Part shown: positions 1-64,000 of the stretch, piece after piece | Layout: every line of letters begins with the position of its first letter | Position numbering within the stretch: the stretch's first letter is position 1 | Notes under the pieces: model-generated | Databases searched by the model: none | What the model was told of the DNA's origin: nothing | The model's input: only the letters and a program-made list of their open reading frames with translations | Source: Schmidtea nova | Taxonomy: Eukaryota | Assembly (NCBI GenBank): GCA_044892505.1 | Contig: CM097882.1 | Location: 203,546,001 to 203,610,000, forward strand | Reading direction: 5' to 3' | Length of the DNA stretch: 64,000 bases | Position numbers and translations under genes: made by a program

Positions 1-2197
1 GATGTGAGAGAACGGACGGAGGTTTATCCACAAAATTGTTATTTTAAAATTTGTTTCCTTAAAGAATTATTATTTTTGTTTGTTGTTGTTCAAAATAAAT
101 CTTCTTTAAATATGAGGAACAAGCACAACTACAAAATTTGTGTGAAATTATATCGGTAAAGAATGACAACGATATCATTGAAAAGAAAAACGAGGATGAA
201 ACAATTTATTTGAGATTCATAATAAAAAACCACATATCAAAATTTTATATTACCAAGAGTCAAGTTGAATTAAATTTAATAACATTCTTGTACAGTTATA
301 ATAATTTTCATGCATTTAATTTAGGATAAAGATTCGGTAACATGTATAAGAAAAAAACAGTGTATATGAAAACATACTTAGGACGATGACAATGACAAAA
401 ATCTTAAGTGCTAAAGATGCTTGAACGAAATAGAATGTGCGAGATGACGAAAGTTGCAATAGCATGAGAATGAATAAGGCCTGATGTGACTCTCATGGGG
501 AATCGGATATAACAAAACAATCTCATAAACTCAACTAAAATAATATAATCTAACAATACCAATTTTAAAAAGTAAAACTAGTAACATTAAAATATTATTT
601 TGAGTAGAAATTGTCTTTCGTTATTAAATCAGACTTACCTAAATATTCATATCCAGAAAACAAAACCATAGTCCAAGAGAAGACAAATACATCCAAGCAA
701 GATGCGAAATCTTAAATTTAAAAATTAAATAGCAAGTAAATAATCAATAAAATGCTATCAGATCAGTCAAGCACGACCACATTGTTATAGTACTGATCAA
801 ACGATATTGTTCAATAACGCTATCAAGCGGGATGTTGCTACTGATAGTAACATTAACATTATATTGATAAAAATATTCTTTATAAAATATTTTATTGCTG
901 ATAATATAGTTGCATCATGGTGCAGATTCCTTGCTGGCAGAGGGGAAAAACATCATTTAGGAAGAAAAAGAAATCTTGATTTTTTGACATACATTCAAAT
1001 ATTGTCGTTTACTGCCTAAAGACGCACCTCACAATCACTAGCACCAAAGATTCTTGGAAATCATTCATAATTAGTCGCCTTATAAAGAAATTAGCCAGCC
1101 TCATCTAACGTTGAAATGAATTATTTACGAGTTCTGGTAATAGTGCTCACTTTTTGAGAGTATTTTGTCCAATAGTTACATTACCAACATTCCTTGTGAC
1201 GGGTAACTATTGGTTAAAACAATAGTTATTTGGTTACCATAGAATTACTTCCTGCTATGGTACAACAAGATATTTATAGAAAATCATAATTTTAATCTTA
1301 AAGACTTTTTAGTGTTGTTTTTGCTTAGTTATGTTTGAAAATTAGGGAATATTTTTTTTAATAACCATACGCGTATCATCGTTAGCATTAAGTCTATTTC
1401 TGGCCTTAATTTTTATATATGCGTAAGTGAAGAAAACACAAATACGTGAAAATAATGAAAATTTATTCAATAACATCATATTCATTTCTAAGACTTTTTT
1501 CACTTAAATTTATTTTACGAACATATTTAAAACTTTTTTAGTGGATGAAAACAAATTTTATTAACCGAGATAAAATTGTAAATTTACATTTTTAGTTTAC
1601 TAGCTTCACTTAAATTTAAATGTAAATTTGTAAAATTACAACTTCGCACTTAAATTTTAAATTTTAATGCGATATTCAACGCGATTTTAAATGTCATACT
1701 AGTATCGAGCTTTTTCGGATCTCATTAGTGCCATGTTAGAAATACAATCCCATCTAGAATCCTTTCCATTGACTTTATGATAAGATTTTATAATTTGGTC
1801 ACTCCGCCTACAAGCCACATAAAATATCACACTTTTATATCTGTTAGATACAAGACAAATTACTTACAATGTAAAGATAAACGTAAAGAAATGGAAAATA
1901 CACATTGACGCTGAATGCAGGCAATTATTAGTGATTCGAATTTATAATGTATTTTATTTTAGAAAACTGTATATTGGAAAAAGATTTTATTTGATTTTGT
2001 TAATGGTTTTTATTTTATTTTATATATTTGAAAATATTTTAATATTTTAATTCAAAGAAATAAATAATAATAATAAAAATAAATTTTTAAATTTTGTTTA
2101 AATAAATTATATTTATAACCTACAAATTCAGCTAAATAAAATCATATTTTCAATTCTAAGGTTAAAAAACAATTTCGTTATGAAAAGATTTATTTTT

Positions 2198-2285
2198 TTA
2201 ATCAACTCAAGTGGAACAATAACAAAAAGTGCTTTAAAAATGAGTATTTAAACTGACTGATTTTTCAATCAAATAACCTCATAAA
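2198..2285 (+). repeat. Dispersed repeat with an inverted copy at ~47272-47365
   Basis: Shared AATCAACTCAA...AAGTGC(T/C)TTAAAA...TAAACTGACTGATTTTTCA(A/G)TCAAAT(A/C)ACCTCA. Confidence 0.7.
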
Positions 2286-3488
2286 ATCTTGACTTAAGAA
2301 GAACTTTACGTGTGTAAATAAACTTAGCAAGGAAATTTCGAGTATACAGATTACATAACCAAGCTCAGGTAACTGCAATTAGGGATATAAATCAAATTAC
2401 ACGTAATATAGAAAAACTATACACAATTTCTCTAATTATTAGGTCTCGGTAAATATTTATTTGTGTATATACTAAATTGTTATTTAACAAATTTTTTCTC
2501 GAACTAAAAACGATGTGATTCTTCAATTAAATTTGTCATCTATTACATTTTTAAATTTCATTGAAAAATAAAATTATGAAATAAATTAAACATTAGTTGT
2601 ATATGGGGAAATTGTAAAATCAAAACAGTGGAAATATTTTCTCTTCCATTTTATCCGTTTTAATAATCTCTATCGATCTAGCAGTTTAACACTAAAACAA
2701 AAAATCAAAACAAGTAATGTTTATTTCATAAGAAACAGAATATATAAAACCGATATCATTCCCCACCCATTTACATTTAATTGTTTGTAAATTTCATTTT
2801 CAAGGAAAAGTACATAAAATATTGATGAAATACAGTTTCCTGAACAAGGTGTTTATACCAGATAAGTAAGGAAACCTCCTAATAAAATGTATAAATTATT
2901 AAAATAAATCAGCTTATTTATATCAAAAACTTTTATGTACAAAAAAAACGAACAAGTTTGGACGAATTTTTCTTCTTAATTTACATACTTCATTTTCTTC
3001 TTCTTAATATTTATTGATTTTTTAAAATATACAACTTTTTTTCTTAAATAGCCCAAAGTGTACAAGCATAACCAACTTACCAGATATAGAAAATTTACTT
3101 ACAAAAAAATGTAAAAATATTTCTTTTTTTCATTTTAAATTATTTATAAAATGTTTTTAAAAACTAAATTTAAATTTAGTTATCTTTTAGTTTTACTTTT
3201 GATCTATTTTCTTTTAATTCAATAATTTTCATATTAATATTTTAAAACTATAACATAAACACAATATTTACATAATAAATAGCATAATTTATGCCGAAAA
3301 TACTGATTTTTCTTATTATGGTGCACTAAGTCACAAATTAAATAATTAAATTAAAAAAGTTATCCACTCATTTATACATACAACTGGACACTACAACTAG
3401 TTACAAAAAATATTAACGAAACACAAACTAGTTCACTTCTGTTCATGTTAACCTTGAGCGTGGAAAATACGAGCGAATACATGCAACA

Positions 3489-3492
<4 letters not shown>

Positions 3493-3570
<78 letters not shown>
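3493..3570. repeat. (TA)39 microsatellite
   Basis: Seen directly. Confidence 0.98.
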
Positions 3571-3574
<4 letters not shown>

Positions 3575-4339
3575 CAATCATGATTTTAGAAATATTTTTT
3601 GTATGTAAAATTCATCTGACTATCAATCTATCATAAACAGAAAAGCTTCTAGCCTCTTCCTTGACTGCATAGATAGCACATTTATTAATAATTTAAATCA
3701 GCTATGTATGACATTCGTTTAGTCAAGGGTTAATGATTCTTTTTTATTTTATGTAAACAAATTTTATTTATCTTACTTGATATTTTAACTAGATATATTT
3801 ACTACAAATGCGGGGCGCGCAAGGTATTTGAGTGCATATCATTTTCTTGTTATAGTCGCATTTTAGTAAATCTTTAGAGACGTACAATAATAACAGCAGA
3901 CACTCATAAATGAAGACAAGCAGTAATTTTGTGTTTAAAGTCTGAGCATGGTGATTTGAAAATATTTTGCTTTTTAAAAGACGTCAAACCTTTTGTTTAC
4001 AAAATTAGAGACTGAAGATGAAAGCGTATCACAAGTATGAAAGCGCAAAATACATTCCAAAATCTCTGAAATCATCAGAATACTTGAATTGATACGATAG
4101 GTTTACAGACCATTGATGACAGTACAGGAAATGCATAAGGCCACTTGCAACAATTCCAGGTTTCATAAGAAACAGTCAAAAATGTTGTCAATGAAAATAT
4201 AAAATATAGTCTAATGTAACTTAGATGGGACAATTTATGTCAAAAAAAGCAAAAGAAAATTACTTCATCAGATTTAAAAAGCTCTAATACAAACTTAAAA
4301 ATCCAACAAATTATGTTATTTGGTCTTTCAGCAAATTTA

Positions 4340-5440
4340 TTACCTCTTTCCTAAAAAATCATTGAAGATGAAGGTTATTGTTTTTGCAACATCCTCATTG
4401 TAGTTGAGACAAGCTTAGCTTCGAAGAATATATCAGCTGCCACTGGAAACAAACCTTCTAAAAATTTGTTTAAGCTGTTATTTTGTTAAAACTTAGCTGT
4501 TAATTTGAATCCAATGGTAATTCAGTGAACAGAAAGTCCTAGGGCGTTGAAGGAAAAAGATTAAAAAATGTTTTAGTCATTTTAAAGTCAAATTCTCAGA
4601 TTTGTGCTTCTGCAGATATTTGTATTCCAACTGTTTGGCAGCATTGTATTGAGATAAATTTAGTATTTAAAGCATTATTACTCTTAGACAATGCTTCTGG
4701 ACATCCAAAATCCCTGAAGAATTTATATTTTCGGAAATGAATGGTATGTTTCTTCCTCCCAATACTTCAAGAAAAATATAGCCCATGTACCAAACAGTGG
4801 TAGCTTTTTTAGGCCTTATTATATAAGTAGGGTAATGAATCAAGCAACCAAGGCAATTGACAAGGAATGAGAGCCTATATTAAGACTTTTGAAAAACTTT
4901 TAATTTATAAATGAAATAAATACAATTGGGGTCTCGTGGGATGAAATGAAAGAGTCAACAATGAAATATTCCTGGAAAAAATATTTTCACAAATGACGAA
5001 TTGTTCTGTCAACTTTGAAGAAACTCTTGAAACTATCACAACTAAAATAGTCAGTATAATGAACGAAATGAACTATGAGGTCAACAACGAAGATGAGTTA
5101 CAACAAGTTCTGTCAGAACTTTAGTCACTTAAAAAATACGATTATCTACAAGGGATAAAGACAAGTAAAAGGAGAACATAATGATGATGAACTATCATTG
5201 AAGAACGCGATCTCAGTGGAGAGCGTATATCTTATGTACGAAGGACCACAGGAAAAGACACAGCTTGCAATAAAGTTCTACCAATACAGTGTTATTTATT
5301 TATATGCCAATACACCTAATTTTAATATAAATGCTTTAATAACGTTTTTCCATGTTTTTTATCCATTGCTGTACTTTCAAGCATTAGAGGAATCAATTTG
5401 GTACGAAATTCTAGGAATAAACCGCAATGTTTTGTTTTAC
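4340..5440 (+). mobile_element. Tigger/pogo-family transposase relic
   Basis: Remnants ESPRALK, KALLLLDNASGHP (~4670), FLPPNTS..I*PMYQ, WDEMKESTMKYSWKK; many stops. Confidence 0.8.
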
Positions 5441-8400
5441 TGAACTCAATTATCACAGCTCGTTAGTAAATATCAAAATAAAAGAAAAATGCAAATCTTT
5501 TAAAAATAATCTTTAATTTAAATTTCTCTCTCTTTTCTTTCATTTTTATACATAAAAATGCCATTAAAATCTCATAAAATTTCGAAAAAAAAAATAAAAA
5601 ATTTCACCAAAAATATAATTTAATTCCAAAAAATAATCTGAAACAACTGAATAACTTTTTATGAATGCAATTTCTTCTAATTAATTAATTATTCAAATCA
5701 GAATTTTTTTTTTATCTCAGAGAATATTTTTTTTATTTGGTAAATCAAATCTAAATTTATCAATTAATCAGATTTGAATAAAACAAAACCTGAAAGAAAA
5801 GCAGATAAAAATGTCAAAATAAAAATACGAAAAAGTTTTTCGTTTCATTGAGAATTTACTTTGATTAATTTTATTATTTTGAATTTATTTCTCCCTGAAT
5901 AATAAAATTAAAACAAAAAATGAAAATCTAGTCGTTATCGATTAATTATTGGCCATATTGTTTGATTATTGGAAACTGTCAAGATAATCGATTGTTACAA
6001 TAATTAGTTTAAAACAAAATGATAATTTCTTACTTAATCAAATCTACCATCGGCAACGGATTAATCTTTTCAAGTTCATTTTTCAATTAATTATTGAAAA
6101 TATTTTATGAAAAAAATCAAAAAAATTGTTAATTTTATTTATCATATTTTGTTTTAATTGTTTACGAATTTTTTTCGACTAAATTTTGTTGATACTTAAA
6201 CTATTTAAACTAAGCTATCGCCTTATTGAGGAGTGTATGAATGTCGGTGGGATTGAACTGCAAAATCTAACTCCACTTGTTCTTGATCAATAAGAATAAT
6301 CACTCAACACAATAACTTATGATCATTACTACAAATTACACTCGTTCAAATTATTGCTGATCCAAATGTTTTACTGAATAATAGGGGCAGATGACCCTAA
6401 TGGAAACTGTCTTAAGCAGAAAAACGAATCTGACCAACTGTACAAAATATCTCTTTGCTTTTTCGTTTTCAGATTCTTTTTACTTGAACTTCTCGTTTTG
6501 TATTCGACCAGAATAGTAATTTTCAAATTTTTCCGTTTCTTTCAACATTTTGCTATCTTGAATTAACATGCAATTCAATTCCCTAAAAAGCTGAAATAAA
6601 TTTAATTTCTTTTATTTCGGCTTGACAGGTTGACATTTCGGTTGTCAAGCTTGGAGATTAAATTAAGTTTCTTTCAAATAATTAATTAATTTGTATTTTT
6701 TGATTAAGAGGTATAAAGATCTATAAGTACACCTTATAGCACTGAATACCACTTTCTATAATATAAAATTAAAATAATACACTTGAGTGTGACACATCCA
6801 AGGCTATTACTAATAATTTTTTAAATTTTAGGTATTAGTCATTTAAACAGACTTCCAAGTAATTTAATTTATAATAATAACTTTTAAGGCGTTTATTTTG
6901 ATCTCATAATGAAAAGGTCATCTATTATCTTTTTATAAATTCAATGCCTTTACAAAATCCAAGTCGGGAAAATTGACGATATTGATAGAAGAAATATGTC
7001 AGAAATTTGATAATCAATAAAGAAATGATTATATTTTACTTATATGAATTAATATAAAATTTGAAATTTGGATAATCTAGTTGAGAATTCGAAATACAGT
7101 ATAAAGATAATATTTCAAGGATTTAAATAATGTAATGATATAGTTAAACCATTACGGAAGATAATCGAAACAAGTATTTGTGAATAAATAAAAAAATGAT
7201 ATTTAGTCATTTAATTATTTATGTATTTATATTTTTTATTAAAAAGTATTAAATTGTTAATTTTTTACTATAAATATTTAAATAATTCAAATAATATTTT
7301 ATTTAAATTTTCCTGTAATTTGAATTCGAGTAATCCACTATTAAAATAATAAAATACAAGTATTAATTTTTTACAATAAATAATTATTAATTTGTTTAAC
7401 AATAAATAGAAAGATGTTTATTTAATAAGCAAAGTCTTTCATTTTGTATTTTCCCTTATATTTTCTCATAATTTCTTTCTTGTTTTTACCATTTTTTATT
7501 AAATTTTCATTAAATTGCCAAAAATTTTTAATAATTATGATTTTGTCATATTTACCATATCCATTTTGAAATCCAAATCGACCTTGTTGTTGCTGTTGCT
7601 TTTTTTGCTGATATTCATATTGTTTTTCATTATAATATAAAAATTAATAGAAATTATTTTAAAAATTTGATAATGAAAATTTCACTTACTAAATTTGTAT
7701 TGTAAAATATGATTTTCTTATTGATTATGAGTTTTTTCTCTTTACATACTTTATTATTACGTGATACACAACACGCCAATAAAACCATGAACACACACGT
7801 GTTTGAAATTACAGTAAGAAAATAATTAGGTCAGCATCGTGTCTAAATAGTTTCAAAAAATTAAGAAGGATGCTATAAATCTCTTTATCCCCTAAAGCTG
7901 TTTACTTTTGTAATTTATCTTCCTAAGTAAAGTGTACATTCTTCCAAACAAAAGTTTCGGTATCATAAATATATTTTATTTTCACTTTTGATTTCTTCAT
8001 TTCTGTTTCAGAAATTTTATTTTTTTTATTAAAACTATAGATCAAAATAATTTTTAAAATTACACGAATTTTCGGCAGTCTTTTAAAGACACGCTTAAAA
8101 TGACAGTTCCAAAAATTAGTGTAACTTTGAAAAATATTTTGATTAAAAGTCCGTATAAAACAAATTTTTTTTTATTTAAAAATATTAAAAGATAAAAATT
8201 ATTTAAAAATTATATATTCTGCTGATTGAGAATTTCAGTTGAAATTTATTTAAATTAATTCGACAATTTTGACAGAAAAATTTTGTAGAAATTCATAAAA
8301 GATAAATAATCTCAAATTTGGGAACTTAATAAGAAAATAAAACATGTCACGTTGCTTTCTCCAAATATCATGTTTCGATTGAAACAACTAGTGAAAATAA

Positions 8401-8824
8401 TTTATCTTATTGACATTCGTTTCCTAAAAAATTTATTTATATATTAAAAAAAATTAAACCGAGAAATTTTTTTAAAAATATTGATTCATAAAAATTTGAG
8501 TTTGATCACATAAATAAAAACAAATTTTAATAATTTCATTTAAATTACAAAATATTTGAAATTAAATATTAAAATTTCAGATGTTTTCATATTATGACAT
8601 TGGATGTCAAGTCGTGTTTTAAAGAATTACTTTGAGGTTGGCTTTTAATTAAAATCTGCTTACTTTATCTCGGACTTTTTATGCTCAAAACTACTTAATC
8701 CTTTGAGCGCTGAGTTGTGGGATGTTTAGCAAAGTTTATTTGAGCAGTGCAAAAGCCTTAACAAAACTATTTATTTCATTAAACAATAATAACATAAACA
8801 TCATAAAAAATAGTAAATTGTGAC

Positions 8825-9410
8825 TTGAATGGTTGTGTGAATACACATATGCGTTCAAAGCCCGTGGTGAAGGATTTTGCCGAACGCAAAAGTCAGAGTG
8901 AAACTGCTACACAGACTGATCATTCCAAAGGAACTATTAACTACTTCCTGAGGAAGTACCGCCAGGAGCAGACACGTGTCAGCAAGCAACGTTCAGATCG
9001 ACCTAAACTTCTGAGAATCCGTACACAACGGCAAATGAAACGACTTGTGGTGGCTCATCGTCGGTTCCCCTTGTCCAAGTTAGTGTCCACATTTAAGTCT
9101 TTGTAGACGAGTTTGCAAAAGGATTCCCATTGCCCGTAATGCCCTCGAACTGGAAACGCATCTGAATGAGGAAGGGTCACACATCTCCCCTGATTTCATG
9201 GTAAAATCGGTCGATACAATGCCTAAACGAGTGCGCCCTGTTATCCAGATGAAAGGTAATATAACGAGTACTAACTCTCTCAGCACTACTGACATTCAGT
9301 ATTTGTGTGTGTTTGTGACATTTGTTCCCATTGTTGTTCATTATAAACTGTTCATTATAAACTACAATATGTAATTAACTACCTGACTGGAGACTTTTGG
9401 TAGGCCAGGG
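8825..9410 (+). mobile_element. Internally deleted Tc1-like relic
   Basis: N-terminal HTH (KSQSETA...GTINYFLRKY...RSDRPK) joined to a C-terminal tail (VDTMPKRVRPVIQMKG); candidate right terminus ...GGCCAGGG followed by TA at 9411. Confidence 0.75.
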
Positions 9411-10241
9411 TATGTGTTTATAGCACTCAAATGGTCTAGCAACTAATGTCAACTATATTTACACTCACTTTTTTCAATTTCTCATTAAATTCCAGTAACA
9501 ATTATTTAATCATCAATTTATTATTATGTAAATTCATTAATTTTTTTAATCATAAATTGCTTTTTTCATTAATTAATAAATTTTACTCATTCTGTTTCTC
9601 AATTTACAAATTCTTTTTCTAAAATTAACATCTCAACAATTGGTCTAAAATATTTGTCGAGGTCTTTTCCATACCATTGCTAAATTTTAAACGTTCTTTT
9701 TAAAATCTTTATAAATCTCTTCAAAATCTCTTCGAAATTATTATTTTGATTAGTATGTGTCTCCATTATTTTTTATGTACTTCAATTTAAGGTCATGTTT
9801 TTCACTTAAAGTAACGTTGAAGACACTATAAAGTCACTAGGTAAGGTAAAGCTCTAATTAAGGACACTTGGATGAAAATTTAAGAGCAGGTGTATGGTTT
9901 GATGTCATTTTAGGGTCACAGGAGTAGGACAAAGTTGAATTAAGGTCATTTAGAGATTATTTTTTAGAGTTGATTTAAGGTCAAATAAACTAAGTCGTAT
10001 ATGAAAAAATATATAGTGCATTTTAAGGTTATTTGAAAAAAAAGTTCGTTTTACGGTCGAATATATATATTTATATATATTAAAAACTAAATAGAATATA
10101 TAACAAATATGTAAATGAACTCAAGTTTAAGTAAATTTTATGAAAATAATCAAGTTTTAATTTTTTCTAAAAACTTTTTCTAAAGTCAAAATAATAGTAA
10201 TTATTTTTATCATTATTAATATTATTAATATTTTTATTTAA

Positions 10242-10455
10242 CCTTCGATTTCTTTTTATTTAAATCAATAATTTTCATATTAATAATGGTATGACTGTAA
10301 ATCAAAAATCATTTGGTTGTTGGGTACACGTATTTTCAGAACAGTCCTTTTCAAATATGTACTTGATAAAGGCTGTGCCGAAATCTCGTGTACCTAACAA
10401 CCGAAATATTTTTTGATCTAGTCATACAATTATCAATATGAAAATTATTTATTTA
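10242..10455. mobile_element. Foldback MITE family copy
   Basis: Inner arms TCAAAAATCATTTGGTTGTTGGGTACACG...TCAA / TTGATAAAGG...GTACCTAACAACC...TTTGA; same family as 25925. Confidence 0.7.
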
Positions 10456-10578
10456 AATTATTTTTATTATTTTTTGATTATTATTTTTACAATTATTATT
10501 TTTATAATTATTCATATTTTATCATTATAATTTTTTAAATATTAATTTTATAATTATAATTTTTATTTTTATTGTTTT

Positions 10579-10689
10579 TGTTATATATATTAAATCAATC
10601 TTTAATTTAAAGTTGTTTTAATAACTAAAATTTTATGTTTAATAAATATTTGAATTTAACTAGTTTCTAGTATTCAGTACTTCATAACA
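10579..10689 (+). repeat. 5' LTR of the Mag-like element
   Basis: Identical by eye over 111 bp to 14409-14519; TG start, CA end. Confidence 0.95.
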
Positions 10690-13600
10690 ATGGCGTCACA
10701 GCACAGATTAGAAGAAATAAACCTGCAATGCGCAGAAGAAGCCAAATGCTGGCTCCTAGCATTTTCAGCTATATCGAGATGCAACCTGTCAACATCAGAA
10801 GTCAGTGGCAAAATTTCGACAATCAATTTCATGGCCAGTTGCGGAATTAAAGCCTTAATGAAAACTCAGACAATTGTGGAACCCGAGAAGATTGAAGATA
10901 TGGAATTCGAGAAAATTCACAAAGCCGTGTTGCAATTACTTGAACCAAAAAGAAGACTGGTTATTGCGGAGAGAACAAAGTTCTATATGACAAAGCAAAT
11001 AACCAACGAATCAATAGCCGATTTTGTCAGAAGGCTAAAGACAAAGGCACGATTCTGTGTATTCGAGCAGTTAAAGAATGTAATCGACCCTACAGAGCAG
11101 ATGTTAAAAATAGCAGTATTGACAGGAATTCGGGACAAAGCAACACAAGAGAAGGTTCTCATACAATGTCAGGACAATTGCAAATCAATTAACGAGAGCC
11201 AGAACATTATTCAGAACATAGAACAAATACAATTATTCATCAAAGGCGAAGAAAACATTACAGAAAATGTAGGAGATAAAGAATTCAAGATAAACTTTTC
11301 AAAGCAAAAGTCAACCCATGAAACTGTTACAAACTGCAAGTTTTGCGGATCGAATCACAAGAAAAGACAATGTCCAGCATTCAATAAAGAATGCAAACTA
11401 TGAGGAAAAAGAAACCATCTGGCAAAAGTGTGCCGATCGACCCAGCTCTCAAAAGAAACTAAGGTAATGAATTATAAATCTGATAACGAGGAGGAGTGTG
11501 GCATATATCATGTCGAGACAGTAAATCAAGTTGGGGATAATATAGAGACGTACACAATCAAGTCAGTACCGGTAAAAATGCAATTGGATACAAAAGCCAC
11601 TGTATCAATAATATCGACATCAATATGGGAGTACTTAGACAAACCCAAACTAAAGAAAACAACGAAGACTCTAGAAGCATATAACGGTTATGTACTGAAA
11701 TCAACCCGTAAGTTCAACACTACCATCGAAACGAAATCAAAGATATATGCGATCGAGTTAATAGTAGTACAATCTACGAAAGAATTTGGCCTGTTGGGCC
11801 AGGACATTCTTTCGATCTTAAATGAAATGGAATTATCAATAAATCAAATCTCAAATGAAAAACACCCATCCGAAATTCTCCCGTCGATAAAGAGAATAAA
11901 AGCGTCAATGACACTAATCGAGAACTCGAAAGACGTATTTTGTCGAGCACGCCCGATACCCTTAGCATTAGAAAGCAAGGTGAACGATGAACTAACCCGA
12001 TTAGAGAAGATAAGAATAATTAGTCCATGCACAACCCCGGTTACAAATGCCTCGCCGGTGATTTAGATAAAGAAGAGAAATGGGGAGTTAAGAATGTGTG
12101 TAGACTTCAAGGTGCATGTAAATGAGAGAATCAAATTATGTGCCTACCCTCTCCCGAATATTGAGACCATCTTCGCCAAATTAAAGAATGCCAAGGTCTT
12201 TGCAAAGTTAGATTTAACTTCAGCTTACTGGCAAATCGAGCTAGACGAATAAGCAAAGAAATTATCGGTCATAAACACGAACAAAGGCGTGTACGAAGTA
12301 AACAGACTGCAGATTGGAATGTAGAATGCATCAACAATCTTCCAGAGCACAATGGAAAACATCCTAGCAGACATTAAAGGATTGTTAATTTACCAAGATG
12401 GCATCTTAATCTTTGCAGAAAACAACGAAGCGCTGAGAAAAAGATTGAATGCGGTCATATCAAGGCTAAAAGAAAAAAAGTCACAGTGAATGAAAGTAAG
12501 TCTATCCTACATTCAAAAGTGATTACGTTTTTAGGCTTCAAAATATCCGAAAAAGGAATCGAACCAGATGATAGAGTTGTATCGAAAATACGTGAGATAC
12601 AGACACTGGGAAACAGAAAAAAAGTGGAAAGCTTTGTCGGATTAATCAATTATTTCGGCAGATTTAATTCCACAATTTGCAATGAAAATACGTCCGATAA
12701 ACGAGTTAAGGAAATCAAAGTGTGGTGCCTTCCAATGGACCAAGGCATGCCAGTCGGCGTTTGAGGAATTAAAAAAGGAGATATCGAAGTCACCAATAGT
12801 TAAACCGTACGACCTAGAAAAAGAAGTAACATTAATTACAGATGCATCCAAAACCGCTATAGCTGCCATACTTACACAAGAGGGCTCACCAGTAATATAT
12901 GTATCGAGGACATTATCTCCGGCAGAAAGGAACTATTTCAACATAGAGTGCGAAGCATTAGCGATTGTATGGTCAGTGATTCGTCTGAAGCAGTTGGTCT
13001 TGGGAAGAAAATTTGACATCGAAACTGATCACAAACCACTGCAATATCTGTTTGGCAAGAAAAGTGCTATTCCCAGTACTACATCAGTAAGAGTGACGAA
13101 ATGGGCATTATTATTGATGCAGTATGATTATTCAATTTCATACCTAAGAGGGAAAGATATCCCACATGTCGATGCCCTGTCCCGAATGAAATATGTAAAA
13201 AAAGACATTAGAGATGAAGAAGAAGTAATAGCAGAGACTATCTTACATTCAATGACCGTCCAATTCAGAAAATGTATTTTAAATGAGGACAAAATCAGAG
13301 AAGAACTGAGCAAAGACAAATTCATGCAAAAAATCATGAAACGAGTGACAAATGGAAAATGGTCGTCGTGCTCCGAAGCCGAGAAGCCATTCGCAAGAGC
13401 ATCAAAAAGGTTGACTATTGAAGACAATATGCTATACTATGGGACACGAATTTTTATCCCTACAAGACTCAGGCGAGAAGTGTTTGAATTAGCGCACGAC
13501 AAAATACACTCTGGCACCAAGTCATCTACTAAAAGAATATCCATTTCCGCATGGTGGCCTGGTATGCACGGTGACATTGAAAAGAGAGTCAGTGAATGTT

Positions 13601-14400
13601 CAGTTTGCAACCGACTTCGCCCGTCAATTGTAAAAACAGTCGATAAGTGGCCTATAGCAAAACCATTTGAAAGAATACATATAGATTGGGCTCATGCTGC
13701 TGAAGTAGGAAACATTCTAATTATTGTTGATTCAGGCTCCGAATGGATAGAAGCATTCAGAACACGGAATCGCTTATCCGAGACAGTCATAGAATGTTTG
13801 CGAACAGTATTTTGTCGCTTTGGTGTTCGCAAAACATTAGTATCTGATAATGCCCCCGAATTCACGTCAAACGATGTTTTGAGATGGTTAAGCCTCCAAG
13901 GCATTCGGAAGATTGAAAGCCCACCATACTTCCCAATGGCGAACGGAAGTGCAGAGAGAGCTGTCCAGGTGATTAAGAAGGCCATACGGTGTTGGAAACT
14001 AACGCAAACTCACCAGCCCTTCACATCGTACTTACAAAAGGTACTATTCCACCATAGAGTAGGCACAGACTCAAAAGGCAAATCGCCGTCGGAAATAATA
14101 TTCGGACGACAAATAAGGGTGCCGATCTCCTCAAATTTCAAACATGGAGAAAAGATAACATACAAACAAACACCGGAAAAAGAATCCCAAGAAGCCATAT
14201 TCTTAATGCCGAAGGGAAACAACACCTCATGGATTATAAAACTGGGAGAAACAAACCTAACTTTAACAAGCAACAATCAAATTGTAGAAGATAGAAGCTC
14301 ACGGAATAAAAGTCCGATAGTAGACACCTTGGTCGTTGATACCAAGGGCAGACCCGACAGGAACAGAAAACCACCAGGCCGATTTGGGGACTGGATTTGA
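10690..14400 (+). pseudogene. gag-pol of the Mag-like element, with premature stops and frameshifts
   Basis: TGA at 11401 inside a knuckle, TAG at 12064, two more in-frame stops in RT (~12250, ~12322), frameshifts near 12480 and 12670; PR motif DTKA and RT motif YQDG instead of DTGA and YxDD. Confidence 0.9.
10691..10701 (+). promoter_or_regulatory. Primer binding site (TGGCGTCACAG) overlapping the gag start codon
   Basis: TGG complementary to tRNA CCA, 1 nt after the LTR; the ATG at 10690 reads ATG GCG TCA CAG; tRNA-Ser is my tentative guess for the primer. Confidence 0.75.
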
Positions 14401-14408
14401 GAAGGAGA

Positions 14409-14519
14409 TGTTATATATATTAAATCAATCTTTAATTTAAAGTTGTTTTAATAACTAAAATTTTATGTTTAATAAATATTTGAATTTAACTAGTTTCTAG
14501 TATTCAGTACTTCATAACA
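14409..14519 (+). repeat. 3' LTR of the Mag-like element
   Basis: Identical by eye to 10579-10689; preceded by the purine-rich GAGAAGGAGA. Confidence 0.95.
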
Positions 14520-14638
14520 GTTTTTAAATTAATACCGTAGATAAAATAATATACATTTATTTTCAAAAAAATTAAATTTACAATCATATAAATACTAAAG
14601 AGTCTTTATGTTATCTTCATTATATTTTTCAATCTTTG

Positions 14639-14831
14639 TTTGGTTTTGATGATAATCTCACTATTTTCAAACAATTCTATTAGTTTTTGCCATTTTCCGT
14701 TTTCTTGAAGCCAGGGGTATATTTCATTTTAGATTATCTAAAATGAATTATACCCTTGGCTTCAAGAAAACAGAAAATGGCAAAAACTAATAGAATTGTT
14801 TGAAAATAGTGAGATTATCATCAAAACCAAA
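14639..14831. repeat. 193-bp near-perfect palindrome
   Basis: 96-bp arms, 3 mismatches, 1-nt loop at 14735. Confidence 0.95.
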
Positions 14832-15939
14832 TATTATACCCGTATTGACGATTGAAAATAGTTTTCATAATCTGAACCTGAATTATCTAATATTTTTTTA
14901 ATATGCATGAATACCACAATGGCATGTGATCACTTCATTTCGAAATAAAATAACAAGTAAAACACGTTTTTGAATGCATATTGCTTGCTTTAAGTTGTCT
15001 TTTGTTTTAAAATTCATGAAAGTTCGATTGATTTTTAATGATATATTTTCTAGGCATCAAGATATCAGGATTTGTAGACTTAATATGATATGATCATCAT
15101 TTCCTTTAGATAACCGGCCATCAAGCAAATTTCTTATAGAAGTTTCTTGTTTTATTTTATTAAAAATCATAAGTTTTTAAATATTTATACAAATTTGTGC
15201 AAAACTTGTGTGTTTATTACTCATATATTGCAATTCATGCACATAAACAACAAAGATATTGCAATATAATTGCAAATTACACAGGTTTTAAAGGTGATTT
15301 GTTAACTCGTACATCTTGAGTCCATCTTTCGACTTATTATTATGTATTATCTATCTACGTCAATCTATCACATGTATTAGTTATCCAATTCATTTTTGTG
15401 TGCATGTGTCAGTAATCGGTTGTATATTGTCATAATCTCCTTGATTTACTGACAATAAGTATTTTTAGCTAACTGGTACTCAAATAGACGCTGAAACTGA
15501 TCATATTTTTGAATCATATCATATACTCTAAAATCAACCTCATATAAATAAATGTACTACTTGTGTTTTAAGTGTGTTGAAAACACAAATCTACTTTTTG
15601 ACTGTAGTTTTTGACAGACAATTATGTATTTCTTATTTTTACTGGCGATTAAAAATCGTAAACTATACATTTATTTAGAAACTAATTATATTTCCCACAT
15701 TTGTGTATATGAAATCATTTATTAATTAAACAGCAATGCCCCCATTGGTACAAAAACTTTTCTTCGATACAATGAAATGGATAATAATTTATATATTCAA
15801 AAATTTTCAATAAGTATTCAAAAGCGCAGGTAAAGAATATTATGAATTGAATGAAATTATGTTTATTAAATAATGATGATATTTACCTTTTTTATTTCAT
15901 TATTACACGTTTACTTATTAAAGGTTTCATAAAATATTA

Positions 15940-15943
<4 letters not shown>

Positions 15944-15971
<28 letters not shown>
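15944..15971. repeat. (TA)14 microsatellite
   Basis: Seen directly. Confidence 0.95.
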
Positions 15972-16589
15972 ATGTAAAATTTGAATAAATATATAAGTGA
16001 TCAATAATTATACTTTTTATTTATAGATTCTATTGAGGAATGTTGGAGAGGAAAAGCAATATAAAAAGTTTTACTATATTAATAAATGAGGGGTTGAGGG
16101 TTTTATTCTTTAATTTTTTTTTGAATCATGCCAGTCATTGTGATGGACGACCGTGATCCAACCTAATTATGGCCTTTGCGATGAGTAAATTATTTTTTAG
16201 AACATATTAACTAAATTCGATAATAGTGGTTATAACTCTGTCTTGTCGGCCCATTCCTGGCAAAGAAAGAACTACGTTAGCAAAGAAGTTTTCGGTAGCT
16301 GGCTTCCCTTTACTAGTCAAGACATAATTGATTTAGATATTGAACTATTGATGCCCAAGTCTGATTGACTCCAACGTTTGTTATTGCAATAACGACCCTT
16401 GTGAACGTGATTACTTACCCGGCTTTTTTTGGCACAAGCATTTAATCACGGAAATTAAATTCTAAAACTAATTTTAGTTTTATATGAAAAATTTTCTCTG
16501 TGAAATGATAACAAATCCTTTATACCTTCTGTTTTTAATTTTTTCCTTCCTTTTTTCTTACCTTTTTTCTCTTTCTCCTTTGTAGAACA

Positions 16590-18700
16590 AAATGGTTTTT
16601 TCAACAAGGTAGTAGGCGGGCAATTTCACTAACTTCCTCTATAGAGTAGATTTTTGGATGTTTATCTCTAAAAAAATAGCTTCTTTAAGCCTAAGATTTT
16701 TTTCATCGTTTTCGCTTATTAATATTTTCACTTATATTAGATTTTCTTTATTATCTATCTGACATTGGTGAAGATTTCCGTATACAGATGACTTTCCACC
16801 AGGATTAAGATGTTCCGAAAGGTGTTTCTTATGTAAATTTCTTATATTTATAATACATAAGGCTATAGACTATTTTCTTGCGGATGCATAGTGTTTGGTT
16901 ATTATTCTTTTTAAGATGGGTTTACTGACCTGACTCCTCATGTTCTTTAATTATCGAAATCAATGAACCCAACACAGAACAATTTATTTAACGATCACCA
17001 CAAATTACAACTTCTGTTACGTACACTCCTGACCAATTTGCGCTCTCTTTCGGATTCAGATTCGATTCTCTAGTTATAAAATATTTTCCTCACTTTATCT
17101 CTCTTGGATTCCTCAAGATCTCTGAGGACAATTAGTTTTCAGTAATTTTTAATACTCTCTATTTTAACTCTCAGCTCGTCGGCCCTCAGTTCGTTTTCTT
17201 TTTCGTTTGTTTTTTTCCTCCCTTCCCTCTGCTTTGCGCTGCCTTTTATACCTCTCGCAAAATAACAATTAAGTTTTATCGATAAATCAAAGTTACTCAA
17301 TCTCGGGCTTAATTGTTTCAATAACAAATTATTGTGATTGCGCTCGGGTGGATTTTCCTTAATTGCCCTGCGCAATCTCCCGACTTTGATCACTCGGGTC
17401 TCTACTGCGCTCGGGTTTTCTTCATCGCTCGGGTTTCCCATTGCCTCGGGCTTCCCATTGTCTCGGGTTTCCCATTGAGCGATTAATTAATTTTAATTAG
17501 TTTGTTTTTATTAAATAACTTTCTCTGGGGACCCCTTACTAAATTTCTGTTATTATTTTTGGGTTTGTCTTTTGATTTGGCATTCAACCATACCAATTTC
17601 CCCCGATGAATATTAATTTAAAATTTTTGCTAAATTTTAATTAATTTTTGCACTTTTATTTATTTTGATGTTTCTTTGCTTTTACTATTATTTCTTGTTA
17701 CTTTTGTGATTTTTATACAAACCCCAACAATAGTTTCTTTGGTGTTTGGGGATTTTCCATCTTACAAGTATTTATTTCTCAGGTTCTTGGCCAGTTTTGT
17801 CTCAATTTCTTAAATCTATGTGTCAAAAAAATTGAAAGAGCAGTGAAGTTAAGTTCTTTGATGATCATAACATTGATCAGGCCATTAATGAAGGGAATTC
17901 AAAGATAGACATTTATTTTTCTTTATGTAAATCTTTCTGCCTTATCGATTTGAATTTTATTTTATTATTGTCATTATTATTATGGTGTCCATTACTATGC
18001 AAGACTTAATTAAATATTGTTTGTTGTGCCGAATTATCCTCATTTTTGGTGAGTTGATAACCCCCTGTCTCTTATTTTTAATGACGTTAACTTTCTGTAG
18101 ACGAGGAAGCAGATCTTTGGAGCATAAATATTTTCTTGTAGACTGATATTTTTGTTAAATCCGTATGTAGATGTATCTGAGTTTATGTGTATTCTGAGAT
18201 CTAATAGTTGGAGGAATTCGTCTTTTTCGGGTATTCAATCTCCAATTTTATGTCATTGTGTGCTGCATTAGAATATGAAACATTTCTTCCGCATCCTATT
18301 TCCTATTGATATGATAAAAATATCATTTACATATCGCGCATATATACAAATGGTTATTATGGTTATCAGTATCTGTTGTTCGAGATAATCTGATCGATAG
18401 TATGGCTGACATACTAGAGCCTATTGGCAGACTTTTCACTTGTTGGTATACTTTCTGGTTCAATGTAAAATAGTTGTTTGCAAGAAGCACAGTGAAAAGT
18501 TCAATGATGTATTTTGTCTGCATTTCTTTTACTTTAAGTTTGCATTCTTCTAACTTTTTAAACAATCTAGTACTTTTAGGGTGAATAAAAGTGTGCAGGG
18601 ATATCACATCGAGGCTCAATGGGGTAATTAATTTTTAAATGGATGGTTTTATCTGTTTTATTCAATTTGGATATGAGCCAGTTACTGCTTTGAAAATAGT
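16590..18700 (-). mobile_element. Fragmented Penelope-like retroelement (RT + GIY-YIG endonuclease), interrupted at ~16930-17490
   Basis: RT remnants SLDVISLHT, NNYFTLNQKVYQQVKSLPIGSSMS, YARYVNDIF; endonuclease remnant KHLSEHL...SSVY...LRLKEAIF at ~16690-16850; many stops and frameshifts. Confidence 0.8.
17405..17477 (+). repeat. GC-rich 17-bp tandem repeat (CTCGGGTTTCCCATTG-like, 3 good and 2 degenerate units)
   Basis: Seen directly. Confidence 0.8.
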
Positions 18701-18959
18701 GTAGTACTTGATTCATCAGTAGTTTTAGGGCTTTAGAGAAAAGCTAATTTAAAAGGTTTAAAAAGGTTTAATTTTGATCCTCGGGTCTTTTCGTGAGTTT
18801 TAACCATCTAGCAAGCAAGCGGACAACATTATTATCACATTATTATATTTTTGATTTTATACATGATGAGGCTAGCCCAACCTATAGGCTAATTACCTTT
18901 CTTTTCATCTGGAGAAAAAACTATATCCCCAAATTAATTTCAGTTAATCAGTCAAAACT

Positions 18960-19130
18960 AAAGATTGCTGTCGATAGAACGTTAATCAAGAAACTTATCA
19001 CCAGCGGATTTAAATCAAAATACGAAGGTCCTTATAAATTACTAGAAGTGAATAAAAACAATGGCACATTACTGATAAACAACAGAAAAGTCAGAATAAA
19101 CTTTTGACGATTGAACCTATGTCATGAAAA
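18960..19130 (+). mobile_element. Gypsy integrase C-terminal (GPY/F) fragment
   Basis: KSKYEGPYKLLEVNKNNGTLLINNRKVRINF resembles the GPY/F tail. Confidence 0.5.
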
Positions 19131-22100
19131 CCAAAATCCAACCTACAATCCTTTATACAAAAAGTCTAATAACAATAACAAAATTACAATCAAAACATTC
19201 GACAAACATTCGACAAACATTCGATTTTAACTTCAAACAAAATATATACAGTGATTGTCTCAAATAACAACAAATAAACACACAGTTAAACACAACAATA
19301 ACAAATAGCTTGATATTGTAGCCTTTTTATATTTTTTATCGTTTTGTAAATATTGTTTTATTGTTTTGTTTTGCATATCGAAAATTGTAAACATTTTTGC
19401 ATGTTTCCTCCAGTTTTAAAAGTGAACGTTATGTAATGTTTCTTAATTTGGTGTTTTTATAATCTTTGGTTTATTTCAAGTCCGTCCCGAAGAAAATGAA
19501 GAGATAAGCCAAAATCTCTATAGTATACGTCAAAACCTTTATAGAGTAAAAGCTTTCAAAACACACCGTACCACTGAAGACTCAAAGGTTATAATCGGAC
19601 TTATTTTAAACGGAACAATCGAACGAGTTCTAACAGAGATCTAGTTGAATAAAGAAAGCTTGCTAGCAATTAAAGAAGTTTTTAAGAGATTTAAAGAATG
19701 TTGTTAGGTGTCAACAATCATTCTAATTAACCTTTTAAAAGATAGTACTTTCAAATCCAACCATCAAGGTTAAATTCATCCATGGCTTTTTATTATATCT
19801 TGGCAGCTTGACCGAGAGAACGAAGGCATAAAAAAGGAATTCAGAAGACCACAGTGGAGGTAATTTAATAAAATTATATATTCGACAGTTGTTTAAGATA
19901 ATAGAGAAATAAGGGATGAAGGATGGAGTGTACTGGAAGCAGAAATTAAAAAAAAAGAAAATTATTTCCAAGTGTCAGCAAATGTTACATTATAAAAGGA
20001 AAGAAAATTGTTTGGACGGAATTTGAATTTGACAGAAAATTATATAGAATTAGAGAATTAGAAGTTGACTGAAAATTTGAATTGTGAGAAAACAGGGAAA
20101 ATTAGAATCAGAGATAGAAGAAAAGTTAGAAAAAAACGGAACAAAATTAAATAAAATCAGACAATCAGAGAATAAAAGAAACAAGAAAAGCAAAGTAAAA
20201 AGAAGGCTTGTCTACTAAATTGTTGAGGATACCTAAATTAAAAATAATATGAGAAATAAATAAAATTACCTGGGGGAAAGTAGTCATTGTGAAGGATACG
20301 ATTGATGGGAGGTTGTAAAAGAAAACGAAAATAAAAAGGAATGAGAAATGGGAAAGAAGAAACAAACAAAAGAAATAAGACAAGAAAACAAAAACAAAGG
20401 TCAGCACTAATTAATTAGTACAAAAGGAAAAGGAATTTCAAATCGGGAAAAATAAAAATAACAACAATGTACTTATCTCGACAGCTTTTCAGAGATAGCG
20501 GGAAGAAAATTAAAACCACCAGGAGCGGCAAAAAGGAAAAAGCAGAAATTATCTTCACAGTTGTCAATTATAACTCTACTTACGAGAAAAACCAAGGAAT
20601 TATGTAAAAGAAAAATGCAAAATTAGAGATAAACTTAAGTACCACAAATTGACGAGGTAAAAAAAGAGAAAGCACAGAAGAAGCAACATGATATTGTTAG
20701 AGAGAATTTGGGAGAGGAGAATATTGTTAGACAGAATATAATGGAAAATACTTGGAACAGAGGAGTGAAATCAGATGAAACAGAGGATAATACGAAGATA
20801 ATTATTTGAAGCAATCGAAGAGAATCAGGAAGAGAACTCTAAGCAGAAAATTTAAGAGAAAGTTTAAAGAAGAGTAAAAGGCCGAATCAGAAACAAAAGA
20901 ATAAACAGTGGGAACCTATTCAGTTAATAACCGAGTTAAAGTCAGCGAAAATCCAAGTCAAATCAAGAAAGCAACCAGTTAAAGTACCAATTGTGATACC
21001 CCTCAGTGGTGATTGATTGTTCGAACCAAGATTATACAAAAGTGCTATTCTTCACCATCGTGTCGTAATAAGCATTGTATAATCAGTTGTTAGACCGTTG
21101 ATGTTTGGTCAATTCAGTGTTAAGGAAAATATTTGTGATATTCAATAAAGTTTCCAGTGTTGATTGTTATTGTGGGTCAATTAAAAGGCACGCTTTGGAG
21201 CCAGATATTTGATTGGTAACTTTTACCATTTCACCAATAACCCATAAACCCAACAAAATTAACACGAGCAGCTTGAATCAAATTAATAACAAATAATGCT
21301 ACAAAAGCAAAAAAGGCAAGAAAGCAACCGGACCAATTTTTCCAATTATCAGTTCAGAAGCAGTAGTTAAGTGGTTGTTATTTAAAATGCTATTGTTCAC
21401 GAAATATTTTCATAAGCACTCGATAGCAACTGGTTGTACCGCTGAATCATTAATGTCGTTGTAATTGTTGTAATCACTTGTGATAATCAATAAACGTTTA
21501 TAATATCTGGAATTTGTTATTTTTGTTGCCGAATAAGGCACGCTTGGAGTCAGATCAATAATTGTTTTCCGAAAAACGCATCAATTCTAATTCTATATAT
21601 AAAATGAGATTAGTTTACAAGAATACTCGTAAGGAGACATTTTATGTGAGAAATTTCCGAGAAATTCCTACTACATACCCTGGAACTCAACCTGGCACCA
21701 GTTTGGAAAAAAATGAGAAACTATTTCTAGCTAAATATTAAACCAATAAATCTTGAGAAAATAACACAAAATGTGTCCATTTGGTAGCATTACCACTTTA
21801 AGCAACACATATAAAAAAAAATTTTTTAATTTTTTCTTTTTATTGTTTTAATTGTCAAAAAATAAAAAAAAATTGTACAATTTTTGCAGGAGATTATTGT
21901 TACACCAATTGCGAGTTGCATTATTTTTTGTTCATTTAATACATTATAATTAATAAAATTAGCAATTCTTTTCAGTATTACAAAATGAGTTGTGAAGCAA
22001 CAGATGTAATAAGTCATTTATTACGTGTATAATTAGTCTGGGCAATCATCTAGCAGATTAGAACAGTTTATATATTTTATAATTACAACTCTCCCTATTT

Positions 22101-22379
22101 GGTCATATATTACGTATTCAGAACAAAATAATTATAAGCAATGTTTGTTTTAGCTAAATACAATTTGCTTATTATTTTTATGTCCTTGCCGTATGGATGT
22201 ACTAGTAATCCGTTTCTAATCTTAGTTCATTAATTGAGATTCTAAGACAAATAATCAAAATCGTGTAAATGAATTTATGTAAGCAATTATATGTAGAATA
22301 AGAGACGTAAAAGTAAACAACGTTTAGGGGCGTCAATGTTATGTGTTGACGGAGACATAGATTGTTAGGACTTGAATAA

Positions 22380-22600
22380 TATCAATCAGTGCAAAATTCT
22401 ATGAAAAAAAATGTTGAGGAGAAAAACAGGAAGCAGTGAAGTATCACCAGTGAAATATTCTCCGAAGTTTTTTCTTTAAAAAGACAAGGAAAATGTAACA
22501 AATTATACAGTTGAATATATTTTTCGAGTCAATGCGTTTTATTGTGTGATAGATAAAATCAGTAACCAAATCCAAAAGTGATACACAGGAATGTGGAAAT
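22380..22600 (+). mobile_element. hAT transposase relic fragment
   Basis: FRVNAFYCVIDKISNQIQK*Y resembles the conserved F.....D.....L..RF segment of hAT transposases. Confidence 0.45.
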
Positions 22601-24366
22601 GAACAACAAAAATTTCACGTAATGTTGATTTATGATTTATTTTACAAATGAAAAATTTTTTTTACAAAACTTGGACTCTTAAAACTAGATATGGCTATGA
22701 ATGGTTTTTCAGAAATGGTAACTAAAAGTCAATTATCTCGGTCCACAGAAAAAAAAACATCCATCGAATTCACAAATCTAAAAATTGCTGGTGCTTGTCT
22801 AAACAGCCATAAAATAAAAGACACAGAAAACTTATCGAGAAAAATAAAAAAATTCAAAAAGTAACAAATAAAGTGCAAAATGAATTAAAAATAAAAACGT
22901 TTATTTTGCGAGACCACTGGTATTGGCGAATGGCAAATATTTTGCTTTGTTAGCTATTGTAGTGCCTCCGTCATATATATCTTTATATTGTAATATATTA
23001 AATATATACATATATATTCAATTAAAAATATGGTTATATATAATAAACAACCAGAGTTGTTTAAATAACTAAATAAAACCAGGAGAAAGAAAAATTAGAG
23101 AAAGAAAAAAAGCACTTGCAGCATTTCAAAGTAGAAATAAAGCACTTTAAGAAAATATATTCAGATATAGATTTGCAACCTGCTACTGTTCTAGCACTAC
23201 AAAAACTCAGAAGTTGTCTCACGGATACTAAAAAGAACAAGCAATGTTATTTTAAAATAAATATCCTATTAGTGTTTATTTTGTATTTTATCTTTTATCC
23301 GATTAAGACAAATACAGAACGGGGTTCAGAAAACCAGAGCCCTACAGCTATGGAAAGCAGAGACACAAAAAAGGACTTAAAATGCTCATAGAAACTTTAG
23401 AAATTTTATTTTTATTAATTTATTTATCTTTTATTGCAATTTCAAAATTTTAAATATAAAATTTTACTTAATTTTTTTACATACTATATTGTAATTTCTT
23501 TGATTTAATATATTTTAAATTGAAATAAATACTTTTCGGTTGTAAATTATTTTTTGATATCGTTAGTTTATGGTCAAAGAAAATTTTATTTTGGTTTTGG
23601 TTTCAAAAATTTCAAATTTTAGTTTGTGTTTGATTTATATTTTTTTGATATTTTATTAGGATAAAGTTATTTTTAATAATTAATAATATTTTATTTCTTT
23701 TTTTATAAAAAATAAATTAACACAATCTAAAGTTAATCCGCAAATGCATTTCCTATCCCGATTTAGGACTTAATTTCGAATATTCCATAGTTTATTGAGT
23801 TAAGAACAGAGAAAATTGTGAGTATGTTGGTTCCAAATGGAAGCATGTCACGTAAATAGCACTGATAGGTGTCACTAGTTGTTCAGAATATAAGTATTAT
23901 TCACTATACAAGCTTTGTAAGATTATCTTTGTTATACTCTTTTAATTTTATTTAAATTTTAAATACTTTGTAGGAAGTTATGATTTTTTAACATGTTTTT
24001 TAATTAAGATTTGTTATAAGAATTATTAACTAAAAGTTTTAAGTTATCTCTGAAAGTGTTTTTTTGATATTACAAGAAATATTTCAAATGGGAAGTAGTT
24101 TTCGCCATTTTACATGGTTTTGATTATCTGATTTAGTAGACTTTAAAAATTCCATTCCAATATTTTATTTTCAATATTGAAATTTCAGGTTTTATGTTAT
24201 ATTTCAAACATTGTCGAATTTCATTGTCCTACATTATCTGAGACTTCAAAAATATTTAAATTGTTGTCTAAATATGTTTAATTGTCTATAAATTTAAAAT
24301 AATTAGACGGTATTATCTCTTTAGCTTCTGAAAACGTAAATATTTAGCAAAGAAATTTTGGAAATA

Positions 24367-25531
24367 CGTGGTGCGCCAATAAGCCCGTACAATATGTAGG
24401 AAGGAAATATTATTTTGTCATGCAATTAATTTTTTTATTGTAGCTATATTATTATAGGTTTAATTTGTGTAGTTTGTTTTAAATTATCATTACAGTTTAT
24501 ATTGACATTTGCGAGATTTTGAAATTTGGTGGAAGTTATTGATGGAGTTGAATATCGGAAAGTTATAAAATTTCTGGTATTACACCTTGTTCCCAATGAC
24601 CAAATATTTTCCCAATTGCAGAAGACATGTGGCGAGGACTCATCTTTACGCAGAGCAATGTACAAGTAGATTGAACTGTTTAAACATGGGAGACAGTCAG
24701 CTTTTGATGACCAAAAGATTTGATGCCCATTTAAAATTTCTGACAAAATTAAAGACATTTGTGAATTTTTACTGCTAAAAGACCGTCGAATCACAACGCG
24801 GGCACTGATTGATGCTGTGAATGTGAGCAAAGGAACTATACAAGTAATCCTGTATGAATTGGGGATGAGAAAGTTGGCGTCCACATTTGTACCCCGATTT
24901 CTTTCATCACAGAAGTGTGTGAAGCGACTGGAAAGCTGTCAGATAGACTTCCTTCTTTACCAAAAGCATGACGAGGCGTTCCTGCTTAATATCATAACAC
25001 AAGATGAAGCAACTCTCAGTCTATATCTGTCAGAGTCTAAAAGCGAGTCAACATACTACAACTCTACATACTACTCTGATATTGTGTGTAAATGCCAATA
25101 TGCTCGTCGAAAAGAACGGAACATTCCCATGTGGTTTATCCAGGACAACTTACCAATTCACAAAATTGCAGCATCCGTGCGAATTCTTAAGGAAAGTGTG
25201 TTTAACCTATTGGACCATCCTCCCTACAGTCCAGACCTTGCCCCCAGTTGTTTTTACCTCTTCAGAAATATGAAGTAACATTTGCGTGGCAGTCAGTTTG
25301 CAAATTCTAACGATCTAAGGGAAGAGGTGGAAAGTTTCCTGTGTGATCATTCCTCGGATTTCTTAGAAAATGCATCCTCTGAACTGATCCAGTGTTGGGA
25401 AGTGTGTGAATGTATATGGCTCTTATGTTGAAAAATGATGTCTATGCATGTTATATGTTACTGTGTAAAAGTTCGGTGTTTCTATTCAATTGCTTTCCTA
25501 GTTATGGCACGGACTTTTTGGGCACAACGCT
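24367..25531 (+). mobile_element. Decayed mariner element with internal deletion
   Basis: Degenerate TIRs with TA flanks; HTH, LGMRKLASTFVP, IITQDE, QDNLPIH, HPPYSPDLAPS motifs; frameshifted. Confidence 0.85.
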
Positions 25532-25924
25532 TACATGACATTTTATATTAAAATTCATTTAAGTAAAACTTGCGACGTTATTTATTCATTTGGTCGCCAA
25601 CTCCCTTAGAAAATATTCCAAAATTTTACCCAAAAACCATATTTTGAAAATAAATAAATTTATTATAGATCTCTTAATAGCGTAAAATATGTTGACGTTT
25701 AAAGTTTACATGCATTTTCCATTGTGCTCGTGTGTATTATTAATTTTTTCTTTCACTTTGTCTATGATATATTAAATCTCTTAAACTATACAGTCAAAAT
25801 TTAACAGTAACATAAGTTTTCATTTGATATTAACAATTTTTATCTTATGTTTTCGAATCTCTTAATGTATGAAAACATGTGTAAGTACTGAATTAGCTAT
25901 ATTATGGCAAACAGACAATATTAA

Positions 25925-26131
25925 ATTATCATAATTATCTTTTGATTTCACCTTTGATCTCTTTATTTAAATCAATAATTTTCATATTAATAATTGTATC
26001 ACTTTTATTTTCTTAATACACACTTAATAAAGGATTTGCCGCTATATCGTGTACTTAACAATCAAAAAATGTTTTTGATCTATAGTCATGCAATTATGAA
26101 AATAATTGATATAAATTAAAAGAGATCAAAG
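25925..26131. mobile_element. Foldback MITE family copy (CTTTGATCTC...TCAATAATTTTCATA arms)
   Basis: Imperfect ~35-bp inverted arms; related copies at 10242-10455, 54546-54813, 62187-62454 and a partial copy at 3196-3240. Confidence 0.75.
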
Positions 26132-26135
26132 ATTC

Positions 26136-27305
26136 GGATCAAGTATTTTAAAGTATTTTTTCAAATTTCAAATTATACTAATCTATACTATTATCTTATA
26201 CTATTGACACTTGTTTAAGGGTTAATTATAAAAAATTTAATTTAAATTATGAATTTCAAAAAACCCATGCATTTAGATACTTTACAGACGATGTTGATTC
26301 GAATGACGGAAGAACAACTATTACACTGGATGTTTTCAAAAGGACTGTATCATTCTGCCTGCATTTGCGACAGTTGTGGACAGGCTATGCAATTGAAACA
26401 TTGCAAGGATTACATTGATTGTTATCAGTGGCGGTGTATGGTAACCACATGCCTTAAATACCAAAACACCAAAAGTGTGCGGCAAGGAAGCTTTTTCGAG
26501 AATAACCGCCTGCCAAGTCTTACTAACTTGAAAGCTCTGATTCAATGGTCAATAGGAAACACGCAGGTGACTGTATTGAAAAACGTCAAAATTTCCAAAA
26601 CCGCGTATTCTACAATGAGGAAAAAGATTACGCGATTGATTGAACACGAATTTCTTACGCGTCCAATCAAGCTTGGTGGACCCTTTTCAGTAGTTTACAT
26701 CGACGAAACTAAACTTGACTATAATGTCAAAAATCATCGCGGGAGAGGTCCAGGTACCCCTTGCTGGTGTATTTGCATCGTGGACACTTCTTTTACCCCT
26801 TCACTGGGATATAATTTAATTGTTAAAGATCGTTCTGCCAACACATTGATTCCAATAATCAATGACGTAGTACTACCCGGATCTACGATTTTTACTGATG
26901 AATGGCCTGCTTACAGGTCTTTGGCAAAAGATCCTAACTTTGATTTTGGTACAGTTTGTCACAAATACCATTTTGTGTGTCCAATTACTGGTGTACACAC
27001 ACAAAATGTCAAAAGTTATAATGGGAAGTTGAAGTACGCAATCAAAATGATGAAAGGGTTGACTTTAGAAGCGAGGAAACGATTTTTGGTTGATTTTATG
27101 TGGAGAGAACGGCATACTGAAAATTGTTTTGATGATTTGCTTACGTTAATTAAAGTATGACGAGTTGTTAACATAAATATAATTATTTTTATCTCTTTAA
27201 TTGCATGCCTTTAATCATTACATTTAATTTGTGTTTATTAATTACAATTTAATCAGGGGGTATAAAATACTTGATCCTTAATGGGGGGTATAAAATACTT
27301 GATCC
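26136..27305 (+). mobile_element. Merlin (IS1595/ISXO2-like) DNA transposon, 1170 bp
   Basis: TIR GGATCAAGTATTTTA at both ends, tandemly duplicated at the right end; perfect 8-bp TSD AAAGATTC (26128-35, 27306-13). Confidence 0.95.
26249..27160 (+). CDS. Merlin/ISXO2-like transposase, uninterrupted 303-aa ORF, third catalytic position reads K
   Basis: N-terminal Cys cluster; YIDET, DRSANTL, TDEWPAY, GVHTQNVKS (canonical motif TQ.VES). Confidence 0.9.
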   Translation: MNFKKPMHLDTLQTMLIRMTEEQLLHWMFSKGLYHSACICDSCGQAMQLKHCKDYIDCYQWRCMVTTCLKYQNTKSVRQGSFFENNRLPSLTNLKALIQWSIGNTQVTVLKNVKISKTAYSTMRKKITRLIEHEFLTRPIKLGGPFSVVYIDETKLDYNVKNHRGRGPGTPCWCICIVDTSFTPSLGYNLIVKDRSANTLIPIINDVVLPGSTIFTDEWPAYRSLAKDPNFDFGTVCHKYHFVCPITGVHTQNVKSYNGKLKYAIKMMKGLTLEARKRFLVDFMWRERHTENCFDDLLTLIKV

Positions 27306-27510
27306 AAAGATTCTAGTGCATTAGATTATAAATTTCACTTTTTTAATTAATTAATTTATTAAATAGTTATTGAATGGAAAATTTAAATAGCATTATTTTA
27401 ATATTTACTTTTTTCCGAGATACCTTTTAAAATAAATCCAACAAGAACTAACTATTTTTAATTCAAAATCAAAAAAGAAGTCAAATGAAATACTTTCAAA
27501 TCTAAACGTC

Positions 27511-27949
27511 GTGACGAATCCGAGATCTGTAGAAATACCGAGTGAAAAGAAGCTATCTGAATCGAATACTTACAAACTATCTGATCGTGTCAATAACAAT
27601 CATCAGTCATTGAATAGGACAATTCTTTCGTCTTCATCTCAATTATGTACTCCGATTGGAATAGCAAATTCTCATTTATTCAACAAATTTCAAAACAATC
27701 CTCAACATATCTCGTTCTTAAACATTCCTAATGAGTCTTCAATTTTCAGTGGCTGCAATATGAGTCAGTGTGAAACCAATAAAGAATTCGACAAAAAACC
27801 ATCGAATCCTAAACACAATATGTGTAATATACAAACAATACAGAATTCCAGCACAATCAATAAGAATCAACGGACTATGCTGTCAAAGATGCCATCGATG
27901 TTAATGCTGAATATATGTTTTGTTTATTCGAATTATATCAAAATAATTG
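27511..27949 (+). other. Ser/Asn-rich open frame, possible host exon; identity unknown
   Basis: ~146 stop-free codons in very AT-rich DNA; the stop lies inside the adjacent mariner TIR. Confidence 0.3.
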
Positions 27950-27951
27950 TA

Positions 27952-28892
27952 TTTGGCGTGTCTGAAAAGTAATGAGACTCCCATTACCCCACTTACAAGA
28001 CAGACAGTTTGCAGTAATGCAATTTATTTTCATACAACATAGTCCCCCTTGACTCGAATGACATCTTTACAATGGGTATACAATCGTTCCAGCTCAAGCT
28101 GGAAGCGTTCCCGCTCAATGCGTCTGAACAGCTGCAACGACTCCTTCTGAATCTCTTCTTTGGAGTGGAAGTCCCTCTTTCTGAGGTCTTTGTTTAGGTG
28201 GTTGAACAACCAGCGATCACATAGATTCAAGTCTGGACTGTAAGCTGACTGACGGATTAGCTTGACCTGCCTTTTTTCAAAGAATTCCCTGGTGTGTACA
28301 GATGCATGAGGACGCGCATTTTCATGTTGCCACCAGAGCTGGTTAAGTTGTGTTGGAGAAGAACGCAGAGTCCTCCCTTTTTCACCAGTATCATGGACAA
28401 ACTCAGTGTATAGTTGAGACCTCAATGATTGCTTTGGATTCTCATTTACCAGTTGCTTAATTTTAGCAATGTTCACATCTGCTGTTGATGTCGAAGGCCT
28501 TCCACTCTTCGGTTAGTCACACAGAGATGTTCGTGAACCTTCAGTGAAATCCTTACACCAGCGAAACACTGTGGCACGGGATGGTAGATAAGTCATCTGT
28601 GTTTCTTGTAGCTGCTCATAGACTTCTGTAGCTGTTCGTCCACGTTGTTGTTCAATAAACGCATATGCACGAAAGTGCTCTTTGTTCAGCTCCATTTGTG
28701 CAGTCGTTGCACTAAGACAAAGTATGCTACGAATCATGCCTTATATAGGGTCACACACGCATGTGTGTGAGTAGCCACCTGATTGGTCAGATAGTATAAA
28801 GTCTAGTGATTCGTTTAACGCAGTAACAATGCATAGCTAGCAGTTTTGTGTGTGTAGCATACGAAATCTCATTACTTTTCAGACACGCCAAA
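27952..28892 (-). mobile_element. Mariner deletion derivative, 941 bp, with perfect TIRs
   Basis: 26-bp perfect TIR TTTGGCGTGTCTGAAAAGTAATGAGA; TA TSD; N-terminal HTH ORF plus C-terminal HENARPH-34-D (YSPDLNLCD); first catalytic Asp region missing. Confidence 0.93.
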
Positions 28893-29848
28893 TATTTCTG
28901 CAAAGATTAAACCAAAAGATAATTATTGTTATTATTGGGTTATGAACAGAATTCTAATAGTTGTTTGGGAATATTCTTTGTTAAGAACACAGAGTCAGGC
29001 TGGGATTTAAGTAGTGACAGCAAATTAATTTTTATATTTTTCACCAATAATGCCGAAGATTGATTAGGAATTCGTCATTTTAAAAGACTTGTGAATTTTT
29101 AAAATACTTCTTTCTAAATTTCCGGAATCTTGTAGAGATGAAGTTTATTCACCTAACAATAGAGAAAGATTTGAACCATTTGAATTGGAGATTATTTGAT
29201 GTTAAAATATTTTTTTCAACGAGGAAACCGGAAACTTAGTACTTTATTTAGATTTTATTTTCCCGGTGTCCCGGGATATTGTAAGACTAATTTCAGGATT
29301 GAGAGTTCATGAAATTATACAGGAAGAGGAACAGTTTTCAACATAAAACAGTTCGAGATTAAATGTGGAAGAAAACCTTTTTCATGTCAAATGAATCACT
29401 TTCAATGGGAGAATAAAATTATGATACCAAAACAATTTAACCAATGTATTAACTAAAAATATTTGATATTATATGAGGCATTTCTTTTTTGATGCCATAG
29501 AAATAATTCCACTTGTTATAAAGTAGGGCTTCCGGGAACTCTTTTGAACATCAAAATAGCACTTTTCATTTATAGCTAGAAAAAGCTTTTAGATAATAAA
29601 GAGTGCAAAAATGTAGGAAATATTAAAAATAATAAATCAAAATAAAATCTATTCATCAATTTGACATAATTATTTATAATAAAACGTATAGTTAATGTTG
29701 TCGTTGTGAACATTTGGAATATCAAAGGATAATTTCTATATGGACATTTTCTGTGGATATTTTTTAAAGGATAAAATTAAATTGTAAGTGACATTTTATT
29801 TCAATTTATAATTTCAATAATAATTTACATATTACAGATAAAGCCATC

Positions 29849-30062
29849 NNNNNNNNNNNNNNNNNNNNNNNNNNNNNNNNNNNNNNNNNNNNNNNNNNNN
29901 NNNNNNNNNNNNNNNNNNNNNNNNNNNNNNNNNNNNNNNNNNNNNNNNNNNNNNNNNNNNNNNNNNNNNNNNNNNNNNNNNNNNNNNNNNNNNNNNNNNN
30001 NNNNNNNNNNNNNNNNNNNNNNNNNNNNNNNNNNNNNNNNNNNNNNNNNNNNNNNNNNNNNN
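29849..30062. other. Assembly gap
   Basis: Run of N. Confidence 1.
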
Positions 30063-30907
30063 ATATCTACATAATAAATAACAAGGATGTTAACAATTCC
30101 CTTTTAAATATAAAATAATAATTAAATGAAATTCACTTCTGTTACGATCTTTACATATTTACATTATTTCACATTTTCTTTGAATTTATTGGGGTTCATT
30201 TGAACAAGCACAAATATAATGAAAAATAAATTAAAAAATTGAGAAAATTAAAATTAAAAATTTTGCGGTTAAACTAGTATAGGCGGATGGCAAATGAAGA
30301 GACGAATTCAAATATAATAATATATAATCAATGGGTGGTGTGAGTTCTCAGAAATAAACTTTAAGAAAATACAAACTAATTAAAAATTTAATTACCCAAA
30401 GTTAATGAGAAATGCGAGCCAATGGAAAACTCGAGTCATCAACAATATTATTAAATTACCTAAAGAAATATTACAAATAAAGAGAAACCTAAGTTTTCAA
30501 CAAATAATCCGATTACCCCCAACAAATTTACTGTATGAAAATCCCGAGATAAAAAGGAAAACCTAGGATGTAAGAGAACCCGAATTTTCATTTAATTAGC
30601 TTTTTTTAAAGAATAGGAAAAACTACAATTAGAATAGTTGGCCCAAGTGAGGTGCCAGTCAGCAATCAAATTAAAATGAGAAAAAAGATCCAATTACAAA
30701 AACACTAAAAGGAGGAAACAAATTTGCAATCTTGCCAGTTGGTCGAAGATATATTTTCAGAGTGATTCAAATAAATTCAAAAAACGTTAGTAAGATTAAA
30801 ACGTGTAAAGTAAATAATAATCAAATGAATTATTGCGTACCAGAAAGGGTGATCTCCCGTTGAAAGACTACCCCATAAAGCAAGAAAGTGCAGATAAAGA
30901 ATATGTG

Positions 30908-33689
30908 GGTGCATTTGGGTTATCTTACTCCCAAAAAAAAATATAATTTATTTTTATATTTTGTATGCATAAAAATTATATTTTTATATTAAATTTTTCA
31001 ATAATATTTTACTTGATTACTATCTTTTTTATAGATTCGCCGCAATAGAAAAATGTAATAAAATATATCCTCTATAAAAATACATTTGACTTTTATATAA
31101 AATAATATAATTATACAAATACGATAACCGTTAAACAACAACTAAATATTTTTTAATAAAGTCATATGCCAATAAGTTTTACCAATAGGCCAATATGCAA
31201 CTATGTAGTCGAGAATAGCGTTGAATTTTATTCTACCATTCAAGTTCTGACGCCACATAAACTCGCATAAATACGACTCCAACTTCTGCCTGTGTGTTCC
31301 ATTATGACGTTTGTTTCGTTTCTTGGCGCGACTCCACATGTTCTCGACGTTCTGTGTGTACGTGTAATAGGGTCAACAAAGTTTTAAGTATGCTTGATCG
31401 TTAAGTGAGTGTAATGTTGGCCCCACTGCTGTCTAATACTATTGTACGCACCCCACCTATCGGAAAGTATTTTAGTTCCAGGTCGAATCTGCGCAGTAAT
31501 AATGATCATCAAAGTGTTTGCACTTCTATCCGGAACTGTAAAGAGGGAACATTCCAGAGTCTCTCTACATATGCCACCGAAGACCCACTGTTGTGGAGTC
31601 ACACGCCCAGCATTATTTTTTCGCTTTGTAAATAGACTCTCGTCAATTTCTACATGTAAACCTGGGCCGTCGATTAGCATCTGGTTGAGTTGGCTCAGTA
31701 GCGTAGCTGCGCAAACTTCCCGTAAGTAATTATTCCAGTCGATAACTGTTCAAGCGTTCCTTTGCAATTCATATTCACAAAAACTGATAGATGTCATTTC
31801 ATCCGCCTAACAGTAGATAAATAATTGTTCTAAATGTTAATTTTGATCTCTGCAGCCAAGTGTCACGACGAATTGGGATATCTTCGCGGCAACACTGCGC
31901 TTGTAACACCACCGGTTGTGTTTGTCGGTCAGTTGAAGTAGGCCGTGTCTCTGAAGAAACCGAACACTAGTTTGTTTTTCATCTATTACACTACGGTCTT
32001 AACCCGAAAATAACACCATCGTGTTGTATTTGAGTTTTTAAAAAATTTTGACTTTTTTTAAACATTGAAGAAAAATTCAAATATAACACCACTTTAAATA
32101 TAACACCATGGTTTTTTATTTAATATTTAAACATTAATATAATGATAATTAACCAAGCATATGTCTCCCAAAATACTGATCAATTTCTACCATTACCACA
32201 GTTTGAATTGGATTTGATACTAGATATTCAAATGAAGTTTTAGTATTTGCATTTTTTATTATAATTTTCCTTAATGGACACAGCAAAAATCTCGTTTTCA
32301 GATGCAGGTATGTCATCATTCTGAATGTTTTCAAATTAATTAGAATCTACTAAATCAGATAATTCATGCAGAGACTGCATAAATAAAATTAATTGATTTT
32401 TATACTCCTTCCAAGTATTTTCAGCTTGATTACCATATTTCCTGTGGTGTACACACATGTAAAAGCTTGCAGTATTTGAATCTGGTAAATACCATTCTGG
32501 TGGTTGATATTTTTCTTCATTTATATAATCGTTTTCAGGTGTAACATACTCAGTTGCATATAATTCATTCCAGATAGTAATGTCAAAAGATGGTTGAAAT
32601 AAAGCTTTTAAAGGTGGATGGAGAATATTCATATCAAATATTTCTTTAGGGACCAATCCACATACCTTGAATGCATTAACTACTTTTTCTGGCGTTTTTG
32701 TGCTAATCCATTCAATAATCCAGTTTGAAACCATTTCATAGCTAGGAACTTTAGGGTTTCCAGCTTTTGTTTGCAAGTTTTTATCTTCCAAAGAATCATA
32801 AGAATAATAAGCTGTTTGATAAAAACTTTGTAAACTTCTATTTATAGCAACATCCAAAGGCTGTAAAATACTGGTCAAGTTAGGAGGTACAATTACAATA
32901 TGAATATTATATTTCTCCAATGATTTGGAATTTGCAAGCTTTGTATGAGCACCATAAGAATCAATAATATATAGGATAGGTTCACATAAAAATTATGTCT
33001 CCATACGAGATATTATAGTTTGTCGAGTAAATTGTAGCAGGATTTCATCATTCCACATTCCAGTCTTATTTACATCAACTAAAACACCTTTGTGAATAGT
33101 TGGCTTATTTTTTAAGCCAGAAAATAAAACATGTGGTTAATAAAAATAATATTAAATAAACAAAAAGATTTGTAATAATATAAATACTTATAAAAACTTA
33201 TATTAAGAAAAATTTTAAAAGTACTTAAAATTTAAAATTATAAAAGATATTTTATAAAAAAAGAATATTTAATAATAAAATTTTAAGAAATACTTTTTTT
33301 ATTATTTATTATTTTAATATTAAAAATATATAAAAAAAAAGTTATTACACATAAGTATTTTAAAACACCATGGCGTTATATTTGAATAAAACACCAGAGT
33401 GGTCTTATATTCAAACATAACACCATGGTGTAATTTTCGGGTTAAGACGGTAGGTAATTCTAATAAATTCATGTTTGTTTAGGGGGTAGTTTTTCTTGAG
33501 ATAAATTATTGATGTCATAAATTAATTTTTATTATTGATGACATGATATATGTCAGAAAGTGAACTTTTAAGATGTTAACTGATTTTTTGTTGCTAAATT
33601 GTTGAATGGCCTACTAAATGCATACTTAATGCATACTAAATATAAAAATAAATTATATTTTTGGGGGAATAAGATAATCCAAAAGCACC
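30908..33689 (-). mobile_element. Second Merlin element (pseudogenised), interrupted by a pogo insertion
   Basis: ~60-bp imperfect TIRs starting GGTGC; degenerate 8-bp TSD AATATGTG/AAAAAGTG; ORF starts MNLLELP at ~33473 and resumes SVIDEK left of the pogo; VEIDES, QWVFGG, SDRWGAY, HTQNVENMWS motifs. Confidence 0.88.
31994..33450 (-). mobile_element. pogo-family (DD35D) element nested in the Merlin; N-terminal part lost
   Basis: 18-bp TIR C(G/C)GTCTTAACCCGAAAAT; TA TSD; repeated subterminal AACACCATGG motifs; IIDSYGAH-35-QPLD. Confidence 0.9.
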
Positions 33690-33741
33690 AAAAAGTGTTA
33701 TTGAGATCTGTATTAATTGTGTGGAACTCAAATAAAAGTTA

Positions 33742-33825
33742 TTGTGTTGGGTATTATTGATTTTGAAAATAAGAGCACGAGGAGTCAGTGAATATTACCG
33801 ACTTTCATCAATGAACCCAACAAAT
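33742..33825. repeat. Short hairpin-forming dispersed repeat with an inverted copy at ~16930-16985
   Basis: CTGACTCCTC(A/G)TG(T/C)TCTT...AATCAAT...CCCAACACA shared; local TGTTGGG...CCCAACA inverted pair. Confidence 0.6.
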
Positions 33826-34609
33826 GTATTCAAAATATTTCCATTTGCTTTTAAAAATAATGCTGTAAAGCAAGGTTTCAACTTTTGAAGTCAGGTGTCC
33901 TTGAAATAATATTCCTCTTTTAGTGAATCTCTGCAAAAAATTAATTAATATATCATTAGTAAAACCTTTCTTCATTTATAAACTTAAATTTATAAGGAAA
34001 ACATAATTTAATTTTCTAAATTATGGTTTATCGTCACAAGACAAACAGTGAAAACAATTAAATTATAAATACATATAATTGGTTGATTCATCCCTATTTT
34101 TTGCGTAAACCCTAACTATTTTTCGCGGCACTTTAGGTTCCGGAGAAGCCAATCTGAAAATCCCTGCCGTAGAGAATGCATGGAATATCAAAACAAAAAT
34201 TATTATTAATTATTAGTTATTAAAATAATTTTGGAATACAGGCAAAATGTAAAAAGGATTTTTACTATTGTTATTTAAGAAGCAAGACAATGAAAAAATT
34301 TGAAATATATAAAAATAAACAAAGGAAAAAATTAATAAAAAAGAAATAAAATAAAATGTCAGTACTAATTAAATAGTAAAAATCTTGAATAAAAAAATTC
34401 TTATCTTGACATTATGTCAAATGTGTGAATGGATTCGGAAATATCATGATTGTCTTGAAACATGAACATAAGATGTAAGGAAAGAAGTGGACAAGAAAAG
34501 AAAGACTACGAAAGCAAGACTGCAAATGCAAATGTTGAAATAAAGTTAAAAACAAGAAAAGATAGACAAGAAAATATATTGACATAAAATTATAATTACT
34601 GAAGTTATA

Positions 34610-34699
34610 AGTAGGTAGTTAATGGTCCCCTGCACAACTTTATTTTTAAAAAAAGTTTACAAGGGGGTTACTGGCGCAGGAGACCATGAAATACTTACT
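34610..34699. repeat. Small inverted-repeat element (~90 bp)
   Basis: ATGGTCCCCTGC / GCAGGAGACCAT arms, extending imperfectly to ~24 bp. Confidence 0.55.
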
Positions 34700-34845
34700 G
34701 TTATACTAACAAGCAGTTATTTTGAAGAATTTATTGATTAAAATTTGACAGAGGAATGGCGTGGTTTTGAATAAAAACTTTTGATATTTTTGGTTTTCCT
34801 CGCTTTTATTTTCATCATTTTTTATCAAGCCCGACAATATATTAA

Positions 34846-35009
34846 ATGGTGATTTCTCGGTATCAGCATTAATTAAATATTATATAAATAATAAATAACA
34901 AAATAAGCCTTTGCTACAAAATTTTCACCTAATAAAACTTTGCAACATTGGCTTATTTTGTTATTTATTAATTATTTAATATTTAATGCTGCTAACAAGA
35001 AATCAACAT
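34846..35009. repeat. Foldback (palindromic) MITE-like element
   Basis: ~65-bp imperfect inverted arms (ATGGTGATTTCTC...AAATAAGCC) around a short spacer. Confidence 0.7.
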
Positions 35010-35525
35010 TTTATAAATATATAAATATTATAATAAGTTCCAAAATTTGCTGTGAATGTGAAAAAAGTAATCTTTAAAAATTAAATTAAATTTTATTTTT
35101 AGCATAAAAATAACAAAATTTGTAATTATTTGATGAAGCTTATAGGACAATAGTGATGCTTTTTATTCTTTTTTATATTAACAATACTTTTAGAAAATCA
35201 AAATTTGATCAATTAAAATGCGTTATGCATTTGAAATATTTTGGTGCTAGGCCTTTTCACATTCTATTTTTCAGTAATTCTTAAAAACTAAATCAAAATT
35301 TTGTTTTTTAATCGTTCTTTCTCACTTACATCAACAATATAATTAAAATAAAATTTACTTTTAGCTGTGCCATGCAATTTGTTGGAGTCCTACCTTTATG
35401 CTTTTTCAATCAAGTTAGGATGGCTCTTTTAGGATGATGAAATCCAAAGAGTTTACAAAAACACAAAAGAAATTCTTATTTCTACAGAAGACATAATTTA
35501 AAATTTTCATATAAGTTTTCAATTA

Positions 35526-36000
35526 CACTCAATTCTGTTTTTATGCGATAGATACGTTCCTCAGAAAAAAGCATAAAAAATCGCATAAAAAACACTACCT
35601 ACATTGAATAAAAAGGGATAAGTTCAATAATTTTAATTTTAAAAAAAATTAATTTAATTTAAATTTATAAAAAAAATCATTTTTTAAATTTTTTACATTT
35701 ATCTAATAAAGATAAAACAACTCAAATTAAAATAACACCATGAAACAGTTTACAACAAATTTCACTGATATCGACATAAAACCACACCAGACACAATAAT
35801 AATGAGCACAGTGTGTAAAATTATTTTTTTACTACGCAATGAGTGAAGAAGAAGTAGGCGAGAAAAGAATCATGACGAGCACAAAAAAAGAAGGAACAAG
35901 TCGCATAATTTCTAAATCGTATAAAAAATTTGTTTGTATAAGAAAACCGCATAACTTTAAAACCGCATAAAATAAAATCGCATAAAAACAGAATTGAGTG
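35526..36000. mobile_element. Tc1/pogo-type MITE, 475 bp
   Basis: Perfect 24-bp TIR CACTCAATTCTGTTTTTATGCGAT; TA TSD; subterminal CGCATAAAA repeats. Confidence 0.9.
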
Positions 36001-36359
36001 TAGTTTCATCTGTGTAATTTTATTAAAAACTACAAAATTCTTCAAAAGTGATTTTTCGGTTTTGCAAAGTCAATCGCACAAGTCAACAATATATATGTTG
36101 AATTCAACCATCAAATAATATTTTACAAAATACAATAATAAGAGTCAAATTGAAATCAACAAAATTCAGCTCAAAAAGCAATATATAATCGAAAATAATA
36201 CGTGGTAAGGCTAAAAGGTCCTTAGACTTGCATAGAAATTATAAAATTAAAACAAAGTTCTTTCATATTTGAAATAAGAAACAGGTAAAGGTTATAAATG
36301 TTTAATTTGTTTTAAAGTATTCATATTTTATTTCAGTCATTCGGAAATCGTATAAAGAA

Positions 36360-37010
36360 ATGTTTGGTGTAGTGCAATCTGGATGCGTAATTAGGTTGGC
36401 TTTTAAAGAAGATAGAAAAATATAAATCATTCAACAAATTGAAAAAGCATATGGAGGAGAGGCACTTTCAAGAGAAACAATATTCAATAGTGTTCTGGAG
36501 TTTTCTTTTGTCAGAACAATTGATTTTGACGGTCGAGAAAGGAAGACTTTTATTGAATTATGGAGGAAACATTGCGAAAGTAAAGTAAATTGTATCTAAG
36601 AATAGGAAAATCACACAAATGGAGTTGTCTGTAAAACTTAATGTTTGAAAGAGAACAGTGTAGCTTATGTTGAATCAATTGGGAATCAGAAAATTGGGTA
36701 GCAGATTCGTTAACGATATTTAACAGTAGAAATAGATAGACGAATGGTTGCTTGTGAAAACAATCTTTTTTCTTTTGTATACCATTGAACCAAACTTTCT
36801 ATTTCTCCATGACAACCTATGATGCAGTAGTAAAATGTGGGTTTATACAGTTGCACCATCCCCTTGCATCAAATTATTTTCGGTTGTTCAATCATCTGAA
36901 AAATAATTTGAATTAAAGCATGATTAGAAGAAAAAAGTGGAAATATTTCTTTCGCAGAAGAGACAAATTTTTTTAAATGGCTTTCAAATCAATAGTGAAC
37001 CGTTGGAGTG
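36360..37010 (+). mobile_element. Heavily decayed mariner relic
   Basis: KAYGGEALSRETIF (HTH), LGIRKLGSRFV, FLHDN, LHHP remnants. Confidence 0.65.
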
Positions 37011-39179
37011 GTTCAGTGTTAATGGAACTTATATGATAAATAAATCTTACATATCTGTCTTGTTGATAATAAGTAGTTATTATATTAATCTCTTCTAACT
37101 TCATATTAACTAATTAAGACTATAAATTCCAAAATATTTATTCAATGAAAATTTGTAATATAATAGTGGTCTTCCTCTTCTTATTATTATTTAAACAATT
37201 GTTCTTGAGACATTTAAAATAATTCAAATTGCAAATTTATAAAAATTCAGCAATAAACTAATTTCCAAACTCGTTACAAATTTATAAATTTTATTATTTC
37301 TTCCAATACATTTTTTTAAATATTTTATTTTAAATTTGCAATTTACTTTATAGGCTCTTTAAGAACTTAAAAATGTTTATAAAAACATTTTTTTAGTTCT
37401 AAAATTAATGAATTAATTTTAAGTAATTACATTTTCATTGTTTAAAGTTATTGCTCATATTGATAATAATGAATTTTGTTCCACTAACTTTATTTTTTCT
37501 AAGTCTGAGGACTTTTTAGCCTTACTACGTATAATTAAACTTTGAGTACGTCACAATTTATTATAAAACAACTCTCACTCATTGAGAATAAAATAAAAAA
37601 TGCGTTTCTAAATACATTTTTATTGATAAATGAAAAATTACCTTCAAGCACATAAAAACAACTGAGGAATTATAAACAATAAATTCTCTATTTATGCAAT
37701 ACATTTTGGGCTATGATCATTTTTAAGAATCAGCAAGCACTTCAGAAATAATTTTTAAATATTTGATCAGTAGGTGTAATCCGAAAGAAGCGCAGGCGCA
37801 GAAGAGGCTTATCAAATTGAGGCTCATTTGGATAATTAGTTTTTCTTTGGAGCTCAGTAACCACCTTTCGTCAATTATTAGTAGCTTCTATGCATCCGCT
37901 AATTTGGAGCCCTAATTAACAGATTTGCTGAATATGTATTTTTGATCAGCTCCGGTTGATATTCTGGATTTGATCAATAATTAACTTCCTAGCAAAATGG
38001 TATAAAAACAGAGACAGCACGTAGAACAGCGCCAAAAGCTAAAGACAAGCCAGAACTCAGAGATCAGAAATTATATTACGAATAAGAGAAAAAATAAAAC
38101 GATTGTGTTAGAGAAAAATAATTTTTCTTTTTCAAAACTTTTCAAAATTTAGCCAATGTATATGGATTGATTGTGCAATGTTATAATTTGTTATTTGTGG
38201 GGTTCTGGGATATTTGATCATATGGATGCGCAAAATCGAATCCTAATAGAACATTTATTAATAAAACCCAATGCAATCAAGATTTAAAAAAGTAATTTAC
38301 TAAAAATAATTTCTTACGATTTTTATCGTATTTTATAGGAAATAGAAGTGTATCAATGGCCTACTGGGCCTTGATTATTAATAATTCAAGTTCTTCAGAA
38401 TACTAGTAATTAAAACTGATTTTTCAAATGTTTTTGATTTTCATTTGATTTTTATATTAGTTTAGATTTTGTAGTTTCCAAAACATTACAACTTTTAATA
38501 AAAAATTTGAAATTTTTTTTCAATTAAAAAAGTCATTGAAAAGAAAATTCGAAAAATTTGTGTTAAATAAAAAAAGCATTTACCTATAACTGATAACAAA
38601 AAGAATATAAATGGAAGGTGAAATATATAATGAAAGGTGAATATATAATAATTAATTTTACTGATAAATAAATTTTTTAATGAAGACTTCAGATAAAATT
38701 TTTATACCTTTTAAATAAAGTTTATCTATAATCTTTATAAAAATTGAAAATTTTTTAAATAGAAACGAAAATATCAGTGGGGAAAATAAGGGATGATAAT
38801 GATATGGTAATTAAATTAACTATGCTTGGCAAATTTGAAATTTAACTTTTAAACAATTTTATAATGACAAACGAGATGAGATATTTAAAGAAATTTTTCA
38901 ATAAAATAAAATAAATTTTTTCAAAAAATTATTATTATTGTTAATTTTTTTAAATAATTTTTTTATGTAAATCGGCTTTTTTGATCATTGCAAATAACCT
39001 TTGTTAAATTTCTGTTGTACTTTGAGAATGTTCAATAAACAAGTGAGTATTTTATTTACCATTATGTACTTAAAGATGTTGAAAGATTTATTATCTGATT
39101 CATTATTATTTAATTGGATACAATAATGATAATTTTAAAGAATATTTAACTGTTTGATTTAGTTAATTTTATTTCAAAA

Positions 39180-40616
39180 ATGACAGCAGAGCTTCAGTTT
39201 TCCGTGGAAGGTTTAGNNNNNNNNNNNNNNNNNNNNNNNNNNNNNNNNNNNNNNNNNNNNNNNNNNNNNNNNNNNNNNNNNNNNNNNNNNNNNNNNNNNN
39301 NNNNNNNNNNNNNNNNNNNNNNNNNNNNNNNNNNNNNNNNNNNNNNNNNNNNNNNNNNNNNNNNNNNNNNNNNNNNNNNNNNNNNNNNNNNNNNNNNNNN
39401 NNNNNNNNNNNNNNNNNNNNNNNNNNNNNNNNNNNNNNNNNNNNNNNNNNNNNNNNNNNNNNNNNNNNNNNNNNNNNNNNNNNNNNNNNNNNNNNNNNNN
39501 NNNNNNNNNNNNNNNNNNNNNNNNNNNNNNNNNNNNNNNNNNNNNNNNNNNNNNNNNNNNNNNNNNNNNNNNNNNNNNNNNNNNNNNNNNNNNNNNNNNN
39601 NNNNNNNNNNNNNNNNNNNNNNNNNNNNNNNNNNNNNNNNNNNNNNNNNNNNNNNNNNNNNNNNNNNNNNNNNNNNNNNNNNNNNNNNNNNNNNNNNNNN
39701 NNNNNNNNNNNNNNNNNNNNNNNNNNNNNNNNNNNNNNNNNNNNNNNNNNNNNNNNNNNNNNNNNNNNNNNNNNNNNNNNNNNNNNNNNNNNNNNNNNNN
39801 NNNNNNNNNNNNNNNNNNNNNNNNNNNNTAATAAAGGCTAAGAAAACTACATGATGCCCCCGAAATGACTATTAATTCACAACTTACAAGTGATGCTCAG
39901 AATTGGGCAAATCAAATGGCAGAAACAAATAAACTTCAACACAGCAAACCTGAAGGTAAATATGGAGAGAATATAGCCTCATCTTCCAAAAGACTTAATG
40001 GTAATTTTACTTTTATTTAATTTATTGTATATGTGTATATCAATTCAGTAAAATAAATTTTTAATAATCTTTTAGGTCAGGAAGTAACTTTGATGTGGTA
40101 TAGGGAAATTTTCGATTACGATTTCAACGAAGAGAAACAAAATTTAGCAAAAACTGGTAAATTATTCTTCAAAATTAGACATAAAAATTAAAAACTTTTC
40201 AAGGTCATTTTTCTCAAGTGATTTGGAAGACCAGTTTAGAAATTGGATTTGGGTTAGAAAAATCCACTAATGGAATGTGGTATTACTGCGCACGTTATTT
40301 GCCGCCAGGCAATTGTGTTGGAAAACATTTGGAAAATATTTACAATTACGGAAAAGGTATCGGAATTTATTCTAATAAAAATGAACAATTCTCGTTAGAT
40401 TGGATAGAGCATCCTCTCATTATAAAAATATCACAACATAGACATCCGTCTGTAGGAAGTCAAAAAAGTGAAGAGAAAAATGAAATGAAATTGGTCAGTA
40501 CATCTAAGAGAACTAGCATCATAAATGGAATAGAAACGACTGAATTGGTTGAAACTTTTACGAATGAAGATGGAACGAAAAGTATCAAAAAAGTCATTGT
40601 TGAAAAGGTACAGTGA
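39180..40616 (+). CDS. CAP/SCP-domain protein, GAPR-1 (GLIPR2)-like; exons 39180-gap, ~39837-40000, 40076-40156, 40204-40616
   Basis: Spliced translation LRKLH...LQHS...YGENIA...WYREI...GHFSQVIWK...ARYLPPGN keeps the His/Glu tetrad; GT-AG introns 40001-40075 (75 nt) and 40157-40203 (47 nt) preserve the frame; MTAELQFSVEGL before the gap fits the first helix; the link across the gap is inferred. Confidence 0.9.
39217..39828. other. Assembly gap inside the CAP gene
   Basis: Run of N. Confidence 1.
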
Positions 40617-40667
40617 TTAATTATTTAAATTTATTTAAATTATGAAATTAAAAATAATACGGTCAAA

Positions 40668-41462
40668 CAGTGTTGCCACCTTTGTAAAATTTGTGACCCG
40701 GTAAAAATTTTTTTTTTGAACACGAGAAAAAGAAAATCATTGGAATACGAAAATAAGTTTTTATTATTACAATTTAATAACATACAAAATTAATTGTGAA
40801 GACAATGTAAATTTTATTTTTTATTTTTAAAACTGTATTTGCTGCTTCTAAAAGCTTTTTATTTCCTGCTGCTATAACCAGAAATTTTTCGCATTTTATT
40901 TTTAAATTGTTACAAATTAATAATTCAGCTTTACCATGATCAGGCGTTAAGCGGTTCCTTTAATCCCGCCACAATGAATCAATTTCTGAAAAAAATCGTT
41001 CGACGAAGGAATTACTGGAGGGAATGCTGAATAAAAATTCCATTAACTTCCTCAGTACAGGATATTCTCTCTTCCTCAATATTTGCGCCCACATTTATAC
41101 ATTGCATTTTTCGTTTTCGCTGATATATTTAGCTAATATATCATTTATTGAGCATAGGTCGTGAAATAAATCGTCACCTTGTGACTCGATGTCCACGTTT
41201 AGATACGCACTTATTGAAATACAGTCATTAATATTGGGAACACATTGCTTTATGTTAATTTTTTTAGCATTCTCCAAAAATTTATTTCCAAAATCATTCC
41301 AATCGTTTAAGTATTTCAACGCTCCAGTATATGCGGTGTCTGCTTCCTTTTAAAATAGTATTTTATTTACAACCCGGACAATTTTGGGTTTCACCTGAAC
41401 ACCCGGACGGACGTTTCAAGACCCGAACTGTCCGCGTGTAACTCGGACAGGTGGCAACACTG
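40668..41462 (-). mobile_element. Non-autonomous hAT element, 795 bp, retaining the dimerisation domain
   Basis: 14-bp TIR CAGTGTTGCCACCT; 8-bp TSD CGGTCAAA/CGGTGAAA; YPVLRKL..FLFSIPSSNSFVERFFS; subterminal ACCCGG repeats. Confidence 0.92.
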
Positions 41463-42185
41463 CGGTGAAATATTATGGTAGTGATAAATATTAGAGAATA
41501 AATTTTAGTTTAATAATTAAAGTGTTTCAAATTGATTTAAATGACAATTTTAAAATTAAAAGGCTAAATATTTATAAATAATAACTAAATTGGGCAGACC
41601 TGTGATCTTTAGATGATCATAAATATAATAAATTTCCTCCAATCTTTACTGACTTATCATTTCTCAAATTTAGGAACCCTTAATAATCTACTGCAAATCA
41701 TTTAAAGTGATAATAAAGTTATGTAAAATTTAATAATTTCTCATTATCGTTTCTCTAACATTTCATAGATAATTTCAATTTACGATTATTGATGATGGAC
41801 ATCAAAAATTTCCATTTAATTATTTTATTAAATATATATTATAAATATTAGACTGCATTGTCCTTGTATTCATTGTATTCATTAAATAAACTCTAACAAA
41901 TTTTAAAATTTTTATTAAATTATTCAAACAGCGTTTTTTGTCAATATTCAAACAGTGAGGATCTTTAATATCCAAAATATTTTGAGCAAGAAACATCAAA
42001 CATTACATTCTACAAACATACCAGTATTTTAGATTACAAATTTACATTACTTTTAAATTGTTAATTATTCTTTGTGCACAATTATTCTTTAAATTACTTA
42101 AAAATACTAAATTAATTAATATTATATACTTTGTTAAATTAGTTATTTAAATTAATTAAACTTAATATTTAATCTTGATCCTTAC

Positions 42186-42344
42186 TGTGCTAAGTTAAGA
42201 TCAGTAATTTATTTACACCCCTTTATTTAATCACATCATACGTTAATGTAGTTGCCGAAACAACCGCAACGTAATATATTTAGCAAATAATAATTGCAAA
42301 ATCGTAGGACCAAACACTATTATGTCACGATATTTTCTCGCACA
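42186..42344 (-). repeat. 3' LTR of the minus-strand Gypsy
   Basis: About 96% identical to 45806-45964; adjacent to the PPT. Confidence 0.93.
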
Positions 42345-45300
42345 TTCCCCCGTGATCAGTATGATGCATCCAAATCATACTGATCAAGATAAAGCGGCTT
42401 CCTCCGTGGTCGTCTCGGCCTGTCCTCATGCGTTGTAACTTCCATCTCCTCCTCACTTGCTCGGGCTGTCTCTGATTTTTCGTCAGCAATATCTTCTTCC
42501 ACTACTGGCCGGATGTCTGCAATGTGACGCGGTATTCCATCCACTTCAATCTTTGTGCCGGAATTAATTCCAGTTACAATTCCAATGGGCCATTGAGTAG
42601 TACACTTTGCTTGTCCCGGCTTCACAACAACCCTTTGTCCAGGTGTATATTCACATGATACTGAGCGTTCATCTTCTTTCCTCGGTAAAATCTCCAGTGA
42701 TACTTGAACAACCCTTCTGATGGGGCTGTTTCCTGATTAGTTCCATCTCTAGGCGCGGAATTGTACCAGAAGACGATATCTCGGGGATCTGTATGACTCC
42801 TGGCTGCATGACACTTTATTGTTCGGTGATTTCTTTCTACGATCCCATTTCCAGCCGGCCGATAAGCGCATCTATATCTCGGTTTAACATTCCATCTACA
42901 ACAAAGCTCTCTCAAAGAATTAGATTGAAAACTTGCCCCATTATCCATCAGTATTTCCAATACTAGGCCTCTCTCCCGAAATATTTCCTCCAGATTTCTC
43001 ACAATGTTTGGGACGTCCTCACGATCTATTTTCCTCCAGATTGCAAATCTGATGGGCCCACAGTCCACCATGGTCAGAAATGTGGATCCCTAGTGATGCG
43101 TGACGTCAACCGCCAATCTCTTCTAGTTTTCCGTGACTTCCAGTGTGCCTTGCTCCCATTTAATCGGTGATGGGTCGATTGACCTACATTCTGTACAGTT
43201 TCTCAAGACTTCTTTTATACAGTCTCGACTGGTCTACTGATTTTCAGATTGAATGAAGTAGATTGATTTTTCTAAGCCGAAATGGTGTTTCGATGGCGGG
43301 CCTTTATTTGCTCAATTGAGAGTCCCACACATCCAAAATGTTTCCAAGGCTTCAGCCATTTTTCTGGAACACGCGTGAGGACATCTGCTCGGTTCTCTGC
43401 TGACTTCACTAAACATACAGAGATAGTTATACTTTCGTCGGCGGTGAGTTCTTTGACGATCCCCAGGCGGCGTCTAACGAGCGTTTTAAAAATTCCATGG
43501 ACCCGTATTCTGCTTTCATTATTCAGAACTGTTTTAGCCAACTTACTACCCTTGCTGAATCCACCATCAACTCGATTCTCTAAACTCCCCATTGTATTGC
43601 CAAGTTAATACCCTTGAGTACCGCATCTAGTTCCGCAACATTTATATGAGAGTGGTCATCACCTTTTCTGAGCCACGAAGCATCCTCAACGACGTCATTA
43701 TTTATTACCAGCATAACCCCTAAGGCGAGACTACTCGCATCACACCACAGAACCCCACACTCACTTTTACTTATCGTCCACTTTCCCTTGACTGGATCGC
43801 TTGATTTTACACGAGTAATCACTTCTGACAGCTTCGATTCGCATTCTTTTCTAATTAAATCATCCCATTTCGTGCCCTTTGCAATTCTTTTAATATAACT
43901 GCACGCTACTCTGAGCCACCCTGCAACTTGATAATGTCCAACAAGCTTACCGCATATAGAGAACAGCATCCGACGAGTGATTTCACTTTCGATTGCGCCG
44001 ACATCATTTCACCTGATCCATGACAGGTGACCCTGTCGGTCACGTTTTATTCTGAGCCCAAGAACCTTTGCGTTTTCAATTGATTCTGCTGGCTTTGTAG
44101 TCAAGCCGAATTGAGCTAAATGATTGACGACCTCATTAACTTGAACTTTACTTGTATTAACAGCGATATCATCAATGTAGTGATCTGTCGCATCTTTAAT
44201 TCTGGGGTGGAGGCTTAACACTTTTCTGAGCACTTGAGACATTATTTTTGGAGCACAGTTGAGGCCGAATCCCAATCTTGTTAAATAGTACAGTCTGTCT
44301 TTGTATCGAACTTTTTGGTATTCCCAAAGATCCTCGCTGATATGTAACTGCAAATAGGCATTCTTTAAATCAAGCATAACCACATGATCTCCCATTTGAC
44401 GCCATTTCTTCAAACTTTCGCCACATACATCGCTGTCACCGGTGTGACATTCAACGAAATTATTGAGCTCTCTGAAGTCAAGAAACAGTCGGACTTTCCT
44501 TTTGTTTTCTTGCACTGCTGCTAACAAGGGCAAGATACCATGATCTATGCCATTCGCTGGAATCAACCAGTCTTCTTTGATCCAACGCTCGATCTCCTTT
44601 TCGTACTCCTGTCGAATTTCTGGTTTTATTGCATACTCTGAGACATGGTTTTTCAGCAGGGCAGGTTTGTCCTTCCACTTCCAGGATACGGTCCATTTGT
44701 TCCCATCGAATGACACTGAAAAATCATCATCTTCAATTTTCACTTGATTCTCAATTGATGAAACTGCACATCCACCAAATCGCACTCCTTCTTTATTGAT
44801 CCAAACGCCTCCAAGAAGTCCGATTGCATCAAGTCCCAGAACAACGTCCACCCCCGCTACAAGGTTTTTCATAATCAAACAATTTACTGTAACGCAAGAT
44901 CCGCATACGGATATTCTGCATTGGCTCTCTCCTTCGCAATGCACTCTTCGACCATCTACAGAGATGACATCCTTGGTTTCGCCTCTACCTCTCGCAAGCC
45001 TGCTTGACGCTATTGTTTGGGAACATCCAGAATCGATCAATCCAATGCACCACTTGCCGTTCACCTTGAGCTTTATTATCACCTGCGCCATTCTCGACGT
45101 TATTGAGAAACCGCTGGAGCTACAGTTTCTCTTCTGGCGTTTCCTTGCGATCTTTTTTAACATTGTCTGGATGAGTGCCCTGTGTTCCCGCATGTCCAAC
45201 ATTCTAGCATAGGACATTTGTTCTTGTAATGTCCAGGTCTCCCACACCCGTAACAGAGCGTACTTTCTATTTTAACATTGTTGGGCGATGACTTCGACGC

Positions 45301-45805
45301 GACCAGACCCGCCGGCTCGGAATGTTCTGACAACAGAGCGCGAGCTTGACGTACTATTTTTGTAAGGCTCATTTCCTGAATTTTTGCCGAGGCTCTCATC
45401 TGTTGGGACACTGGCGATAGCAAACCTGTAACAAATGCTCTTTTGAGCAAATTATCTGATTCAATTCCAGTCAGTGTAGCCAATTGCTTTAAATCCGCGA
45501 GAAAAACGTCCATCGGCTCCCCGTTCTATGACCGGGTTCGAAATTCATCGTAGGCCTTGAAACCGTCCATTGAAAAGTTGTCCAGTAACGCCCTTTCCAA
45601 TGTGTTGCAGCATCGCTTGTCTTTTTCTGCCAAAGGATCATAGACCAAAAAAGCTGGTAACTCTAATAACAATGGTAGCACGAGCGAAACATCTTCTATT
45701 TTTAGATGAGTTGCCACCAATTTGAATTTTTTGAGCCAAGACGAGAATTCACCTATCCCGTCATAGGGCTTTATCAACTTTATTATTTCCATTGCCGCGA
45801 AAGCT

Positions 45806-45964
45806 TGTGCTAAGTTAAGATCAGTAATTTATTTGCACCACTTTATTTAATGACAGCATACGTTAATGTAGTTGCCGAAACAACCGCAACGTAATATATT
45901 CAGCAAATAATAATTGCATAATCGTAGGACCAAACACTATTATGTCACGATATTTTCTCGCACA
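45806..45964 (-). repeat. 5' LTR of the minus-strand Gypsy
   Basis: About 96% identical (153/159) to 42186-42344. Confidence 0.93.
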
Positions 45965-46353
45965 CTTACAATTACTAAAAATAATTTAATTAAAAAAATT
46001 ACTCATGCTGATAAACGTTGAATTATGAAAATTAAATTAAATAACAATTGAAAATTTTTAACAATTAATTTTACAAATAATTTCAATATTTTATTTAATT
46101 TTTTGGATTAACGGTAAACTTTGATAAACATAAATTTATTATATTTACAAAACTTTTTATAAACTTTTTTTTCATTTCAAATATGGTTTCATCAAGTCAG
46201 TGAATACAATTATGTAACAATTGAATATGAATGGAAATATCGCGGTTTTTGATATTTTCTGTCAACAATAGTTTATATTTTTCCAGGGATATTTTTGAAA
46301 ATTAGGTTTTAATAATAATTTTTTTGATAATAATTTTTTATGTTAATATGGTA

Positions 46354-46561
46354 NNNNNNNNNNNNNNNNNNNNNNNNNNNNNNNNNNNNNNNNNNNNNNN
46401 NNNNNNNNNNNNNNNNNNNNNNNNNNNNNNNNNNNNNNNNNNNNNNNNNNNNNNNNNNNNNNNNNNNNNNNNNNNNNNNNNNNNNNNNNNNNNNNNNNNN
46501 NNNNNNNNNNNNNNNNNNNNNNNNNNNNNNNNNNNNNNNNNNNNNNNNNNNNNNNNNNNNN
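46354..46561. other. Assembly gap
   Basis: Run of N. Confidence 1.
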
Positions 46562-48177
46562 ATATTGTAAAATTAGTTAAATTAACCTATTATGTAACAA
46601 TACGTCAAATCCGTAGTGTAAATTTAGAGCAGAGGTTGACAAACTTTTTTAACGGAAGGCCGCATTGATATATGTACTATGCAAAGTTGGCCGCATCATC
46701 AAAACTAGCCGTATTTACACGTATTTTAAATTGATAACAATGCTCATATATGTTGTACCTCGTCTCGTGTTTTGAGGCGCTTCTCCCAGGTTTGATTTAG
46801 AAATTTAAAATCTTTTATTTATTTTATTTGTGTTCGTTACTCTTCCCACACTTTATACATTTTAAAGCCCTTCCTAAATCGAAAGGTTGATTTAATAACT
46901 TTTTTAATATTTAAAACTCATTTATTATCCTCTCTTAGGTTCAATATCCTCCACTATCTGACTAACCAGGTGCTATTGGTAATAAATTATCTATACTGTT
47001 GTTGAGGTTCCCAGAATCTCAACTTGGTATCTTATATAAATAAATAAGATAACAGTGGTTCATATTAAATTTTTATTAAATAACAAATTGATAATTACCA
47101 AGATAAATCAAAATCAAACAACTTCTTTAAAATCAAAATTTGTCTGCGTGTAAATGTGTTATGATTGTAATATGTGATGCGTGAATGCTGCTCTGAGCTC
47201 GATTTACTTTATGTTCTATTTTAATTTTATAGTCGATAACAACTATAAGATTTTTAATCATAGTAATTTTTGAGGTGATTTGACTGAAAAATCAGTCAGT
47301 TTATATACTAAATTTTAAGGCACTTAATCTGTCAATAATGATTGTTATTTTCCTTTTTGAGTTGATTGAAATTGTTTTGAAAATAGAGTTGTTTTTAAAA
47401 CAGAATTGTTTTCAAAATTATTTTTTAACTTTGGAATATTATTTCATTTTGCTGATCTTTGTAGGTCATAAATATAATTTATTTAAACAAACAGTAATTT
47501 ATTTATTTTTAATTTAATTAAACAATCTGTATTATTTATTTATTTTATTATTATTATTATAATTTATTGAATTAAAATATTAAAATATAAATAAAAATAT
47601 AATCCATTTTTCAAATAGTTTAAAAAATTAATTTACATGAAATATTTTCAAAACAAAATATTCTTTCAAAATTATATAAAATTTTGTCCATCACCATAAA
47701 AAATGTCAATAAATGTTCGCAAGATCACAAATAATAAATTGTCAAATTGTAAATTATCATGCTTGTAAGATGTTTAAAAATACTCTAAAGATTTTTAAAA
47801 AATTATTTTAATAAAAAAAAGTCTTTTGCAGAGAAAAAATCTCGTTTAAAATAAAAATAATTATCAGTAAAGATTTTAATAATTAGAATATTTAAAATCA
47901 AATTTAAAATTTACAATAAAAAATTTTATTAAAGTTTTTATTAAATATATAGGTTTATTAAAATATAGCTGAAATTAATTAAAAATCGTATGTTGAATAT
48001 ATGTATGAATGTTTTGTATGAAAGTTCTGTCAAGAAAAATTACATATTTATTTGAATATTCTAACGTTGTTTAAATAATTGTGCAAAAAATACAGTTTTG
48101 AAATTTTGTTAATTTAATTATTAATTTAATGATAGATTGAATTAATACCCGTAGTTCGGGAAAAGAAGATACTAACA

Positions 48178-50870
48178 TGGTGACCACACTTTGGCAAATT
48201 TTGTCGAGCAACCCAAACATTTCGAAATGGGCTAAAATATCCACAAGCTTATAGCAGATATAGCACGTTTCTTCGAGATATTATATATCAAAGGCAGATT
48301 AATGAATAACTTTGTGAGAGCATTCTTACCCGGAAAGGCCATAGAACTATACCATGAGATAACATCAGAAATAGGATATAAAGAAAATACTTATTAAGGC
48401 GTTTTCGAAACCAACGTTAATCGAAGATCTGCAAGAAGCTTTGAATTATATGAAAGGAGAAGATAAAGTTAACGATTATTGGAGGAAACTGGAAAAATTA
48501 ACAGACGGCATCCTCAAACATAAGAAGGATAAATATACGTTAATGAAGTTTCTATTGTTCTACTTATTGGATGATAAGGAGATAAAATACGATCTCAAAA
48601 TCGAAGACGTAAAGCGTATCGAAGAAATAAAAACGAGAATGGAGAAATGAGAAAAGATTAAAGACGAGTTAAACGAAACCAACAGACTATAATTGCAGTG
48701 ATTTCAAGGAGAACAGTTGCTGATACAGTTAAAATTCAGAATACGGAAAACAATATGCCTGGTGCAAGAAGTAATTTTTCAGATCAAAACGCCATTAGAC
48801 GTGAAGGTAAACCGTGGGAGGGTAACAAACAAAGTTTTTCCCCAAGGACAAATGGTTTACGCCAAGGAAATCGAGTACAAGATAATCCATATAAAGGATA
48901 TAACTACAACAGATATAGCAACGACCAGAAAAGAAAACAATATAAAGATGAGGAAGCTGGCCAACAGAGAACATACCAATGCTAGGCATGCAGAGAATGG
49001 GCCCATCAAAGACACGAATGTCCAAATGTACAATGTACACACTTCCATAAACAAGGACATTTCAAACATCAATGTTTTGTGATGAATAACTACAGATCCA
49101 GAAAACAGGTTGCTGGTATGGAAGAAGACTACGTGGATGACAGCTACGAGGACCATATACTGACCTCAAATGCCAAAACTTTAGTGATAGAGGAGAGCAA
49201 AAAACACAGGATTAAAAGTATGTAATATTTTTGACAGAAACTGTATGTATGCGAATGATTGTGATTGTATGTTTGATTCTTGTGATTTTAATAGTAAATA
49301 TTTAAATAATAATTTTTTTAATATAAATAATTTTTGTGAATTAAATAGAAATAGTATATCTGAATATAACTCTCAAAATAGCAAATGTATAAACTTACTA
49401 AATGAAATTAACAGCTACTATGATGCAAGTGGAAATAGTAGTGAAGAAAGATTACTAACAATTGATTCAATTATGTGTTCGATGAATGATAGGGATTCAA
49501 TTATCAGATATGATGCTATGGGAGGCAGACCGAGCGTTGATGTTACTATGAATGGTAGATGTTTAAGATGTTTGCTTGACACAGGAGCAAGAATCAGCGT
49601 CATAGATCGCAATATGATTGAGAAATGAAATATGAATAATGTCAAAAAGAGTAATATGAAAGTAAAATGTGCAAATGACAGTCCCCTTAATATTTTTGGA
49701 ACTATTATGATAAACATTAAAATTCAAGGAATAAAAGAAAGTAAAGATATACAATTTTTAAAAACAAACGCCAATCCAAATATATATTCTGCACAATATA
49801 TTTCGAGAACTTAATTCTCTTTATCAGGTGCTACTCAATCTTCCATTTAAATCAAATAAATCGATTTATCAAACGAATTAATATTAATTTTTAAAATAAA
49901 ATATATATTATAAATTTTATATACTAGTCAAAAAATTTAAAACGATTTAAAAGTTTTTTAATTTAAATAAATTAATCTTAAAAATATAATACTTTTTTTA
50001 CAAAAAAATATATTTTTTAAGAATACATTATAAATATTTTCATATTTATAAACAACAGAATGATTGAAAACAAAATCCATAATCCTCAATTGAAAATCCT
50101 CAATTGTATTATATAATATTCAATTTTATTTAGCAAATGAAATTAGACCTCAACTAATTGGTGGAATGAACTTCCGTAATGAATTTGGTGTTCAGTTGAA
50201 TATCGATGAGTGTATAAATCATACTCTGATTCGTACGACAGTTATCGAAATTGTCAGTAATTTCATAGAAGTAGGATTTACTGAAAGGAAAGTTGAAGAT
50301 ATGGTAATTAATAAACTAATAAACAAATACGACAATGTTTTTATGAAACACAAATGGGATGTGGTGAAAACTGACTTAATGAAACACGAAATAATTACTG
50401 CTAGCAAACCTATAGCACTCAACCCAAGAAGACAACCGGCTCATCTACTTGATAAAATCGATGAACAAATTAAAGAAATGGAAAGGTTTGGCATTATCAA
50501 GGAATGTGAATCACAATGGAATACACCATTAGTATGTGTAAAGAAAAAAGGGAAAGATGATATTAGAATATGCTTAGACCTTAGAGCACTAAATAACGTA
50601 GCAGAAAGACCGCTGTTCCCAATGCCAAACATGAATGAATTATTAGATGTTTTGAATGGATCAAAGTATTTTTCAACAATCGATCTGGGAAATACATATT
50701 ATCAAGTTGAACTAGAAGAAGAGTCTAAAATTAAAACGGCATTTTCATATTAAAATAAGCAGTATTGTTTTAATAGAATGTCTTTCGGAATTGTAGCAGC
50801 ACCAGGAACATTTCAAAAACTCATGAATATAGTACTAGGAGAATTGAATCGGATAGAAGTGGTACGTGTT
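48178..50870 (+). mobile_element. 3'-truncated, decayed Ty3/Gypsy element (PBS, gag, PR, N-terminal half of RT)
   Basis: CTAACA followed by PBS-like TGGTGACC at 48178; gag with two CCHC-like knuckles near 48980-49075; PR LLDTGARISVI; RT motifs WNTPLVCVKK, CLDLRALN, IDLGNTYYQV, FGIVAAPGTFQ; ends before YxDD; AT-rich insert at ~49760-50130. Confidence 0.88.
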
Positions 50871-51304
50871 TTATATCATCATAAAACAAAAGTCAAATAA
50901 GATCAACAGTAAAATATCATCATATAGAATCACTAAATTCATAATGTCATTGAAGTTGATATTTTCCATTGATTATTGAATTGTCATTGCCATCCGATCC
51001 ACGTGTATATTGATTCTGTACCTTTTATTTCCCACTGTATAATATTTTAATTTTAAAACCCTTATTCTACTCCTATCTTCTAACACTCTCATATCAAACC
51101 TCACTAATAAGAAAATAGGAGGGAAAACTTTATTAAAAACACCCCTGTCTTTCTTCTAGAGTAGATTTCATGCCACGACAATGGACATACATAATATTTA
51201 TGTGCACTTTTTATTAATTGATGGTAGTATGGCAAATAATAATTGATAAATATAAATACTCATATATCTAACACAAATATAGAAAAGAGATTATGTTCAA
51301 TTTA

Positions 51305-52810
51305 ATGGGATCTGTGTAGGCGGGAAATGTTTTCCGTAGGTTTTCTATAATCAGGATTTGAATTGTTCGTTGTTATTTGCAACACATATTGCAAAATAAC
51401 ATCTGTAAGCAGAGATCTGGTTTTAACTTGTTTTTATCATCTCTTAAAAAGGATAAAAATCTTGAAACAAAATTTTCAGCTTTCTATATTTACTGATATT
51501 CAAAGCTCAATAGAATTAAATTAGTGTTGAGTATCTAAATAACTCTTTCAAAGGGTTATCATTTTGAAGGTTTATCAAATCTAGTTGAAGGTCATCTGAT
51601 GCTGTCTATGGATTGATAATAAATGGAAAAGTCAGCAAATTGAATTGTTCTTCTAGAGTCCTGAACTCAAAAAATCTCCTTTCGAACTCTTCATTTAAAG
51701 GTACTGTTTGTTTACTATACTTATCTGATGTCTCTTTAGTAGCAGTCTATGTTTGCAAGTGAGGAAAATAAAATAAATTATTTCTATTCAGCTGAATGGA
51801 AAAGAGAACAAACTTGGTTTCAAATGACTTAACAACAATATATAAATCGTGTGCAAAATGGCCTTAGCCTTGCAAAATAACATTAACTTCATTGAGTTTG
51901 TCAACAGCAATCGCAAATTCACACATAAAATTCGAGTCTTTTATCATTTGCACAAATTCGCAATCAATATTCTTCATTTCCAGAAATAGCTCAACTTTGT
52001 CTTTGAGATTTCAGACTCTTTTCAAAATATTACCCATGCTTAACCAGCGCACATTTTTGCGGTACAGGACATCAGAATATTCACATTCAAGGTTCTCTAA
52101 GAAAGTTTTGAATTGTTTGTGATTTAGACCCCGTGATCACTTTACTAACAATTTGGAAAACGTGTTTCAAGTAAAGTTCTCCTTTGCAAAGACTTTCTTG
52201 GTGAATGTCGCAATGAAATAACAATACTTTGTGACCAGGTTGTTGACTTTTTATTGTCATTGCCGAGCTTAATAGGACCAAGATATTTAACTGTTAGAGC
52301 AGATGCTCCATCTGTTGTTATACTGGCCAATTTCATTTCATGGTAGGCCTATTATGTCAAAGCAGTTTTGTTGACAATAAAAAGAATCTTGGCCAAGGGT
52401 GGTGCCTTTCAAGGATTCCACCGATAGCAATTCATTAGTAATTGTAAATTATTTATCAATTCCTCTGATAAAAATAAGTAACTGGGCTGTGTTTTGAATA
52501 TCTGCACTTTCTTCCAAAACCAAAGAAAACCACTAAACCTATTAGCTGATCTCGTTAAACTCATTAAACTGGCGAACAACAGTTCTCCTGGAGAGGGATA
52601 CACTTTCTGTTTTGCCTATCACTTCCGGGCATATAACGTTAATGATCTGAATCATGCATGCTTTGACATATTCCCCATCAGAGAAAGATGTATTTTGTTT
52701 TGCCAAAATATGAGAAACCATGTAACTGGTGGTTGTAGCTGCTTCTTGTATTAAGTTGACAGGAATGAAACATCCGAATAATATATAATGATTATAAATC
52801 ATCATAACTT
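51305..52810 (-). mobile_element. hAT (Charlie/SPIN, GTF2IRD2-like) transposase relic
   Basis: SFSDGEYVKAC, SLSRRTV, ITTDGA, HCDIHQESL, and a C-terminus ending ...HRSH*; multiple frameshifts. Confidence 0.85.
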
Positions 52811-52929
52811 TTTTTATATAAAACGTATTTTTTTATTTTAAAGTTCATTATAAAGCGCTTATTTCAAATTCAAACATTAATTAAGATTTATAATAATTTA
52901 ATTATTATAGATTTCATTTTCAAATAGAA

Positions 52930-53425
52930 ATGTACAAGTTAGAAAATCATGATTTGAGACTTCTTTATTTGTATGAGTGGAAATCGAAGAACAATTCAGT
53001 GTAGGTGGAGAGGAATATTAATAATGCTTTTGGGAGCGATACAGTTAATGAAAGAACTATTTGGCGTTGGTTTAAAAAATTTGATGACGGAGAAATTGAT
53101 CTCGAAAATATGCCTCGCGGTAGACCCAATATCAAGCTGTCGGAGGAAGATTTACGTGAAGTTGTTACTCAAAATTCAACAAAATCTGTTCAAGAACTTG
53201 CTATATATCTGTCTGTCTCAAAACCAACCGTTCAATCTTATTTAAAGACAATTAGTATGATCAAAAAGCTTCAAAGATAAGTCCCACATTAATTAACTGA
53301 ATTGCAGAAATTAAACCGATTACAAACTTGCTTATCTCTTCAAGCACGACATCGAAAGTCATCTTTTCTTAATAATATTATTACCTGCGATGAAAAATGG
53401 ATTCAATATGATAATCGTAAGTGGT
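52930..53425 (+). mobile_element. Mariner transposase N-terminal relic (HTHs to first catalytic D)
   Basis: NINNAFGSDTVNERTIWRWF, RGRP, *VPH*L, IITCDEKWIQYDN. Confidence 0.85.
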
Positions 53426-53720
53426 TAGGAGAACAATTGTGTAAACATCAATTTCCAAAAAACGGTTTAAAATGCTTGCCGCCATATAGCCCTTTTCTAA
53501 ACCCCATAGAAAAACTATTTAGTAAATTTAAAAAGGCTATCACACAAGATGTTGCGGCAACCTAGGGGTAGAGTACCATTGATTACAAAATTCGAATGGA
53601 ATCAGTCAAAAGGCTTGTGGAGGAAGAATAAGAAAAAGGATTATATTTTCATTTGAAAAATTATTATGATCATATAAAAAGGTTCTTCCCAAAGTCTTTA
53701 TTCAAAGAGGAAATCTTGGG
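53425..53720 (+). mobile_element. IS630/Tc1 (DD3xE, TRT-like) transposase C-terminal relic
   Basis: LPPYSPFLNPIEKLFSKFK followed by a YDHIKRFFPKSLFKEEI-type tail. Confidence 0.65.
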
Positions 53721-54545
53721 GGACATCTAAATATACACAGGTAATTTAATTGCTGAATAAAAATTATAATGACTTACCTTTTTCAGTATTTCATAAATAT
53801 CTAAAAAATATATTTATAAAATAAATAGATATTTAACTTAAAATATTAAATAAAATATGTAATTGAATTAAAATATGTTAAAACAGATTTAAAATATGAT
53901 TTAAAAATCATAATAAATAGTTATTACTCACCAACTGCCCGTATTAAATGTCTTTGTAGCCCTTAATTATAGACAATTGGTGTAGCATAAATGTTCAAAA
54001 TTCTAAGCTCAGATTTAACCAATATTAATGAAAAGCGTGACATTTACACATTACAGCAACTATACTATTATATTAATATTTCGTTTTCAATATAACATTA
54101 ATCATTTTTACTTTTAGAAATAAAGATGCAATTCAATTTCGAAGAACTTGTTAAATTGAACGTATTGTATGGTTATCCTCTATCATTATGGTTAAATGAT
54201 TTTAGTAAAAAAAACTGATATTTGATATTTTTATTTTTTTAATAACAATTGCCTGCTAATTCGTTTTTGTTTGATTAAATTAGTTATTAAAATATCAAAA
54301 TACCAAACTAATTGTTTTGCTTTAGAAAGCCGAGACAAATCAATCATACCCATTCATTTTTATGTAATTGACTGGTTCATTTCAAATAGCTACTGTTCAT
54401 TTCTTGTGAGAACAAGCCAATTAAAACAAAAAAAAATAATTATATTGGATATGCTGTTTAGATAAGTACTTTTGATAATTTATCAATGACGATGATTTTT
54501 AACTTAAATATTTTGATTATTCATATTTCTAAAAAGAAAAATAGT

Positions 54546-54813
54546 TTTTATATCAATAATTTTCAAAATTGTATGATTATAAATAAAAAAGTCTTTTTGG
54601 GTTTTATGGTTCTTAAGTACAACATATTTTGGCACAACCTTTATCAAGTGTGTATTTCTTTGATAACACAATTGATAAAAACTGCCGATATATCGTGTAC
54701 TTAACAACCAAAAAACGCAAAAAAACATTTTAATCTATAGTCATAAAATTATGAAAATTATTGATATAAATAAAGAGAGATCAAAGGTGAAACCAAAAGA
54801 TAATTATGATAAT
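54546..54813. mobile_element. Foldback MITE family copy (duplicated at 62187-62454)
   Basis: Shares GCCGATATATCGTGTACTTAAC and ATGAAAATTATTGATATAAAT...GAGATCAAAG with the other copies. Confidence 0.7.
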
Positions 54814-55275
54814 AGTTTTTTGTTTTTGAAAATCATTTAAATATTGAGTTGACCAGTAAATAATGTCGAAGATTTAGGTAAGATATACAAACAAGAATAC
54901 AAATCTGAATTGTTTTAATCGACAAAAAACACCTATTAAATAAACTTTAAGAAATATGACTCTAAACGCATTGAAAACAAATATTTTTAACAGTTTTATT
55001 CAATACAAATGTGGATCTGAGAAATAATCTGAATTAAGCAGTGGATCTAGATTGCTAAATTAACTTTTTGTATGTTCTAAAAACGAGTCACATCCCTTAA
55101 AATTCAACATATGCTAAACTCTCATTTTTCCAATACAATTTCTTTTGTCATTTACCTTTTTATATTTTGTCATTTTACTTTTTTATTGTTTTCTATAATA
55201 AAATACCAATGGAATTAAAAAAAATTGTTCTGTTTATTAACTGCATGGTTTTCTTCTCATTGGTGTACATTCTTT

Positions 55276-55306
55276 CAATCCCAGGATCCTGGGATTGCAA
55301 ACACTA
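55276..55306. repeat. 22-bp perfect palindrome CAATCCCAGGATCCTGGGATTG plus a probable hAT-type terminus (copy at 62917-62947)
   Basis: Perfect palindrome 55276-55297; the reverse strand reads TAGTGTTTGCAATCCC..., resembling hAT ends. Confidence 0.55.
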
Positions 55307-56164
55307 ACTTTGACTGACTGGTTGAAACTAAATAATTGGTGATTTTGTGTACCAATTCGACATTTCGGTACTGTAAACATTTTATTGATATTAAAACAAC
55401 CAAAATATGACTGATGTTTGATGTCAGTAAACCTTCAGTATTTCTTCTTTCATTGATTCTTTGCTACCCAACCGACTTTTACAATTTGAACTTGAAAAGA
55501 TCCATTCTTTTTATACATTGCCGTTACTTTCATCCTTGATTTTTCAGATAACTGAATCTAATTTCCTGGAAAAGAGTAGATAATCCGAAGAATAATTAGA
55601 CGCATCCAAGAGATTGTCATTAGCCATTGTCATTAATAATGTATCTAATTTGATATTTTTAAATTCCAAGAAAAAACTTTCGATATCTCCAGCAACAATA
55701 TTTATTTCGCTATTGATTTATTCAATATTGAGATAAATCCAAAAATAATGGATTAAAAAATGATATTAAAATATAATATAAGAAAGTCAAAATAATTAAG
55801 AAAATATCAATTAAATATACAAAATATTACCTTAAATTGGCAAGCCTTCAATTAAAATTAAAAAAGATTTAACTGTGAAAAGATAATAAAAACATGTCTA
55901 ATTTATTATTAAATATGAACAAAAATGTATAATGTTGAAGAAAACTAAGTAAGTGTTGAAAAATAATGAAATTCTGTAAGAATAACACTAGTAAATTATA
56001 TATGAAATTCGTACGCCATGTTTCCAAGTTACAGATTACCTGTAAGACTATGCATTTTCGAGTGATGTCATATCCAGTGTACCACGAATAATATTTAACA
56101 AATATTTCATGTATTTTATGTGTTAATATGGGTGATTTTAAGATATATTTTAGAGAATAAATAT

Positions 56165-56232
56165 GTATGTTTAGTAAAAACCCACATGTTTAGTGAAACA
56201 CATATATCTAGTGAAAACACACCTGTTTAGTA
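56165..56232 (+). repeat. ~20-bp minisatellite (GTTTAGTGAAAACACAT-like), duplicated at ~63806-63873
   Basis: Seen directly. Confidence 0.6.
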
Positions 56233-56657
56233 TATTTTATGATGATTTTAGTAAATAATATGGTTAGTGGTTATTTGAATACCAGTTAGCTAAAACTTAC
56301 TTTTCAGAATAAATCAATACGGTTTATATGTATAACTAATTACTAACACACAGGTTGTATAATAAAGAATGTGATTGATTGACATTTGTTTTCCCAAAAG
56401 TTTAGTATTATATAGATAATACACGTAGTTAAAGATTGAAAATGGTGGGTTTCAAATGTATGTGTTTATAAATAGACTGTATGACATGTAGTTGCATGAC
56501 TTATAGTTGTATTATAATTTCTTTATTATCCATGCGCATGAGCCGTAATAAAGTTGCAATACTTGTTCAATCAAATTGCAATACATGAGTTATACAAAAA
56601 CCTGCAGATCTTGGATAAATTTGTATAAATACTTGAAAATATATGATTATTTAGAAA

Positions 56658-57049
56658 ATGAAACAAGAAAAATTTATAATAAATTTGATTGACGGTCTTT
56701 TATCAAAAGAGAAAGATTATGATGAACTAATATCAAGTTTACAAATCCTGGTGTCCGATGCCGAAAAAATATTTCATTCCAATCCCATTTGAATCAAAAA
56801 TCAGTTAGAAGCAAGAAACATGCATTCAAAAGCGTGTTTTACTCGTTATTTGAGTGTGAAATGAATTGGTTACATGTCATTATGGCGTTCAATAATATAA
56901 AACAAATAATGGAAAATTCTGGTTCAAATTATGAAAATTATTTTCAATGGTCAGTACAGGTATATTATTATTTTTATATAATTATAATGTTAATATTATT
57001 TTAGATTATCCAAAGTGAAATATGTCCCTGGGTTCATGAAAATGGATAA
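56658..57049 (+). pseudogene. Divergent Bcl-2-fold gene or pseudogene (one frameshift, 45-nt intron, truncated BH2)
   Basis: MKQEKFIINLIDGLL (BH4-like), SLQILVSDAEKIF (BH3-like), -1 frameshift at ~56786, FKSVFYSLFECEMNWLHVIMAF (BH1-like), phase-0 GT-AG intron 56960-57004, IIQSEICPWVHENG* (BH2-like). Confidence 0.55.
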
Positions 57050-57479
57050 ATGAAAATGGATAGTTTTACAATAAAATCTATATTAATCTGTTAAAACCTT
57101 TAAATAATCAGTATCAAACAATAATACATTTATTTTCGATAAATTAAATTTACAATATCCATTTTTTCTGAAATAAATGTTAAAAAATGAATTAAAAACA
57201 ATCATGTTAAAAACAATGATGTTAAATTGGATATTTTAAAATATAAATGAAAAATAACTGGTATATATACTAATTATTTACACACACATTTATTTGTTAA
57301 TAAGATATTGTATGAAACTTTTGCAAATAAAAACCATCACAAAGGATGTTCTGTTACCAAGGTTCTGCTATTAGGGTTCTGTTAGAAATTTTCTAATACT
57401 AGAGTTCAACTACTGTGTTATTCATCACAATTCAAGTCTGAATTGTTGATATAAATCACTGTGATGCTTATTACGATTG

Positions 57480-57610
57480 TGTCATTTATGTGTAGTGCAC
57501 TTGTATTGAATATGTCGTGTATTGCTTATGTCATACACTTGTATTGCAAGTGTCATACCCTCGTATTGTAAATTTCATGTATTTTTATTGCTTGTATCAT
57601 ACAATTTTGG
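57480..57610 (+). repeat. ~22-bp minisatellite (TGTCATACACTTGTATTGCAAG-like, 4-5 degenerate units)
   Basis: Seen directly. Confidence 0.65.
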
Positions 57611-57879
57611 TATTCAAGAACATGTATATTTTCTATGATTTCCCTTGAATATTAATCAATTTTACAGAGTTTAATTATTTCAGAGTAAATTTAATACAAA
57701 CTAGTAAAAATATTGACAATTTCTGTATTTATTAATCAATGATTTTGGGAACTTCATGACTATACAAAATTGGTTAAAAGATTGTAAAATGGTATAATGA
57801 TTGTAAAATGGGTTAAATAACTGCAAATAGCAAAACTATGGTCATTATTTCCCTTGTATACTCAATTGTAGTAAGTTTA

Positions 57880-58336
57880 TCGAAATTTTTACAAGTGTAA
57901 AAATCATTAATTTTCAACTAAATACTCATTGGTTTTGTCATAATCAAACTTTAAGTCTTAGAGTCAATTTCTATAATGTGCAAAACAATCACAAAGTTGG
58001 TGTTCTCATCACAAAGTGAGTTTTCATATCAAAAGAATGGATCTGAATAAAACTTTAAAAGTTGAAATACCACAACGTAAAATATTCATAGAATACCCCA
58101 GCGTAATAACAATTGTGATTTATTTTTAAACGATTAACACGATCAATAAGAAATTATCTTGCAATGAAACAATATTTATCAACAACAGGAACACTGAATT
58201 TCATGATGCATTTCAATCAATTGAATTTATGGGTAATGAAAATTGGTTTATTGATATATCCATTCAAGGATATAAAATCGATCCAAAAGATTCAAGGTCT
58301 CCAATTTGGAAAATAAAAAGTGCTAGAATTGCATAG
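57880..58336 (+). pseudogene. Decayed ORF, tentatively a viral-type OB-fold ssDNA-binding protein
   Basis: Three frameshifted segments: ...NTHWF..., KTLKVEIPQR, and WFIDISIQGYKIDPKDSRSPIWKIKSARIA*. Confidence 0.3.
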
Positions 58337-59686
58337 ATAAAATCGCATAAATAACATTGATGTCGTAGATGTCGCATATATGTGTATTTATTGATAAATG
58401 TTGATAAATTCTCACTTGTTGTTTTTTGAATAATTGTTTTGTAAAATATTTTGTTTTTTGAAAAATTTTAAGTTTTTATGTTTTTGACCTCGTGGTGACC
58501 TAGGCCTCAATGTGTTCTTAAAATGGCCTTAAAATTTAACCTTAAAGCGACCTTAAAGCGACCTTAATTTGACCTTAAAAATTAAAAATGTTTGATGACT
58601 CGTCGTGTTTGTGCAAATAAAATTTGGGGATGAGTTACAAAAAAGTCTCCCCTGGGGGTCGCTTTATTTTGATTGGATGCACACATGAGATGACGTCTTA
58701 TGTCTTTGTTCTCCCGTCCACACTTACTTCTACTGACATCTTCCTCTAGCCTCTTTTGGATCCGTTGAGCCTTTGCCAATTCGGCTTGATGGTCGGGTTG
58801 TTTAGTGATACTGTAGAAAATAATAATATAAACGTTTTTAAAATGCACATTAATTTTCAGTCTCATAATAAATTCTATAAAAACGTCGAGTCAAAACTAT
58901 AATAAAATTCTTCACATCTTGTAAGGAATTTTTAGCAACTCAGATGTTATCAAATTAACACTAATTTTATTTGAAATCAACACATGGATTAATCAAAAAC
59001 TGGATTATTGTCTTTGGCAAACACATGCCGGATTCTTAGACTTTCTAGAAGGGATTTGTCTCGCAATGCGGAAATCGAAAATTTCGGCGACTTTCTCTCC
59101 TGTGAACTTGAGATCAGCCGCTTTTTACCCTTTTTTATTAATTTTTAAATATTATGTCATTTTAATTCAGAGCTTGTCTTATTTTTAACCTTTTTTCATT
59201 AAGTTTTAAAAATAATTGTAATGTTCTGTGGACACACCAATCTATCAAATAGTGTTTTGGAGTTTTTATTATTATGTTGATGTATCTCTTGTTTCCTTGT
59301 ATATTCTACACACCATAACAACTCTCGTTGGTAACGTTTGGATATATATTTTTAACTGTATATGTTTATTTGTGTCTGTTCGAATTAATAATTACCAATT
59401 GTGTTTTCTGTTCGCTGATGATAATATTACATAATTTGATTAGAGATGTGATTATCATTGAATGCTTTGTCTTATTTATATTTAATGTTATGTAATTAAT
59501 TAAAGTTATGTGAATTAATGTTATAAAAAAAATGTTAAAAATCTTGTAATCCTAAATATTTTATGAAGTGTTTAAAAGAAGTTGTTAAGCGGTTAACCCG
59601 CGCAATAATTAATAAACAAATAAAACATATTAGTTACAGCTGTTGTGTTTTTTAAAATGTTCAATTGCAAAATTATTTGTCGAATT

Positions 59687-60445
59687 ATGTCTACAGATTA
59701 TTCTAATTTATCAAATAGCAAATTCATAAAGGAAAATAAACTCCCATATCTTTTACCGAATTTTGATGAGAATGAAGAGTACGCTGACGATCTGTTAGCT
59801 GAAATTAAAAGAAATTTCATTTATTTAACTAAAGACAAGCAATTTTATGAAAATTTCAAGCTCAATTTAAAATTGCTTCAAAGGTATATAAATAATTATA
59901 GTCTCCGATTTACACTAGCAGACTATATAGCAATTATGAAGCTCCTATATGGGGTGCTTATTCAAAAAGATATCGATGTGATAATTACGATAAATGTTAT
60001 AACCGAATTAAAAATGCTTCTCAAAAAAACGAACTTTCTATCACGTGACGGTTTAACAATTGACTGGAATTCTTTGTATGATATTTGGTATCATTTTACC
60101 CATAGTTCTGTCGTTCACAATGGAATTATATTTACGCCAGAGCCGATAAAAGTCATTTCTGCAGAAATAATTCGATTATTTCCCAAGTTTTTTTTTGATA
60201 ACTCAACTATTATTCTATTATCCCTATCCCGTTGAGCTCGACAAACTCAATGGATTAAAAATCCTAAAAGTCTTTCTACCATCTTATTACAATAATCACA
60301 AGTCGTTCTTTGAATTGATTCGGCCACATTTGATAGGAATGCTGGAAGTGCCGACATGGATGAGCAACTGTGAACATGATTTGATGATTTTATTAGGCCG
60401 AGTTGCTACGACTTATGTCGGTTTGATGGATTGGACTCCTTTAAT
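59687..60445 (+). pseudogene. PSME4: Intronless N-terminal fragment of proteasome activator PA200/Blm10, frameshifted at ~60215
   Basis: NKLPY, LAEIK.N, RYI..Y..RF...DY....KLLY, LLKK..FLSRD.L.I.W..LYD, then KVFLP and LLGRVATTYVGLMDWTP follow the PSME4 N-terminus as I recall it, in order. Confidence 0.85.
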
Positions 60446-61010
60446 TAATAACCCAATGCTTTTGATACTTGGTGATCGTAGTTTGAAAAGCCTCACAAAT
60501 AATACTAATAAGCCCGACACGATAATTTTAAACTGTAATCCTGACGTATTTGCTTATTATACCTATTCTATGAACGATGTGACAGATGTATCACAATTAA
60601 AAATCGTCGTTACTGATATTAAAAAAATAACATTAAACATACGGTCTTATTCAAATTATAGAACTATGAATGAACTAGGATCATACAACTATATCAACGC
60701 AACCCAATTTATTGGACAAGAATTTTCTAATAAGAAAGCCTTCAGTGGAACACTCCCTTATGAGATCCATCTTGGGGGATTACCCGATGATTCCGATCGA
60801 CCTTTGGTTTGGCCTGGAATTCTTCTTACATTTCTATTTGGCATGAATGAGTGTATGGTAACAAATTTCTGTAAATTGAATACAGCCTATAAATATTCCG
60901 AAACAAAAGTACTATTAAATTTATTTATACGATTATATAAAATTAAAAGCGAGGAAATAAAACTAAAATTGATGAATCGGCAACTGCACCAAAATAATGT
61001 CATTCTTTAG
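60446..61010 (+). other. In-frame non-PSME4 extension with LamG/LNS-like motifs
   Basis: EIHLGGLPDDSDRPLVWPGILLTFLFGMNEC resembles the LGGLP...VW..LL...GC end of neurexin-type LNS domains. Confidence 0.4.
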
Positions 61011-61084
61011 TCTTTGTAAAATTCTACTCGTTTTTTACTATTTAAATTTAACCACGTGTTTTTTACCTTTTTTCTTAAATTTTT

Positions 61085-61800
61085 ATTTAAAATTTCAATT
61101 CAAAATTACAAATCTGAGAGTAGAAAATCCAGTTTAAAAAGATTTCAAAATATTTTACTTGTTTAAAAGATTTTCACGTGCTTTTATTTACCATTAAAAT
61201 TTATATTTCAGTTCAAAAATACCAGAGCTCTTTTCTTGCTCTAGAAAAATCTGAGAAGTGAAAATCCTATTCAAAATTCCCTAACCAAAAATTCAATACA
61301 AATTATCGGAGTCCGTTTCTGCCTTAGAAAAATATAGGAAGAGAACAAAATATACAAAAATACCAGACCAAAAGATCGAATTCAAAAATACCAGACCAAA
61401 ATTCCCCATACAAAAAACCTATCGTCCCATTTCGCCAGAGAAAAGGTCTTGGAGTTTAAAATACTGTTTAAAGTATCAGTGCCAAAATTCCCTGTAGAAA
61501 AGACCAAACCAAAAATCCCTGTTCAAAATACTAAGACCAAAATTCCAATACAATTTATCAGAGTACTTTTTTGCACGAGAATTATATGAGAGTAAAAAAT
61601 CCATGTTTAAAAATACCTGACCGAAATTCCCTATAGAAAATATTGAGACCAAATAATCGTATTCAAAAATCGTACAAAAAACCCAGAGTCCCTTTTTTAC
61701 CGGAGTTGAAAATCCTGTAGAAAATTTCCAGACCATGAATTTTCTGTCTAACTCACGTTCAAAAGATCGAACAAAAGTTCACTATACAAAAAATACCAGC
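61085..61800 (+). repeat. Degenerate minisatellite array (core ~AAAATTCCCTATACAAAAATACCAGACC)
   Basis: Recurring AAAATACCAGACC and AAAATTCC motifs, with longer recurring blocks. Confidence 0.8.
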
Positions 61801-62101
61801 TCAAAATGTTGTGGCCCGCTAATTCGCTTTTTCTAAGGGGAGATGGGGGTTGAGTTAGAGCGCCACTACCTACCTACTGACAATCAAAATATTACAACTC
61901 AATTCAAATGAAAATTTCAATAAAAATAAAGAAAAATTAGTAAATAAATATAATTAATAACAAATGAGGTTTCATATAATATTCAACAGGCATGACAATT
62001 CACAGCCTTTAAAAGATTTTCTGACATTTCATTCTTCGATAATAAATCGGTTAATTTCAGCTCTGAGGATCCTTGAATTCCAAAAATCTTTGAGTTGCAA
62101 T

Positions 62102-64000
62102 GATAAGTACTTTTGATAATTTATCAATGACGATGATTTTTAACTTAAATATTTTGATTATTCATATTTCTAAAAAGAAAAATAGTTTTTATATCAATAA
62201 TTTTCAAAATTGTATGATTATAAATAAAAAAGTCTTTTTGGGTTTTATGGTTCTTAAGTACAACATATTTTGGCACAACCTTTATCAAGTGTGTATTTCT
62301 TTGATAACACAATTGATAAAAACTGCCGATATATCGTGTACTTAACAACCAAAAAACGCAAAAAAACATTTTAATCTATAGTCATAAAATTATGAAAATT
62401 ATTGATATAAATAAAGAGAGATCAAAGGTGAAACCAAAAGATAATTATGATAATAGTTTTTTGTTTTTGAAAATCATTTAAATATTGAGTTGACCAGTAA
62501 ATAATGTCGAAGATTTAGGTAAGATATACAAACAAGAATACAAATCTGAATTGTTTTAATCGACAAAAAACACCTATTAAATAAACTTTAAGAAATATGA
62601 CTCTAAACGCATTGAAAACAAATATTTTTAACAGTTTTATTCAATACAAATGTGGATCTGAGAAATAATCTGAATTAAGCAGTGGATCTAGATTGCTAAA
62701 TTAACTTTTTGTATGTTCTAAAAACGAGTCACATCCCTTAAAATTCAACATATGCTAAACTCTCATTTTTCCAATACAATTTCTTTTGTCATTTACCTTT
62801 TTATATTTTGTCATTTTACTTTTTTATTGTTTTCTATAATAAAATACCAATGGAATTAAAAAAAATTGTTCTGTTTATTAACTGCATGGTTTTCTTCTCA
62901 TTGGTGTACATTCTTTCAATCCCAGGATCCTGGGATTGCAAACACTAACTTTGACTGACTGGTTGAAACTAAATAATTGGTGATTTTGTGTACCAATTCG
63001 ACATTTCGGTACTGTAAACATTTTATTGATATTAAAACAACCAAAATATGACTGATGTTTGATGTCAGTAAACCTTCAGTATTTCTTCTTTCATTGATTC
63101 TTTGCTACCCAACCGACTTTTACAATTTGAACTTGAAAAGATCCATTCTTTTTATACATTGCCGTTACTTTCATCCTTGATTTTTCAGATAACTGAATCT
63201 AATTTCCTGGAAAAGAGTAGATAATCCGAAGAATAATTAGACGCATCCAAGAGATTGTCATTAGCCATTGTCATTAATAATGTATCTAATTTGATATTTT
63301 TAAATTCCAAGAAAAAACTTTCGATATCTCCAGCAACAATATTTATTTCGCTATTGATTTATTCAATATTGAGATAAATCCAAAAATAATGGATTAAAAA
63401 ATGATATTAAAATATAATATAAGAAAGTCAAAATAATTAAGAAAATATCAATTAAATATACAAAATATTACCTTAAATTGGCAAGCCTTCAATTAAAATT
63501 AAAAAAGATTTAACTGTGAAAAGATAATAAAAACATGTCTAATTTATTATTAAATATGAACAAAAATGTATAATGTTGAAGAAAACTAAGTAAGTGTTGA
63601 AAAATAATGAAATTCTGTAAGAATAACACTAGTAAATTATATATGAAATTCGTACGCCATGTTTCCAAGTTACAGATTACCTGTAAGACTATGCATTTTC
63701 GAGTGATGTCATATCCAGTGTACCACGAATAATATTTAACAAATATTTCATGTATTTTATGTGTTAATATGGGTGATTTTAAGATATATTTTAGAGAATA
63801 AATATGTATGTTTAGTAAAAACCCACATGTTTAGTGAAACACATATATCTAGTGAAAACACACCTGTTTAGTATATTTTATGATGATTTTAGTAAATAAT
63901 ATGGTTAGTGGTTATTTGAATACCAGTTAGCTAAAACTTACTTTTCAGAATAAATCAATACGGTTTATATGTATAACTAATTACTAACACACAGGTTGTA
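62102..64000 (+). repeat. Copy 2 of the direct duplication (runs off the window end)
   Basis: Same as 54461-56359. Confidence 0.95.

Follow-up and report, generated by a model that had tools for sequence, protein, structure and literature searches.

Spliced host mRNA starts lie within the LTRs of a planarian Ty3/Gypsy family and were probably captured by template switching

Results

A young tandem duplication at the end of the window

The window, that is, the whole stretch of 64,000 nucleotides of Schmidtea nova DNA analysed here, ends in two direct copies of a 7.6-kb unit (positions are those of the window):

54461..62101, + strand: tandem copy 1, 7641 bp, delimited by sequence alignment to copy 2
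62102..64000, + strand: start of tandem copy 2, which continues for 5768 bp past the window (G000:C1:203608102-203615768)

The direct repeat that had first been noticed here was borne out, 54461-56359 and 62102-64000 being 100% identical over 1899 bp. The original prediction offered two options, a cargo-carrying element with very long direct termini or a recent 7.6-kb tandem duplication, and proposed extending the window to see where identity stops. With 58 kb of sequence added past the window, identity spans the entire 7.6-kb unit, such that the unit is doubled end to end and the second option is right. Because identity covers the whole unit, the ~5.7 kb taken to be cargo between termini is no such thing. 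In extended coordinates copy 2 occupies 62102-69768 (7667 bp), and 2 substitutions and a single 26-bp indel set it apart from copy 1, a divergence of 0.03%; a 2-bp GA overlap at the unit ends and the join is common to both copies. The 58-kb extended stretch contains no third copy, and the ends of the unit carry no target duplication. Dispersed copies with shared ends and target duplications had also been proposed as a check; the tandem partner was all that was found, copy 2 being the sole whole-unit match among the best 40 candidates of each of two genome searches. We conclude that the 7.6-kb repeat is an ordinary, very young tandem duplication of mixed transposable-element debris.

The doubling might instead be an assembly duplicate, in which two haplotypes, or the products of a mis-join, were placed one after the other, which we regard as possible but rather doubtful. 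In the X1 run, a contig of 570 nt matches 61741-62103 and then, without a break and precisely at the junction, departs from the stretch; since it continues elsewhere past 62103, X1 shows no branching towards copy 2 at this place. Similarly, the 62101/62102 junction is spanned by none of the X1 pieces listed, which are a minority of the pieces. However, the copies are separated by a 26-bp deletion with filler as well as the 2 substitutions, and their join is exact, with its 2-bp overlap. Furthermore, X1 shows 4 differences from both copies in 546 bp and so probably represents another individual or haplotype, and the copies are far closer to each other than to X1. The X1 depth of 35-45, taken inside the duplication only, does not distinguish one copy from two. 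Whichever account holds, the LTR-family findings below are unaffected.

The unit is a patchwork of dispersed repeats

As judged by sequence comparison, the unit is a patchwork of several independent dispersed repeats lying side by side, not one capturing element:

54547..54814, no strand: short imperfect palindrome, a dispersed and putatively MITE-like repeat; inverted self-match, relatives at 10214-10471, 25925-26131 and fetched loci
55306..55741, - strand: C-terminal piece of a decayed protein-primed family-B polymerase, 81% identical to the final part of a 1230-aa frame (L093-L096)
56380..57945, no strand: older dispersed repeat (predicted as Bcl-2-like), many copies at 78-87%, no Pfam or PDB match
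58142..58735, no strand: another dispersed repeat (predicted as SSB-like), many copies at 77-94%
59217..60993, + strand: solo LTR of a Gypsy family, starting TGTAAT and ending at an internal CAAA
61136..61725, no strand: degenerate 27-28-bp array, part of a further dispersed repeat, TRF scores at most 88

We take the piece at 55306..55741 to be a polymerase from motifs of protein-primed family-B enzymes; its parent family is a Polinton-ended fold-back, with ends and a 6-bp target duplication in two loci (L135/L136). The 61136..61725 array has 70-77% matches in two others (L016 and L098).

That the unit is a single non-autonomous cargo element of the Helitron or Pack-TIR kind, with very long direct termini, is so improbable that we discount it. 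Several gene-like pieces do sit in the unit. However, the unit is wholly doubled, which refutes direct termini, and is without end target duplication or dispersed copy; every piece is its own family, with other neighbours elsewhere. Pieces captured by such elements keep introns, and their dispersed copies share ends, whereas the PSME4 piece is spliced and the unit has only its tandem partner. The idea of gene capture nonetheless stands for the PSME4 piece (PA200 match, E 3e-16), although the route appears to have been RNA-based, inside an LTR. The remaining labels fared less well: the Bcl-2-like piece has no supporting Pfam or PDB match, the SSB-like piece has no PDB match and one below-threshold Pfam match to an unrelated family, and the LamG piece likewise has no supporting match in Pfam or the PDB. 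The unit does lack a transposase, as predicted, but the solo LTR and the polymerase fragment had been missed; minisatellite repeats are detectable, but only as weak arrays (TRF scores 50-88).

A solo LTR with a spliced PSME4 start

The solo LTR and its target-site duplications are built as follows:

59212..59216, + strand: left target-site duplication, 5 bp, ATAAT
59217..59630, + strand: constant 5' LTR part, putatively U3-like, common to different cargo types, with a small conserved GC hairpin at 59589 and an A-rich tract
59631..59651, + strand: leftover 5' end of a previous cargo (DUF5586-like gene), matching the upstream end of the parent gene (L137)
59652..60439, + strand: 5' part of PSME4/PA200 mRNA, spliced; 35 nt of 5' UTR, ATG at 59687, ~260 codons
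60440..60967, + strand: older nested modules (predicted as LamG), common to other LTR types
60968..60993, + strand: 5' arm of the terminal hairpin, with ATG 60972, in frame with gag in full elements
60994..60998, + strand: right target-site duplication, 5 bp, ATAAT

The final 37 bp of the terminal hairpin are missing here; the same kind of LTR surrounds gag-pol in three full elements (L027, L028 and L050). The PSME4 cargo corresponds to seven exon blocks of its parent at G000:C2:311759033-311761851, and its frame is open in copy 2 and broken in copy 1 by the 26-bp deletion near 60209. No parent gene of the LamG modules emerged among the 150 of 871 candidates that were scored, all of which look like LTR copies. 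A homologue search for longer proteins carrying the PSME4 fusion found none, and the window holds no tRNA. One earlier reading took the 1.9-kb unit for a small element that carries a gene and has a 420-bp LTR on one side; it was rejected because pairs 7 kb apart flank gag-pol.

The Ty3/Gypsy family

Two exact end patterns gave 393 and 419 matches in the genome and LTR/primer-site junctions numbered 112, with 0 for the controls in each case; the family thus holds about 400 or more LTRs. Target duplications are present at 18/20 PSME4-type loci and at 37 of the 45 complete LTRs obtained from 62 LTR starts. Nine LTR pairs form direct repeats, with an exact 5-bp target duplication in eight. LTRs start with TG; at their other end the target duplication follows CAAA instead of CA. 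A primer-binding site, TGGTGTCAGAAG, which we take to be that of tRNA-Leu, lies just 3' of the 5' LTR, and a G-run purine tract precedes the 3' LTR. Elements are ~9 kb long, with an internal region of ~5 kb that holds gag-pol and leaves no room for env. Reverse transcriptase (2e-22), RNase H (1e-26) and integrase (7e-15) follow the Gypsy order, and the closest solved relative in the PDB is Ty3 (E 1e-65); the protease is recognised by motif only and the Pfam match of gag is weak (DUF7041, below cut-off). Cargo-free LTRs of 267 bp and 343 bp also flank internal regions. Three loci that the LTR end patterns did not parse (L138, L141 and L143) are excluded.

Cargo is swappable and nested across the family, different cargos each being present at tens of copies. 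Of at least 10 cargo starts, four were searched for and traced, and all four have a multi-exon host parent and are spliced and in sense orientation. Indeed, 16 GT-AG introns were traced as cleanly removed, and cargo is ~92-99% identical to the parent genes. Three of the four include the host 5' UTR and start codon; the Raf-like cargo begins ~28 codons inside its parent, not at the 5' end. Traced cargos are 3'-truncated, without poly(A) tail or inner target duplication, and they replace older sequence, starting at one fixed place right after the conserved hairpin. The five joins with known partners show 7-10-nt microhomology (chance of at least 7: 0.001 per random pair). In all nine LTR pairs the two LTRs share the same cargo, at 0.13-1.5% divergence. 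A membrane-protein-like cargo, which presumably resembles adenylate cyclase, has no PDB match, and another cargo fusion gave 0 matches in a profile-free search of 1.84 billion representatives and none in the PDB. The motif TAGTTA was considered as the element's own initiator and dismissed, as it matches the start of one of the host genes that were captured and is missing from short-LTR groups.

The cargo frame continues into gag

The LTR end is in frame with gag in 26/31 scored elements (12/17 scored of 21 loci and 14/14 scored of 20 further loci), counts that cover related copies and are hence not independent. In the 6 copies compared, the leader is free of stops in the gag frame, whereas the two other frames have 7-9 and 4-6. 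From start codon to LTR end the frame is unbroken in 20/87 LTRs, across 11/19 groups, and cargo-Gag frames without a break span 856-1010 aa; in a young group of 0.3-1% divergence, a 909-aa fusion is kept in 7/7 copies compared. LTR length is out of frame in 35/81 LTRs with an assigned start, and most of these breaks are private or fall in homopolymer runs. Two groups have no fully open copy (0/13 and 0/5), and copies with a broken frame may therefore be mobilised in trans as well. Since in-frame ATGs are also present in the terminal hairpin and the leader, and cargo-free LTRs exist, Gag need not start in cargo. The ratio pN/pS was 0.15 for gag, 0.37 for the leader and 0.98 for the old module (between LTR types), and within cargo it was no lower for shared than for private changes. 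On these ratios gag is constrained, and cargo amino acids look unconstrained.

Discussion

The duplication that first drew notice is ordinary; the debris that it doubled includes a solo LTR. The sequence shows directly the LTR with its cargo, the parent genes, the microhomologies at the joins, the frame, and the fact that paired LTRs have their cargo in common. We consider it probable that this solo LTR belongs to a Ty3/Gypsy family whose LTRs took up spliced, sense host-gene starts, in the gag frame, by template switching, and reverse transcription is the likely occasion. During strong-stop DNA synthesis, the reverse transcriptase would switch, where a few nucleotides match, to a host mRNA packaged together with the element RNA, copy to or near the 5' end of that mRNA, and then jump back near the element start. 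The new piece would displace the 5' part of the older cargo, which would explain the nested pattern, and normal replication would put the captured cargo into both LTRs. The element RNA would then be likely to start with the host UTR and start codon, so that Gag synthesis and persistence of the RNA would both require a join in the gag frame; the target of selection would be the open frame and not the host peptide. Recombination between LTRs is likely to have left the solo LTRs, of which the one in the window was later doubled by local duplication.

Selection might, alternatively, favour the cargo itself, captured host peptides or UTRs benefiting the element through changes in translation, in stability or localisation, or by helping it to evade silencing, and their turnover being adaptive. 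Very different cargos have each reached tens of copies, three of the four traced bring a host UTR and start codon, and the 909-aa fusion is intact in all seven compared copies of the young group, all of which would fit. However, the cargos show no amino-acid constraint past the neutral baseline, are functionally unrelated and are cut mid-protein, and cargo-free LTRs exist; we therefore think this account unlikely. Less likely still is entry at the DNA level, in which LINE-made cDNA was inserted or gene-converted into an LTR and spread by the element afterwards. LINE products are 5'-truncated and carry tails, and this disfavours such a route for cargos that are 3'-truncated and tailless. Every traced cargo is also in sense and without inner target duplication, and replaces older sequence from a fixed start after the conserved hairpin. 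Microhomology is, on the other hand, a mark of DNA repair as well, and the Cassandra LTR is described as thought to stem from a SINE insertion into an LTR (PMC10886601).

The findings have several consequences. In the LTR capture known so far, pol is lost and the products are mere passengers, whereas capture in the LTR spares the machinery. Cargo is copied to both ends and into every solo LTR, which makes exon shuffling serial and amplified. With parents, intermediates and cargo-free LTRs in one genome, both strong-stop switching and selection for an open frame become testable. For annotation, tens of intron-free PSME4, MED23 and Raf-like "paralogues" in this genome are LTRs. More tentatively, the lineage may keep replacing its own RNA 5' end with a host UTR, start codon and first exons, making Gag as a fusion and gaining a leader. 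This would be a DNA-level counterpart of cap-snatching, with Gag made as a host-protein fusion and the borrowed leader beneficial. Hundreds of solo LTRs would then each contain a promoter and an open chimeric multi-gene frame that reads on into the neighbouring DNA, and would form a lasting supply of new genes and of small antisense RNAs to core genes, PSME4, MED23 and Raf among them.

Coding sequence that overlaps an LTR has precedents, in that Ty1 GAG starts inside the 5' LTR and MMTV sag and HIV nef lie in LTRs. Those are fixed element genes, whereas here the sequences are serially captured host mRNA starts. The giant Gypsy element Burro/GYPSM1, as described in PMC6431247, likewise has host-like domains (ankyrin, BCL2-like) in its polyprotein frame; however, it exceeds 30 kb, its domains are internal and fixed, and it has env homology, whereas the present elements are ~9 kb, have no room for env and carry recent, variable, LTR-borne cargo. 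Cassandra, Helenus and Ajax likewise hold host-derived sequence inside their LTRs (PMC10886601). Those elements are miniature and non-autonomous, and what they carry is a single, unchanging small-RNA promoter (5S rRNA, tRNA); in the planarian family, mRNA pieces of many protein-coding genes are serially exchanged and gag-pol is present. The TRIMp3 traits of a Pol III promoter in the LTR and miniature non-coding size are thus replaced by ~9-kb elements and protein-coding cargo.

The nearest relative is LTR-mediated retroposition in animals, for which our comparison is with the main text of Tan et al. (2016; PMC5131818), whose supplements could hold a within-LTR case. Their retrocopies, and maize Bs1 as cited there, are likewise spliced partial host mRNAs, with microsimilarity at the joins, several genes combined and chimeras that spread on. 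The planarian cargos share the intron-free copy of a host mRNA (4/4) and the microsimilarity joins (n=5) and have no poly(A). In all 15 fly cases, however, some of the internal ORF sequence has given way to the retrocopy and the product is non-autonomous, whereas the planarian family keeps gag-pol: cargo lies inside both LTRs, its frame enters gag, and capture recurs at the element 5' end. The portions of PMC11410931 and PMC3485330 consulted contain nothing on LTR-borne host cargo, and the literature searched, with most subscription journals and Repbase outside it, does not describe protein-coding mRNAs being captured one after another within LTRs. By that literature, capture of this kind is a new variant of LTR-mediated retroposition.

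A head-to-tail duplication of a mosaic unit

The 1899-bp repeat at offset 7641 proved to be an exact match, as described in the original prediction, which had left open whether it marked long terminal repeats or a tandem duplication. Extension into six adjoining stretches decided for the latter, since identity covers the whole unit and is followed by unique sequence. The unit is a head-to-tail duplication, ~0.03% diverged, with 2 substitutions between the copies; copy 1 also carries a deletion of 26 bp, accompanied by short filler.

54461-62101: duplication copy 1
62102 onwards, past the window end: duplication copy 2 (7667 bp)
56380-57945: older dispersed family
58142-58735: older dispersed family

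The unit ends have just 2 bp in common, and the simplest origin would be a repair or replication slip at this overlap. Genome searches with both halves, the best 40 candidates being scored each time, found no whole unit placed elsewhere. A 570-nt contig from read run X1 spans 61741-62103 and then runs on elsewhere, which counts against the junction in that run; it differs from both copies at 4 positions in 546 bp and probably comes from another individual or haplotype. On balance, we consider it likely that the duplication is real. As a phenomenon it is ordinary.

The mosaic pieces are separate dispersed repeats. Besides the two older families, one is a short palindrome and another the terminal part of a gene for a protein-primed polymerase; a further piece, of 1.8 kb, occurs in dozens of genome copies at 93-96%. 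Pfam and PDB searches lent no support to the Bcl-2, SSB and LamG labels suggested earlier; the PSME4/PA200 label was borne out (E 3e-16). Elsewhere in the window, a decayed frame recognised by eye at 52930-53500 is presumably a mariner/Tc1-like transposase, and a 299-aa open frame from another LTR element (13501-14397) is one that we take to be integrase-like.

Window positions 55306-55741 have counterparts in elements with a doubled polymerase arm (loci L093-L096, with ends in L129-L136; e.g. G000:C1:393533330-393543950). These start with AGTAGTG, ends that we assume to be of Polinton type, and 1 of 4 pairs examined had a 6-bp target duplication. The polymerase arm is present twice as an inverted repeat of 3-5 kb or longer, with 99.3-99.97% identity between arms that are separated by a short variable centre. 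The best 40 matches of a genome search with half of the unit included at least 11 inverted pairs of this kind; they are possibly fold-back products of hairpin replication.

The 1.8-kb piece belongs to a Ty3/Gypsy LTR family

Judged by its sequence features, the 1.8-kb piece (59217-60993) is an LTR. Its other copies are sharply bounded, with 5-bp target duplications at 18/20 loci; the window's copy has a target duplication and lacks its final 37 bp. Two LTR end patterns gave 393 and 419 exact matches (controls, 0), the first missing short-LTR groups with a variant start; locus L138 was not parsed by these patterns. LTR pairs 7 kb apart enclose a primer site, gag, RT, RNase H, integrase and a purine tract, the closest solved relative being Ty3, and 112 LTR/primer-site junctions were found. 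Nine LTR pairs diverge by only 0.13-1.5% within the pair, and the family is therefore young.

All complete LTRs have a strong terminal hairpin (-35.9 kcal/mol over 105 nt including the primer site; L027:2885-2990) and an integrated end of CAAA instead of CA. Some LTRs are cargo-free or almost so (267, 343, 433 and 557-643 bp; loci L114, L158, L063, L118), and may represent the ancestral state or deletion products. Element chains with common LTRs at ~6.6-kb spacing, and a 367-bp triplication of the LTR/primer-site junction, were also seen.

LTR-sharing chains or short triplication:
G000:C2:87125269-87138570
G000:C1:2998181-3004800
G000:C1:176887397-176894022
G000:C2:40341085-40341843

LTR middles carry the starts of host genes

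Among 62 LTR starts at 60 loci, 45 LTRs were complete and sorted into 16 groups. All share an invariant 5' part and an invariant final 120 bp around a variable middle, in which sharing is nested, stepwise from the 3' side. These middles open with at least 10 different protein starts, including Pfam matches to MED23 (3e-31) and ankyrin repeats (3e-10) and, under the cut-off, to DUF5586 (1e-5) and a Ras-binding domain (0.008). A multi-exon parent gene was found for 4/4 cargos searched. The cargos match parent exons at ~92-99% with introns absent (16 GT-AG introns followed base by base, 4 further from block alignments), and all four lie in sense orientation. The PSME4, MED23 and DUF5586-like cargos bring their start codon along with 5' UTR, and the Raf-like one, which begins ~28 codons into its gene, uses an upstream ATG supplied by older sequence. 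A 1639-aa open frame at G000:C2:117929912 (the unparsed locus L138) includes the LTR's old module.

The window's LTR is derivable in successive steps. Its first 20 cargo bases derive from the DUF5586-like gene, PSME4 is entered at a 10-nt match, and it is left at an 8-nt match to the ankyrin-linked module of a DUF5586-type LTR. Similar matches mark the MED23/Raf-like (10 nt), DUF5586-like/ankyrin (7 nt) and Raf-like/older UTR (9 nt) joins; at random position pairs, at least 7 shared bases occur with a frequency of 0.001. Codon phase is kept across all three 3' joins.

These arrangements suggest that cargo was acquired by template switching in the first minus-strand stretch. Such a route would be expected to give what is seen: cargo in sense, free of introns and truncated at its 3' end, landing at one fixed 5' place and replacing older sequence in nested steps. 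At a short match the enzyme would quit the 5' part of the element's RNA, copy host mRNA in the direction of the cap, and need to jump back to near the element's start, after which LTR replication of the established kind would copy the result into both LTRs.

An open frame from cargo into gag

On an RNA that opens with a host start codon, ribosomes that scan from the 5' end would get to gag solely via an in-frame join. The LTR-end frame was in phase with the gag methionine in 12/17 scored elements (21 examined), and in 14/14 of a second sample chosen by place (20 examined, 6 without the gag motif used). In 6 copies, the 133 codons before gag contain 0 stops in the gag frame, against 7-9 in one of the other frames and 4-6 in the second. 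A start was assignable in 81/87 LTRs, 46 being in frame by length; 20 of the 87, spread over 11/19 groups, were fully open. Natural copies have unbroken frames from cargo start to gag stop of 856, 909, 1008 and 1010 aa, and duplication copy 2 has an open 449-aa frame, broken in copy 1 by the 26-bp deletion. In the four groups examined, breaks were mostly private or in homopolymer runs, with none at module joins. Against a single frame stand two groups with no fully open copy (13 and 5 copies sampled). So do the LTRs of 267 and 343 bp that have no cargo; in one of these, the terminal hairpin contains an in-frame ATG.

The 909-aa frame characterises a young group (L119, L144, L153, L155, L156, L159, L160), 0.3-1% apart without indels, whose cargo was not traced to a source gene.

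pN/pS (simple counts, transition bias uncorrected) was 0.15 for gag, 0.37 for the leader before gag and, compared between groups, 0.98 for the old shared module. For cargo versus parent it was 0.54-0.66 for private changes and 0.40-0.59, on small numbers, for shared ones. Seven stops fell among private cargo changes and none among shared or intermediate ones. This pattern matches what selection on the open frame, rather than on the host peptide, would produce; the cargo ratios leave room for weak constraint on the host peptide.

Relation to known systems

The structure of the LTR family is well supported by sequence comparison, and its expression is putative. Paper searches of partial coverage found no published case of this LTR-borne mRNA-start arrangement. 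LTR-mediated retroposition (PMC5131818) works alike, but its internal-replacement feature was not seen in this family. Host sequence carried in LTRs is known for small-RNA genes (PMC10886601), whereas the cargo here consists of protein-coding gene starts; host-like domains are known within the Gypsy polyprotein of Burro (PMC6431247). The family is a variation on known LTR capture.

What the first reader, a model, noticed from the sequence alone, without database searches (positions are those of the whole stretch)
56658..57049. Hidden, highly divergent Bcl-2-family gene missed by the ORF track
Seen: joining ORF 56658-56786 across one missing base (CCC run) and splicing a 45-nt phase-0 GT-AG intron gives MKQEKFIINLIDGLLSKEKDYDELISSLQILVSDAEKIFHSNP(H)LNQKSVRSKKHAFKSVFYSLFECEMNWLHVIMAFNNIKQIMENSGSNYENYFQWSVQ|IIQSEICPWVHENG*. 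Known: the Bcl-2 fold has BH4-BH3(L..x.D)-BH1(ELF...NWGR)-BH2(W...NGGW) in this order and with similar spacing. Inference: a Bcl-2 relative in which NWGR became NWLH and that lacks the final GW and TM anchor. The stop coincides with a 13-nt duplication (ATGAAAATGGATA x2). If the organism is a reduced parasite, a decaying apoptosis regulator would bear on loss of that pathway.
Basis: partly seen in the sequence, partly recalled or inferred. Interest (0 to 1): 0.7.

Follow-up and report, generated by a model that had tools for sequence, protein, structure and literature searches.

The report
Decayed Bcl-2-family gene copy

Summary
The sequence features are as described: ORF 56658-56792, a second frame open to 56959, a 45-nt phase-0 GT-AG intron (56960-57004), a 14-codon exon ending in TAA (57047-57049), and a 14-nt-period tandem duplication (57036-57062).

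- A more decayed paralogue lies on the minus strand (about 15155-14606). Its second exon matches only Bcl-xL/Bcl-2 BH2 in the PDB (E=0.002).
- Three intact relatives on metagenome contigs have an unbroken first exon. Pfam Bcl-2 is the best (L001) or only (L002, L003) family hit, below threshold. They share the phase-0 intron site, then a canonical BH2 (WIEDNGGW); L002 also shows a hydrophobic tail.
- The relatives are under purifying selection (dN/dS 0.13-0.15).
- The two focal pieces align to them (hhalign E=1e-10 and 2e-5).

One correction: the frame break is a 16-nt deletion between 56787 and 56788, not one missing base. The focal copy also stops inside BH2 and has no recognisable tail.

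Verdict: an unprocessed, probably recently disabled pseudogene of a lineage-specific Bcl-2-like subfamily that lacks the usual BH2-splitting intron.

Not done or not resolved: the organism is unidentified, the rest of the genome could not be searched, and the joined model was not searched or folded.

The parts
56624..56631 (+). TATAAATA box 27-34 nt upstream of the ATG; likely core promoter of the compact gene
   Evidence: The same octamer lies at the same distance upstream in the paralogue (15189-15182) and in the intact relative L001 (373-380, ATG at 409). Its function is inferred.
56658..56787 (+). Exon 1, 5' part (frame A, 43 codons): N-terminal helix and BH3-like region of the Bcl-2-like gene
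   Evidence: hhalign to the intact-relative profile A3, columns 1-39: 76.5% probability, E=2.2e-5. tblastn to the paralogue: 61% identity, E=4e-6.
56787..56788 (+). Site of a 16-nt deletion that shifts the reading frame (disabling lesion 1)
   Evidence: The paralogue has 16 extra nt here (alignment A1). Intact relatives have 6 residues (profile columns 40-45) between the ends of the two focal pieces.
56789..56959 (+). Exon 1, 3' part (frame B, 57 codons): BH1 region (EMNWLH where relatives have DMKWTR) and the following helices
   Evidence: hhalign to A3 columns 46-100: 97% probability, E=1.2e-10. tblastn from L001/L002 exon 1: E=1e-11. Whole-library phmmer hit P0002: E=4.9e-4.
56960..57004 (+). 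45-nt GT-AG intron, phase 0
   Evidence: An intron in the same position and phase is present in the paralogue (14839-14738), in L002 (314-351, 38 nt) and in L003 (320-363, 44 nt).
57005..57049 (+). Remnant of exon 2: first half of BH2 (PWVHENG) then a premature TAA (disabling lesion 2). The rest of BH2 and the tail anchor are not recognisable downstream.
   Evidence: tblastn from L002/L003 exon 2 aligns only residues 1-14 here. Relatives continue GGWD... and L002 ends in a hydrophobic tail. Downstream identity to the paralogue is about 50%.
57036..57062 (+). 14-nt-period tandem duplication overlapping the stop codon
   Evidence: TRF: period 14, 1.9 copies, 100% match. Ten other short arrays lie within the same 2 kb, so this is ordinary slippage in AT-rich DNA.
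14606..15155 (-). More heavily decayed paralogue of the same gene: exon 1 at 15155-14840, intron at 14839-14738, exon 2 at 14737-14606
   Evidence: the repeat finder pair I1. 75-78% DNA identity across upstream region, coding sequence and intron. ATG is ATA at the homologous start, there is one +1 frameshift and seven in-frame stops. Its exon 2 carries PWLQENGKW and hits only Bcl-xL/Bcl-2 in the PDB.
14639..14831 (.). Near-perfect palindrome: an inverted copy of the paralogue's exon 2 fills its intron
   Evidence: the repeat finder pair I2: 96-nt arms, 97% complementary, 1-nt spacer. tblastn finds exon 2 on both strands.
54461..62101 (+). 7,641-nt unit that contains the focal locus. Its first 1,899 nt recur at 100% identity at 62102-64000, up to the window end.
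   Evidence: This implies a further copy of the focal locus just beyond the window, or an assembly artefact.

Best explanation
The locus is an unprocessed (DNA-duplicated) pseudogene of a compact two-exon gene. That gene encoded a small (about 160 aa), tail-anchored, multi-BH-motif Bcl-2-family protein.

Shown: homology to intact relatives; the shared intron; a 16-nt frameshifting deletion in exon 1; and a premature stop in the middle of BH2, with no recognisable remainder of BH2 or membrane anchor.

Inferred:
- The ancestral gene worked like other Bcl-2-fold proteins, anchored in the mitochondrial outer membrane by its C-terminal helix and regulating membrane permeabilisation or cell survival.
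- The focal copy no longer makes such a protein. At most it yields a 44-aa N-terminal peptide from a transcript that may still be made, because the TATA box and ATG are intact.
- It was disabled fairly recently, because no substitution has yet created a stop in its 114 codons.
For: 1. An in-window paralogue is 75-78% identical over the upstream region, coding sequence and intron.
2. The paralogue's exon 2 hits Bcl-xL/Bcl-2 BH2 in the PDB: best E=0.0019, 94 hits, all 60 listed are Bcl-xL or Bcl-2.
3. A whole-library search with the frame-B piece finds P0002. A word search from P0002 finds P0004 and P0005.
4. Their contigs L001-L003 show an unbroken exon 1. L002 and L003, which extend far enough, also show the same phase-0 intron site and a canonical BH2; L002 additionally shows the hydrophobic tail.
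5. Pfam PF00452 is the best (L001) or only (L002, L003) family hit for each intact exon 1: E=8e-4, 3.8e-3 and 1.3e-2, covering profile positions about 6-69 of 100.
6. The exon-1 profile puts A1/Bfl-1, two invertebrate Bcl-2 chains and Bak among its top PDB hits. The exon-2 profile hits Bcl-xL BH2 at E=5e-6.
7. The focal pieces align to profile columns 1-39 and 46-100. The missing 6 residues match the 16-nt gap.
8. Intact relatives have dN/dS of 0.13-0.15. Focal versus paralogue gives 0.69 on the largest block, with substitutions spread 22:21:33 over the three codon positions.
Against: - The focal pieces themselves give no Bcl-2 hit in Pfam or the PDB at E<=10, so the family call rests on transitive homology.
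- Pfam scores for the relatives are below the gathering threshold, because they were searched exon by exon.
- The AlphaFold model of exon 1 alone was of low confidence (pLDDT 55.6) and Foldseek found nothing meaningful.
- The focal copy has no substitution-made stop in 114 codons: P about 0.09 if half the divergence fell on it neutrally. Some residual constraint or function is therefore not excluded.
- Assembly quality near here is questionable (a 100%-identical tandem repeat and a palindrome in the paralogue), so lesions could in principle be artefacts.
Confidence: 0.85

Rival explanations
1. The gene is intact in the organism, and the lesions are sequencing or assembly errors.
For: Frames A and B and the first 14 codons of exon 2 contain no stop. 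The neighbourhood shows assembly-like oddities: a 100%-identical 7.6-kb-period repeat running off the window and a 97% palindrome in the paralogue.
Against: The break is a 16-nt gap, not a homopolymer slip. Downstream of ENG there is no recognisable coding sequence for the rest of BH2 or the anchor in any frame. An error model therefore needs several independent, non-trivial errors within 300 nt.
Confidence: 0.05
2. The copy is still functional in altered form. It could be a truncated, anchor-less Bcl-2-like protein made by an extra splice that skips the frameshift, or a short N-terminal peptide with regulatory activity.
For: The TATA box and ATG are retained. Seven GT-AG excisions of 56-110 nt would restore the frame. 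The absence of substitution-made stops could reflect continuing constraint.
Against: Every frame-restoring excision removes at least 19 codons of exon 1, part of which falls in the region that matches the Bcl-2 profile. Each has a weak donor and has no counterpart in the relatives, whose exon 1 is uninterrupted. The BH1 Arg is already His, and BH2 stops before the GGW that relatives conserve. Coding identity to the paralogue equals that of the intron and upstream region.
Confidence: 0.07
3. The resemblance to Bcl-2 is a chance match in AT-rich DNA, and the ORFs are not derived from a Bcl-2-family gene.
For: There is no direct Pfam or PDB hit for the focal pieces. The word search found nothing.
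Against: Two independent segments reach the family through homologues. The BH1 region does so via three intact relatives under purifying selection. The BH2 region does so via the paralogue and the relatives. The intron position and phase are shared.
Confidence: 0.02

Closest known systems
Bcl-xL / Bcl-2 (BCL2L1, BCL2), pro-survival multi-BH proteins
   Same: The BH2 of the family is close to theirs: relatives read PWIEDNGGWD and the paralogue PWLQENGKW, against Bcl-xL PWIQENGGWD. The exon-2 profile hits Bcl-xL at E=5e-6. L002 has a C-terminal hydrophobic tail after a charged linker.
   Different: The protein is much shorter (about 160 aa) with no long loop. BH1 is KWTR in the relatives and NWLH in the focal copy, instead of NWGR. 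The gene lacks the BH2-splitting intron after the Trp codon and has a phase-0 intron 16 codons upstream instead (PMC7527217). The focal copy is broken.
A1/Bfl-1 (BCL2A1)
   Same: It is the best PDB match for exon 1 of the intact relatives, covering the helices up to and just past BH1, and it is a similarly small protein. From my own knowledge, not checked here: mouse A1 exists as several tandem copies, one of which carries a frameshift. That is the same pattern of a duplicated small Bcl-2 gene with a dead member.
   Different: E-values are only about 0.08-0.16 and identity is low. No orthology is implied.
Invertebrate Bcl-2 proteins (PDB 3qbr 'SJCHGC06286 protein', 7jmt 'BCL-2 protein') and Bak
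   Same: They are among the top exon-1 profile hits (E 0.28-0.9). Multi-member Bcl-2 families are reported in flatworms, rotifers, cnidarians and others (PMC8998228).
   Different: The matches are weak. The subfamily (pro-survival or Bak-like) cannot be assigned from these data.

Membership tests
Bcl-2 family (Pfam PF00452) | Significant match to the family profile | tested here: inconclusive
   Focal pieces: no hit at E<=10. Intact relatives, exon 1 only: PF00452 is the best or only hit but below the gathering score (16.5-20.4 bits against 31.4). The full-length spliced model was not searched. Membership rests on transitive homology.
Bcl-2 family (Pfam PF00452) | BH1 motif (NWGR) at the right position | tested here: inconclusive
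   The position is right. Relatives have KWTR, keeping Trp and Arg, and it aligns to A1 and Bak NWGR. The focal copy has NWLH and the paralogue K*SH, so Arg was already His before the two window copies split.
Bcl-2 family (Pfam PF00452) | BH2 motif (W..(D/E)NGGW) | tested here: not met
   The focal copy reads PWVHENG and then stops. The motif is met in relatives L002 and L003 (WIEDNGGW, WIEANGGW) and nearly met in the paralogue (WLQENGKW).
Bcl-2 family (Pfam PF00452) | C-terminal hydrophobic tail anchor | tested here: not met
   It is not recognisable downstream of the focal stop. It is present in L002 (..LATGVVLLYMSTVG, at the contig end) and as a remnant after a stop in the paralogue (..RLFSIYM).
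Bcl-2 family (Pfam PF00452) | Helical-bundle Bcl-2 fold | tested here: inconclusive
   AlphaFold2 on exon 1 of L001 with a 3-row alignment gives an all-helical model but pLDDT 55.6 and pTM 0.35. Foldseek against the PDB gives no hit better than E=2. The full-length model was not folded.
Bcl-2 family (Pfam PF00452) | Conserved BH2-splitting intron directly after the Trp TGG codon (stated to be in almost all animal bcl-2 homologues, PMC7527217) | tested here: not met
   In L002 and L003 the DNA is contiguous and coding across both BH2 Trp codons. The only intron lies 16 codons upstream of the GGW Trp, in phase 0, and is shared with both window copies.
Unprocessed (duplicated) pseudogene | Retains intron and upstream region, and carries disabling lesions relative to intact homologues | tested here: met
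   The intron and about 250-380 nt of upstream sequence are shared with the paralogue. There is a 16-nt frameshifting deletion and a premature stop in BH2.
Processed pseudogene (retrocopy) | Intron-less, poly(A) tract, no promoter | tested here: not met
   The intron is present at the conserved site and the TATA box is retained.

The most novel reading that the evidence does not exclude
The window comes from an animal lineage that is losing, or is thought to have lost, Bcl-2-regulated apoptosis. On this reading all copies of this lineage-specific subfamily in the genome are dead, so these loci are relics that catch the loss in progress. A milder version is better supported: the intact relatives define a previously undescribed Bcl-2-like subfamily that has given up the near-universal BH2-splitting intron and the NWGR glycine.
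Probability: 0.12. Interest if true: 0.6.

Novelty: new member of a known kind. Interest (0 to 1): 0.33.

Why it matters
Taken alone, a dead duplicate of a Bcl-2-family gene in transposon-rich DNA is ordinary. Two things give it modest value.

First, standard family scans miss both window copies, and the intact relatives only reach sub-threshold scores. This small subfamily is therefore easy to overlook when counting apoptosis genes in a genome, and such counts underlie claims that a lineage has lost the pathway (PMC8998228).

Second, the subfamily departs from the gene structure said to be shared by almost all animal bcl-2 homologues (PMC7527217). That is a useful marker for tracing its origin.

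If no intact copy survives in this genome, the loci would document loss of the pathway in progress.

Tried and rejected
- **Direct scans of the focal pieces.** Pfam and PDB gave only chance-level hits: Cas2 at E=0.07, CmeC at 0.11 and a glycosyltransferase at 0.27.
- **Word search with the frame-B piece.** No candidates.
- **Exact-product look-ups** for a window transposase ORF and for ORF B. Neither is on record, so the window's genome does not appear to be in that collection.
- **Two other hits of the whole-library search.** Both are spurious. P0001 is a 1,977-aa leucine-rich-repeat protein whose score is summed over repeats, and BLASTP finds no alignment. P0003 is a 668-aa repeat-rich protein with a signal-peptide-like N-terminus; I read it as unrelated from its sequence, without a family scan.
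- **JGI metagenome scan with the exon-1 profile.** 256 pattern matches, none confirmed.
- **Structure route.** The exon-1-only AlphaFold model was too poor for Foldseek.
- **Organism identification via the gypsy-type pol ORF.** The best hits are unlabelled metagenome contigs at 53% identity. The best named hit is Macrostomum lignano at 48% over half the query. That is not enough to name the organism.
- **A single-base repair at the C-run.** Rejected in favour of a 16-nt deletion.
- **An extra intron that rescues the frame.** Mechanically possible in seven ways, none credible.
- **Remnants of the tail anchor downstream of the focal stop.** Not upheld. The only blastn match there (57113-57156) is in inverted orientation and lies in a self-complementary AT-rich stretch, so I make no claim.
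- **Bacterial promoter/terminator scan.** Uninformative for a eukaryotic locus.
- **Rfam.** No family in the window.

Full report
**Observation**

The window is AT-rich (about 28% GC) eukaryotic DNA dense with transposons. I did not take it for human.
- ORF A at 56658-56792.
- A second frame that reads through to 56959 (open from 56726).
- A 45-nt GT-AG interval, 56960-57004, in phase 0.
- A 14-codon exon, 57005-57046, followed by TAA.
- A 14-nt-period tandem duplication at 57036-57062.

With the local base composition, 114 stop-free codons would occur by chance with a probability of about 2e-5.

**Direct tests fail**

Searched piece by piece, the focal sequence gives no Bcl-2 hit in Pfam or in the PDB even at E<=10. 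The word search with the frame-B piece finds no candidate.

**A paralogue in the window**

A repeat scan found an inverted copy of the start of the locus at 15090-15215 (pair I1). Alignment shows a full second copy on the minus strand. It is 75-78% identical through about 250 nt of upstream sequence, exon 1, the intron and the start of exon 2. A further upstream block matches at 56272-56317.

This copy is badly decayed:
- ATG is ATA at the homologous start, although an in-frame ATG lies five codons upstream.
- It has one +1 frameshift.
- It has five in-frame stops in exon 1 and two in exon 2.

Its exon 2 still reads PWLQENGKW followed by a helix and a hydrophobic stretch. That 40-aa piece matches only Bcl-xL and Bcl-2, at their BH2, in the PDB: 94 hits, best E=0.0019, and all 60 listed are Bcl-xL or Bcl-2.

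**Intact relatives**

The family scans and the word search had left the protein open, so I used the one whole-library search on the 57-aa frame-B piece. Of three hits, two are spurious: a leucine-rich-repeat giant, and a repeat-rich protein with a signal-peptide-like N-terminus that I judged unrelated from its sequence.

The third, P0002 (104 aa, E=4.9e-4, 33% identity over all 57 residues), is a real homologue. A word search from it found P0004 and P0005. All three sit on short, low-coverage contigs of ENA metagenome assemblies (L001-L003).

Their DNA shows:
- An uninterrupted exon 1 of 99-101 codons.
- A second exon reading IIKSKF(S/T)PWIE(D/A)NGGW, then a charged linker. In L002 a hydrophobic tail follows, up to the contig end.

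L001 ends before exon 2. The relatives are under purifying selection, with dN/dS of 0.13-0.15 in exon 1 and 0.35 in exon 2.

**Family assignment**

- Pfam Bcl-2 (PF00452) is the best (L001) or only (L002, L003) family hit for each intact exon 1: E=8e-4, 3.8e-3 and 1.3e-2. The hits cover profile positions about 6-69 of 100 and are below the gathering score, as expected when the BH2 third is on another exon.
- A profile of the three exon-1 sequences has ten Bcl-2-family chains among its 14 PDB hits: A1/Bfl-1, two chains labelled as invertebrate Bcl-2, and Bak.
- A profile of exon 2 hits Bcl-xL BH2 at E=5e-6, with 99 hits.
- The focal frame-B piece aligns to exon-1 profile columns 46-100 (hhalign 97%, E=1.2e-10). 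The frame-A piece aligns to columns 1-39 (76.5%, E=2.2e-5). tblastn from the relatives gives E=1e-11 at the focal locus.

Two independent parts of the protein therefore lead to the same family, and the gene structure is shared. I regard the Bcl-2-family origin as established by transitive homology, although no profile threshold was formally passed.

**What is broken**

Between the two focal pieces the relatives have six residues (columns 40-45). At the same place the paralogue has 16 nt that the focal copy lacks. With them, frame A runs into frame B. The lesion is therefore a 16-nt deletion between 56787 and 56788, not a base lost from the C-run.

The second lesion is in BH2. After ENG the focal copy has TAA, where relatives have G-W. 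Both units of the 14-nt duplication end in an in-frame stop, so the duplication is not the cause. Nothing downstream aligns to the rest of exon 2.

In BH1, both window copies have His where relatives keep Arg. That change predates their split.

**Selection**

Focal and paralogue differ almost evenly over the three codon positions (22:21:33). They are as similar in the coding sequence as in the intron and upstream region. dN/dS on the largest ungapped block is 0.69.

The focal copy has no substitution-made stop. About 2.4 would be expected if half the differences fell on it neutrally (P about 0.09). I infer that it was disabled comparatively recently.

Seven GT-AG excisions could restore the frame. 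Each removes at least 19 codons of exon 1, has a weak donor and has no counterpart in the relatives.

**Context**

- The focal locus lies about 2.6 kb upstream of the N-terminal coding part of a proteasome activator PA200/PSME4 homologue (59645-60232; PDB 6rey E=2.2e-9).
- Both lie in a 7,641-nt unit whose first 1,899 nt recur at 100% identity from 62102 to the window end. A further copy of the locus probably lies just beyond the window, or the assembly has a false duplication.
- The paralogue is followed within about 20 nt by a gypsy-type LTR element with identical 111-nt LTRs.
- The paralogue's intron is filled by an inverted copy of its own exon 2 (pair I2).

**Mechanism**

Inferred from the family: the ancestral gene made a small tail-anchored Bcl-2-fold protein that acts at the mitochondrial outer membrane. 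Whether it was pro-survival or Bak-like cannot be decided, because BH2 is closest to Bcl-xL while exon 1 is closest to A1 and Bak.

The focal copy can encode at most a 44-aa N-terminal peptide. I take it to be non-functional (confidence 0.85).

**Comparison with the known**

The subfamily differs from textbook members in three ways:
- Its small size.
- KWTR in place of NWGR.
- Its gene structure. The BH2-splitting intron, located directly after a Trp TGG codon, is described as present in almost all animal bcl-2 homologues (PMC7527217). It is absent here. A phase-0 intron lies 16 codons upstream of the GGW Trp instead.

Reviews list lineages with expanded families and lineages that have lost the family altogether (PMC8998228). 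I could not place the window's organism in either group.

**Left out and unresolved**

- The N runs (29849-30062, 39217-39828, 46354-46561) were not touched.
- The exon-1-only AlphaFold model was poor (pLDDT 55.6) and Foldseek gave nothing meaningful.
- The JGI metagenome scan found no further relatives.
- The organism was not identified.

**Verdict**

The Bcl-2 interpretation is right in its core but wrong on the nature of the frame break, and it is untested on the parasite idea. The object is a recently disabled, unprocessed pseudogene of a divergent, lineage-specific Bcl-2-like subfamily. It is a new member of a known kind, of modest interest.

Noticed in passing
window 59645-61010 (+): ORF 59645-60232 is the N-terminus of a proteasome activator PA200/PSME4 homologue (PDB 6rey_c E=2.2e-9, residues 36-189). 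An overlapping ORF in another frame (60195-61010) may continue it. Pfam finds nothing for either. The gene appears to be cut at 62101 by the duplication junction.
   Followed up: partly
window 54461-56359 and 62102-64000: A 100%-identical direct repeat with a period of 7,641 nt runs to the end of the window. It is either a very recent tandem duplication or an assembly artefact. It implies another copy of the focal locus beyond the window.
   Followed up: partly
window 54547-54770 (also 62188-62411; related copies at 25925-26131, 10214-10471, 3149-3252 and 7961-8055): A MITE-like, self-inverted AT-rich repeat family. One member sits at the left edge of the 7.6-kb duplicated unit.
   Followed up: no
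window 14639-14831: A 96-nt-arm palindrome (97% complementary, 1-nt spacer): an inverted copy of the paralogue's exon 2 occupies its intron. It is a fold-back duplication or a chimeric-read artefact.
   Followed up: partly
window 10579-14519 (+): A Ty3/gypsy-type LTR retrotransposon with identical 111-nt LTRs and gag, protease and pol ORFs. It is inserted about 20 nt downstream of the paralogue. The best protein relatives are only 53% identical and come from unlabelled metagenome contigs.
   Followed up: partly
window 42186-45964 (-): A second LTR element (159-nt LTRs, 96% identical) with RT- and integrase-like ORFs in the GC-richest part of the window (41-42% GC). Its superfamily was not tested.
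   Followed up: no
window 26249-27160 (+), 32336-32920 (-), 24817-25278 (+), 28030-28476 (-): DNA-transposon ORFs. An ISXO2-like transposase domain (PF12762, E=1e-11) and a DDE_1 endonuclease (PF03184, E=2e-6) were confirmed. The two mariner-like fragments were recognised by eye only.
   Followed up: partly
window 56553-56585 and 15270-15215 (-): A TTGCAAT(A) motif is repeated two or three times 70-110 nt upstream of the ATG in both window copies, in addition to the shared TATAAATA box. It may be a transcription-factor site of the ancestral promoter. This was not tested.
   Followed up: no
window 40218-40616 (+), next to the N run 39217-39828: This ORF resembles, by eye, the C-terminal part of a CAP/GAPR-1-type domain (..YYCARYLPPGN..). 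Pfam gave no hit at E<=0.01. Its upstream part would lie in the masked stretch, which was left untouched.
   Followed up: no
L001 1-303 (-): The neighbour of the intact relative on its contig is a 101-aa ORF with a hydrophobic, signal-peptide-like N-terminus and no family assignment (Fib_alpha, E=0.065 only).
   Followed up: no
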